Assembly (NCBI RefSeq): GCF_001457595.1
Contig: NZ_LN831039.1
Location: forward strand, 3,510,001 to 3,542,000
Direction of reading: 5' to 3'
DNA from: Mycolicibacterium smegmatis
GTDB taxonomy: Bacteria; Actinomycetota; Actinomycetes; Mycobacteriales; Mycobacteriaceae
DNA: 32,000 nucleotides
Shown here: piece after piece, positions 1-32,000 of the stretch
Position numbering within the stretch: the first letter of the stretch is position 1
Layout of the letters: the number at the start of each line of letters is the position of its first letter
Position numbers and translations under genes: made by a program
Notes under the pieces: model-generated
What the model saw: the letters and a program-made list of their open reading frames with translations, nothing else
What the model was told of the DNA's origin: nothing
The model's database searches: none

Positions 1-656
1 CGGGCATGGGAATTCAGTATCTGCTGTTGCGCTCGGGGCCCATGACCATGCCGCCGTCCACGCTCGGAGCCTTCGCCAAGAGCGACCCCACTCTGGCCAG
101 CCCTGACCTGGAGTGGCACGTGCAGCCATTGTCCCTGCCGAAGTTCGGCGAACCCCTGCACCCCTTCGCGGCCATCACTCCCTCGGTGTGCAATCTGCGC
201 CCAACTTCCCGCGGCCACGTGCGCATGGCCACCGCGGATCCGCTGGCCGACCCGAAGATCCTCTGCAACTACCTGTCCACGGACGACGATCGCGAAAAGG
301 CGGTGCGAGGCCTGCGAATGACGCGGCAGATCATGTCCGCCCCGGCACTGGCCCGATATTCTCCGGAGGAGATGCTTCCCGGCCCGCAGCTGGCGAGTGA
401 CGACGATCTGCAACAGGCGGCGCGCGAATTGGGTACGACGATCTTCCATCCGGTCGGCACGTGTGCAATGGGTGCGTTCGACACACATGGTCTGCCTACC
501 TCGGCCACCACAGTTCTCGATACCGATCTGCGCGTCTTCCGGGTCGCCGGTCTGAGGGTGGCCGATGCCTCCGCGATGCCGAACATCACTTCCGGCAACA
601 CAAATGCGCCGGTGATGCTCATCGCAGAACGCGCCGCGCGCGCGATCCTGGGATGA
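1..656 (+). CDS. GMC-family (choline dehydrogenase-like) FAD oxidoreductase, C-terminal part; the 5' end lies upstream of the window
   Basis: The ORF is open to the left edge (frame of base 3). The tail TIFHPVGTCAMG...ADASAMPNITSGNTNAPVMLIAERAA matches the conserved C-terminal active-site block of GMC oxidoreductases. Confidence 0.8.
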   Translation, partial: GMGIQYLLLRSGPMTMPPSTLGAFAKSDPTLASPDLEWHVQPLSLPKFGEPLHPFAAITPSVCNLRPTSRGHVRMATADPLADPKILCNYLSTDDDREKAVRGLRMTRQIMSAPALARYSPEEMLPGPQLASDDDLQQAARELGTTIFHPVGTCAMGAFDTHGLPTSATTVLDTDLRVFRVAGLRVADASAMPNITSGNTNAPVMLIAERAARAILG

Positions 657-673
657 CTCGATAATCTTCGTGT

Positions 674-1588
674 ATGGCCGACCGCACGCAGTTGGGTGCC
701 GCGACCATCTCACGGGTGGTCGAATGGCGTCTTGATCTACCGCTCACCATGTTTCCCCGCACCCCGCACGACGTGTGGCAGGAACTCGCGTCCGAACTGA
801 GCCCCACGTTCTGGAACTCCGACAAGTGGCACGCCCTGGTGCAGACGTGGGTCGTCGAGGTCGACGGACTCACGGTGCTGGTCGACACCGGCGTCGGCAA
901 CGGTCGCGACCGCCCGGCCATGCCATTCCTGGCTGGTCTCGACACCGATTTCCTCGAGGCGCTCGAAGCCGCGGGCGTCTCCCCCGCCTCGGTGGACATC
1001 GTCGTCAACACCCACGTCCACACCGACCACGTCGGGTGGAACACCAGACGCGAGAACGATCGATGGGTGCCGACCTTCCCGAACGCCCGCTATCTCGTGC
1101 CGGAAGCCGACTACCGCTACTACCACCCGGAAAATGCCGACGCCCGGGGCCCCGGCCGGGACGAGGAACATCAGGCGCGACTCGATGCGAGCCGAATCCT
1201 GTTCTCCGACAGTATTCTTCCTGTTGACGAGGCGGGTCAGATCCAACTGTGGTGCGATGACTACCAGATCAGCGAGTCGCTGAGGTTGCGGCCCGCTCCG
1301 GGCCACACACCCGGCTCATCGGTGCTGTGGCTGGATGCGGGCCGACCGGCGGTGTTCGTCGGGGACCTCACCCACAGCCCCATGCAGATCCACCACCCCA
1401 CGGATTCATGTGTGCTCGACGAGGACTTCGACCAAGCCGCAGTGACGCGTCGACGCGTGCTGACCGAGGCGTCCAGGCGGCGTGCCGCCGTCATTCCCGC
1501 GCACTATCCGGGGCACGGCGGGGCGACCGTGGTGGCACGCGGCGACGCGTTCATGATCGACGGTTGGCTGAACGTCGACGCGTTGTGA
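674..1588 (+). CDS. MBL-fold metallo-hydrolase (lactonase/hydrolase-like)
   Basis: 304-aa ORF. NTHVHTDHVGWN carries the HxHxDH zinc motif of the metallo-beta-lactamase fold. The ATG lies 18 nt after the upstream stop. Confidence 0.8.
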   Translation: MADRTQLGAATISRVVEWRLDLPLTMFPRTPHDVWQELASELSPTFWNSDKWHALVQTWVVEVDGLTVLVDTGVGNGRDRPAMPFLAGLDTDFLEALEAAGVSPASVDIVVNTHVHTDHVGWNTRRENDRWVPTFPNARYLVPEADYRYYHPENADARGPGRDEEHQARLDASRILFSDSILPVDEAGQIQLWCDDYQISESLRLRPAPGHTPGSSVLWLDAGRPAVFVGDLTHSPMQIHHPTDSCVLDEDFDQAAVTRRRVLTEASRRRAAVIPAHYPGHGGATVVARGDAFMIDGWLNVDAL

Positions 1589-1746
1589 AGCTGAACCCCG
1601 AAGCCCAGCGCAGTCGGCAGCTCACGACGCGCACCTTTCAGGCGCGTGGAGCGGCAAGCGATTTTCCGTCATCGAATCCGCTCCGACCCCTGGCGGCCGC
1701 GTGGGCAGGGTACGCCGTGATTTGCGCCTACGGCCCTCGTACCGCG

Positions 1747-2430
1747 TCAGAGCGTGGCGGCGGTGGCCTGGTTGTACAGGTCCGCGGCCGCGCCCATCGC
1801 GGCCCGGACGGTGTTGTAGTAGTGCGTACCGACGCCACCACTGCGGTATTTGCGCAGCTGCGGGTTCTGGGCGAGCGTCGCCGCGAGAACGTTGTCGCTG
1901 GTGCCGTACTTCCTGAACGCATCATTGAATCGGACAATGAACCGGGCGATTGCCTTGTTGGGGTCCTGGCGCTCTTCGACCGTGCCGAAGCTGGCTTTTT
2001 CCTGGAACAGGCCGATGACCTCGTCAGCCCTGGTACCGCGGCTCCCATAGGCCTGCACACCACCGGAGACCGCAGGACGAAAACCGGACTCGATCTTTGC
2101 GGTGGCGATGATCGTCTTGATCTGGTCTTCATTCAGCCCGGCCGCCTGTCCCTGGGCCACGATTGCCCTGACGACCGCCTGCGCGTCGGAGTCCTTGGTC
2201 ACGGCGGCCACCGGCGCGGGTGCAGCCACCGGCGCGGGGGCGGGTGCGACGACCGGCGCCACCGCGGCTTCCAGCGCAGGCTGTTGCTCAACTGCGACGG
2301 CGGCCTCGCGGTTCGTGGGCGTCGACAGCAGACCCGCCCCACCGATGCCCGTCATCACGAGCACGCCGGCGAGGATCTTCTTCACAGGTTTCTGCGCGCC
2401 GGATGTGGCAGGCATTCGGTGTTTCGGCAT
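1747..2430 (-). CDS. Secreted or membrane-anchored protein with an Ala/Pro linker and a lytic-transglycosylase-like C-terminal domain
   Basis: The ORF track extends to 2652. I start at ATG 2430, preceded by a purine-rich stretch. The N-terminus MPKHRMPATSGAQKPVKKILAGVLVMTGIGGAGLL is basic followed by a hydrophobic anchor. An APVVAPAPAPVAAPAPVAA linker follows. The blocks AKIESGF...IGLFQ resemble the E-S and GLxQ blocks of SLT-type transglycosylases. The function call is weaker than the CDS call. Confidence 0.6.
   Translation of the reverse strand: MPKHRMPATSGAQKPVKKILAGVLVMTGIGGAGLLSTPTNREAAVAVEQQPALEAAVAPVVAPAPAPVAAPAPVAAVTKDSDAQAVVRAIVAQGQAAGLNEDQIKTIIATAKIESGFRPAVSGGVQAYGSRGTRADEVIGLFQEKASFGTVEERQDPNKAIARFIVRFNDAFRKYGTSDNVLAATLAQNPQLRKYRSGGVGTHYYNTVRAAMGAAADLYNQATAATL
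2207..2238. repeat. 14-bp direct repeat GCCACCGGCGCGGG x2, offset 18 bp, inside the Ala/Pro linker coding region
   Basis: Copies at 2207-2220 and 2225-2238 read directly from the sequence. On the minus strand they encode the reiterated PAPVAA-type linker. Confidence 0.7.
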
Positions 2431-2560
2431 AGTTCTGCTCTCTTCTGGGGTGTGAACTTGTGGATCCGTGTGCCGGACCTCGTACTCCCCCTCGAAACCC
2501 CGCCGCCCGGGAGCTGAGCAGCGTGGCGTGACCGCGCACGGGTCGCGATCCGGTGACTTG

Positions 2561-2598
2561 TCACCGAAATGGTCGGTGCACGCCAGCAAAATTTGCTG
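2561..2598. promoter_or_regulatory. Two adjacent palindromes in the upstream region of the secreted transglycosylase-like gene
   Basis: CGGTGAC-TT-GTCACCG at 2561-2576 has perfect 7-bp arms. CAGCAAA-A-TTTGCTG at 2584-2598 has 7-bp arms. Both lie 130-170 nt upstream of ATG 2430. The loops are too short for RNA hairpins, so protein-binding sites are more likely. Confidence 0.3.
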
Positions 2599-3058
2599 AG
2601 CGCGTTGCAGTCGCAGCGACGCACGAACTGGCCGACCTAGGACACACCACACCCGTGGTGCGGATATTCCCGATTTGCCATGTTGTGATCGGCGTCACCC
2701 AAACTGGTGCTACTGCACTGTCGCCGTTAGCCGTGAACTGTATTAAAACAATCGCGATCTCGCAAAATCGCACAGGAACCTCACAAGTTTCCTCAGGCGT
2801 TCCGCGCATTGTCCAAATGGGACACCATGTTTGCTGAAAGTGCGACTAGAGGTGGCTGTGCGGGGTCGATCCCGGTGGTAACACAGCCAGGTGGCGTTCG
2901 AACGAATCGGTATAGCTTCACATCGAATTCTCATACCCTGCAATAGGTTTACCGGAGTCGGCATTGAAACCTGGTGGGAAACAAGACAGTTGATTGCGAG
3001 CCATCCATTCCGGTCAGCATCGATCCACGGTGGACCCAACCGGCCCCCCACTGACGCG

Positions 3059-3117
3059 CCACCGGTGATCGGACCGGCGCAGAACCCGGCCTGCGCGGAC
3101 GCGCCGGGCACCGGTGG
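3059..3117 (+). other. GC-rich compound stem-loop about 55 nt upstream of the SDR gene (attenuator, terminator or REP-like element; function unknown)
   Basis: The outer inverted repeat is CCACCGGTG (3059-3067) paired with CACCGGTGG (3109-3117). The inner stem is GCGCAG (3077-3082) paired with CTGCGC (3091-3096), with an 8-nt loop. Confidence 0.3.
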
Positions 3118-3172
3118 AGTCGCACGCGGGGCACCCGGATTCCTCCGTAGCGCGTCTGCGTAGAGTCGGCCC

Positions 3173-3958
3173 GTGACCGACGCAGCAACACCTGAGAATC
3201 CCTTCGATCTGACCGGCCACGTCGCGGTTGTCACCGGCGGCGGTTCCGGCATAGGCCTGGGTATGGCCGAGGGGCTGGCCCGCGCCGGCGCTGCTGTGGC
3301 CATCCTCGGACGCACCGCCTCCCGCCTGGAGACCGCTGCGGAGCACCTACGACGGCACGCCCGGCCCGTTCTTCCGCTGGTGTGCGACGTCGCCGACGAG
3401 CAGGCGACCACGGCTGCCATGGCGCGTGTTCGTGGCGAATTCGGTTTTCTGGACTCGTGTTTCGCCAACGCCGGGGTGCGTGGTGAGTTCACTCCGGTTC
3501 TGGAGACGTCGCTGGAGATGTTCCGGGAAGTCACGCGCGTCGACCTGGACGGCGTGTTCGTCACGCTTCGTGAAGCGGCGCGCCAGATGATCGAGGCGGG
3601 TCGCGGTGGCAGCCTGGTGGCGGTGTCCAGCCTGGGCGCGTTCCAGGGCATGCCGCGCCAACCCGCTTACGCGGCGTCGAAGGCCGGCGTCGCGTCACTG
3701 ATCGACAGCATGGCCGTCGAGTTGGCCCGTCACGGAATCCGCGCCAACACGGTGGCGCCCGGATGGTTCGACACCGAGATGACCGCGGACGGTTTGGCCG
3801 ACGAACGCTTCCGCGAGCGTGTGTTGCCGCGTGTCCCGGTGCGGCGGTGGGGTGCCGCGGACGACATCGGCGGAGTGGCGGTCTATCTGGCTGGTTCGGC
3901 CAGCCGGTACCACACCGGCGACGTGCTGCGTATCGACGGCGGCTACCTCAAGTTCTAG
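3173..3958 (+). CDS. SDR-family oxidoreductase (classical short-chain dehydrogenase)
   Basis: VVTGGGSGIGLG is a Rossmann TGxxxGxG motif and YAASKAG is the YxxxK catalytic motif. 261 aa with a GTG start. Confidence 0.85.
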   Translation: MTDAATPENPFDLTGHVAVVTGGGSGIGLGMAEGLARAGAAVAILGRTASRLETAAEHLRRHARPVLPLVCDVADEQATTAAMARVRGEFGFLDSCFANAGVRGEFTPVLETSLEMFREVTRVDLDGVFVTLREAARQMIEAGRGGSLVAVSSLGAFQGMPRQPAYAASKAGVASLIDSMAVELARHGIRANTVAPGWFDTEMTADGLADERFRERVLPRVPVRRWGAADDIGGVAVYLAGSASRYHTGDVLRIDGGYLKF

Positions 3959-5127
3959 CCGGCGGGTCGGTCGTCGGTGTCCTCGAGCATGAGGGGCGGT
4001 TGCGGGCCCACCGCGTAGACGTGGTCAGGTGTCGCGATGGTGGTCACCACATCCGCGATCTGCCCCGCCGAATGCGGTTCGGGCACATCGGAGTTGACGA
4101 ACACGACCAATGTGGCGTCGCGCTGCGGGAGGTAGACCGCGACCGTGGCGTAACCCGGGATGTCGCCGTTGTGCCCGCGCCAGCCCTGGACGTCGAAGAT
4201 CGTGAATGCGTAGTCGACCCCGGGGACCACCTCGGAACCGTTGCTGATCCGCTCGGCCTGTGTGTCCGGCTGCAGCAGCGCACCGCTGCCCAACACCTTG
4301 GTCCACGTTCGCATGTCGTGGACATTCGACACGATCTTCCCGGCTGCGTCCGCCCACGAGGGGTTCCACAGCGTGGTGTCCACGATCGCGTCGTTCGGCG
4401 CCTTGTTGTACCCGTGCGCATATGGCCCGGGTAACCAGCCATTGCCCGGATAGCTGGTCTGGCTCAACCCCACCGGGCCGAAGATGTTGTCCTGCAGATA
4501 CTGTCCCAGCGGCACTCCGGCCACCTTCTCCACCACCATGCCGAGCAGCACGGTGTTGGTGTTGGAGTACTCGTACCGGCTGCCCGGTGTGAACTTCAGC
4601 GGTTGCGCGAACGCCGACTCGACCAGTTCGCGGGGAGTCACGGCGAAAGCATCTGGCCCCGTGGGTGATTCGCGGTAGAGCCGTTCGATGAAGTCACCCG
4701 TCTCGGTGTAGTCAATGAGCCCGCTGCGCATCCGGCCGAGTAGATCGAGCGTGATCACCTCACCGGACGGAACACCTTCGACATACCGGGAAATTGGGTC
4801 GCTCAAGCGGATTCGCCCCTGCTCGACGAGCTGTAGGATCGCGGTTCCGGTGAATGTCTTCGTGACACTGCCGATGCGGTGGTGGTTGTCCACCAGCATG
4901 GGGACCCCTGTGGCTGTGTCACCCACACCGAACGTCTTCACGTAGTCGATCTCACCGGGGATCGACAGGCTCACGATCGCACCTGGCGCACCCATCTGCG
5001 CCAGCCGCGCTTCTATCGCGCGATCCAGCCTCGCGGCCAACTCGAGCGGTTGCGCTGTGACCGGCGGCGGCACAACCAGTGCCAGAATCGCCAGGAGGAT
5101 CGTCGCCGATGTCCGTGCGGCTCGCAT
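3955..5127 (-). CDS. Secreted serine hydrolase, class C beta-lactamase/esterase/D-aminopeptidase-like family
   Basis: IGSVTKTF carries the SxxK motif. I start at ATG 5127, which has GGAGG 7 nt upstream and gives the signal peptide MRAARTSATILLAILALVVPPPVTAQP. The 5307 start in the ORF track is rejected. Confidence 0.8.
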   Translation of the reverse strand: MRAARTSATILLAILALVVPPPVTAQPLELAARLDRAIEARLAQMGAPGAIVSLSIPGEIDYVKTFGVGDTATGVPMLVDNHHRIGSVTKTFTGTAILQLVEQGRIRLSDPISRYVEGVPSGEVITLDLLGRMRSGLIDYTETGDFIERLYRESPTGPDAFAVTPRELVESAFAQPLKFTPGSRYEYSNTNTVLLGMVVEKVAGVPLGQYLQDNIFGPVGLSQTSYPGNGWLPGPYAHGYNKAPNDAIVDTTLWNPSWADAAGKIVSNVHDMRTWTKVLGSGALLQPDTQAERISNGSEVVPGVDYAFTIFDVQGWRGHNGDIPGYATVAVYLPQRDATLVVFVNSDVPEPHSAGQIADVVTTIATPDHVYAVGPQPPLMLEDTDDRPAG

Positions 5128-5305
5128 GGTGCAACCTCCACGTCGACAGCGCGCTGTGGCCAGGGGGACGCGCATTCGCGCAGAGCATATCCCCGATCCA
5201 CGCCCCGGTGTCGGTTGCCGGAGTTTTGCCCGCCCATCGGTCGATGCATTCGATACGGACGTGCGGTAGAACTGCGATGAGGACGTCACCAACGAGAGGA
5301 TCGCC

Positions 5306-5695
5306 ATGGTCGCCGTGCCCGAGGGTTACGAATCTCTGCTCGAACGGCCCCTGTACGGGCATCTCGCCACTGTCCGTCCTGATGGCACTCCTCAGGTGAA
5401 CGCGATGTGGTTCGCCTGGGACGGTGAGGTGCTGCGGTTCACCCACACCACCAAGCGGCAGAAGTACCGCAACATCAAGGCGAATCCGGCGGTCGCGATG
5501 TCCGTCATCGATCCCGACAACCCCTACCGCTACCTCGAGGTGCGCGGCCTGGTCGAGGACATCGTGCCCGACCCCACCGGCGCGTTCTACCTCAAGCTGA
5601 ACGACCGTTACGACGGCCCGTTGACCGAGCCACCCGCCGACAAGGCCGATCGCGTGATCATCGTGGTGAGGCCGACCGCGTTCAGCAAGCAGTAG
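5306..5695 (+). CDS. PPOX-class probable F420-dependent oxidoreductase (pyridoxamine 5'-phosphate oxidase fold)
   Basis: 129 aa. LYGHLATVRPDGTPQVNAMWFAWDGEVLRFTHTTKRQKYRNIKANPAVAMSV is typical of the Rv1155-like family. A GAGAGGA RBS precedes the ATG. Confidence 0.8.
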   Translation: MVAVPEGYESLLERPLYGHLATVRPDGTPQVNAMWFAWDGEVLRFTHTTKRQKYRNIKANPAVAMSVIDPDNPYRYLEVRGLVEDIVPDPTGAFYLKLNDRYDGPLTEPPADKADRVIIVVRPTAFSKQ

Positions 5696-5702
5696 CCGAT
5701 AC

Positions 5703-6320
5703 TCACCGCCAGCGGTCGGCACACTCCAACAGTTCGGCCTCCACTTCTGCGACCGGACGGTAAAAGTCGCCTTCGGCGGCCGGTGGTTCGCTGTGGACGA
5801 CGAATCCTTCGACGTCCATGGCCATGAACCCGCCGAGGATCGTGAAGAACGGTCCGACGGCGAGGTCGGTGCGAGGATCCTGCCCCGTGGGTGTCGCGCG
5901 GGCCGAGACAACGGCCACCCGCTTTCCGCGCAGCGGGCACACTCCCTCGGCGGCCGGCGATGTCAGTCCGATCACGTGCACGTAGTCCAGCCACGCCTTG
6001 ATCGTCGAGGGCATCGACGAGTTGTACATCGGTGCGCCGATGACAACTGCGTCGGCTTCGCTCAATTCGGTCACCAGGGCGGACTGCAGCGCCTCGGCAG
6101 AAGCCGAAGGAGCCTGCGCATCCTGTGGGCGGGTGTCGGCGGTGAAGTGCAATGCGTTGGTCGGGAGGTGCGGCAACTGCTCGACGTGCAGATCGCGCCG
6201 GCGAATCTCCCGGTCGGGCGCACCGGCCGCCCACCGCTGAGCGAACTTCTCGGTCAGGTATCGGGACACCGAAGACGACAGGTTCGCTGAAGAGTCAAGC
6301 TGCAGGATGTAAGGCACCAC
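5703..6320 (-). CDS. azoR: FMN-dependent NADH-azoreductase
   Basis: 205 aa. The N-terminus (V)VPYILQLDSSANLSSSVSRYLTEKF and the internal GAPMYNSSMPSTIKAWLD are AzoR/AcpD hallmarks. Confidence 0.8.
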   Translation of the reverse strand: MVPYILQLDSSANLSSSVSRYLTEKFAQRWAAGAPDREIRRRDLHVEQLPHLPTNALHFTADTRPQDAQAPSASAEALQSALVTELSEADAVVIGAPMYNSSMPSTIKAWLDYVHVIGLTSPAAEGVCPLRGKRVAVVSARATPTGQDPRTDLAVGPFFTILGGFMAMDVEGFVVHSEPPAAEGDFYRPVAEVEAELLECADRWR

Positions 6321-6374
6321 GTGATCCTACGGGGTCGGTGACGGCGCAATATGTTCGAGTGCACTGCGTATGCC

Positions 6375-6406
6375 TTGACAGTTATATTCCGATGGCGGAA
6401 TATAAC
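6375..6406 (+). promoter_or_regulatory. Sigma-A-like promoter with an embedded perfect 10-6-10 inverted repeat (ArsR-type operator)
   Basis: TTGACA sits at 6375-6380, followed by a 17-nt spacer and GAATAT at 6398-6403. The ArsR GTG at 6410 lies 7 nt downstream, which is consistent with a leaderless mRNA. The inverted repeat is GTTATATTCC (6381-6390), gatggc, GGAATATAAC (6397-6406). Confidence 0.55.
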
Positions 6407-6409
6407 TGA

Positions 6410-6727
6410 GTGCGCACCGATCCGTTCGCTGTGCTCGCCGAGCCGGCTCGTCGAGACATCCTCGACCAGCTGCGCCTCGGCGAGTCGAGCGTCACGGAGC
6501 TCGTCGAACACCTCCGACTGTCGCAACCGAGCGTCTCCAAGCATCTGAAGGTGCTGCGTGAGGCCGGCTTCGTCAGTACAACGGTTGCGGCCCAACGGCG
6601 CATATACCGGCTCGAACCGTCCCAGCTGAAAGCCGTCGACGAGTGGCTGGAGGGTTACCGGGCGATGTGGACGCGCAATCTGGACGCGATCGAAGAGCAC
6701 CCTGAGGGGCCACGGCCTCGAAGGTGA
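6410..6727 (+). CDS. ArsR/SmtB-family transcriptional regulator
   Basis: 105 aa. FAVLAEPARRDILDQLRLGESSVTELVEHLRLSQPSVSKHLKVLREAGFV is a canonical ArsR winged HTH. Confidence 0.9.
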   Translation: MRTDPFAVLAEPARRDILDQLRLGESSVTELVEHLRLSQPSVSKHLKVLREAGFVSTTVAAQRRIYRLEPSQLKAVDEWLEGYRAMWTRNLDAIEEHPEGPRPRR

Positions 6728-6989
6728 TGTCCGCGGGGTCGAGATCGACCCCCGCGTGGGCGGTCGGTTCTTCTTCTCGGACGTGCGCGGTGGTCAGGAA
6801 GCGGAACACTGGGGAACATATCGGGCACTGAAGCGACCGACTCTCATCGAGATCACGCCGGAAACACAGGGCTGTTCGGTCGTCCTCACCCACAAGATGG
6901 ACGAGGCTTGTGCCGAGTACCGCGAACAGACCCAAGCGGGATGGCGCACGATGCTGACCGCGATCGGCCAGATGCGACGGCAAGTCGCT
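6711..6989 (+). pseudogene. N-terminally truncated remnant of an SRPBCC (Aha1/START-like) protein, the usual ArsR partner gene
   Basis: The frame-0 translation HGLEGDVRGVEIDPRVGGRFFFSDVRGGQEAEHWGTYRALKRPTLIEITPETQGCSVVLTHKMDE...QAGWRTMLTAIGQM matches the central and C-terminal SRPBCC blocks (DPRVGGRF, G.Y, LTH, GW). The N-terminal ~35-40 residues are absent. The first possible start is GTG 6756, inside the domain. There is no in-frame stop until 7397, antisense to other genes. Boundaries are approximate. Confidence 0.5.
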
Positions 6990-6998
6990 GACAGCCGG

Positions 6999-7145
6999 TC
7001 AGTTGTCTTCGTCGTCGTTGCGGTGTGCTGCCTCGATCACCTCAGGTGGCACCGGCCGCTGCAGCCAGGCCCGCATCCGCAACAACCCGCCGGCGATCGT
7101 CCCGATCGCGAGTATCGCGATGACGATCCAGAACGCAGTGGACAT
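6999..7145 (-). CDS. Small single-pass membrane protein (48 aa), hypothetical
   Basis: From ATG 7145 the product is MSTAFWIVIAILAIGTIAGGLLRMRAW, followed by the acidic tail NDDEDN. GGGAGA lies about 10 nt upstream. There is no family match I can name. Confidence 0.4.
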   Translation of the reverse strand: MSTAFWIVIAILAIGTIAGGLLRMRAWLQRPVPPEVIEAAHRNDDEDN

Positions 7146-7229
7146 ACGGCGATTGTCTCCCGTGCGACAGGAAAAGCGCAGGCAATAGCGCAAGGGCGTA
7201 GCCAACCACTTGTGCGGCGCGTGGATGGC

Positions 7230-8159
7230 CTACCGGGCCGGCCCCGCATCGAGGTTGGCGCGCGCCCATTCCTCGGCGGTCGTCGTGGCGATGCCGCGGG
7301 CCTCGTTGAACGTGCCCGATTTCGGCCATGCGACGCCTTTGCCCTGCGCAAACGCCGCGCGGTACTTGGCCAGACCGTCGTCAGGACGACCAGCTAGCTC
7401 CTCCAGCAGGTACGCGACGGTCCATTCGTTGCGGGTCACGGGCACTCCCCTGACCTTCTCGACGATGTCGGCGAGTTCGCGGTAGGAAATCGTATCTCCT
7501 GCGACATAGACGACCTGGTTTGCGATACGCGGGCGGGTCTGGATGATTTCAGCGGTCAGGACACCGATGTCCTCCGGGGTGGTGACGGTGACCTCGGTGT
7601 CCCAACTGCCGAGCGCGTTCACGGTGTTGGCGGCGAGGTCGACAACCCCGAAGTCGGGCTCGAACAGGAAGCTGGTGAACATCCCCGTCGACACGATCAC
7701 CCATTCGGTGTCGTCCTGGGCGCGGAGCATGTCCCTGACGTCGAGTTGCTCGTCGAACAGATCCTGCGGGCTGCCATGACCGATCGCGTCATAGTCGACA
7801 CCGAACTGCCACGGAAAATACCGGGAAACACGCGCCGCCAGCGCTGCCTCGGTGATCTTCCGCTGAGTACCGGGCCCGGCCGCAAAACCGATGCAGCTCA
7901 CCACTGTGTCGTACCTGCTGAAGACAGCCGACAACTCCGACACCGTTGCCGTTGCCACGTCCGCCTGTTCTACCTTCGCGCCCAGCGCGGCCAGTTCGTC
8001 TCGCAGCCGGGCGTGCCGGGGAGTGCCGGACGGCCTCAGCAGTACTGTCACCTCGGGGGCATCGTCGCGCCGAATCAGCGCAGCGACAACACTGCCGCCG
8101 AGCTCGCCGGCGCCGATGACAAGAATTTCTTCATGGTCTGATGAGTGTGATGCGGTCAT
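7230..8159 (-). CDS. NmrA-like / isoflavone-reductase-like NAD(P)-binding oxidoreductase
   Basis: I start at ATG 8159, which forms an ATGA overlap with the upstream stop. ILVIGAGELGGSVVAAL is a Rossmann motif. The length and C-terminal pattern are typical of the NmrA/PCBER family. Confidence 0.75.
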   Translation of the reverse strand: MTASHSSDHEEILVIGAGELGGSVVAALIRRDDAPEVTVLLRPSGTPRHARLRDELAALGAKVEQADVATATVSELSAVFSRYDTVVSCIGFAAGPGTQRKITEAALAARVSRYFPWQFGVDYDAIGHGSPQDLFDEQLDVRDMLRAQDDTEWVIVSTGMFTSFLFEPDFGVVDLAANTVNALGSWDTEVTVTTPEDIGVLTAEIIQTRPRIANQVVYVAGDTISYRELADIVEKVRGVPVTRNEWTVAYLLEELAGRPDDGLAKYRAAFAQGKGVAWPKSGTFNEARGIATTTAEEWARANLDAGPAR

Positions 8160-8641
8160 ACCTGTTCTCTCGGTTGGTGTTCTGGGCTCAGCGCCGAGCC
8201 ATGTTCCCGGAAGATGCACCAGCGGTTACCATGTCGGCGAAGAGCCAGGGATGATCGGGTGGGAACGACTTCCACGTCGCCGTTGTCGAACTCGAACCGA
8301 CTGCGAAAACACACGTCCGCAACGGCAAGGTCACCCGATACGGCCACGTGCGGGCCATCGATGATGGTGTTGTCCAGCGCCACAAGCTTTGTCAACGTAC
8401 GGTCCCAGATGGCCGCATACGATGCAGCCGAGCGGCAGAGCGCGCGATCGGGATCGGCGTTGTCGTGGAGTAGGACGTCAGCGCTGTCCCAATCATAGAA
8501 GGAGTCGAGCAGGCGACGGAAGTTGAACGTCTCACCACGTTCCAGGTGCCAGCCGTCGGTGACCCACTGAGAGACGAAGGCACGAAGTCCAGCGAGGGTT
8601 TCCGTTGCGGCATCGTTGGGTTGTTCAGCCGAGGTCGTCAT
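8156..8641 (-). CDS. SnoaL-like / NTF2-fold family protein
   Basis: 161 aa from ATG 8641, beginning MTTSAEQPND. It forms ATGA overlaps with both neighbours (8638-8641 and 8156-8159). It is a small alpha+beta protein with the W..D/H..D pattern typical of NTF2-like proteins. The rest of the 414-aa ORF in the track is antisense to the MFS gene and is rejected. Confidence 0.6.
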   Translation of the reverse strand: MTTSAEQPNDAATETLAGLRAFVSQWVTDGWHLERGETFNFRRLLDSFYDWDSADVLLHDNADPDRALCRSAASYAAIWDRTLTKLVALDNTIIDGPHVAVSGDLAVADVCFRSRFEFDNGDVEVVPTRSSLALRRHGNRWCIFREHGSALSPEHQPREQV

Positions 8642-9978
8642 CCGATCACCTCCTGCGATCGAACACTGTTGCGGTGAGCCAGCACCCAGACGGACAGACC
8701 TGTGAGAACGCATCCTGCCATCATGTAGAGAGCCACACTCGGCCAGCCGAAACTCGACAGCAGCGCGGTGGCCGTCATCGGTGCGAATGCACCTCCGATC
8801 ACCGCGCCGCTCTGAATACCCAGCGAGACACCCGAGTACCGGACTTCGGTGGAGAAGGTCTCGGCGAAGAATGCCGGCTGTACTCCGTACATCAGGCTGT
8901 GGAGCACGCCCAGTCCGACCACCATCGCCACGGTGATGAACCAGAACTGCCCGGTCTGGACGAGCATCCAGAAGGGAAGGGCGAACACCGCCAGCCCGAA
9001 CGCTCCACACAGGTACACCCGGGACCGCCCGATCCGGTCCGACACCGCACCGGCCAGTGGCAGCGCCAGCACCTGCCCGGTGGATCCGATGAGAACAGCG
9101 GCCAGCATGGTGCTCTGTGACAGGCCGAGAGTGCTGGTCCCGTAGGAGATCACGAATGTGATGAACAAGTAGTAGGTCAGATTGATTCCGATGTAGCTTC
9201 CGGCGGTCAGTGCCACCTCGGCCGGGTAGGTGCGAAGCACCGTCCAGACGGGTGAGCGCGTCTTTGTGACCACGACGGGCGCAGACTGTCGGAGTTCTTG
9301 CAGTCGCCGGAAGGACGGGGTGTCCTCGAGTTTGACGTGAACGTACAGGGCCAGACCGACCAGGATGAGACTCATCAGGAACGGGAGGCGCCAGGCCCAT
9401 TCAATGAGTGCCTCGGCGGAAACGCAGGCTGTCAACAGCAGGAAGATCACGTTGGCCAGCAGCACGCCGCCGGGGGCGCCCAGTGATGAGAAGCTGCCGT
9501 AGAACCCCCGTCGGCGGGGTGGTGCGGCTTCGACGGCCAGCAGCACCACTCCCCCCATCTGCCCGCCGATGGCGATGCCCTGCACGAACCTCAGCACGGT
9601 GAGTGCTACGGGTGCGAGAACGCCCACGGAGGCGTAGGTCGGCAGGACACCGATGGCGGTTGAGGCGATGCCCATGGCGATCAGGGCGATCACCAGTGTC
9701 TTCTTCCTGCCGATGAGGTCACCGAAGTGTCCGAACACCACGCCTCCCAGAGGTCGGGCCAAGAACCCGATCCCAAAGGTGCCGAACGACAGCAGAACTC
9801 CTGTGACAGAGCTCATCTCGGGGAAGAAGACGGCCGGGAAGACCAGCGCGGCCGCCAAACCGTAGATGAAGAAGTCGTAATACTCGATGCTCGCGGCGGT
9901 GGCCGCGATCGCGGCCACCCGGGTGACGTCGCGGTCGAGCACGTCGATCTCGTCGAGGTGCTGTTTCGGTGAAGTCAC
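8638..9978 (-). CDS. MFS transporter, metabolite:H+ symporter (MHS) family
   Basis: IEYYDFFIYGLAAALVFPAVFF is the MHS signature, with about 12 hydrophobic segments. My preferred start is GTG 9978, 7 nt after the ALDH stop. The alternative ATG 10077 would overlap the ALDH gene by 92 nt. Confidence 0.8.
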   Translation of the reverse strand: MTSPKQHLDEIDVLDRDVTRVAAIAATAASIEYYDFFIYGLAAALVFPAVFFPEMSSVTGVLLSFGTFGIGFLARPLGGVVFGHFGDLIGRKKTLVIALIAMGIASTAIGVLPTYASVGVLAPVALTVLRFVQGIAIGGQMGGVVLLAVEAAPPRRRGFYGSFSSLGAPGGVLLANVIFLLLTACVSAEALIEWAWRLPFLMSLILVGLALYVHVKLEDTPSFRRLQELRQSAPVVVTKTRSPVWTVLRTYPAEVALTAGSYIGINLTYYLFITFVISYGTSTLGLSQSTMLAAVLIGSTGQVLALPLAGAVSDRIGRSRVYLCGAFGLAVFALPFWMLVQTGQFWFITVAMVVGLGVLHSLMYGVQPAFFAETFSTEVRYSGVSLGIQSGAVIGGAFAPMTATALLSSFGWPSVALYMMAGCVLTGLSVWVLAHRNSVRSQEVIG

Positions 9979-9985
9979 GACAGTT

Positions 9986-11539
9986 TCACCCGGCCACGGC
10001 GATGACCTTGGTTTCCAGGAACTCCTGGAAACCCTCGACGCCGGATTCGCGGCCGAGACCGGACTCTTTGTATCCACCGGACGGCACGTCGTGCCCGTAG
10101 AAGAAGCCTCCGTTCACGGCGACCATGCCGCTGCGGATCCGGCGGGCGACGGTGACCGCAGCGTCCTCGTCGCCCCACACGTAGCCGGCCAGGCCATAGG
10201 ACGTGTTGTTGGCGATGTCGATGGCGTGTTCCACATTGTCGTAGGGAATCATCGCGAGCACGGGACCGAAGATCTCTCGCTGCGCGATGGTCGAGTGCGG
10301 ATCGACATCGGCGAACAGAGTTGGCTCGACGAAGAATCCGCCGCCGAAGCCGTCGGGGATCCTCCCGCCGGTGAGCAAGGTCGCTCCTTCAGCGACACCT
10401 TGCGCGATCAAACCCAGCACACGATCCTGCTGTACCTTGCTGATCTGAGGCCCCTGTACGATGCCGGGATCGGTGGGGTCGCCGAAAGGCATGTGCTCGA
10501 ATGTGATCCGCGCCAGTTCCCTGGCCTCGTCATAGCGTGAGCGCGGCACCAGCAACCGCGTGGGCAGCACGCACCCCTGACCGGCGTTCATGCAGACCAC
10601 CCCTGCTGCCTGCGGCACGATCTGGGTGAAATCTGCGTCTTCGAGCAAGATGTTGGCCGACTTGCCACCGAGTTCGAGCGCCACACGGGCCACACGCCCC
10701 GACGCGTCCGCCATCAGCTTCTTGCCGACCGCGGTGGAACCCGTGAAGTGCACCAGATCCACTCGCGGATCGACGGCGAGGCGTTCGGCAACTGCGTTGT
10801 CCGACGGTGTCACGACGTTGATGACACCGGCCGGGATATCGGTCTTCTCGGCGATCAATCTCGCCAACAAGGTGGCATGCCAGGGTGTTTGAAAGGCCGG
10901 CTTGAGGACCACGGTGGCGCCCGCCGCCAGTGCCGGCAAGATCTTGGTCATCGCGGTCTGCAGCGGGAAGTTCCACGGTGTGATCGCCGCAACCACGCCG
11001 ATCGGTTCTTGACGGATCACATGGCGGGTGCCTGACGCCCACGGGCGGTCCGGCATCGTGTGTTCGTATTCGAAGTTGGTGGCCATGTCGGCCCAATACG
11101 GTATGGACGAGATCGGCCAGTCCGAGTGGAACGTGTTGGTCGTCCGCACCGCCACTCCGATCTCGGCCACCGCGGTGGCCCGGAACTGATCGGCGGATTC
11201 GGCCATGGCCTTGTGCAACTGCAGTAAGCAGTGGCGCCGGAACTCCGCGTCGTGTGGCCAGCTCGATTCATCGAAGGCCCGCCTGGCGGCGTCGATGGCA
11301 CGGTCGACGTCGGCGGCGCCGGCATCGGCAACGGCCCCGATCACCTGCCCGGTTGCCGGGTTGACGTTGTCGAACGTCTTTCCGTCGGAGGCGGTGACGA
11401 GTTCGCCGGCGATGAGCATCGCCTCCTCGCCGTGCACGCCCCGCTTCAGGGCCGCCATGGTGGAGTCAGTGGGATCTTGCGCACCCCACAGCCCGCCGAG
11501 CACGCGCTTGAGTTCGATCAGATCGAAGCTTGTTGTCAT
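9986..11539 (-). CDS. NAD(P)+-dependent aldehyde dehydrogenase
   Basis: 517 aa. Motifs are FDNVNPATG, WNFPL, ELGGKSA and NAGQGC (catalytic Cys). A GAGGAA RBS lies 6 nt before ATG 11539. Confidence 0.9.
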   Translation of the reverse strand: MTTSFDLIELKRVLGGLWGAQDPTDSTMAALKRGVHGEEAMLIAGELVTASDGKTFDNVNPATGQVIGAVADAGAADVDRAIDAARRAFDESSWPHDAEFRRHCLLQLHKAMAESADQFRATAVAEIGVAVRTTNTFHSDWPISSIPYWADMATNFEYEHTMPDRPWASGTRHVIRQEPIGVVAAITPWNFPLQTAMTKILPALAAGATVVLKPAFQTPWHATLLARLIAEKTDIPAGVINVVTPSDNAVAERLAVDPRVDLVHFTGSTAVGKKLMADASGRVARVALELGGKSANILLEDADFTQIVPQAAGVVCMNAGQGCVLPTRLLVPRSRYDEARELARITFEHMPFGDPTDPGIVQGPQISKVQQDRVLGLIAQGVAEGATLLTGGRIPDGFGGGFFVEPTLFADVDPHSTIAQREIFGPVLAMIPYDNVEHAIDIANNTSYGLAGYVWGDEDAAVTVARRIRSGMVAVNGGFFYGHDVPSGGYKESGLGRESGVEGFQEFLETKVIAVAG

Positions 11540-11548
11540 GTGGGTTCC

Positions 11549-12667
11549 TCAGGCTTCCGGATCGTGGATGATGACGCCGCGGATGTTGACGCCGGCGCGT
11601 AGGTCGTCGTAGCCCTGGTTGATGTCTTCCAGGCGGTAGCGGGTGGTGATCAGCTCGTCCAGCTTCAGCTTTCCCTCGTCGTAGAGGCGCAGCAGACGGA
11701 CTATGTCGTACTGCGGATTCGACGATCCGAACAGACATCCTTTGATGGTCTTCTCCATCAAGGTCATCTCCATCCCGGAGACATGAACAGTCAGCTTGGC
11801 CGGGTCGGCAAGGCTGGCGAGGCTCACGGTGCCACCTTTGCCGATGACGTTGAACGCATCGCTCACCACTTTCTCGTCCGGTGTCCCGACGAAGATCAAA
11901 GCGCCGTCCGCCATCTGACCCCAGGTGATCTCGCGAACGGCCTCATGGGCCTCCTCTGCGGTGGCGAACGCGTGTGTTGCGCCGAACTTCAGCGCCATAT
12001 CCCGTTTGAATTCGACCGGATCGACCGCGACGACGTACCTGGCACCGGCCATCACCGCGCCTTGAATCGCGTTGATACCCAAACCGCCGATGCCATAGAT
12101 CACTGCGGTGTCACCGGGCCGGATGCCGTTGTTGTACACGGGCCCACCCCAGCCGGCGGGTACACCGCATCCGACCAGCACCGCAGTCTCCAGGGGTATC
12201 CACTCGTCGACTTTGACGACGGAGTGCTGAGACACAGTGGTGCGTTCGGCGAAACTCCCCAGGAGGCAGAGGCTTCCGTAATCGACACCGTCTTTGTGGA
12301 AGCGAAAGGTGCCGTCGGGGAAACGTCCGTCGAGAATCGTCGCTCCCATGTCACAGAGGTTCGAACGGCCGGTCGCGCAGTATCGGCAGGTGCCGCAGTT
12401 GGGGATGTAGCTGCACACCACGTGGTCGCCCGGTTTCACCTTGGTGACGCCGGGTCCGACGTCCTCGACGATGGCCGATCCCTCGTGCCCACCGACGATC
12501 GGGTACCTCGGGGGCATGTCTCCGTCGGTCAGGTGCAGATCGGAGTGACACAGACCGGCGGCGACGTTCTTGAGCAGGACCTCACCCTCTTTGGGGCCGT
12601 CGAGCTCGAGCTCCATGATTTCGAACGGTCTGTTCACCCCGAGGCTCACGGCGGCTTTGGTTTTCAT
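11549..12667 (-). CDS. Zn-dependent alcohol dehydrogenase (NDMA-dependent/nicotinoprotein-like subgroup)
   Basis: I start at ATG 12667, preceded by a [51 protein letters not shown] is an MDR zinc-ADH pattern. The extended start at 12817 is rejected. Confidence 0.85.
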
Positions 12668-12830
12668 CTCGGACGGTTCCTTCCACGAAATTTTGTGACG
12701 AGAACACCGAAGCGGTGGAAAGCCAATCGGCCGACGGTCGTGCGAAGTGAACATCGCCGGACCCAGGAGGTCGATGTGGCTGGGATCACTATGCACGATC
12801 GTGTCATTGGTGCGCAATAGCGGTCCTCTT

Positions 12831-12844
12831 TACGTAATTACGTA
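12831..12844. promoter_or_regulatory. Operator O1: perfect 14-bp palindrome TACGTAATTACGTA
   Basis: Read directly from the sequence. It lies in the 300-bp divergent intergenic region, 164 nt upstream of the ADH start. Confidence 0.6.
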
Positions 12845-12881
12845 TCGATCTGTCATGTCGCGCCGAGGGGTCTCGGTCAAC

Positions 12882-12895
12882 TATGTAATTACGTA
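12882..12895. promoter_or_regulatory. Operator O2: TATGTAATTACGTA, a 13/14 match to O1
   Basis: Read directly from the sequence. It is 51 bp from O1 (start to start, about 5 helical turns) and 73 nt upstream of the ThDP-enzyme ATG. Confidence 0.55.
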
Positions 12896-12967
12896 ACTAA
12901 ACACGTTATTGCGAAATTCCCGCGAACGTGCCAGAGTGATGTGGAGCACTCCGGGAGAAAGGCGGAC

Positions 12968-14587
12968 ATGAAGGTCTACGAGCAGGTGGCCAGACAGCTG
13001 TCCGGGCATTCGGTGGACACGGTGTTCGGGCTCCTCGGTGACGCAAACATGTACGTCTGCAGCGCATTCGAGGCGGCGGGCGGCCGGTTGGTGCGGACGT
13101 CACACGAGGCCGGCGCCGTCAGCATGGCCGATACGTACGCACGAATGACCGGCCGGTGGGGAGTCGCCGCGGTCACCCACGGGCCTGGCCTCACCAACGC
13201 GCTCACGCCGCTCGTCGAAGCCGCTCGCTTCCCGAGTCCAATTCTGCTGATCACGGGTGACACCCCGGCCGAAGCGACCCATATGCAGCGCCTCGACATC
13301 GCCGCGCTCTGCGCATCGGTGGGGGTGACCCACGAGAGGATCCACCGGCCGGACACTGTGCGCCGCGACTTCGCCCGCGCCGTGCAACGCCTCAAATCGA
13401 CGAATGCTCCTGTTGTGCTCAACGTTCCGCTACCGGTCAGCCTGTCGGACGTTGATTCACCGGACACCGTCTCGATCCCGTCCGCGGCCTGGGCGCCGTC
13501 GGCGCCGCATACCGACGAAGAGGCGCTGGACGCCGCCTTGGGGCTCGCAGCGTCTGCATCGCGCCCGGTGGTTGTCGCGGGGCGAGGTGTGATCGAAAGT
13601 GGCGCAGAAGCTTCGGTTCTCGACCTGGTCGAGGCGCTCGACGCGGGCCTGTTCACAAGCGGACTCGGTCTCGGCCTGTTCACCGGACATCCGCGTCATC
13701 TCGGGATCATGGGCAGCATCGGCCACGACGAGGCCACTCAGGTGCTCGCCGACAGCGACTGTGTGATCGCGGTCGGCGCCAGCCTGAACAAGTACACGAG
13801 TTTCGGCGGTGAGCTCTTCGAGGGTAAGTCGCTCATCCAGATCGACCGCGACCCAGTGAAACTGGGCTGGTTCGTCACCCCGACCTGCGTGGTCGCCGGA
13901 GATGCGCGAGCGGTCACCGCGTTGATGGCCGACAACATCCGGGAGGGGCAACTGCCCGAGAAGAAACAGTGGAGACAGCGGTGTCACGAGGCATCGGCTG
14001 CCATGGCGCAGTGGACACCGCCCGACGATCGGACCGGCACCGACACCCTCGACATCCGCGTCGCCACCCAGCATCTCGACGCTCTGCTCCCCCCGGGCTG
14101 CGCCATCATCAGCGACGTCGGCCGGTTCATCGCCGGGTCCTGGCCGTACATCACCAAGGCCACGCCCGGAAAGTTCACGGCGATGACGGGGTTCGGCTCC
14201 ATTGGTCTGGGGCTCGCCGGAGGGATCGGCGCTGCGGTCAGCGATGTCAGCGACGTGACCGTGGTCCTCGTCGGGGACGGCGGATTCATGATGAACGTCT
14301 CCGAACTCGCCACGGCAGTTCGCGAGAGGTTGCCCATGGTCATCGTGGTGTACAACGACGGTGCGTACGGCGCCGAGTACCAGAAGCTCGTCAATGAAGG
14401 CTTTCCCGCACACCACTCGTACAACGAGTGGCCCGACATCGCGCGAACAGCCGCCGGAATGGGCTGCCGCGCCTTGACGATTCGCAAGCCCGAGGACTTC
14501 GAGTCCGTCGGAGAAGCGATCACCCGGCTGTCCGGGCCCCTCGTGCTCGACATCCGTCTCGATCCGACCCACCACCTGAACTTCTGA
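12968..14587 (+). CDS. Thiamine-diphosphate-dependent enzyme (ALS/POX/BFD/oxalyl-CoA decarboxylase superfamily)
   Basis: I start at ATG 12968, preceded by a GGGAGAAAGG RBS. SHEAGAVSMADTYAR carries the catalytic Glu. GDGGFMMNVSELATAVRERLPMVIVVYNDG is the GDG-X-N(D/N) ThDP/Mg motif. 539 aa. Confidence 0.85.
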   Translation: MKVYEQVARQLSGHSVDTVFGLLGDANMYVCSAFEAAGGRLVRTSHEAGAVSMADTYARMTGRWGVAAVTHGPGLTNALTPLVEAARFPSPILLITGDTPAEATHMQRLDIAALCASVGVTHERIHRPDTVRRDFARAVQRLKSTNAPVVLNVPLPVSLSDVDSPDTVSIPSAAWAPSAPHTDEEALDAALGLAASASRPVVVAGRGVIESGAEASVLDLVEALDAGLFTSGLGLGLFTGHPRHLGIMGSIGHDEATQVLADSDCVIAVGASLNKYTSFGGELFEGKSLIQIDRDPVKLGWFVTPTCVVAGDARAVTALMADNIREGQLPEKKQWRQRCHEASAAMAQWTPPDDRTGTDTLDIRVATQHLDALLPPGCAIISDVGRFIAGSWPYITKATPGKFTAMTGFGSIGLGLAGGIGAAVSDVSDVTVVLVGDGGFMMNVSELATAVRERLPMVIVVYNDGAYGAEYQKLVNEGFPAHHSYNEWPDIARTAAGMGCRALTIRKPEDFESVGEAITRLSGPLVLDIRLDPTHHLNF

Positions 14588-14601
14588 AGGGACCACCCAC
14601 C

Positions 14602-15375
14602 GTGACCGCTCCCCTGCGCATCGATCGAGCCGGCCGGGTCCAGACCTGGACCATCGACGTCCCGGATGCGGCCAATGCCATCACCGGTTCCGATTTCATC
14701 GACGCCTTCGACGCCGCCGTCGATGCCGCGAACGCCGACACCGACATCTCTGTGGTGATTCTCACCGGTGCCGGGCGCTTCTTCTCCGCGGGCGGAAACG
14801 TCCGTGACATGCGAGACCGCACAGGGGTTTTCGGACTGGGTCCGCTTGACCAACGGCATGGTTACACGTCGGGCATCCAGCGTGTCCCGCGCGCCCTGCA
14901 GCGCTGTGAAGTTCCGGTCATCGCCGCGGTGAACGGAGCGGCGATCGGTGCGGGATGTGACCTCGCCGTCATGTGCGATCTGCGCATCGCCGCGGAAAGT
15001 GCCTTCTTCGCAGAGAGTTTCGTGCAGCTGGGGTTGATTCCAGGCGACGGTGGTACGTGGTTCCTGCCTCGCGCGGTGGGCTGGGCACGCGCTGCGGAGA
15101 TGACGTTGACCGGCGACCGCGTGGATGCTGCCACGGCGTTGTCGTGGGGCCTTGTGAATGAGGTGCTGAGTGACGACGAGCTGTTGCCCGCCGCTCACCG
15201 ACTCGCCGAACGCATAGCGAAGAACCCCGCGCCTGCAGTCCGGATGGCGAAGCGGCTTCTCCTCGAGTCCCGCACGGCATCGCTGGACTCGACGCTGGCG
15301 CTGGCGGCTGCCCTGCAGCCGCTCGCCCATCAGGATCCCGAGCATCACCGCCGCGTCGCCGAACTGACGCGCTGA
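14602..15375 (+). CDS. Enoyl-CoA hydratase/isomerase (crotonase) family protein
   Basis: I start at GTG 14602. VVILTGAGRFFSAGGNV and AAVNGAAIGAGCDLAVMCDLRIA are crotonase oxyanion-hole blocks. Confidence 0.85.
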   Translation: MTAPLRIDRAGRVQTWTIDVPDAANAITGSDFIDAFDAAVDAANADTDISVVILTGAGRFFSAGGNVRDMRDRTGVFGLGPLDQRHGYTSGIQRVPRALQRCEVPVIAAVNGAAIGAGCDLAVMCDLRIAAESAFFAESFVQLGLIPGDGGTWFLPRAVGWARAAEMTLTGDRVDAATALSWGLVNEVLSDDELLPAAHRLAERIAKNPAPAVRMAKRLLLESRTASLDSTLALAAALQPLAHQDPEHHRRVAELTR

Positions 15376-15392
15376 CAGAATCGAGTGAGGAT

Positions 15393-16625
15393 TTGACAGG
15401 CAACACAACAGACTTCAGCTGTCCGGCGGTGGCGCCGGGTGCCCTGGACGGCGTCACCGTCCTGGACCTGACAACGGTGGTGATGGGCCCGTTCGCCACC
15501 TCGATGCTCGGTGACCTCGGGGCTGAGGTCATCAAGGTCGAGGCGCTCGACGGTGACATCACACGGCGCATGGGCCCGCAGCGCAATCCCGGTATGACCG
15601 CCTTGACACTGGGTTTGCAGCGGAACAAGCGCAGCATCGCATTGGACCTCAAAACCGCTGAAGGAAAAGAGGTTCTGGCACGACTGGTGCGTGAATCCGA
15701 CGTCGTCGTCTCCAATTTGCGGCCCCAGTCACGTGAGGACCTCGGGCTCAGCTACCCGGCCCTCCGCGCGATCCGCGCGGATGTGATCCTGTGCACCGCC
15801 CAGGCCTACGCCGAGGCGAGCCCACAACGCAACGAGCCCGCCTACGACGACATGGTGCAGGCCGCATCCGGGCTGACCTCTCTGGTCGAGGCCGTCGACG
15901 GTGTTCCCCGCTACGCGCCCTATGTCATCGCGGACAAGGTGAGTGGGCTCTACATCGTGATCGCGGTGCTCAGCGCATTGATGCACCGTGCAGCGACCGG
16001 CTCCGGCCAGCACGTCGAGGTGCCCATGGTCGACGCGATGGTCCACTTCAACCTCGTGGAGCATCTCAGTGGGCAGACATTCGCACCGCCGGCCGGGGAT
16101 TTCGGCTGGAAACGGGTGCTGGTCCCGGAGCGTGCCCCCTACCGGACGTCTGACGGATACGTCTGCATCCTGCCCTACACCGACGCCAACTGGCGGGGCT
16201 TCTTCACGCTCACCGGGCTGACGGACCTCCTGACCGACCCCAGGTTCACCGACGTCGACAAGCGACATCAGAACATGGGTTACCTCCACTCCATGATCAG
16301 CCGGATCACGCCGCAGCGCTCAACACAGGAATGGCTGGATCTGTGCCGGGACAACGACATTCCTGCTGCGCGTCCCCTCGACCTGACCCGTGTCACCGAA
16401 GACTCGTACGTGATGGATCACGGTGTGCTGCAGCGAAACAGTCATCCCACCGAGGGTGATTACTTCAGCGCCCTGACGCCCCTGCGGATGAGCGGGTCGC
16501 CTGTGAGCCTTCGCCGCCATGCCCCCATATTGGGTGCCCACACCGCAGAGGTGTTGTCCGAGCTGGGGTACACCGACGACGAGATCACCAGCCTGTCCGA
16601 CAACGCAGTGGTGGTGATCAAATGA
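15393..16625 (+). CDS. Family III CoA-transferase (CaiB/BaiF/Frc type)
   Basis: Blocks are LDGVTVLDLTTVVMGPFATSMLGDLGAEVIKVE, QRNKRSIALDLK and NLRP. The start is uncertain: TTG 15393 sits very close to GAGGA, and GTG 15429 is an alternative. Confidence 0.85.
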   Translation: MTGNTTDFSCPAVAPGALDGVTVLDLTTVVMGPFATSMLGDLGAEVIKVEALDGDITRRMGPQRNPGMTALTLGLQRNKRSIALDLKTAEGKEVLARLVRESDVVVSNLRPQSREDLGLSYPALRAIRADVILCTAQAYAEASPQRNEPAYDDMVQAASGLTSLVEAVDGVPRYAPYVIADKVSGLYIVIAVLSALMHRAATGSGQHVEVPMVDAMVHFNLVEHLSGQTFAPPAGDFGWKRVLVPERAPYRTSDGYVCILPYTDANWRGFFTLTGLTDLLTDPRFTDVDKRHQNMGYLHSMISRITPQRSTQEWLDLCRDNDIPAARPLDLTRVTEDSYVMDHGVLQRNSHPTEGDYFSALTPLRMSGSPVSLRRHAPILGAHTAEVLSELGYTDDEITSLSDNAVVVIK

Positions 16626-17755
16626 CTGCTCCCACGATGTCCGCGGTCGTACCCGATCCTGCGTGGCGGGACCTGCGGCAGCAGGTTCGCAGTTTCCTCG
16701 CCGACCAACTCGCGGCGCACCGGTTCGAGCCAGGTATCGACGGCTGGCTCACCGGATGGTCCGACACCTTCAGCCGGTCGCTTGCCCAGCAGGGCTGGGT
16801 CGGCATGACGATTCCCCGTCAGTACGGTGGGCACGGGCGCAGCCACTTCGAGCGCTTCGTCGTCACGGAGGAACTTCTGATCGCCGGGGCCCCGGTGGCG
16901 GCGCACTGGATCGCCGACCGCCAGGTGGCGCCGTCGCTGCTGCGATATGGCACCGAGGAACAGAAGAAAGAGCTGCTGCCGGAGATCGCCGCCGCCCGGT
17001 GCACGTTCGCGATCGGCATGAGTGAGCCCGACTCGGGCTCCGACCTGGCGAGCGTGCGTACCCGCGCCGTCCCCGTCGACGGCGGTTGGCTCCTCAATGG
17101 CACCAAGGTCTGGACGTCCGGAGCGCACCACGCCGCCAAGATCCTCGTTCTGGCCCGCACCAGCGGCAGCCACGGCGACCGTCATCGGGGACTCTCGCAG
17201 CTCGTCGTCGATCTCCGGGCGCCAGGCGTCGAGATCGTGCCGATCGAGTCGCTCGACGGTGGCCATCACTTCAACGAAGTGGTGTTCACGGATTGTTTCG
17301 TCCCGGCCGAAGGCCTGCTCGGCGCCGAGGGGCAGGGCTGGAAGCAGGTGACAGCGGAGCTCGGCTTCGAACGCAGCGGACCCGAGCGGTTCCTGTCGAC
17401 CGCACTGGTGGTGCGGCTGTTGATCGAACATGTCACCCGCGGCGAAATCAGCCCGGAACCGGTGCTGGGGCAGTTTCTGGCCCGGCTGCACGGGCTGCAC
17501 CAGATGTCGCTGTCGGTCGCCGCCGCACTCGACCGCGGCGAGAACGCCGATGCGGCCGCGGCGATGGTTAAGATGCTCGGCACCGCCACCGAGGGCGATC
17601 TCGTACAAACTGCCGACTATCTCACCGCGACACTGTCGGGCCCTCTGCGTGACGCCGTGACGTGGGCGACCGTGCAAAGGCCGGGATTCACGTTGCGCGG
17701 CGGCACAAACGAGGTTCTCGCAGGCGTGATCGCGAGAGGATTGGGGTTGCGATGA
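16622..17755 (+). CDS. Acyl-CoA dehydrogenase family protein (first of an adjacent pair)
   Basis: 377 aa. FAIGMSEPDSGSDLASVRTRA and NGTKVWTSGAHHA are ACAD middle-domain blocks. It forms an ATGA overlap with the CoA-transferase gene. Confidence 0.85.
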   Translation: MTAPTMSAVVPDPAWRDLRQQVRSFLADQLAAHRFEPGIDGWLTGWSDTFSRSLAQQGWVGMTIPRQYGGHGRSHFERFVVTEELLIAGAPVAAHWIADRQVAPSLLRYGTEEQKKELLPEIAAARCTFAIGMSEPDSGSDLASVRTRAVPVDGGWLLNGTKVWTSGAHHAAKILVLARTSGSHGDRHRGLSQLVVDLRAPGVEIVPIESLDGGHHFNEVVFTDCFVPAEGLLGAEGQGWKQVTAELGFERSGPERFLSTALVVRLLIEHVTRGEISPEPVLGQFLARLHGLHQMSLSVAAALDRGENADAAAAMVKMLGTATEGDLVQTADYLTATLSGPLRDAVTWATVQRPGFTLRGGTNEVLAGVIARGLGLR

Positions 17756-18735
17756 CAACGTTGGAGGCCATGGTCGATCGAGACCTGCGGGCACTGATCG
17801 ACTCGGTGCTGGCGAACCACGCCTGCCATGACGACCAGAAGCTGTGGCAGACGTTCGGCGAGCTCGGACTCGCCGACCTGACGCAGAGCGAGGAGCGTGG
17901 TGGAAGCGGCGCTTCCTGGCCCGAGGCGGCAGCGCTGGCACGCGCACTGGCTCGCCGCGGTTGCAGGCTGGAGGTGTCCGAGAGCGACCTCGTGGCGGGC
18001 TGGCTGCTCGAGCAGGCAGGTGCACCGCCGCGGCAGGCGTTACGCATCGCACTCTTCGACGACGAACACATCAACGTGCCCACCGCATCCGGTCTCGTCG
18101 AACGCGTCGCGGTGGTCGGCCATGACGGCGAGGAGTATCACGTCAGCGACGTCCCCGTCACGGACATCGGCGGTGACAGGGAGGGTGATCTCCACCGTGA
18201 CGAAGACCGTCGCGATCGCCACCTCATCACCCGGGAGACCTTCGAGCTGGCGCGGACGCGTCGGTCACTGGTGCGGGCCATCCAGATCAGCGCGACGCTG
18301 GAGACCATAGCGGAGCTCGCGATCGAGTACGCGCAAACTCGCGAGCAGTTCGGCCGCCCCATCGGTAAACAGCAAGCCGTGCAACGCATGATCGCCATCA
18401 TCGCCGGAGAGTCGGCACTGGCGCGTGCTGCGACCGACGCCGCGGTGTTGGCCGTCTCCGACGACGCCACGCCCGCAACGCAGGTCGCCGCCATGGTCGC
18501 GGTCGCCCGCTCATGCTGTGGACACGCAGTCGATCCCGTCATACGGAACGCCCACCAGGTGATCGGTGCCATCGGAACCACCCGCGAGCACCCGCTGCAC
18601 GTGTTCACCTCCGCCGCATTGGCTCTTCGCGACCGAGACCGCTCCACTCGGGAATGGGATGCCGCTGTACTCGACTTGACCATTCAGGCACAACCACTCA
18701 GCGACCTCGACCTCACGCCGGTTCGCACCAAATGA
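17752..18735 (+). CDS. Acyl-CoA dehydrogenase family protein (second, shorter partner)
   Basis: I start at ATG 17752, an ATGA overlap with the first ACAD. EYAQTREQFGRPIGKQQAVQRMIA is the ACAD C-terminal domain block. It is 327 aa with a divergent N-terminal half. Confidence 0.75.
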   Translation: MTTLEAMVDRDLRALIDSVLANHACHDDQKLWQTFGELGLADLTQSEERGGSGASWPEAAALARALARRGCRLEVSESDLVAGWLLEQAGAPPRQALRIALFDDEHINVPTASGLVERVAVVGHDGEEYHVSDVPVTDIGGDREGDLHRDEDRRDRHLITRETFELARTRRSLVRAIQISATLETIAELAIEYAQTREQFGRPIGKQQAVQRMIAIIAGESALARAATDAAVLAVSDDATPATQVAAMVAVARSCCGHAVDPVIRNAHQVIGAIGTTREHPLHVFTSAALALRDRDRSTREWDAAVLDLTIQAQPLSDLDLTPVRTK

Positions 18736-18746
18736 AAGGATCAACG

Positions 18747-19166
18747 ATGACCGACGCGACCCGCACCTGCGAGATTCCCGATTCGATGCAGCACAAGGTG
18801 ATCTCGCTTGCCGATGCCCCGGAGATCCCCGGGCGCCGCACCTTCCTGCAGTATTTCGACGTCGGTATTGCCGACGCGAGCAATGGGCTCATCAGCACCC
18901 AGGTGACCAGAGTCCGTGCCGGCATGAGCAATCCGACCGGTTGGCACTACCACGACTGCGTGTTCCAGTGGCTGTTGATCACCAAGGGCTGGCTGGAGTT
19001 GCAGTTCGAAAACGGTGAGAGCAAGCGCATCGAGCAGGGAAGCGTCTGCTTCATCCCGGGTGGCTACCGCCACAACGAAACCGGGACCTCGGATGATCTG
19101 GAGTTCGTCGAGATCTTCATGCCTCCCAAGCCGCGGACTGTTGCTGTTGAATCACCACTGGCCTGA
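18747..19166 (+). CDS. Cupin-domain protein
   Basis: I start at ATG 18747, preceded by an AAAGGA RBS. WHYHDCVFQW...FIPGGYRHNE matches the cupin motif 1 and motif 2 pattern. 139 aa. Confidence 0.7.
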   Translation: MTDATRTCEIPDSMQHKVISLADAPEIPGRRTFLQYFDVGIADASNGLISTQVTRVRAGMSNPTGWHYHDCVFQWLLITKGWLELQFENGESKRIEQGSVCFIPGGYRHNETGTSDDLEFVEIFMPPKPRTVAVESPLA

Positions 19167-19192
19167 ACCATCGCCGAGACAAGGACGTCCGC

Positions 19193-19969
19193 ATGGAACT
19201 GCGTTTCACCGAGTCAGACTCGGTTCTCATCACGGGCGGCTCGCGTGGCATCGGTGCTGCCACCGCACAGCTGTTCGCGGCCGAGGGGGTGGGTCGGATC
19301 CATCTGGTCGGGCGTGACAAGGATTCACTCGAACAGTTGCGTGCCGGTATCGACGCCGACGTGACCTGTCATGCCCTCGACCTGTCCTCACCGACGGATC
19401 GGGCCCAACTGGCCGAAACAGTCGCCGAGACAGACATTTTGATCAACAATGCCGGCGCGATACCGCAGGGTTCCTTGGACGACGCCGATCTCGCGGCGTG
19501 GCAACGTGCCTGGGAGCTCAAGGTGTGGGGATACCTCGAGCTGAGCCAGATGGCACTCAGAGCCATGAAGGCCCGCAAATCCGGAGTGATCGTCAACGTG
19601 GTCGGATTGTCCGGCGAGCGTCCGGATGCCGGATATCTGGCCGGTTCCATGGCCAACTCGGCCCTGATGACCTTCACCCGCGCGGTCGGCGCGTACTCCT
19701 TGGATGACGGTGTACGCGTCGTCGCGGTCAATCCCGGACCGGTGCAGACACAGCGCTTGCTCGATGCGCTGCACGTCAGGGCCCGCACGGATTTGGGTGA
19801 TTCCCAACGGTGGCCGGAGTTCGTCGCGCACTATCCGGCACAGCGTATGGCCACCGCGGAGGAAGTGGCCGACACCATCGCGTTTCTGGCGTCACGTCGA
19901 AGCAGCTACACCAGCGGCACCGTGGTCACGTTGGACGGGGGTATGGCCTGGCGCGGCCGCGCACTGTGA
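19193..19969 (+). CDS. SDR-family oxidoreductase
   Basis: ITGGSRGIGAATA is the cofactor motif and NNAG is present. 258 aa with an AAGGAC RBS. Confidence 0.85.
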   Translation: MELRFTESDSVLITGGSRGIGAATAQLFAAEGVGRIHLVGRDKDSLEQLRAGIDADVTCHALDLSSPTDRAQLAETVAETDILINNAGAIPQGSLDDADLAAWQRAWELKVWGYLELSQMALRAMKARKSGVIVNVVGLSGERPDAGYLAGSMANSALMTFTRAVGAYSLDDGVRVVAVNPGPVQTQRLLDALHVRARTDLGDSQRWPEFVAHYPAQRMATAEEVADTIAFLASRRSSYTSGTVVTLDGGMAWRGRAL

Positions 19970-19978
19970 GTCGTCGGC

Positions 19979-20737
19979 CTAACCGGCCTGCTCCCAACGT
20001 CGGCGGTGCGACGTCAACAGCTCGACCAGTTCGTCCCTGCGGCTGTGGATCTCCTCGTGCGGCCCGACCACGCTGACCGCCGCAACCGTGCGACCACCCT
20101 CACGTACGGCCACGGCCACACCATCTGCGACTTCCGAGATATGCGGCGCCGCACAGACTCCGGTCTCCTGAATCGCTTCGAGTTCGTTCAGGAATCGTTC
20201 GCGGTTCGTGTCCTCCTCGGCAGGAAGTGAACTCAGATAGCTCCATAGGTCCCGGCGCGCGAAACCTGCCAGCAGAACCCATCCACTCGACGTGCGGATG
20301 AGCGACCGGCGTACCAGGTTCTTGGCCAGGTAGTCGTAACGTGGAGTCGAGGAGCAACTGTCGACATAGAACACGCCCTGCCCCACGACGACCGACAGCA
20401 AGGTCGTCAGGCCGGCATCGGCGTGTACCGCCTCGAGCTCCTGATGACCGACCTGTGTCACGAGATGCCGGCCGGCCATGAGGTTCAACAGATACGGTGC
20501 ACCCCCGAGTCGATAGCGACGGTCATGCTCGTCGAGATAACCCGCGGCGACCAGACCGTTGACGAGACCTTGCAGGGAACTCAACGGGGCGTCCAGGAGT
20601 CGGGCGAGTTCGGTGAGCGTGAGCCCGTCATGGTTACGGGCGGCCAGTTCGAGGATGCCGGCAACACGATCGACCATGCGGTGCCGTTTGCGAACGGGGT
20701 TCGCGGGCTCGGAGTGTGCCGAACGCTCGGGGGTCAT
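19979..20737 (-). CDS. IclR-family transcriptional regulator
   Basis: VDRVAGILELAARNHDGLTLTELARLLDAPLSSLQGLVNGLVAAGYL is an IclR wHTH, followed by a C-terminal effector domain. The start is either ATG 20737 or GTG 20755; neither has a clear SD. Confidence 0.85.
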   Translation of the reverse strand: MTPERSAHSEPANPVRKRHRMVDRVAGILELAARNHDGLTLTELARLLDAPLSSLQGLVNGLVAAGYLDEHDRRYRLGGAPYLLNLMAGRHLVTQVGHQELEAVHADAGLTTLLSVVVGQGVFYVDSCSSTPRYDYLAKNLVRRSLIRTSSGWVLLAGFARRDLWSYLSSLPAEEDTNRERFLNELEAIQETGVCAAPHISEVADGVAVAVREGGRTVAAVSVVGPHEEIHSRRDELVELLTSHRRRWEQAG

Positions 20738-20757
20738 GGAACCATTGAACCACACAC

Positions 20758-20771
20758 TACTTAAATACGTA
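20758..20771. promoter_or_regulatory. Operator O3: TACTTAAATACGTA, a 12/14 match to O1
   Basis: Read directly from the sequence. It lies 3 nt upstream of GTG 20755 and 21 nt upstream of ATG 20737 of the IclR gene, and 23 nt downstream of the M20 stop. Confidence 0.5.
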
Positions 20772-20793
20772 GATCACTACGCCGGCGATTGTG

Positions 20794-22125
20794 TCAGTGT
20801 CGCGCTGCCGTGTCTTCGACGCCGCACCATCGCGCGACGAAGAGCGCGATCGACTTGGTGATGCGGCGGACCGACTCGATGTCGACCCGCTCGTCGAAAC
20901 CGTGGATGTCCTTGGAGATCGGACCGTACACCAGCGCCGGGATGTTCGCGTACTGGACGAAGACCCGGCCGTCCAGGTAACCGGGGGTCGTGAAACTCTG
21001 CAGCGGGGCACCGCCGAAGGCGTCGGCGTGGCTCTCCCCCAGGATCGCCTCGGCATCCGAACCCTCCTCCAACACATAGCCTTCGGCGTAGAACCCGGTG
21101 GCCGTCGCCTCGGCCGAGACCGGGTGGCCGTTGCCGTCGTGTTCGATGGCGGCGAGTTCGGCCGTGATCTCGGACCACGCCTCGTCCGCCGTGATGCCGG
21201 GATAGAACGCGATCCTCAGATCGAGTTCGCACCACGCGGGCACGCTGGAGTTCCAGTCGCCGCCTTTGATCTTGCCGACGTTGAGGTTGATGGGGTGCTC
21301 GAGGTCCTCGAAGTGGCGGTGTTTCCCCTTCTCGGCGTTCCAGCGCTCCTCCAGCCTGCGCAACCTCTCGACCACGAAATACGCCGCGTCGATCGCGTTG
21401 AAGCCGGAACTCATCTCGCGGGGGTGGGTGGGATGCCCCGCGACCCGAACGCGGAACCAGATGGTGCCGACGTTCGCGCGGACCAGCATGTCCTCTTCGG
21501 GTTCGGGAATCAGGACGGCGTCGGCCGTGTAGCCGCGCATCAACGCCGAAAGTGAACCGTTGCCCGTGCACTCCTCCTCCACCACGGATTCGAAGTGGAT
21601 GCGGCCCAGCGGTTCCAGTCGGGCGGCGCGTAGTGCGTCGAAAGCGAACAGGTTGGCCACCAATCCGGCCTTCATGTCACCGCTACCGCGTCCGTACAGC
21701 CACCCGTCGACGACCTCGGCCTCCCACGGCGAACGCTGCCACTGGGCTTCCGGACCTTCGGGAACGACGTCGATGTGGCCGTTGAGGATCAGTGATCGAC
21801 CGAGCTCCTGACGGGGGCGGTAGGTGCCCACGACGTTGTCGACGCCCCGGTAGGAGATCTCGACCTTTCCGGCGCCGGGATGTGTCGCGAGTTGCTCGGG
21901 ATCGAGTTCCCAGCGGTCCATCTCCAGGCCGCGTCCCGACATGGCGCCGTAGAGCAGATCCTGCGCGGAAGCCTCGTCTCCGCGCAGGGACGGGTGGCGG
22001 ACCAGCTCTTGCGTGAACTTCAGCTGCCTGTCGAACTGCGCATCCACCGCGGCGAGGATCCGGTCGCGCTGCTCTGGAGTGAGTGCCGGAACGGTGGCGT
22101 GGGTCTTGGCGTGGATAGTTGTCAC
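20794..22125 (-). CDS. M20-family metallopeptidase/deacylase (ArgE/DapE/ACY1/CPG2 type)
   Basis: 443 aa. LNGHIDVVPEGPEAQWQRSPWEAEVVDGWLYGRGSGDMKAG is the M20 catalytic block. GTG start. Confidence 0.85.
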   Translation of the reverse strand: MTTIHAKTHATVPALTPEQRDRILAAVDAQFDRQLKFTQELVRHPSLRGDEASAQDLLYGAMSGRGLEMDRWELDPEQLATHPGAGKVEISYRGVDNVVGTYRPRQELGRSLILNGHIDVVPEGPEAQWQRSPWEAEVVDGWLYGRGSGDMKAGLVANLFAFDALRAARLEPLGRIHFESVVEEECTGNGSLSALMRGYTADAVLIPEPEEDMLVRANVGTIWFRVRVAGHPTHPREMSSGFNAIDAAYFVVERLRRLEERWNAEKGKHRHFEDLEHPINLNVGKIKGGDWNSSVPAWCELDLRIAFYPGITADEAWSEITAELAAIEHDGNGHPVSAEATATGFYAEGYVLEEGSDAEAILGESHADAFGGAPLQSFTTPGYLDGRVFVQYANIPALVYGPISKDIHGFDERVDIESVRRITKSIALFVARWCGVEDTAARH

Positions 22126-22181
22126 GGGATCATCCGCCCATCATGAGTCGAGGTGTCAAATCTGTTGTTTCCGGATCTGTT

Positions 22182-23504
22182 TCAGGAAGTCGCCGGTTGG
22201 TGCTCGACCGGGTCGTGGCGCAGTCGCATGCGTTCGCCGGCCAACCCGCCGATGGCGGTGATGGCACAGATGCCGATGAGCACCAGGGCGGCGGGCCAGG
22301 AGGCGCCGTCGCCGACCGCGAGCAGAGCCGTGGCGATCAACGGCAGGAAACCACTCAGCGCTCCAGCGAGGTTGTATCCCAGCGACACGCCGCTGTACCG
22401 CAACGCAGGCGGAAACAGCTCGGCCAGAAGCGCTCCCGTCACTGCGTAGGCCAGCGTGATCAAGGCGATACCGCACGCGACTGCCGCAGTGATGGCCCAG
22501 GCGTTGCGGGTGTCGATCAGCCAGAACAGGGGGAATGCCGCAACTGCGGTCGTCACCGCCCCGGCGACGGTCATCCGGCCGGGGCCGAACCTCTCAGAGA
22601 GGCGCCCGGCGAAGATGGTCACCGCGATCTGCAGTACCGCGGCCACCAGCGTCGCGTTCACCATCACCTGACGGTCGACCGCCAGCACGTTACTGCCGTA
22701 ACTGACGACGAACGTCGTCATGATGTAGAAGCCACCCACGCCGAGCAACGCGGCCGCCACGGCAACCAGAAGCCGGCCACCGGCGTTGCGCACGAGCTGG
22801 AGTACGGGCACCTCGGCCGCGGCTTCCAGCTCGGCGAGACGCTTGAACACCGGCGACTCCTCCATCGTCAGCCGGATCCACAGCGCCACGCCGAGCAGCG
22901 GGAACGCGGCCAGGAATGGCAGTCGCCAGCCCCACGAATCGAACGACTCCGATGGCAGCATGAGCACCAGGGCGAACGCCCCGGACGAGACCAGAGTGCC
23001 GACAGGCGAGCCGATCTGAACCAGCGCGGCGAACCGACCGCGTTGCTTGATCGGTGAGTGTTCGATGGCCATGGTGGTGGCACCGCCCCACTCGCCGCCG
23101 ACGGCGAGACCCTGTACCAGACGCAGTATCGCGAGCATGGCCGGAGCGGCGATCCCGACGGCGGCATAGTCGGGCAGAACGCCCACCAGCCCTGTCGCAC
23201 AACCGATCATGATGATGGTCGCCAACAGCGCCGGTCGCCTCCCGTACCGGTCGCCGATGTAACCGAAGATGACCGCGCCTATCGGCCGCGCGGCGAAGCC
23301 GACGCCGAAGGTTGCGAACGACGCCAACGTCGCGGCCGCAGGGTCCAGGTCGGTGAAGAACAGCCTGTTGAACACCAGCGCTGCCGCTGTGCCGAACAGG
23401 AAGTAGTCGTACCACTCGAGCGCTGTGCCGACGAACGCCGCAAACGCGATGCGTCTGGCGTCGCTGCCGGAAAGCTCCACCGCTTCATCGGTGACACGAT
23501 TCAT
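22182..23504 (-). CDS. MFS transporter, MHS family (paralogue of 8638-9978)
   Basis: I start at ATG 23504, giving MNRVTDEAVE. LEWYDYFLFGTAAALVFNRLFF is the MHS signature, with about 12 TM segments. Confidence 0.8.
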   Translation of the reverse strand: MNRVTDEAVELSGSDARRIAFAAFVGTALEWYDYFLFGTAAALVFNRLFFTDLDPAAATLASFATFGVGFAARPIGAVIFGYIGDRYGRRPALLATIIMIGCATGLVGVLPDYAAVGIAAPAMLAILRLVQGLAVGGEWGGATTMAIEHSPIKQRGRFAALVQIGSPVGTLVSSGAFALVLMLPSESFDSWGWRLPFLAAFPLLGVALWIRLTMEESPVFKRLAELEAAAEVPVLQLVRNAGGRLLVAVAAALLGVGGFYIMTTFVVSYGSNVLAVDRQVMVNATLVAAVLQIAVTIFAGRLSERFGPGRMTVAGAVTTAVAAFPLFWLIDTRNAWAITAAVACGIALITLAYAVTGALLAELFPPALRYSGVSLGYNLAGALSGFLPLIATALLAVGDGASWPAALVLIGICAITAIGGLAGERMRLRHDPVEHQPATS

Positions 23505-23572
23505 GCCTTCCAGTCTGTTAGCGGATACTCCAACCCACAATCGCAGGGCTCCTAAGAATCGGCCGCTAGAGT

Positions 23573-24712
23573 GTGCAGATGCACAACCGGCTGGAGGGCG
23601 AGGGTCTGCCCGGGGTGACCGCCTGCCTCGCGGATCTCGAGACCATCGCCACTGCTTACGTCCGGCAGGTCCGCACCCTCACCGGCTATGCGAACTCGGT
23701 GGTCAGCGATGACGACCTGCACCAGACCGCCCGCACAACGCTGCGACTGCTGTTCGAGATGATCAAGGGCGAGGACCGATTGGCAGAACTGCAGGAGTAC
23801 TCCGAGAACATCGGCCGCCGCCGCGCACGCCAGCAGGTTCCGCTCGAGTCACTCCTGCGCGCGGTACGAATGGATTTCCCCTTCATCTGGGAGGCGCTGT
23901 CGGCACACACCGCGGGCGGCGCGTCGGCCATCTCGGACTCTGTCGTGTGGATCTGGAACGCCGTCGAACGACACACCACCAACGTGCAGACCGGCTACCT
24001 CGACGAAATATCGAGGGTGAACGCCGAACTCGAACTGGAGCGCAACTTCCTGCTCCGGCAACTGCTCAGTGAGGGCAGCCGAGACCCACAGCTCCATCGG
24101 CAGGCGGCCGCCGCACTCGGTCTGCCTGCCGACGGCGAATTCGTCGTGGTCGTGTCAGGGGACCAGTACCCCAACGAATTCGCACGGTCGATCGCCCACT
24201 GCGCCCCTCGGTCACCGGTACTACAGCTCGAAGGTGTCGAGTTCGCCATCCTCACCGCAGACGCGTTGCAACCTGAGGCAGCGAGGGTTCTGCTCGACAT
24301 CCCGGCTGGGATCTCGCCTCCCGCGAGCGGCCTCTCCGAGATAGCCGGCATGTGGCACCTCGCGCGTGAACTGTCCGGGTGGGCTGAACCCGGCCGCGCC
24401 GCCACAGTGGCCCTGCACTGGGACAAGATCGCCGCACAGCGCCTGGGCGTCGTCGGAACAGCTTTTGTCAGACAGGCTTTGGCCCAGCTGTCGTCACTGC
24501 CTCCGCGCGATCAGACCTTGCTCACGGACACGCTGCGCATCTATCTCGACACCGGTTCCGTCACCGAGACCGCTCGCAGGCTCTACTGCCATCGCAACAC
24601 CGTCATCAACCGACTGGCCAGGGTGACCAGCAGTACCGGCCTCGACCCGGCAGTCCCTCGCGATGCGGGCGCGTTGCGACTGCTGCTGGCGGTCGACGCA
24701 GCCGCCGACTGA
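23573..24712 (+). CDS. PucR-family transcriptional regulator
   Basis: The C-terminal LLTDTLRIYLDTGSVTETARRLYCHRNTVINRLARV is a PucR-type HTH. 379 aa. The start is GTG 23573 or ATG 23579. Confidence 0.8.
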   Translation: MQMHNRLEGEGLPGVTACLADLETIATAYVRQVRTLTGYANSVVSDDDLHQTARTTLRLLFEMIKGEDRLAELQEYSENIGRRRARQQVPLESLLRAVRMDFPFIWEALSAHTAGGASAISDSVVWIWNAVERHTTNVQTGYLDEISRVNAELELERNFLLRQLLSEGSRDPQLHRQAAAALGLPADGEFVVVVSGDQYPNEFARSIAHCAPRSPVLQLEGVEFAILTADALQPEAARVLLDIPAGISPPASGLSEIAGMWHLARELSGWAEPGRAATVALHWDKIAAQRLGVVGTAFVRQALAQLSSLPPRDQTLLTDTLRIYLDTGSVTETARRLYCHRNTVINRLARVTSSTGLDPAVPRDAGALRLLLAVDAAAD

Positions 24713-24775
24713 TGACGTCACATTCTTGAAACTTCACGACAACATCTAGGTCATCGACTGCGCCGACGATCTTGG

Positions 24776-24785
24776 TGTGATCACA
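24776..24785. promoter_or_regulatory. 10-bp perfect palindrome TGTGATCACA overlapping the putative GTG start of the GntR::amidase ORF
   Basis: Read directly from the sequence. The GT...AC core fits the general GntR/FadR operator pattern. The half-site ATCACA recurs about 27 bp downstream. An alternative start is TTG 24804. Confidence 0.3.
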
Positions 24786-27002
24786 GCAGCCGGCGAAAAG
24801 CCTTTGGTATCACACAGCAAAGACTCGGCGGAGACGCCCACTCTCGCCGAGAGCGTCTACCAGCGAATCCGGCGCAACATCCTCGAAGGCCGGATCATGC
24901 CGGGCACACGGGTGTCCATTCGTTCGCTCGCCGAATCGGTCGGAGTGTCGACGATGCCGACCCGCGAGGCGCTCAAACGTCTGAGCTTCGAGGGCCTGGT
25001 CGAGTACGACCGGCGCGCGGTCACGATAAGTACGTTGTCGCCGAAGGCCATTCGCGAACTTTTCACGATCCGCCTACGGCTTGAGCTGCTCGCGACCGAA
25101 TGGGCGCTGCCTCGGCTCGACGCCGAGACGACCGTGGCGTTGCGCTCGGTTCTCGACCGGATGATTGTCCCGGGAATCAGCGCCATCACCTGGCGCGAGC
25201 TCAACCGTGAGTTCCACCAGACGTTCTGCAGCTGCGGCGACAGCCGTTACCTTCTGGAACTGATCCACAACATCTGGGATCGCATCCAGCCGTACATGGC
25301 GATCTACGCGTCGGCGATGCACGACTTCACCGAAGCCGACCGTCAGCACGAGCACATGTATCAGCTGATGCTCGCACGAGACCTCGACGGCCTTCTCGAT
25401 GCCACGACCCGGCACCTCGAGCACACCGCAGAAGCCATCGTCAGCGCACTGGGCGCCGACACAACCACCGGCAGGGGGAACAACGTGAACTACGAGGAGC
25501 TTTCGATCAGCTCTTTCCACCGACTCGTCGAATCCGGCGGGGCCACCAGCGCCGATCTCACCGCCTGGTATTTGGATCGCATCGCAACACTCGACTCCAT
25601 CGACAATCCCGACGGTCCCCAGCTCAACTCGGTCGTGACCGTCAACCCCGCAGCGCTCGACGAAGCTCGCGCGCTCGACGAAAAGTACGCACGCACGGGC
25701 ACCCTCGTCGGCCCGTTGCACGGCGTGCCGATCCTGATCAAGGACCAGGGTGAAACCAAAGGTATCCCCACGGCATTCGGATCGACCGCGTTCGCGGACT
25801 ACATCCCGGATACCGATGCCACCGTGGTCGACCGCCTGCGCAGGGCCGGCGCGGTGATCCTCGGCAAGACCGCCATGTGCGACTTCGCCGCAGGATGGTT
25901 CTCCTTCTCCTCACGCACCGACCACACAAAGAACCCGTACGACCTCGATCGTGAGACCGGAGGCTCGAGCGCGGGCACCGCTGCGGCAGTGACCGCCAAC
26001 CTCTGCCTCGTCGGCATCGGAGAGGACACCGGCGGATCGATCCGCCTGCCGTCATCGTTCACAAACCTCTTCGGGCTGCGGGTCACCACCGGGCTGGTCT
26101 CCAGAACCGGGTTCTCGCCACTGGTGCACTTCCAGGACACCCCAGGACCCATGGCGCGCAACGTATCCGACCTTGCTGCGGTGCTGGACGTCATCGTCGG
26201 CTACGACCCCACCGACTCGTACACCGCACTGGCGACCTCCGGTCCCGAAGTCGGTGACTACGGTGAGGCCCTCGACGGCGTCGACGCCGACACGCTGTCC
26301 GGTTTCCGCGTCGGGGTACTGACCGACGCATTCGGGGCCGGCGACGACCAGGAACTGACGAACAGTGTCGTGCGCGCTGCCATCGATCGCCTACGACACC
26401 ACGGAACAGGCGTGGTCGACGGCATCGTGCTCGGCAATCTCGAAACCTGGGTGGCCGAGACCTCGCTGTACACCATCCAATCCAAGTTCGACCTCGAGAA
26501 GTTCCTGGGGTCCCGCAGGCACACAGGACCGACGACGATCCGCGAAATCGTCGATCACGGAGACTTCCACCCGCTCACCGACCTGTTGGCCGACATCGCC
26601 GACGGACCGTCAAACCCCGAAGATCATCCCGAGTACTTCAAGAAGCGGACGCGCCAGGAGGATTGGCGACGCACGTTGCTCGCGAAGATGGCCGAAGCCG
26701 AGATCGACTTCCTCGTCTACCCCACCGTTCAGGTGCCTGCACCGACCCGAGCCGATCTCGCCGCGAAACGCTGGACCGCACTGAACTTCCCCACCAACAC
26801 CATCATCGCGTCGCAGACGTCGTTGCCCGCGATGAGCATTCCCGTCGGCTTCACCGACTCAGGCTTGCCGGTGGGGCTGGAAGTCGTCGGACGACCGCTC
26901 ACCGAGCGTGCGCTCCTGCGGTTCGCGCGCGCCTGGGAACTGGCCGAGGCGCCCCGCCGCCAGCCCCAGATCGAGGCATCGAAAGCGCGGGTGACGATGT
27001 GA
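24777..27002 (+). CDS. Single ORF encoding a GntR-family (FCD-type) regulator module fused in frame to an amidase-signature enzyme
   Basis: Codons 1-236 carry the GntR wHTH SIRSLAESVGVSTMPTREALKRLSFEGLV plus a helical FCD-like domain ending ...HLEHTAEAIVSAL. From codon 237 (GTG 25485) the amidase family begins: HGVPILIKDQ (Lys), GGSSAGTAAAV and GGSIRLPSS. There is no stop between the modules in the sequence as given. Confidence 0.7.
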   Translation: MITAAGEKPLVSHSKDSAETPTLAESVYQRIRRNILEGRIMPGTRVSIRSLAESVGVSTMPTREALKRLSFEGLVEYDRRAVTISTLSPKAIRELFTIRLRLELLATEWALPRLDAETTVALRSVLDRMIVPGISAITWRELNREFHQTFCSCGDSRYLLELIHNIWDRIQPYMAIYASAMHDFTEADRQHEHMYQLMLARDLDGLLDATTRHLEHTAEAIVSALGADTTTGRGNNVNYEELSISSFHRLVESGGATSADLTAWYLDRIATLDSIDNPDGPQLNSVVTVNPAALDEARALDEKYARTGTLVGPLHGVPILIKDQGETKGIPTAFGSTAFADYIPDTDATVVDRLRRAGAVILGKTAMCDFAAGWFSFSSRTDHTKNPYDLDRETGGSSAGTAAAVTANLCLVGIGEDTGGSIRLPSSFTNLFGLRVTTGLVSRTGFSPLVHFQDTPGPMARNVSDLAAVLDVIVGYDPTDSYTALATSGPEVGDYGEALDGVDADTLSGFRVGVLTDAFGAGDDQELTNSVVRAAIDRLRHHGTGVVDGIVLGNLETWVAETSLYTIQSKFDLEKFLGSRRHTGPTTIREIVDHGDFHPLTDLLADIADGPSNPEDHPEYFKKRTRQEDWRRTLLAKMAEAEIDFLVYPTVQVPAPTRADLAAKRWTALNFPTNTIIASQTSLPAMSIPVGFTDSGLPVGLEVVGRPLTERALLRFARAWELAEAPRRQPQIEASKARVTM
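25473..25487 (+). promoter_or_regulatory. Internal Shine-Dalgarno (AGGGGGAA) plus GTG at the regulator/amidase junction; contains a G5 homopolymer at 25474-25478
   Basis: The sequence is ...ACC GGC AGG GGG AAC AAC GTG AAC.... The SD ends about 5 nt before GTG 25485. Removing one G gives AGG GGA ACA ACG TGA, a stop that overlaps the GTG as GTGA. Confidence 0.5.
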
Positions 27003-27796
27003 CCGTCATCGACCTCAACGCCGACCTCGGGGAGAGCTTCGGCGTCTACACCTACGGTGCTGACGCCGAGATGATGCCGTTGATCACCTCGGCCAACATC
27101 GCCTGCGGTGGCCACGGCGGCGACCCGGCCGTCATGCGCACCAGCGTCGCGCTCGCCCACGCGCACGACGTGGCTGTCGGTGCCCACGTGGGGCTTCCGG
27201 ACCGCTTGGGGTTCGGCAGGAGAGAAATCCCGACGACCGCGCAGGAGGCGTACGACCTCTGTCTGTATCAGGTCGGTGCCCTGGACGGCTTCCTCCGCGC
27301 GCAGGGTACTGCCATGCAACATCTCAAACTGCACGGATCGCTCTACATGATGGCCAACCGGGACCGCGACCTCGCCGAAGCCGTGTGCGCTGCCGTCACC
27401 GCACTCGACCCTGCGTTGCTGATCTACGTGCTGCCAGGTTCCGCACTGCACACCACGGCCGTGGAGACCGGCCTGACGCCGGTGATCGAGATCTTCGCCG
27501 ACCGCCCGTACCGCGACGGCGTCGTCCAGATGTACGACCGCACGGCCGAACTCATCGGTGGCCCCGACCAGGTGGTCACGCGCACACTCTCACAGTTGGC
27601 GGCCATCAGCGAAACCACCGGCACCGATGTTCACCTGACCGTGTGCGTCCACAGCGACACCCCTGGCGCCCCTGCGCTACTCGCCGCGGTACGCAGCGCC
27701 CTCACCGCCGAGGGCCACACGTTCCGGTCGCCCACCGAACCGGCGTCAGCGACGACGCGAAAACCCATCCTGACCGCCGCCCTCGGCGGCGAATAG
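26999..27796 (+). CDS. LamB/YcsF-family protein (5-oxoprolinase subunit A / lactam-utilisation type)
   Basis: I start at GTG 26999, a GTGA overlap with the amidase stop. VIDLNADLGESFG and ANIACGGHGGDP are LamB/YcsF hallmarks. Confidence 0.85.
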   Translation: MTVIDLNADLGESFGVYTYGADAEMMPLITSANIACGGHGGDPAVMRTSVALAHAHDVAVGAHVGLPDRLGFGRREIPTTAQEAYDLCLYQVGALDGFLRAQGTAMQHLKLHGSLYMMANRDRDLAEAVCAAVTALDPALLIYVLPGSALHTTAVETGLTPVIEIFADRPYRDGVVQMYDRTAELIGGPDQVVTRTLSQLAAISETTGTDVHLTVCVHSDTPGAPALLAAVRSALTAEGHTFRSPTEPASATTRKPILTAALGGE

Positions 27797-27812
27797 TTCA
27801 GAAAGTCCGCTC

Positions 27813-29174
27813 ATGACAACATCCCGTCCCATCAGCGCCTCATCACACACACCGCCACGAGACGAACCACTGCACCTGGAATCGGAATTCGAAGACCAGC
27901 CGGTCCCGCAGTCACACCGGCGCTCCACGTTGTCGATCTCGGCCGTGTGGTTCGGCTTTCCCATGGTGCTCACGTGCGCCATCTTCGGCGGAACCATCGT
28001 CTACGGACTCGGTTTCTGGAAAGGCGTACTGGCGATCGTCGTCGGCAACGCCGTTCTGTTCGGCTACGTCGGCGCGCTGTCGTATCTCGCAGGCAAGACC
28101 GGCAAGAACTTCGCACTGAGCGCGGCCGAAACCTTCGGACAACACGGTTCGAAGATCGTCACCGGGTTTCTCGCCACCGTCGTGATCGGATGGTTCGCCT
28201 TCCAAACCGGGCTCACCGGAGCAACTCTCAACCTGTCCCTGGGCTGGAGCGAAACACTGATCGTGCTGATCGCCGGGCTCCTCTACATCGGGGTCACGTT
28301 CATCGGCATACGCGCGCTGACCGTCATCGGGATGATCGCCGCGCCACTGTTCATCGTGCTGGGCGTCACGGCCGTCTTCCTCGTCACCCGCGACGACGGT
28401 TGGGGCGCAATCGCCTCCTACGAAGGCGCCGGAACCGGTGCGACCGTGCTGTCGATCGGCGCCGCGGTGACCGTCGTGGTCGCCAGCTTCATCGACTCGG
28501 GCACCATGACCGCGGACTTCACCCGTTGGTCCAAAGGCGGAAAGGAAGCTGTCATCGCGGCTTTCAGCGCCTTCCCGGTCGCCAACCTCATCGCCATGCT
28601 CACCGGCGCGGTGATCGTTGCCGCAGGCGGCGCCCTCAACCCGGCCACCGACGGCGGCGACTTCCTGCCGATCCTCGTCGACCACGGCGCGATCCTGACG
28701 GTCCTCGCGGTGATTTTCGTGTTCGTCAACCTCGGATCCGTCTGCTCACACTGCCTGTACAACGGCGCCGTGGGGTGGAGTCAGCTCGTCGGCTCCAGGA
28801 TGCGCATCCTCACCCTCGTGCTGGGCGCCCTCGGATTGGCGATCGCACTGGCCGGAGTGTGGAGCCACTTCCCCACCTGGCTGAACCTCCTGGGCATCTT
28901 CGTCCCGTCGATCGGCGCCGTCGTGATCGTCGACCAGCTGCTTACGCGTCGCGCATGTTCGCGTAGGGCGGCAACGTTGCGGGCAGAGCCCTTCGCCGCC
29001 TGGATCATCGGCGCGGCCTGCGCGTACGCCACACATCACTGGGCTCCTCAGTTGAGCGAGGCCGTGGCCGGAATGGTCTGCGCCGCAGTCGCATACCTCC
29101 TGATCGACATGGTATCGGGTCGCCGGAGCTCCGCCGAGAACGCGGATTCCACGGTGAGCGAGGTGGTCGCATGA
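27813..29174 (+). CDS. Purine-cytosine permease family transporter (NCS1, CodB-like)
   Basis: 453 aa with about 12 TM segments. The N-terminal block STLSISAVWFGFPMVLTCAIFGG...GNAVLFGYVGALSYLAGKTGKNFALSAAETFG resembles cytosine permeases. Confidence 0.75.
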   Translation: MTTSRPISASSHTPPRDEPLHLESEFEDQPVPQSHRRSTLSISAVWFGFPMVLTCAIFGGTIVYGLGFWKGVLAIVVGNAVLFGYVGALSYLAGKTGKNFALSAAETFGQHGSKIVTGFLATVVIGWFAFQTGLTGATLNLSLGWSETLIVLIAGLLYIGVTFIGIRALTVIGMIAAPLFIVLGVTAVFLVTRDDGWGAIASYEGAGTGATVLSIGAAVTVVVASFIDSGTMTADFTRWSKGGKEAVIAAFSAFPVANLIAMLTGAVIVAAGGALNPATDGGDFLPILVDHGAILTVLAVIFVFVNLGSVCSHCLYNGAVGWSQLVGSRMRILTLVLGALGLAIALAGVWSHFPTWLNLLGIFVPSIGAVVIVDQLLTRRACSRRAATLRAEPFAAWIIGAACAYATHHWAPQLSEAVAGMVCAAVAYLLIDMVSGRRSSAENADSTVSEVVA

Positions 29175-30172
29175 CCGGGCTCGACGGATTGAACCCGACT
29201 CCGGGCGCACTCGTCCTGGGTCTCGTGCAGGCGCGAGTTCCGGTCATCAAAGAGCCCGGTGACCTCAAGTCGACGGCCGAACGTCTCGCGGGGATGGTCG
29301 TCGGCGCCAAGAAAGGCATGCCGTCGATCGACCTGGTGGTCATGCCCGAATACAGCATCAACGGCCTCGACCCCGACACCTGGCTCGACGACTCTCTGCT
29401 GTGCGACCGAAACGGACCGGAGATGACCCTGCTGGCCGATGCCTGTCGGGACGCCGGCGTCTGGGGATGCTTCTCGATCATGGAGCGCAATCCCGGTGGA
29501 GCACCGTGGAATTCCGGCATCATCATCGACGATCACGGTGAAGAGAGACTCTACTACCGGAAGATGCACCCGTGGGTGCCTGCCGAACCGTGGGCACCCG
29601 GCGACCTCGGCGTCCCCGTGTGCGACGGCCCTTCGGGGTCACGACTCGCGCTGATCATCTGCCACGACGGCATGCTGCCCGAGATGGCACGTGAGGCGGC
29701 ATACAAGGGCGCCAACGTGATCCTGCGCACGGCCGGCTACACCTATCCGATCCAGCACTCATGGCGGATCACCAACCAGACCAACGCCTTTCACAACTTA
29801 GCTTACACGGCGTCGGTTGCCTTAGCAGGTCCCGACCAGAACAACATCTGGTCGCAGGGCGAGGCGATGGTCTGCGATGTCGACGGCACGATCCTCGTGT
29901 CCGGAGACGGCACACCGGACCGGATCGTGACCGCCGAGGTCGTTCCCTCCCGCGCCGACGAGGCACGACGGACCTGGGGCGTGGAGAACAACATCTACCA
30001 ACTCGGCCACCGCGGATATACCGCCGTGACGGGTGGCGCCCAGGACTGCCCGTACACCTTCATGCAGGACCTGGTGGCCAGGACTTACCGGTTGCCATGG
30101 GAGGACGAGGTGCGGCACGTGGACGGCACGGGAGCGGGCTGGGGCGCGCCGGAGACCGTGCGGGCGAAGTAG
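29171..30172 (+). CDS. Carbon-nitrogen hydrolase superfamily: aliphatic amidase/formamidase (AmiE/AmiF-like)
   Basis: 333 aa with an ATGA overlap with the permease. The E-K-C triad context is VMPEYS, YYRKMHPWVP and LIICHDGMLPE. The tail GVENNIYQLGHRGYTAV..DCPYTFM is typical of AmiE/AmiF. Confidence 0.8.
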   Translation: MTGLDGLNPTPGALVLGLVQARVPVIKEPGDLKSTAERLAGMVVGAKKGMPSIDLVVMPEYSINGLDPDTWLDDSLLCDRNGPEMTLLADACRDAGVWGCFSIMERNPGGAPWNSGIIIDDHGEERLYYRKMHPWVPAEPWAPGDLGVPVCDGPSGSRLALIICHDGMLPEMAREAAYKGANVILRTAGYTYPIQHSWRITNQTNAFHNLAYTASVALAGPDQNNIWSQGEAMVCDVDGTILVSGDGTPDRIVTAEVVPSRADEARRTWGVENNIYQLGHRGYTAVTGGAQDCPYTFMQDLVARTYRLPWEDEVRHVDGTGAGWGAPETVRAK

Positions 30173-30206
30173 GCTCGTGCGCCTGACTCCGTGTGAATCT
30201 GCGCGC

Positions 30207-30225
30207 GGTCCGGGTTTGTCGGACC
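30207..30225 (+). terminator. Weak stem-loop after the amidase operon
   Basis: GGTCCG (30207-30212), a 7-nt loop ggtttgt, then CGGACC (30220-30225), followed by cttctg. The stem is short and there is no clear U-tract. Confidence 0.25.
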
Positions 30226-30244
30226 CTTCTGCGATGATGGGGTC

Positions 30245-31483
30245 ATGACGTCGGCAGCGACTTCTCCTGCTGCTCAACCAACTCCGGTTGAGCGGTTGGA
30301 GGTGCTGTTCGATGCGTTGGCGGAGTTGACGGGTCAGCGTAATGCGATCGACGCGAAGATTGTGCAGATCGTGGCCGAGATCGATCGTGACGGGTTGTGG
30401 GGCGCCACGGGTGCCCGGTCGATTTCGGCGTTGGTGGCGTGGAAGACCGGAGCCTCGGAACGTAACGCCAAGGCGATCGCCGCGGTCGCACACCGCGCCG
30501 AGGAGTTTCCGCGGTGTGTGCAGGGTTTGGGTGAGGGGCGGCTGTCGTTGGATCAGGTCGGGGTGATCGCCGAGGGCGCAGCCGACGGATCCGATGAGCA
30601 TTACGCCGCATTGGCGTCGGTGGCCACGGTCAGCCAGTTGCGCAAAGCGATCAGCCTCGAACCCAAACCGGAACCCGAACCGAAACCTGAACCGCGGCGG
30701 TCGATCAGAACGAATCCGGGCGACGGGTACACGACGTACCACATCACGTTGCCGCGGTCGGAGGCGGCGAAGTTCGACACCGCGCTGGAGGCCAGCCACG
30801 AGGGGTTGATCGCCCGGTGGGAACGTGAGCAGGATCCCGGTGACCCGGCGGTGCCTATGCCCGATCATGTGGATGCGTTCATGGCTCTGGTCGAGACCGG
30901 CTGGGACCGCGAGGCCACCCGGCGCCCGCACGGTCAGCACACCGCGGTGGCGGTGCACGTGGATCTGAAGAGCAAGGTGGCCGCCCTGCATCTGGGGCCG
31001 CTACTCGGCGATGACGAGCGCCGCTTGCTGACCTGTGATGCGACTTGTGAGGTGTGGTTCGAACTCCGGGGCCGGGTGATCGGCACCGGGCGGGCCACCC
31101 GCACGGTCAACCGCCGGCTGCGCCGCGCCCTGGAGCATCGCGACCGGTGTTGTGTGGTGCCCGGATGCAGCGCAACCCGCGGTCTGCACGCCCACCACCT
31201 GGTTCACTGGGAAGACGGCGGACTGACCGAGATGGCCAATCTTGTGCTGCTGTGCCCCTATCACCACCGCGCGCATCATCGGGGCCTGATCACCATCACC
31301 GGACCGGCCGATCAGCTCACCGTCACCGACGACAGAGGCCGCTTGTTGACCAACCAGTCGCTGGCCCGCACCCCCACCACGCCACCGCCGACAGTCCCAC
31401 CGTGTCCGGGCCCGCTCGGCGAACGCGCCCAATGGTGGTGGTACCAACCCTTCGGACCCCAACCACCACCGTCAGCCAACTAG
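30245..31483 (+). CDS. DUF222 / HNH-endonuclease domain protein (REP13E12-type family)
   Basis: 412 aa. The N-terminus has a DUF222-like pattern (LAELTGQRNAIDAKIVQIVAEIDRDGLW). The C-terminus CCVVPGCSATRGLHAHHLVHWEDGGLTEMANLVLLCPYHHRAHHRG is an HNH nuclease motif. Confidence 0.85.
   Translation: MTSAATSPAAQPTPVERLEVLFDALAELTGQRNAIDAKIVQIVAEIDRDGLWGATGARSISALVAWKTGASERNAKAIAAVAHRAEEFPRCVQGLGEGRLSLDQVGVIAEGAADGSDEHYAALASVATVSQLRKAISLEPKPEPEPKPEPRRSIRTNPGDGYTTYHITLPRSEAAKFDTALEASHEGLIARWEREQDPGDPAVPMPDHVDAFMALVETGWDREATRRPHGQHTAVAVHVDLKSKVAALHLGPLLGDDERRLLTCDATCEVWFELRGRVIGTGRATRTVNRRLRRALEHRDRCCVVPGCSATRGLHAHHLVHWEDGGLTEMANLVLLCPYHHRAHHRGLITITGPADQLTVTDDRGRLLTNQSLARTPTTPPPTVPPCPGPLGERAQWWWYQPFGPQPPPSAN
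30659..30694 (+). repeat. Hexanucleotide-type tandem repeat (GAACCN/AAACCN) encoding EPKPEPEPKPEP
   Basis: Read directly from the sequence: gaacccaaaccggaacccgaaccgaaacctgaaccg. It is in frame within the DUF222/HNH gene. Confidence 0.7.
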
Positions 31484-31596
31484 GTTGAGCGACGAGATGT
31501 CGCGCTCTCCTGACGCATCGGCGCGCCAGTCATCAGCCGTCGCGCCGCACTACGTGCACCGGCGGCCGGCATGACTGGTTGAGCGTCCGTCGGTGA

Positions 31597-32000
31597 TCAC
31601 GGGGCGCCACAATGTGTTTCCGCAACGTGCTTTTGCGCCCCTGCAGATGCGTGGCGTGCCCCCAGATCGGCGCGCTTCCGCGAAGACGATTCTCTCGACT
31701 CCCTCGACCTGATCAGAGTGCTTGCCGCAAAACCCGCAGCAATGTAAGCCGAGGCGATGACCGCTGCGACGACGGGGAGGCCGCTATCCCACGAAGCGTT
31801 GTACTCGACGATGAGCCCCACGATCGCAACACCGACCAGCACCCCCAACTGACGGTTGGCGTTCAAGATCGCGCCGGCGTGATTGGCGTGACGGTCGCCT
31901 GCGGCGGCGACCGTCGCGGCGGTCATGGACGCCGTGACAAGTCCCGCTCCACTGTTGGCGATCCCCAGCACGAGCGCGAGAAGCCAGTACGGCGTCTCCC
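31597..32000 (-). CDS. MFS transporter, C-terminal part; the 5' end lies beyond the right edge
   Basis: The frame stays open to base 32000 (..ETPYWLLALVLGIANSGAGLVTASMTAATVAAAG..NANRQLGVLVGVAIVGLIV). These are hydrophobic TM segments typical of drug/H+ antiporter-type MFS proteins. Confidence 0.6.
   Translation of the reverse strand, partial: ETPYWLLALVLGIANSGAGLVTASMTAATVAAAGDRHANHAGAILNANRQLGVLVGVAIVGLIVEYNASWDSGLPVVAAVIASAYIAAGFAASTLIRSRESRESSSRKRADLGARHASAGAQKHVAETHCGAP

Follow-up and report, generated by a model that had tools for sequence, protein, structure and literature searches.

In oxalate catabolism (Oxc/Frc), a gene for a ThDP enzyme of the POX family adjoins one for a family III CoA-transferase. 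The AcHACL pathway is fed by an alcohol dehydrogenase (ADH) and an aldehyde dehydrogenase (ALDH) and uses a ligase, while cyclohexane-1,2-diol can be converted to adipate by way of either a Baeyer-Villiger monooxygenase (BVMO) or a ThDP hydrolase. Acyl-CoA dehydrogenases (ACADs) of the alpha2beta2 type accept bulky ring substrates; ChsE4-ChsE5, Tcur3481-3483 and PimCD are such enzymes, specified by two adjacent genes with split flavin motifs. Finally, AerE/AerF (aeruginosin Choi) and BacB/BacG (bacilysin) are pairs of a cupin isomerase and an SDR ene-reductase that act in biosynthesis on prephenate-derived keto acids.

Genes for a POX-family ThDP enzyme and a family III CoA-transferase, for an ADH and an ALDH, for two ACADs, and for a cupin and an SDR likewise lie together at the Mycolicibacterium smegmatis locus MSMEG_3384-3396. 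We propose that this locus encodes an undescribed breakdown pathway, retained in several distant soil actinobacteria, and our tentative reading (probability roughly 0.38) is that it is an IclR-controlled two-module catabolic regulon for a carbonyl acid that is small and probably unsaturated or cyclic.

Results

Within the window (the whole 32,000-nucleotide stretch analysed), the locus comprises 13 genes: the 12 named in a first-pass annotation, plus an IclR-family regulator gene (20755-19979) which, together with three palindromes, that annotation had overlooked. Its 12 genes are real, with one terminal stop per ORF, and their gaps, overlaps and family names proved correct. The features are:

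7230..8159, minus strand: NmrA-like (isoflavone-reductase-like) atypical SDR (PF05368; MSMEG_3384 by inferred numbering), accessory
8156..8641, minus strand: SnoaL-like (NTF2-fold) protein (PF13474, 25 bits), accessory
8638..9978, minus strand: MHS-family metabolite:H+ symporter (TIGR00883, 391 bits, under the cut-off of 443)
9986..11539, minus strand: aldehyde dehydrogenase, relative of the Rv0768 family (TIGR04284, 597 bits, under the cut-off of 775)
11549..12667, minus strand: NDMA-dependent (nicotinoprotein) Zn alcohol dehydrogenase (TIGR03989, 537 bits, over the cut-off of 440)
12831..12844, no strand: palindrome copy 1, perfect, 14 bp, TACGTAATTACGTA, probable IclR operator
12882..12895, no strand: palindrome copy 2, 1 mismatch, upstream of the ThDP gene
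12968..14587, plus strand: ThDP enzyme of an uncharacterised POX-family clade (MSMEG_3389 by inferred numbering)
14602..15375, plus strand: crotonase, family PRK09245 (NF006699, 367 bits, over the cut-off of 354)
15393..16625, plus strand: family III CoA-transferase, not Frc (TIGR03253, 231 against a cut-off of 504)
16622..17755, plus strand: acyl-CoA dehydrogenase, catalytic-type subunit (MSMEG_3392; best PDB matches 4x28, Tcur3483)
17752..18735, plus strand: short divergent ACAD subunit that contributes the R-x-QF flavin motif
18747..19166, plus strand: small cupin with an HYH..Q..H metal site, resembling the uncharacterised PDB 2o8q
19193..19969, plus strand: atypical SDR, family PRK06125 (NF004779, 372 bits, over the cut-off of 261)
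19979..20755, minus strand: IclR-family regulator, MSMEG_3396 (PF09339 and PF01614)
20758..20771, no strand: palindrome copy 3, 2 mismatches, directly upstream of iclR

On the minus strand, a 9-nt gap separates ADH from ALDH and a 7-nt gap ALDH from the MHS transporter, with ATGA overlaps at the transporter/SnoaL-like and SnoaL-like/NmrA-like junctions; the plus strand has ATGA overlaps at the CoA-transferase/ACAD and ACAD/ACAD junctions.

Three copies of the palindrome (12831, 12882, 20758) compare with 0.09 expected, and that at 12831 is the only perfect one in the 7-Mb genome. Every related locus has palindrome-like sites; most have one some 80-90 nt before the ThDP start, and 8 of 9 have one upstream of iclR. 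The site at 12831 is thus a probable operator for IclR, and that at 20758 a probable site of autoregulation. A published proteome table (PMC5656591) also assigns MSMEG_3396 to the IclR proteins.

Nine related loci, from Mycolicibacterium, Saccharopolyspora, Amycolatopsis, Nocardioides, Aeromicrobium and Dietzia, keep the order of the seven plus-strand genes and IclR (63-85% identical) without exception, so the arrangement is not due to chance; the ThDP gene heads the CoA operon in every case. Together with the palindrome that links both operons and iclR, this bears out the earlier suggestion of a single conserved catabolic unit, albeit one of patchy distribution. The conservation does not extend to the full 12-gene set, since the minus operon is accessory. 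An ADH orthologue (88-93% identical) is present in five of the nine loci, as is the MHS transporter gene; the ALDH orthologue is present in five (once as a fragment), with a different ALDH in a sixth and none within 10 kb in the other three. The NmrA-like gene (3/9, all mycobacterial-type) and the SnoaL-like gene (2/9) are not core. Genes added in related loci encode an OYE flavoenzyme (four loci), a beta-hydroxyacid-dehydrogenase-like protein (three) and extra SDRs (several). For the MHS symporter, a shikimate-transporter model ranks next after TIGR00883, and its import substrate is probably an organic anion.

The ThDP enzyme reaches no NCBIfam cut-off and, in a tree that did not take in AcHACL, forms its own clade (support 99-100), with the motifs GDAN, THGPG, DVGRF and YGAE and conserved Asp25, Glu47, Gln107 and Glu470. 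The 50 best structural matches to its model (pLDDT 94) are 21-24% identical, and the sources searched gave no known reaction for any family member. As its first-pass description required, it is not an ALS. It carries the carbanion-protonating Glu of lyases and decarboxylases. This residue, Glu470 (retained in 90 of 91 homologues), occupies the position of PDC E473/E477, AcHACL E493 and Xsc E510 (PMC13327070, Table 1); it aligns with a Glu of the host's indolepyruvate-decarboxylase-like enzyme, IlvG and Xsc, the position being Val or Ile in AHAS, POX and Gcl. Glu470 is common to lyases and Xsc and so is no specific mark of decarboxylation. At the position of the PDC-type Asp the enzyme has Asp25, and Gln107 agrees with HACL, ALS and Xsc rather than with the PDC His pair.

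Acyl-CoA cleavage of the Oxc/Frc or HACL type, with recycling of formyl-CoA, had also been suggested, but finds little support. The CoA-binding arginines of HACL, R260 and R400 (PMC11271303), are kept in Oxc and IlvG and are represented here by an ALS-like loop and Pro393; the C-terminal cover is absent too, the chain ending a few residues past the last strand. The Oxc model lies outside the 25 best for this protein and hence scores below 162 bits, the cut-off being 739. Membership in the Oxc/IlvG clade was rejected (p-AU 3e-6 and 0.0014), while a placement of the family as a deep sister to Oxc+IlvG was not (p-AU 0.24). Two true oxc genes lie elsewhere in the host genome. Most homologues at 35-50% identity are in clusters without the CoA module; in Streptomyces netropsis, a fused family III CoA-transferase precedes a sister-clade ThDP gene. 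Lacking the CoA arginines and cover, and with PDC-like Asp25 and Glu470, the enzyme would be expected to act on a CoA-free substrate, most probably a 2-oxo acid, and to release an aldehyde; it is thus probably the free rather than the CoA-bound keto acid that is cut.

Activation by CoA transfer, as previously suggested, is plausible: the catalytic Asp of the CoA-transferase (ADK motif) is invariant and its region aligns with Frc. As an Frc, the protein was rejected on score. In the crotonase, to which the solved structure PDB 7MCM is near-identical, Asp120 and Asp149 (both invariant in 10 sequences) replace the canonical Glu pair; oxepin-CoA hydrolase and PaaG families are among its next-best models. 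The first ACAD agrees with the MSMEG_3392 of PMC9431677 in having QYGGHGR at residue 67, and its ER motif is invariant. The second lacks the Pfam middle domain, its R-QF and GAIG motifs being invariant. The best NCBIfam model for the ACAD is PimC (159 against a cut-off of 624). With a predicted complex at 0.89 against 0.01 for the best control, the two are probably one alpha2beta2 enzyme. A ligase, an ADH and an ALDH accompany a second crotonase-ACAD-ACAD module of the host.

The cupin (66-86% identical in 9/9 loci, metal-site motif invariant) is a probable isomerase or tautomerase. The SDR lacks YxxxK, has Lys110, Tyr114, Gly151 and Asn155 invariant in 25 sequences, and has 6jh7 as its profile's best PDB match (1e-55), with YwfH (3u49) also matched; its likeness to the AerF-type alkene reductase makes it a probable C=C (ene) reductase. 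An ACAD-crotonase-dehydrogenase triad of the beta-oxidation type, as once read here, is therefore doubtful: the SDR has no YxxxK and the crotonase no canonical Glu pair.

No thiolase or ligase lies inside the cluster, and no dedicated one travels with it in syntenic loci, as the first-pass annotation anticipated; genome-wide, 12 ORFs are thiolase-like (the nearest about 380 kb away), 51 ligase-like and 4 HAD-like. That this absence signals acyl-CoA cleavage by the ThDP enzyme does not follow, since Rhodococcus relatives of the CoA module (crotonase 60-61%, ACAD pair 57-61%, IclR 57-59%, same palindrome) have neither ThDP enzyme nor thiolase. Their cluster carries a BVMO, lactonase or hydrolases, an ALDH and a different CoA-transferase, and the ThDP-cupin-SDR set thus takes the slot of the BVMO route.

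Discussion

From the gene content, conservation, palindrome, ThDP residues and module swapping observed here, we infer the reactions, the module order, the CoA donor and IclR binding. In a CoA-free upper module, the cupin would shift a double bond or tautomerise the substrate, the PRK06125 SDR would reduce the conjugated C=C, and the ThDP enzyme would cut the C-C bond beside the carbonyl to give an aldehyde, most likely by non-oxidative decarboxylation of a 2-oxo acid. The aldehyde would be oxidised to the acid by ALDH, with ADH and transporter accessory; three loci with no ALDH within 10 kb are awkward if this oxidation is obligatory, and ADH and ALDH may instead be an entry step. In a portable lower module, the acid would be activated by the family III CoA-transferase from a donor such as succinyl-CoA, the acyl-CoA desaturated by one alpha2beta2 ACAD, and the product hydrated or hydrolysed by the Asp-type crotonase, the remaining steps falling to housekeeping beta-oxidation enzymes encoded elsewhere.

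What might speak for a different order? In a closed CoA loop, which we consider rather unlikely, a primary alcohol of an O- or N-heterocycle (tetrahydrofurfuryl-, furfuryl- or dihydropyranyl-type) would be oxidised to the acid by ADH and ALDH, whose dispensability is as expected of an entry module. CoA-transferase, ACAD and crotonase would then introduce unsaturation and open the ring, giving a 2-oxoacyl-CoA whose CoA would pass to the next acid; the ring substrates of alpha2beta2 ACADs and the crotonase's next-best models agree with this. The free 2-oxo acid, adjusted by cupin and SDR, would be decarboxylated by the ThDP enzyme, as its residues allow, with no need of thiolase or ligase, and the added beta-hydroxyacid-dehydrogenase-like gene also fits. 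However, a literature search gave no evidence for a heterocycle, and the lower module, as present in Rhodococcus, would naturally follow BVMO, lactonase and ALDH.

Less probable again is a scheme in which the ThDP enzyme acts upstream in a CDH- or IolD-like manner, as a hydrolase or acyloin lyase that cleaves a ring. Oxidation and reduction of a cyclic diol or enone would yield a 1,2-dione, cut by the ThDP enzyme to an omega-oxo acid that ALDH converts to a diacid for beta-oxidation by the CoA module. The BVMO/ThDP hydrolase alternatives match the Rhodococcus swap, extra SDRs, OYE and the PimC match are in keeping, and CDH also protonates a carbanion. Yet the Glu470 position is occupied by Asn in CDH, which also comes low in the profile search, IolD lies elsewhere in the tree with different motifs, and the anion symporter suggests an acid substrate.

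The first-pass model, a 2-hydroxyacyl-CoA lyase or Oxc-like enzyme returning formyl-CoA to the CoA-transferase, now appears slightly less probable still. Glu470 and Gln107 do match AcHACL E493 and Q128 and IlvG E472 and Q120, human HACL2 is likewise short at its C-terminus (PMC8760513), and the deep sister relation, the ThDP gene's first place in the CoA operon and the S. netropsis neighbour all suit it. Against it stand the missing arginines and cover, the clade test, the Oxc and Frc scores and the homologues without a CoA module; moreover, ACAD and crotonase normally yield 3-hydroxy, not 2-hydroxy, acyl-CoA. An Xsc-like elimination of a beta leaving group from an aldehyde to acyl-phosphate or acyl-CoA is very improbable, for although the GAE motif and Glu are shared, the best E-value among family members is that of the Xsc model and BLAST places Xsc among the nearest outside sequences (27-28%), the score is 226 bits against a cut-off of 620, the clade is separate, and the ten loci have no phosphotransacetylase, acetate kinase or sulfite exporter.

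Our preferred two-module regulon thus resembles several known systems in part. Oxc/Frc, whose cut-offs the locus genes do not reach, has no place for ACAD, crotonase, cupin or SDR. AcHACL is distant (7pt1, 97 bits), keeps the lid and arginines that are missing here, and belongs to a pathway without ACAD or crotonase. Pyruvate and indolepyruvate decarboxylases and Ehrlich-type routes share the catalytic pair matched by Asp25 and Glu470, and ALDH and ADH are adjacent here; the ThDP enzyme, however, is only about 24% identical to the host Kdc-like enzyme, has Gln for the His pair, sits in a separate clade and is followed by a CoA module. The predicted ACAD heterodimer (best PDB matches 4x28 and 6wy9) is like the alpha2beta2 ACADs but falls under every specific cut-off and lies outside a steroid cluster. 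Like AerF and BacG, the SDR lacks YxxxK and has K-x-x-G-Y and a later Asn, in a context that is catabolic rather than biosynthetic; the cupin is likened to AerE only by its place beside the SDR. The uncharacterised Rhodococcus plasmid cluster (BVMO-lactonase-ALDH-CoA-transferase-crotonase, ACAD pair and IclR) has orthologous crotonase, ACAD pair, IclR and palindrome, but BVMO and hydrolases instead of ThDP enzyme, cupin and SDR, a CoA-transferase only 30% identical to that of the locus and, in one version, an added Fe-ADH and MMSDH.

A conserved locus with a portable module

We propose that these genes form a real, conserved and apparently undescribed catabolic regulon built of known enzyme folds. 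Its features in the window are:

12667-7230, minus strand: operon of ADH, ALDH, MHS transporter, SnoaL-like and NmrA-like genes
12968-14587, plus strand: ThDP enzyme, first gene of the plus operon
up to 19969, plus strand: crotonase, family III CoA-transferase, ACAD, ACAD, cupin and SDR, in that order
20755-19979, minus strand: IclR gene, convergent with the plus operon
12831, 12882 and 20758: palindrome TACGTAATTACGTA

All twelve reading frames claimed in the first-pass annotation are intact, their spacing (two ATGA overlaps within each operon, and in the minus-strand one also gaps of 9 and 7 nt) is as it described, and family scans bear out each of its family labels; the IclR gene and the palindrome had been overlooked. 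The ADH is an NDMA-dependent alcohol dehydrogenase (TIGR03989, 537 bits against a cut-off of 440), and the crotonase is near-identical to PDB 7MCM. The motif described for MSMEG_3392, QYGGHGR (PMC9431677), is found at residue 67 of the first ACAD, and a published list of IclR proteins includes MSMEG_3396 (PMC5656591). This identifies the locus as M. smegmatis MSMEG_3384-3396, the numbers other than 3392 and 3396 being deduced by counting genes. Literature searched by locus tag gave two mentions in passing and no functional study of MSMEG_3384-3396.

The host genome is one contig of 6,983,267 bases, with a GC content of 67.3% against 64.4% for the cluster. The window itself lies within a stretch of about 110 kb (genome 3460000-3570000) of 63-66% GC, which is consistent with acquired DNA. 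Scans for promoters and terminators gave no signal beyond the chance level.

The palindrome occurs three times where 0.09 occurrences are expected, and a genome-wide scan ranked these as the three best sites of the whole genome, with no further convincing regulon member; a site at genome 2906691, preceding a GGDEF-like gene, was rejected (score 16 against 25-28). All nine related loci have similar sites close to the ThDP gene, and eight also have them ahead of iclR. IclR is the predicted repressor and the palindrome its predicted operator.

The nine loci are those examined whose ThDP enzyme is 54-78% identical to the query, from Mycolicibacterium, Saccharopolyspora, Amycolatopsis sp. ATCC 39116, Nocardioides, Aeromicrobium, Dietzia and two metagenomes. 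The twelve genes had been taken as one set; the seven of the plus strand did keep their order, together with the convergent IclR gene, in every locus, and the minus operon proved variable (ADH, ALDH orthologue and transporter in five loci each, NmrA in three, SnoaL in two). An OYE flavoenzyme is added in four loci, and a further SDR with a beta-hydroxyacid-dehydrogenase-like gene in three, two of which have a second further SDR. In 90 genomes sampled from the genus no ThDP match exceeds 38% identity, so the distribution of the cluster is patchy. A scan of genome contigs, which used a generic motif and was flooded by ALS-like matches, yielded only three relevant loci, and no close ThDP homologue was found on plasmids. 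The Saccharopolyspora copy (L101:11629-14712) seems to be in decay, since its crotonase, its CoA-transferase and its second ACAD are all short or split; identity to the window is 88% for its ADH and 61-71% for its core genes.

A separate cluster follows at window 20794-31483. It begins with an ArgE/DapE-type peptidase, an MHS transporter and a PucR-type regulator, continues with a 741-aa reading frame (24777-27002) in which a GntR-like domain is joined to an amidase, perhaps as a genuine fusion and perhaps because two genes are read through, and ends with a LamB/YcsF-like frame, a cytosine-permease-like transporter, an aliphatic amidase/formamidase-like gene and an HNH/DUF222-like gene. Like the rest of this cluster, its amidase, permease and formamidase-like genes are absent from all related loci and were rejected as members of the regulon. 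At the other end of the window, the reading frame at 1747-2652 (minus strand) has a signal-like N-terminus, an Ala/Pro-rich linker and a transglycosylase-like C-terminal motif, and is possibly a secreted cell-wall enzyme.

The CoA module

The CoA-transferase has the PF02515 fold with the catalytic Asp of family III, and its identification as Frc was rejected (TIGR03253, 231 against 504 bits). The two adjacent ACAD genes have split, complementary flavin-binding motifs with the catalytic Glu in one subunit, and their best structural match is of the ChsE4 type. Their predicted complex scored 0.89 against 0.01 for the best control, which may reflect likeness to the solved ChsE4-E5 (51 of 78 solved pairs reached the score mark, as did 2 of 108 mismatched ones); runs agreed in at least 94% of contacts, and partner pLDDT was at least 84. 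The pair is best read as one alpha2beta2 enzyme.

In the crotonase, Asp120 and Asp149 stand in for the canonical Glu pair, which we take to be E144/E164 in rat ECH numbering; Asp120 and Phe140 occupy the catalytic Glu positions, and Asp149 is invariant. With both catalytic glutamates absent, a canonical enoyl-CoA hydratase was rejected; the Asp-for-Glu pattern occurs in hydrolytic or isomerising crotonases.

This module is portable. Rhodococcus plasmids carry orthologues of the crotonase, ACAD pair and IclR, and the palindrome, beside a Baeyer-Villiger monooxygenase (BVMO), hydrolases or a lactonase, and an ALDH, with a CoA-transferase unrelated to that of the window; this uncharacterised BVMO-based cluster lies on plasmids L140 and L205, and its IclR on at least seven Rhodococcus plasmids. 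Novosphingobium has the module with a LysR regulator, and a further copy, accompanied by a ligase, lies elsewhere in the host genome:

G000 (host genome), C1, 3002555-3012352: paralogous module; crotonase 68%, ACAD pair 62% and 42% identical

Its neighbours are an acyl-CoA ligase, a Zn-ADH, an ALDH, a SnoaL-like gene and a divergent flavin monooxygenase-like gene.

The first-pass annotation had noted that neither thiolase nor ligase accompanies the cluster, and indeed none travels with the gene set in related loci; the host genome has 12 thiolase-like and 51 ligase-like reading frames. It had also taken this absence as an argument for ThDP-dependent cleavage of an acyl-CoA. That step fails, because the Rhodococcus, Novosphingobium and second host modules have neither a ThDP enzyme nor an adjacent thiolase, and the absence is thus a trait of the module itself. 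A Cupriavidus copy of the ACAD pair is accompanied by a thiolase. Thiolases about 7 kb upstream of locus L137 and about 10 kb upstream of L138 were rejected as cluster members, being absent from the other loci; the former sits in a thiolase-FabG-MaoC triad resembling a housekeeping one.

The ThDP enzyme, SDR and cupin

The ThDP enzyme reaches no curated model cut-off, and Foldseek returned only generic POX-family matches, the best 50 at 21-24% identity. Trees were built with the host ALS, Gcl, PoxB, IolD, Oxc, BFD and Kdc-like enzymes, IlvG and Xsc, IlvG and Oxc acting as stand-ins for AcHACL, RuHACL and CDH, which were not in the tree. The placement against Oxc, BFD, ALS and IolD (IlvG for HACL) gave a clade of its own (support 99-100), with Oxc and IlvG grouping with each other. 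Placing the cluster enzymes with Oxc/IlvG was rejected (p-AU 3e-6), as was nesting the family with IlvG (p-AU 0.0014); a deep sister relation to Oxc/IlvG was not (p-AU 0.24), these being 'quick' IQ-TREE searches with long branches that do not resolve deep nodes. Homologues of 35-50% identity occur in clusters of diverse kinds, often beside ring-hydroxylating or cyclase genes and mostly without the CoA module; one follows a fused CoA-transferase. This is the sister-clade ThDP gene of Streptomyces netropsis (L145:4971-13910), whose operon lies beside PKS genes and also encodes the fused double family III CoA-transferase, a hydrolase, a mandelate-racemase-like enzyme, two SDRs and an amidase. Among the 16 ThDP genes of the POX family in the host are two oxc and two near-identical poxB copies; there is no IlvG-family (PRK05858) match, a family present in 11 of 15 sampled genomes of the genus.

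The ThDP-activating Glu47 is invariant, and Glu470 lies at the position of PDC E473/E477, AcHACL E493 and Xsc E510, a glutamate that protonates the C2-alpha carbanion and is Val or Ile in ALS, POX and Gcl (PMC13327070). Asp25 aligns with the PDC aspartate, and Gln107 with AcHACL Q128. HACL enzymes have two CoA-binding arginines and a covering C-terminal peptide (PMC11271303), which are present in Oxc and IlvG and absent from the query clade. Because Glu470 and Asp25 are present and the arginines and cover are not, we infer from these residues that the enzyme would release an aldehyde-level product from a CoA-free substrate.

The SDR was considered as the dehydrogenase of a beta-oxidation triad. 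It belongs to the PRK06125 family and has invariant Gly151 and Asn155 where YxxxK is expected, together with an invariant K-x-x-G-Y, so that a classical SDR dehydrogenase was rejected. The best structure for its profile is 6jh7, which we take to be AerF, an AerF/YwfH-type ene-reductase sharing K-x-x-x-Y and Asn (Lys110, Tyr114, Asn155) with the SDR. PMC10143770 cites AerF as a reductase of alkenal double bonds, together with a cupin isomerase from its pathway. On family, missing motif and AerF likeness, the SDR is therefore unlikely to be a 3-hydroxyacyl-CoA dehydrogenase. For the cupin, the only structural match is to an uncharacterised protein. Elsewhere, PRK06125 genes are flanked by nucleoside transport, hydrolase, carbamoylase and aminotransferase genes, a setting that would suit a pyrimidine-type C=C reductase. 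Two such loci (L202:226-12335 and L200:6836-12233), with an aminotransferase, an alpha/beta hydrolase and a carbamoylase-type amidase, look like a reductive pyrimidine route with the SDR replacing dihydropyrimidine dehydrogenase; in Rhizobium these genes are joined by a nucleoside phosphorylase and deoC.

A possible pathway

What might the pathway be? Our tentative preference, at a probability of about 0.4, is for the order that needs the least new chemistry, all its reactions being inferred. An unsaturated keto acid would enter, be isomerised and reduced, and be decarboxylated by the ThDP enzyme; the aldehyde would then be oxidised, and the resulting acid activated by CoA transfer, desaturated and hydrated, with housekeeping enzymes finishing the remainder.

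One option is the reverse order, with entry of an alcohol and a closed CoA loop yielding a 2-oxo acid; a dispensable ADH and ALDH fit it, and we judge it unlikely, if the foremost rival. That the ThDP enzyme is a ring-opening dione hydrolase seems rather improbable. Still less credible is the Oxc/Frc- or HACL-type lyase of the first-pass annotation, with its hypothetical release of formyl-CoA, since the acyl-CoA site that it presupposes lacks both arginines and cover. An Xsc-like elimination is very improbable: the GAE motif is common to both enzymes, but Xsc forms a separate clade and its model (PRK07525) gives 226 against 620 bits.

A bolder version of the pathway is possible, if doubtful. 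The CoA-transferase, alpha2beta2 ACAD and Asp-type crotonase might open a ring, such as that of a furan- or pyran-type carboxylate, giving a free 2-oxo acid that a new ThDP family decarboxylates, in a self-contained, CoA-neutral route without ATP-dependent activation or thiolysis; or an undescribed ThDP ring cleavage might replace the Baeyer-Villiger oxygenase without oxygen. Literature on tetrahydrofurfuryl alcohol, Amycolatopsis 75iv2 and the Rhodococcus BVMO cluster yielded nothing relevant.

Absent a substrate, the locus stays a plausible catabolic island of known enzyme types. It is also an orphan pathway in a standard laboratory organism, and its predicted repressor and operator make the substrate findable by iclR deletion or a reporter screen. 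A first reaction would then follow for three unassigned families: the GDAN/THGPG ThDP clade (of the candidates scored, 2,474 match at E <=1e-60, including some more distant relatives), the SDRs of PRK06125 and the crotonases of PRK09245, for which one crystal structure already exists. Biocatalysis has a demand for new ThDP decarboxylases or lyases and for SDR ene-reductases.

Comparison with known ThDP enzymes

Several named enzymes were rejected: AHAS (TIGR00118, 243 against 538 bits), which has Val at the Glu470 position and G-G-A and Q-H motifs where the query has GDAN and RF; AruI (236 against 500 bits); CDH, with Asn at the Glu470 position; and BFD and IolD, which lie in other clades with other active-site motifs. 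Oxc was rejected as well, its models (TIGR03254 and PRK09259) falling outside the 25 best and hence below 162 bits against a cut-off of 739; it has a G-I-P loop, the Arg pair and the C-terminal cover, whereas the query has GDAN, an ALS-like loop, Pro393 and a short tail. With the AcHACL/IlvG type the query shares the Glu and Gln at the E493 and Q128 positions, but not the arginines and lid peptide seen in IlvG and Oxc; membership of that clade was rejected on the nesting result, in a tree with IlvG as the representative and without AcHACL itself, and on PRK05858 (172 against 587 bits). Of the PDC type, the catalytic Asp27/28 and Glu473/477 are matched by Asp25 and Glu470 in an alignment to the host Kdc-like enzyme, but that type has a His-His pair where the query has Gln107, and the query stands at about 24% identity in a separate clade. 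The ThDP enzyme may work in a PDC-like mode while being no member of the PDC family.

What the first reader, a model, noticed from the sequence alone, without database searches (positions are those of the whole stretch)
24777..27002. GntR/FCD regulator and amidase read as one 741-codon ORF, hinged on a G5 run that is also the amidase ribosome-binding site
Seen in the sequence: a complete GntR wHTH plus FCD-like module (codons 1-236) runs without a stop into a complete amidase-signature enzyme that begins at GTG 25485. The junction reads ACC GGC AGG GGG AAC AAC GTG. The AGGGGGAA stretch is a good Shine-Dalgarno, ending about 5 nt before that GTG. With four Gs instead of five the regulator frame becomes AGG GGA ACA ACG TGA. 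That gives a stop overlapping the GTG as GTGA, which is the start/stop overlap style used by other gene pairs in this window (26999-27002, 8156-8159, 16622-16625 and others).

Three readings are possible: (a) a genuine one-component regulator-enzyme fusion, analogous in logic to the MocR GntR-aminotransferase fusions, and I know of no described FCD-amidase architecture; (b) a recent +1G mutation or homopolymer slippage that toggles between fused and separate products; (c) a homopolymer sequencing error. Under (a) or (b) the cell could make both the fusion and a free amidase from the internal start.
Basis: partly seen in the sequence, partly recalled or inferred. Interest (0 to 1): 0.7.

Follow-up and report, generated by a model that had tools for sequence, protein, structure and literature searches.

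The report
Conserved GntR regulator–amidase fusion gene
The 741-codon ORF is a genuine, evolutionarily conserved fusion of a GntR/FCD transcription regulator to an active-looking amidase (MSMEG_3400 of Mycolicibacterium smegmatis), not a G-run sequencing error or slippage switch, and it is an uncharacterised regulator-enzyme hybrid at the head of a nitrogen-scavenging operon.

Summary
ORF 24777-27002 encodes GntR wHTH + FCD + amidase-signature domains in one frame, joined at ...AGG GGG AAC AAC GTG.

The window is M. smegmatis and the gene is MSMEG_3400. The same fusion occurs in 41 protein clusters and 18 species-representative genomes (Mycolicibacterium, Gordonia, Nocardia, Dietzia, Amycolatopsis). 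Their junction sequences differ and lack a G5 run, but the frame is always open. The sequencing-error and slippage-toggle readings are therefore rejected.

Kineococcus, Modestobacter, Pseudonocardia, Streptomyces and Domibacillus keep the two genes separate and adjacent, most in the same operon. NJ trees of both halves put all fusions in one clade nested among split forms, which suggests one ancient stop-loss fusion. Both halves evolve under strong purifying selection (dN/dS about 0.05-0.18). The catalytic triad and the FCD histidines are invariant.

A palindrome, TGTGATCACA, overlaps the annotated start in all 30 loci examined (a spaced variant in Amycolatopsis). It is the likely auto-operator, and it sits downstream of published GlnR sites.

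The G-rich stretch is the fossil amidase Shine-Dalgarno. SD and GTG/ATG are co-retained in most lineages and co-lost in Nocardia, so a second, free amidase product is plausible but unproven.

The fusion was flagged as odd in 2007 but has not been characterised in the literature I could search.

The parts
24717..24754 (+). GlnR binding boxes GTCAC-n6-GAAAC-n6-ACAAC-n6-GTCAT (24717-21, 24728-32, 24739-43, 24750-54)
   Evidence: The sequence fits the published M. smegmatis GlnR motif Gn2AC-n6-GnAAC (PMC3662644). Published data tie GlnR to this gene: a ChIP-seq peak assigned to MSMEG3400 with 228-fold GlnR-dependent induction, and an EMSA on msmeg_3400 upstream DNA (PMC4222082). The same box pattern is conserved upstream in orthologous loci. 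That these exact bases are the bound site is my inference.
24776..24785 (.). O1: perfect palindrome TGTGATCACA, putative operator of the GntR domain; contains the annotated GTG start (24777)
   Evidence: It is the only match in the 32-kb window. Exact GTGATCAC lies 55-74 nt upstream of the residue-22 codon in 28 of 30 fused and split loci; the two Amycolatopsis loci carry the spaced variant GTGATC-N3-GATCAC at 126 nt. Only 44 GTGATCAC occur in the 526 kb of all 30 loci. Binding was not tested.
24804..24814 (.). O2: TTGGTATCACA, second operator-like site (clade consensus GTGATATCACA), centre 28 bp from the O1 centre; contains the alternative TTG start (24804) used in the 732-aa annotation
   Evidence: It is conserved at the same spacing in all fused Mycobacteriales loci. 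732-aa versions occur among the cluster members.
24777..27002 (+). Fusion ORF MSMEG_3400, 741 codons plus TGA stop
   Evidence: The protein is identical to cluster member P0124 (M. smegmatis CKH92038.1) and differs at 4 residues from the 741-aa M. smegmatis variant P0121.
24843..25016 (+). GntR winged helix-turn-helix (residues 23-80)
   Evidence: Pfam PF00392, 59.7 bits. The GVSTMP.RE..RL core is invariant in 23 fused proteins.
25056..25421 (+). FCD effector/dimerisation domain (residues 94-215; last helix predicted to about residue 227)
   Evidence: Pfam PF07729, 74.5 bits. The closest solved structure is TM0439 (3FMS/3SXY). His147, His191 and His213 align with its histidines and are invariant in the fusions. 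AF2 pLDDT is 70-95 across this part.
25452..25484 (+). Inter-domain linker (about residues 226-236, GADTTTGRGNN), the translated former intergenic spacer
   Evidence: Sequence and length vary among orthologues. dN/dS is relaxed. AF2 pLDDT is below 50 for residues 227-235.
25473..25478 (+). AGGGGG: fossil, and possibly still active, Shine-Dalgarno of the amidase; includes the G5 run 25474-25478
   Evidence: -10.3 kcal/mol against the 16S 3' end, top 0.4% of in-frame positions. Equivalent purine-rich sites are retained in 12 of 13 loci that keep GTG/ATG.
25485..25487 (+). Internal in-frame GTG (Val237), the ancestral amidase start codon
   Evidence: Several stand-alone amidase orthologues start at this aligned position (P0053 MPFEEL, P0064 MTYEEI). 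In fused loci the codon is GTG x9, ATG x4, ACG x3, GCG x2 and GTC x1. GTG is used in 9 of 10 Val cases against 33% background usage.
25485..26999 (+). Amidase-signature enzyme module (residues 237-741; Pfam match 281-714 = 25617-26918); catalytic Lys322 (25740-42), cis-Ser397 (25965-67), Ser421 (26037-39)
   Evidence: Pfam PF01425, 321 bits. K322, the G395-G396-S397-S398 motif and S421 are invariant in 31 fused and unfused sequences. The closest solved relative is peptide amidase Pam, 5AC3/1M21. It is below the GatA cut-off: TIGR00132 229 bits against 481.
26999..27796 (+). LamB/YcsF (PxpA-like) lactamase gene, MSMEG_3401; its GTG overlaps the fusion stop (GTGA)
   Evidence: PF03746, 265 bits. 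NF003814, 272 bits against a 226 cut-off.
27813..29174 (+). NCS1-family permease, MSMEG_3402
   Evidence: PF02133. CodB-like NF008241 scores 219 bits, below its cut-off.
29171..30172 (+). Formamidase (CN-hydrolase), MSMEG_3403; ATGA overlap with the permease
   Evidence: NF009803, 526 bits against a 406 cut-off. PF00795.

Best explanation
This is a real, anciently fused gene: MSMEG_3400 of Mycolicibacterium smegmatis.

**Origin.** A FadR-type GntR regulator (wHTH + FCD) and the amidase-signature enzyme it regulates were adjacent genes at the head of a conserved amide/lactam nitrogen-scavenging operon (amidase, LamB/YcsF lactamase, NCS1 permease, formamidase). In an ancestor of the copies now found in Mycobacteriales and Amycolatopsis, the regulator's stop codon was lost. 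The short intergenic spacer, including the amidase ribosome-binding site, became an ~11-residue flexible linker. The G5 run is only the M. smegmatis spelling of that fossil Shine-Dalgarno, now coding Arg-Gly.

**How it most likely works.**
1. GlnR activates the promoter under nitrogen limitation. This step is shown in the literature.
2. The fusion protein, dimerised through FCD, binds the conserved palindromes O1 and O2, which overlap its own transcription/translation start, and represses the operon until an effector binds the metal-containing FCD pocket. This step is inferred.
3. The C-terminal domain is a catalytically competent amidase that releases ammonia from the imported compound. This is inferred from the intact triad.
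4. Because the SD and GTG are still kept in most lineages, an in-frame internal start probably also yields free 54-kDa amidase, uncoupling enzyme dosage from regulator dosage. This is inferred, at about 0.55.
For: **The fusion is conserved.**
- 41 clusters carry PF00392+PF07729+PF01425 at 59-99% identity.
- 18 species-representative genomes have an uninterrupted ORF.
- Junction DNA differs but is always in frame.

**Split ancestors exist.** In Kineococcus, Modestobacter, Pseudonocardia and Domibacillus the order is GntR/FCD | amidase | LamB | NCS1 | (amidase2) | formamidase, with 33-151 nt gaps between the first two genes. Streptomyces keeps the split GntR | amidase | LamB.

**A single fusion event is likely.** The fused sequences form one clade in the NJ trees of both halves, nested among split forms.

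**Both halves are functional.**
- dN/dS is 0.05-0.17 for GntR-FCD and 0.10-0.18 for the amidase. The linker is relaxed.
- K322, S397 and S421 are invariant. FCD His147, His191 and His213 are invariant.
- The three FCD histidines align with those of TM0439.

**An operator is present.** (T)GTGATCAC(A), or the spaced Amycolatopsis variant, is found at the same place in 30 of 30 loci, with a second site 28 bp away in fused Mycobacteriales.

**GlnR control is published.** There is a ChIP-seq peak with 228-fold induction (PMC3662644). EMSA, qPCR and 8-19x induction of msmeg_3400-3403 are reported in PMC4222082.

**It is not an artefact.**
- Several M. smegmatis strain variants are full length, one of them on 273 contigs.
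- A metagenome contig also has G5.

**The internal start may be used.**
- SD strength is in the top 1-8% in 12 of 13 loci that keep GTG/ATG, and at background level in Nocardia, which has ACG/GCG.
- Fisher P = 0.003, and GTG is used in 9 of 10 Val codons against 33% usage, P = 3e-4. Neither is phylogenetically corrected.
- Linker dS is low in several SD-retaining pairs.
Against: - No protein-level or DNA-binding data exist for this protein. I found no proteomics, TSS or ribosome-profiling entry for MSMEG_3400.
- The operator assignment is comparative only.
- The SD/start statistics treat related genomes as independent. A Lys/Glu/Gly/Arg-rich linker would look SD-like anyway.
- The junction mRNA is unusually unstructured in Nocardia too, so that signal does not discriminate.
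- The NJ trees have no support values, and the Amycolatopsis fusions are as distant from the others as the split Kineococcus genes are. Two independent fusions cannot be excluded.
- The AF2 model is mediocre (pLDDT 69, pTM 0.59) and says nothing about domain-domain contacts.
- The substrate and the effector are unknown.
Confidence: 0.85

Rival explanations
1. Homopolymer sequencing or assembly error: the true sequence has G4, giving two ordinary genes overlapping by GTGA.
For: G5 is a homopolymer, and a G4 reading would give a tidy GTGA overlap like others in the window.
Against: The same fused ORF appears in several M. smegmatis strain variants, one of them on 273 contigs, and in an independent metagenome contig with G5. 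18 other species have the fusion without any G5 run. No ~99%-identical stand-alone amidase cluster exists.
Confidence: 0.01
2. Recent +1G mutation, or a phase-variable/slippage switch at the G-run that toggles between fused and separate products.
For: A one-base change in the G-run would separate the products (sequence). A +1 ribosomal shift would terminate at the TGA within GTGA.
Against: The fusion is ancient and conserved across genera with non-homopolymeric junctions. G5 is short for slippage. No G4 or G6 alleles were found among M. smegmatis cluster members or in the N{4,6} metagenome scan. The one broken copy seen (L084) is interrupted by a TAA nine codons downstream of the internal GTG, not at the purine run.
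Confidence: 0.02
3. Genuine fusion but a single product. The SD-like stretch and GTG are inert fossils (or by-products of a Lys/Glu/Gly-rich linker), the two domains act independently as in the split operons, and the fusion brings no mechanistic gain.
For: Nocardia lineages lost both SD and start codon and keep the fusion, so full-length protein suffices there. Linker residues K/E/G/R are typical of flexible linkers. The openness of the junction mRNA is the same with or without a start codon.
Against: GTG is kept in 9 of 10 Val cases against 33% usage, although synonymous sites are near saturation (dS about 0.8-1.2). A strong SD at the correct spacing is kept in Gordonia, Mycolicibacterium, Dietzia and Amycolatopsis while the other linker codons diverge. 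SD and start were lost together.
Confidence: 0.4
4. MocR-like logic: the amidase-fold domain is a sensor rather than an enzyme, binding the amide and controlling the wHTH, with little or no turnover.
For: There is a precedent in GntR-aminotransferase-fold MocR regulators (my own knowledge). The architecture places an enzyme fold C-terminal to a wHTH.
Against: The protein already has a complete FCD sensor with conserved histidines. The Ser-cisSer-Lys triad and most active-site motifs are invariant and identical to those of the stand-alone enzymes. M. smegmatis, M. vaccae and Dietzia have no other amidase-signature gene in the operon to do the chemistry. Amidase dN/dS is like that of a normal enzyme.
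Confidence: 0.07
5. The N-terminal GntR/FCD part is a decaying remnant, and the protein is just an amidase with a long leader.
For: Some databases annotate it only as 'amidase family protein' or GatA.
Against: dN/dS of the GntR-FCD part is as low as or lower than that of the amidase (0.05-0.17). The HTH motif is invariant. The cognate palindromic operator is conserved upstream in fused loci.
Confidence: 0.03

Closest known systems
Split GntR/FCD regulator + amidase operons (e.g. Kineococcus aurantiacus, locus L002)
   Same: Orthologous regulator and amidase (49-54% and 64-68% identity), the same downstream LamB/YcsF-NCS1-formamidase genes, the same TGTGATCACA operator, and GlnR-box-like repeats upstream.
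   Different: There are two polypeptides separated by 33-151 nt. The second operator half-site abuts the first instead of lying 28 bp away.
MocR subfamily of GntR regulators (GabR, PdxR): wHTH fused to an aminotransferase-fold domain (my own knowledge)
   Same: A GntR wHTH is covalently joined to an enzyme-fold domain in one polypeptide, giving one-component logic.
   Different: In MocR the enzyme-fold domain replaces the effector domain and is the sensor. Here a complete FCD effector domain is retained and an apparently fully catalytic amidase-signature enzyme is appended. There is no PLP or aminotransferase domain.
Trigger enzymes / bifunctional enzyme-repressors (PutA, BirA, NadR) (my own knowledge)
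   Same: One protein carries both a metabolic catalytic activity and a DNA-binding domain that controls the cognate pathway genes.
   Different: The folds differ. In those cases regulation is coupled to catalysis, and here coupling is unknown. This protein also has a separate ligand-binding domain.
FadR-subfamily FCD regulators with a metal site, e.g. Thermotoga maritima TM0439 (PDB 3FMS/3SXY)
   Same: It is the best solved-structure match to residues 21-218. The three histidines align.
   Different: TM0439 is a ~210-aa stand-alone regulator with no enzyme module.
Peptide amidase Pam, Stenotrophomonas maltophilia (PDB 1M21/1M22, 5AC3)
   Same: It is the closest solved amidase-signature enzyme over the full amidase module (E about 1e-63 to 1e-65).
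   Different: It is a stand-alone enzyme. Similarity is only moderate, so substrate specificity cannot be transferred.
In-frame internal translation initiation giving two isoforms (IF2 alpha/beta, CheA-L/S, ClpB) (my own knowledge)
   Same: An SD and start codon inside an ORF, in frame, could yield a shorter C-terminal product alongside the full-length one.
   Different: Here the internal start is the relic of a formerly separate gene, and its use is only inferred from conservation.

Membership tests
GntR family, FadR/FCD subfamily | N-terminal GntR-type winged HTH (PF00392) | tested here: met
   Residues 23-80, 59.7 bits against a cut-off of 27. The motif is invariant in 23 fused proteins.
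GntR family, FadR/FCD subfamily | All-helical FCD effector domain (PF07729) with conserved metal-binding histidines | tested here: met
   Residues 94-215, 74.5 bits. His147, His191 and His213 are invariant and aligned with TM0439 histidines. The AF2 model is helical with pLDDT 70-95. Metal binding itself was not tested.
GntR family, FadR/FCD subfamily | Binds a palindromic operator near its own or target promoter | tested here: inconclusive
   A conserved palindrome, TGTGATCACA, lies at the gene's 5' end in 30 of 30 loci, counting the spaced Amycolatopsis variant.
Amidase signature (AS) family | PF01425 domain with the GGSS motif and the Ser-cisSer-Lys triad | tested here: met
   321 bits. K322, G395-G396-S397-S398 and S421 are invariant across 31 fused and unfused sequences.
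Amidase signature (AS) family | Amide hydrolase activity | not testable with these tools
   An enzyme assay is needed. The substrate is unknown.
GatA (Glu-tRNA(Gln) amidotransferase subunit A), the database annotation of MSMEG_3400 | Score above the TIGR00132 equivalog cut-off | tested here: not met
   229 bits against a cut-off of 481. The gene context is a catabolic operon. The GatA name is a mis-annotation.
MocR-type GntR regulators | C-terminal fold-type-I aminotransferase (PLP) domain as the effector domain | tested here: not met
   There is no aminotransferase domain. The architecture is GntR+FCD+Amidase.
Phase-variable or slippage-controlled homopolymer switch | Homopolymer tract conserved, or length-polymorphic between strains or reads | tested here: not met
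   No G5 run in 18 orthologues. No G4/G6 alleles in cluster members or in the N{4,6} metagenome scan.
Trigger enzyme (enzyme that also regulates transcription) | The same polypeptide has catalytic and DNA-binding regulatory activity, with regulation responsive to the enzyme's substrate | not testable with these tools
   The architecture and selection on both halves are compatible. Functional coupling is untested.
GlnR regulon (M. smegmatis) | GlnR binding upstream and GlnR-dependent induction under nitrogen limitation | tested here: met
   Published ChIP-seq peak 27 with 228-fold induction (PMC3662644). Published EMSA and qPCR (PMC4222082). Motif-like boxes at 24717-24754.

The most novel reading that the evidence does not exclude
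MSMEG_3400 is a dual-output gene kept that way by selection. The full-length protein is a 'self-feeding' regulator: its tethered amidase produces, next to the metal-containing FCD pocket, the carboxylate that acts as inducer, so the operon senses flux rather than substrate concentration. The retained internal SD+GTG supplies bulk free amidase. The shift of the second operator to 28 bp in the fused clade would then be an adaptation to the bulkier repressor.
Probability: 0.2. Interest if true: 0.65.

Novelty: new variant of a known kind. Interest (0 to 1): 0.45.

Why it matters
It settles that a long-standing annotation oddity in the model mycobacterium is a real, selected regulator-enzyme hybrid. 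MSMEG_3400 has been called 'GatA', and it was discarded from the 2007 GntR census for its size.

The system offers a natural experiment. Fused and split versions of the same regulator/enzyme pair share the same operon and the same operator, and some lineages have kept the internal start while others have lost it. That makes testable what a cell gains by tethering a transcription factor to the enzyme it controls, and whether relic start sites inside fusion genes stay in use.

It also corrects the annotation and defines a candidate operator and regulatory layout (GlnR activation plus local GntR control) for an uncharacterised nitrogen-scavenging operon. The family is narrow and the substrate unknown, so the impact is that of a specialist curiosity rather than a field-changing finding.

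Tried and rejected
- **G-run as hinge, error or slippage site.** Rejected by the orthologue junctions, the strain variants and a metagenome scan allowing 4-6 bases at the run.
- **P0042 (502-aa amidase, 79% identity) as an unfused close relative.** Rejected: the gene starts 18 nt from a contig end and the upstream frame is open (TPREKT-M), so it is a truncated fusion.
- **P0284 (227-aa GntR/FCD, 83% identity) as a split close relative.** Rejected: it is a fused gene with a single in-frame TAA nine codons after the internal GTG, on a 1.8-kb metagenome contig.
- **Structure prediction to look for a fixed FCD-amidase interface.** The model was too weak (pLDDT 69, pTM 0.59, amidase core below 50 in places) to say more than 'linker is low-confidence'. 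No fold search was run.
- **Local mRNA openness at the junction as evidence for an active start.** The junction is open in all fused loci, including those without a start codon, so the test is uninformative.
- **TSS and ribosome-profiling supplements.** Martini 2019 and Shell 2015 have no MSMEG_3400 entry.
- **Literature on GntR-amidase fusions, trigger enzymes, or the LamB/YcsF-amidase-formamidase operon.** Nothing beyond the transcriptome papers. One query failed on syntax.
- **Other GntR-FCD-amidase families.** Among 1.84 billion representatives, only one full-length representative (P0014) is in the top 150.
- **Word-index search with the regulator half.** It returned only 9 hits and missed the fusions, so it is uninformative about other FCD-enzyme fusions.
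- **Substrate identity.** It could not be deduced from the domain content.


Full report
**1. The observation**

The window has a single 741-codon ORF at 24777-27002 (+), starting with GTG. Pfam finds three domains above their curated cut-offs: GntR at residues 23-80, FCD at 94-215, and Amidase at 281-714. The junction reads ACC GGC AGG GGG AAC AAC GTG, with the G5 run at 25474-25478 and the GTG at 25485.

Deleting one G does give AGG GGA ACA ACG TGA. The purine-rich stretch pairs with the 16S 3' end at -10.3 kcal/mol, stronger than 99.6% of in-frame positions of the same ORF.

**2. Identity of the locus**

The protein is identical to cluster member P0124 (CKH92038.1, Mycolicibacterium smegmatis). 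It differs at four residues from P0121 (accessions include AFP39784.1), a 741-aa M. smegmatis variant. ABK70029.1 is the 732-aa version that starts at TTG 24804. [quoted passage not shown] That name fails its own model: TIGR00132 scores 229 bits against a cut-off of 481.

**3. Is the fusion real?**

Yes. A search of 5.8 billion protein clusters returns 41 clusters of 698-822 aa with the same three Pfam domains. They are 59-99% identical to the query and come from M. smegmatis, M. goodii, M. vaccae, Gordonia, Nocardia and Amycolatopsis.

A scan of one genome per species fetched the DNA. In 18 genomes, including Dietzia, the regulator frame runs without a stop to the amidase stop. The junction codons differ widely: AAG GGG AAA AGC, CAG GAG AAG AAC, AAG GAG CAC CAC, GAA GGG GAC CAC GCC, ATC GAA GCC ACG and others. 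None has a G5 run, yet the frame is always preserved.

Within M. smegmatis, several strain variants differing by 4-5 residues are full length, and one of them is seen on 273 contigs. A metagenome scan that allowed 4-6 bases at the run found one contig, and it has G5. No ~505-aa stand-alone amidase at ~99% identity exists in the protein collection.

Two apparent 'split' close relatives proved to be artefacts. P0042 is cut by a contig end with the upstream frame open. P0284 carries one in-frame TAA nine codons after the internal GTG, on a short metagenome contig. The sequencing-error and recent-mutation/slippage readings are therefore rejected.

**4. Origin**

In five Kineococcus genomes (six loci) and in Modestobacter, Pseudonocardia, Streptomyces and Domibacillus, an orthologous GntR/FCD gene lies directly upstream of the orthologous amidase. 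The gap is 33-151 nt and contains a normal SD. In most of these, the same genes follow: LamB/YcsF, NCS1 permease, often a second amidase, and formamidase. A third arrangement, GntR | NCS1 | amidase | LamB, occurs in Paenibacillus, Microbacterium, Saccharopolyspora and Ktedonobacteria.

Several stand-alone amidases begin at the residue aligned with Val237 of the fusion, for example MPFEEL and MTYEEI. NJ trees of the two halves are congruent. They place all fusions in one clade nested among split forms (no support values).

The simplest history is one stop-loss event that turned the regulator's C-terminal tail plus the intergenic spacer, SD included, into a linker. The TGA arises only because a conserved Asn codon (AAC/AAT) follows V/M237.

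**5. Are both halves functional?**

- **Selection.** Pairwise Nei-Gojobori dN/dS among fused orthologues is 0.05-0.17 for the GntR-FCD part and 0.10-0.18 for the amidase. The 12-codon linker is relaxed at 0.07-3.5, on few sites.
- **Catalytic residues.** The amidase-signature triad (Lys322, cis-Ser397 in GGSS, Ser421 in GGSIR) is invariant across 31 fused and unfused sequences.
- **Regulator residues.** The HTH core and FCD His147, His191 and His213 are invariant in the fusions. The histidines align with those of the FCD regulator TM0439.
- **Closest solved amidase.** Peptide amidase Pam.
- **Structure model.** An AF2 model from the 23-sequence alignment is only moderate (pLDDT 69, pTM 0.59). 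The regulator half is confident and residues 227-235 are below 50, consistent with a flexible tether, and nothing more can be said.

**6. Regulatory anatomy (new here)**

Upstream regions of all 30 loci with an adjacent or fused regulator were compared. Twenty-eight carry the palindrome (T)GTGATCAC(A) 55-74 nt before the codon for residue 22. The two Amycolatopsis loci carry GTGATC-N3-GATCAC at 126 nt. Only 44 GTGATCAC occur in the 526 kb of those loci.

In the window this is O1, at 24776-24785, and it contains the annotated GTG start. A second site, O2, has the clade consensus GTGATATCACA. In the window it is TTGGTATCACA at 24804-24814, and it contains the alternative TTG start. O2 lies 28 bp from O1, centre to centre, in all fused Mycobacteriales. 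In split loci the extra half-site abuts O1 (GTGATCACACATCAC). Conservation of the operator in fused loci is independent evidence that the DNA-binding half still works.

Upstream of O1 lie GTCAC-n6-GAAAC-n6-ACAAC-n6-GTCAT (24717-24754). These fit the published GlnR motif and are conserved in the orthologous loci.

The literature shows three things for this gene:
- A GlnR ChIP-seq peak at MSMEG3400 with 228-fold GlnR-dependent induction (PMC3662644).
- EMSA binding and qPCR confirmation (PMC4222082).
- 8-19-fold induction of msmeg_3400-3403 on nitrogen starvation.

**7. The internal start**

The codon aligned with GTG 25485 is GTG in 9 fused loci, ATG in 4, ACG in 3, GCG in 2 and GTC in 1.

- Where GTG/ATG is kept, the SD-like site 6-9 nt upstream is in the top 1-8% of in-frame positions in 12 of 13 loci. 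In the five Nocardia loci with ACG/GCG it is at background level, 0.23-0.81. The association gives Fisher P = 0.003.
- GTG is used for 9 of 10 Val codons at this site, against 33% GTG usage in these ORFs (P = 3e-4).
- Linker dS is well below flanking dS in several SD-retaining pairs, though the site counts are tiny.

These statistics ignore shared ancestry, and a K/E/G/R-rich linker is purine-rich anyway. Reduced mRNA structure at the junction is seen with or without a start codon. I rate continued use of the internal start in M. smegmatis at about 0.55. Nocardia shows that the full-length protein alone can suffice.

**8. Mechanism proposed**

- **Shown:** GlnR-dependent activation under nitrogen limitation.
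- **Inferred:** the fusion dimerises through FCD and binds O1/O2 over its own start, repressing the operon until an effector occupies the metal-containing FCD pocket. The C-terminal domain hydrolyses an amide of an imported compound. Together with the LamB-type lactamase and the formamidase, this releases ammonia.
- **Speculative:** the tether lets the regulator sense the amidase's carboxylate product locally.

The substrate is unknown, and no paper on this operon's chemistry was found.

**9. Comparison with what is known**

In logic the gene resembles one-component regulator-enzyme hybrids: MocR/GabR/PdxR, PutA, BirA and NadR (from my own knowledge). It is not a MocR, because it has no aminotransferase domain and its FCD domain is retained. 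By domain tests it is a member of the FadR/FCD subfamily and of the amidase-signature family.

The architecture is visible in databases. [quoted passage not shown] I found no study of it. Among 1.84 billion 50%-identity representatives, only one full-length match (P0014) appears in the top 150, so the family is narrow.

**10. Verdict**

This is a new variant of a known kind. It is a specialist-level curiosity with a clean natural experiment attached: fused versus split orthologues, and the internal start kept versus lost.

Noticed in passing
window 24776-24785 and 24804-24814: Both candidate start codons of the fusion lie inside the two operator-like palindromes: GTG 24777 gives 741 aa and TTG 24804 gives 732 aa. 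In Nocardia and several Gordonia the start is an ATG/GTG immediately after O2, and the O1 GTG is out of frame. The 'MIT...' N-terminus may therefore be an annotation artefact or a leaderless start.
   Followed up: partly
window 24717-24754: Four GlnR-type boxes (GTCAC-n6-GAAAC-n6-ACAAC-n6-GTCAT) start 5 nt after the stop of the upstream PucR-type gene. The same pattern is conserved in fused and split orthologous loci, from Mycolicibacterium to Kineococcus.
   Followed up: partly
loci L007, L009, L010, L014, L017 (Nocardia): The five Nocardia fused loci that lost the internal SD and start codon also lack the LamB/YcsF gene. The permease follows the fusion directly.
   Followed up: no
window 29174-29171 region, compared with L002, L005-L010 and others: Most orthologous operons have a second, distantly related (~30% identity) amidase-signature gene between the NCS1 permease and the formamidase. 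M. smegmatis, M. vaccae, Dietzia and Gordonia hankookensis lack it.
   Followed up: no
L084:1051-1140 (JGI metagenome contig Ga0105238_10238931): A close fused homologue (83% identity in the regulator half) has an in-frame TAA nine codons after the internal GTG (…VNYEELSIN*FHRLIE…). The reading frame continues unchanged afterwards. It is either a nonsense mutation/pseudogene or a sequencing error.
   Followed up: partly
window 23573-24712 (+), 22182-23540 (-), 20794-22125 (-): Immediately upstream is a separate unit: a PucR-type HTH regulator divergent from an MFS transporter and an M20 peptidase. The peptidase is probably msmeg_3397 (by gene order; my inference), which is listed as an acetylornithine deacetylase mildly induced under nitrogen limitation in PMC4617892.
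   Followed up: no
window 30245-31483 (+): A DUF222 + HNH endonuclease gene, of the mycobacterial 13E12-repeat type, sits directly after the formamidase. It possibly marks a mobile or variable boundary of the operon.
   Followed up: no
window 8156-9400 (-): A 414-aa ORF with an ATGA overlap to the next gene has no Pfam match at E<=1e-4.
   Followed up: no
fused loci, NJ trees: The gene tree is incongruent with taxonomy. Gordonia sequences fall in three separate subclades, Nocardia nests inside Gordonia, and Mycolicibacterium groups with G. namibiensis/alkanivorans. This suggests horizontal transfer of the whole operon within Mycobacteriales.
   Followed up: no
L019, L020 (Amycolatopsis): In the Amycolatopsis fusions the operator is a single extended palindrome, TGTGATC-N3-GATCACA (GTGA-N7-TCAC, the same spacing as the outer half-sites in split loci). 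It lies 126 nt upstream of residue 22 instead of ~63 nt. The linker is two residues longer. This is compatible with an independent fusion event.
   Followed up: partly
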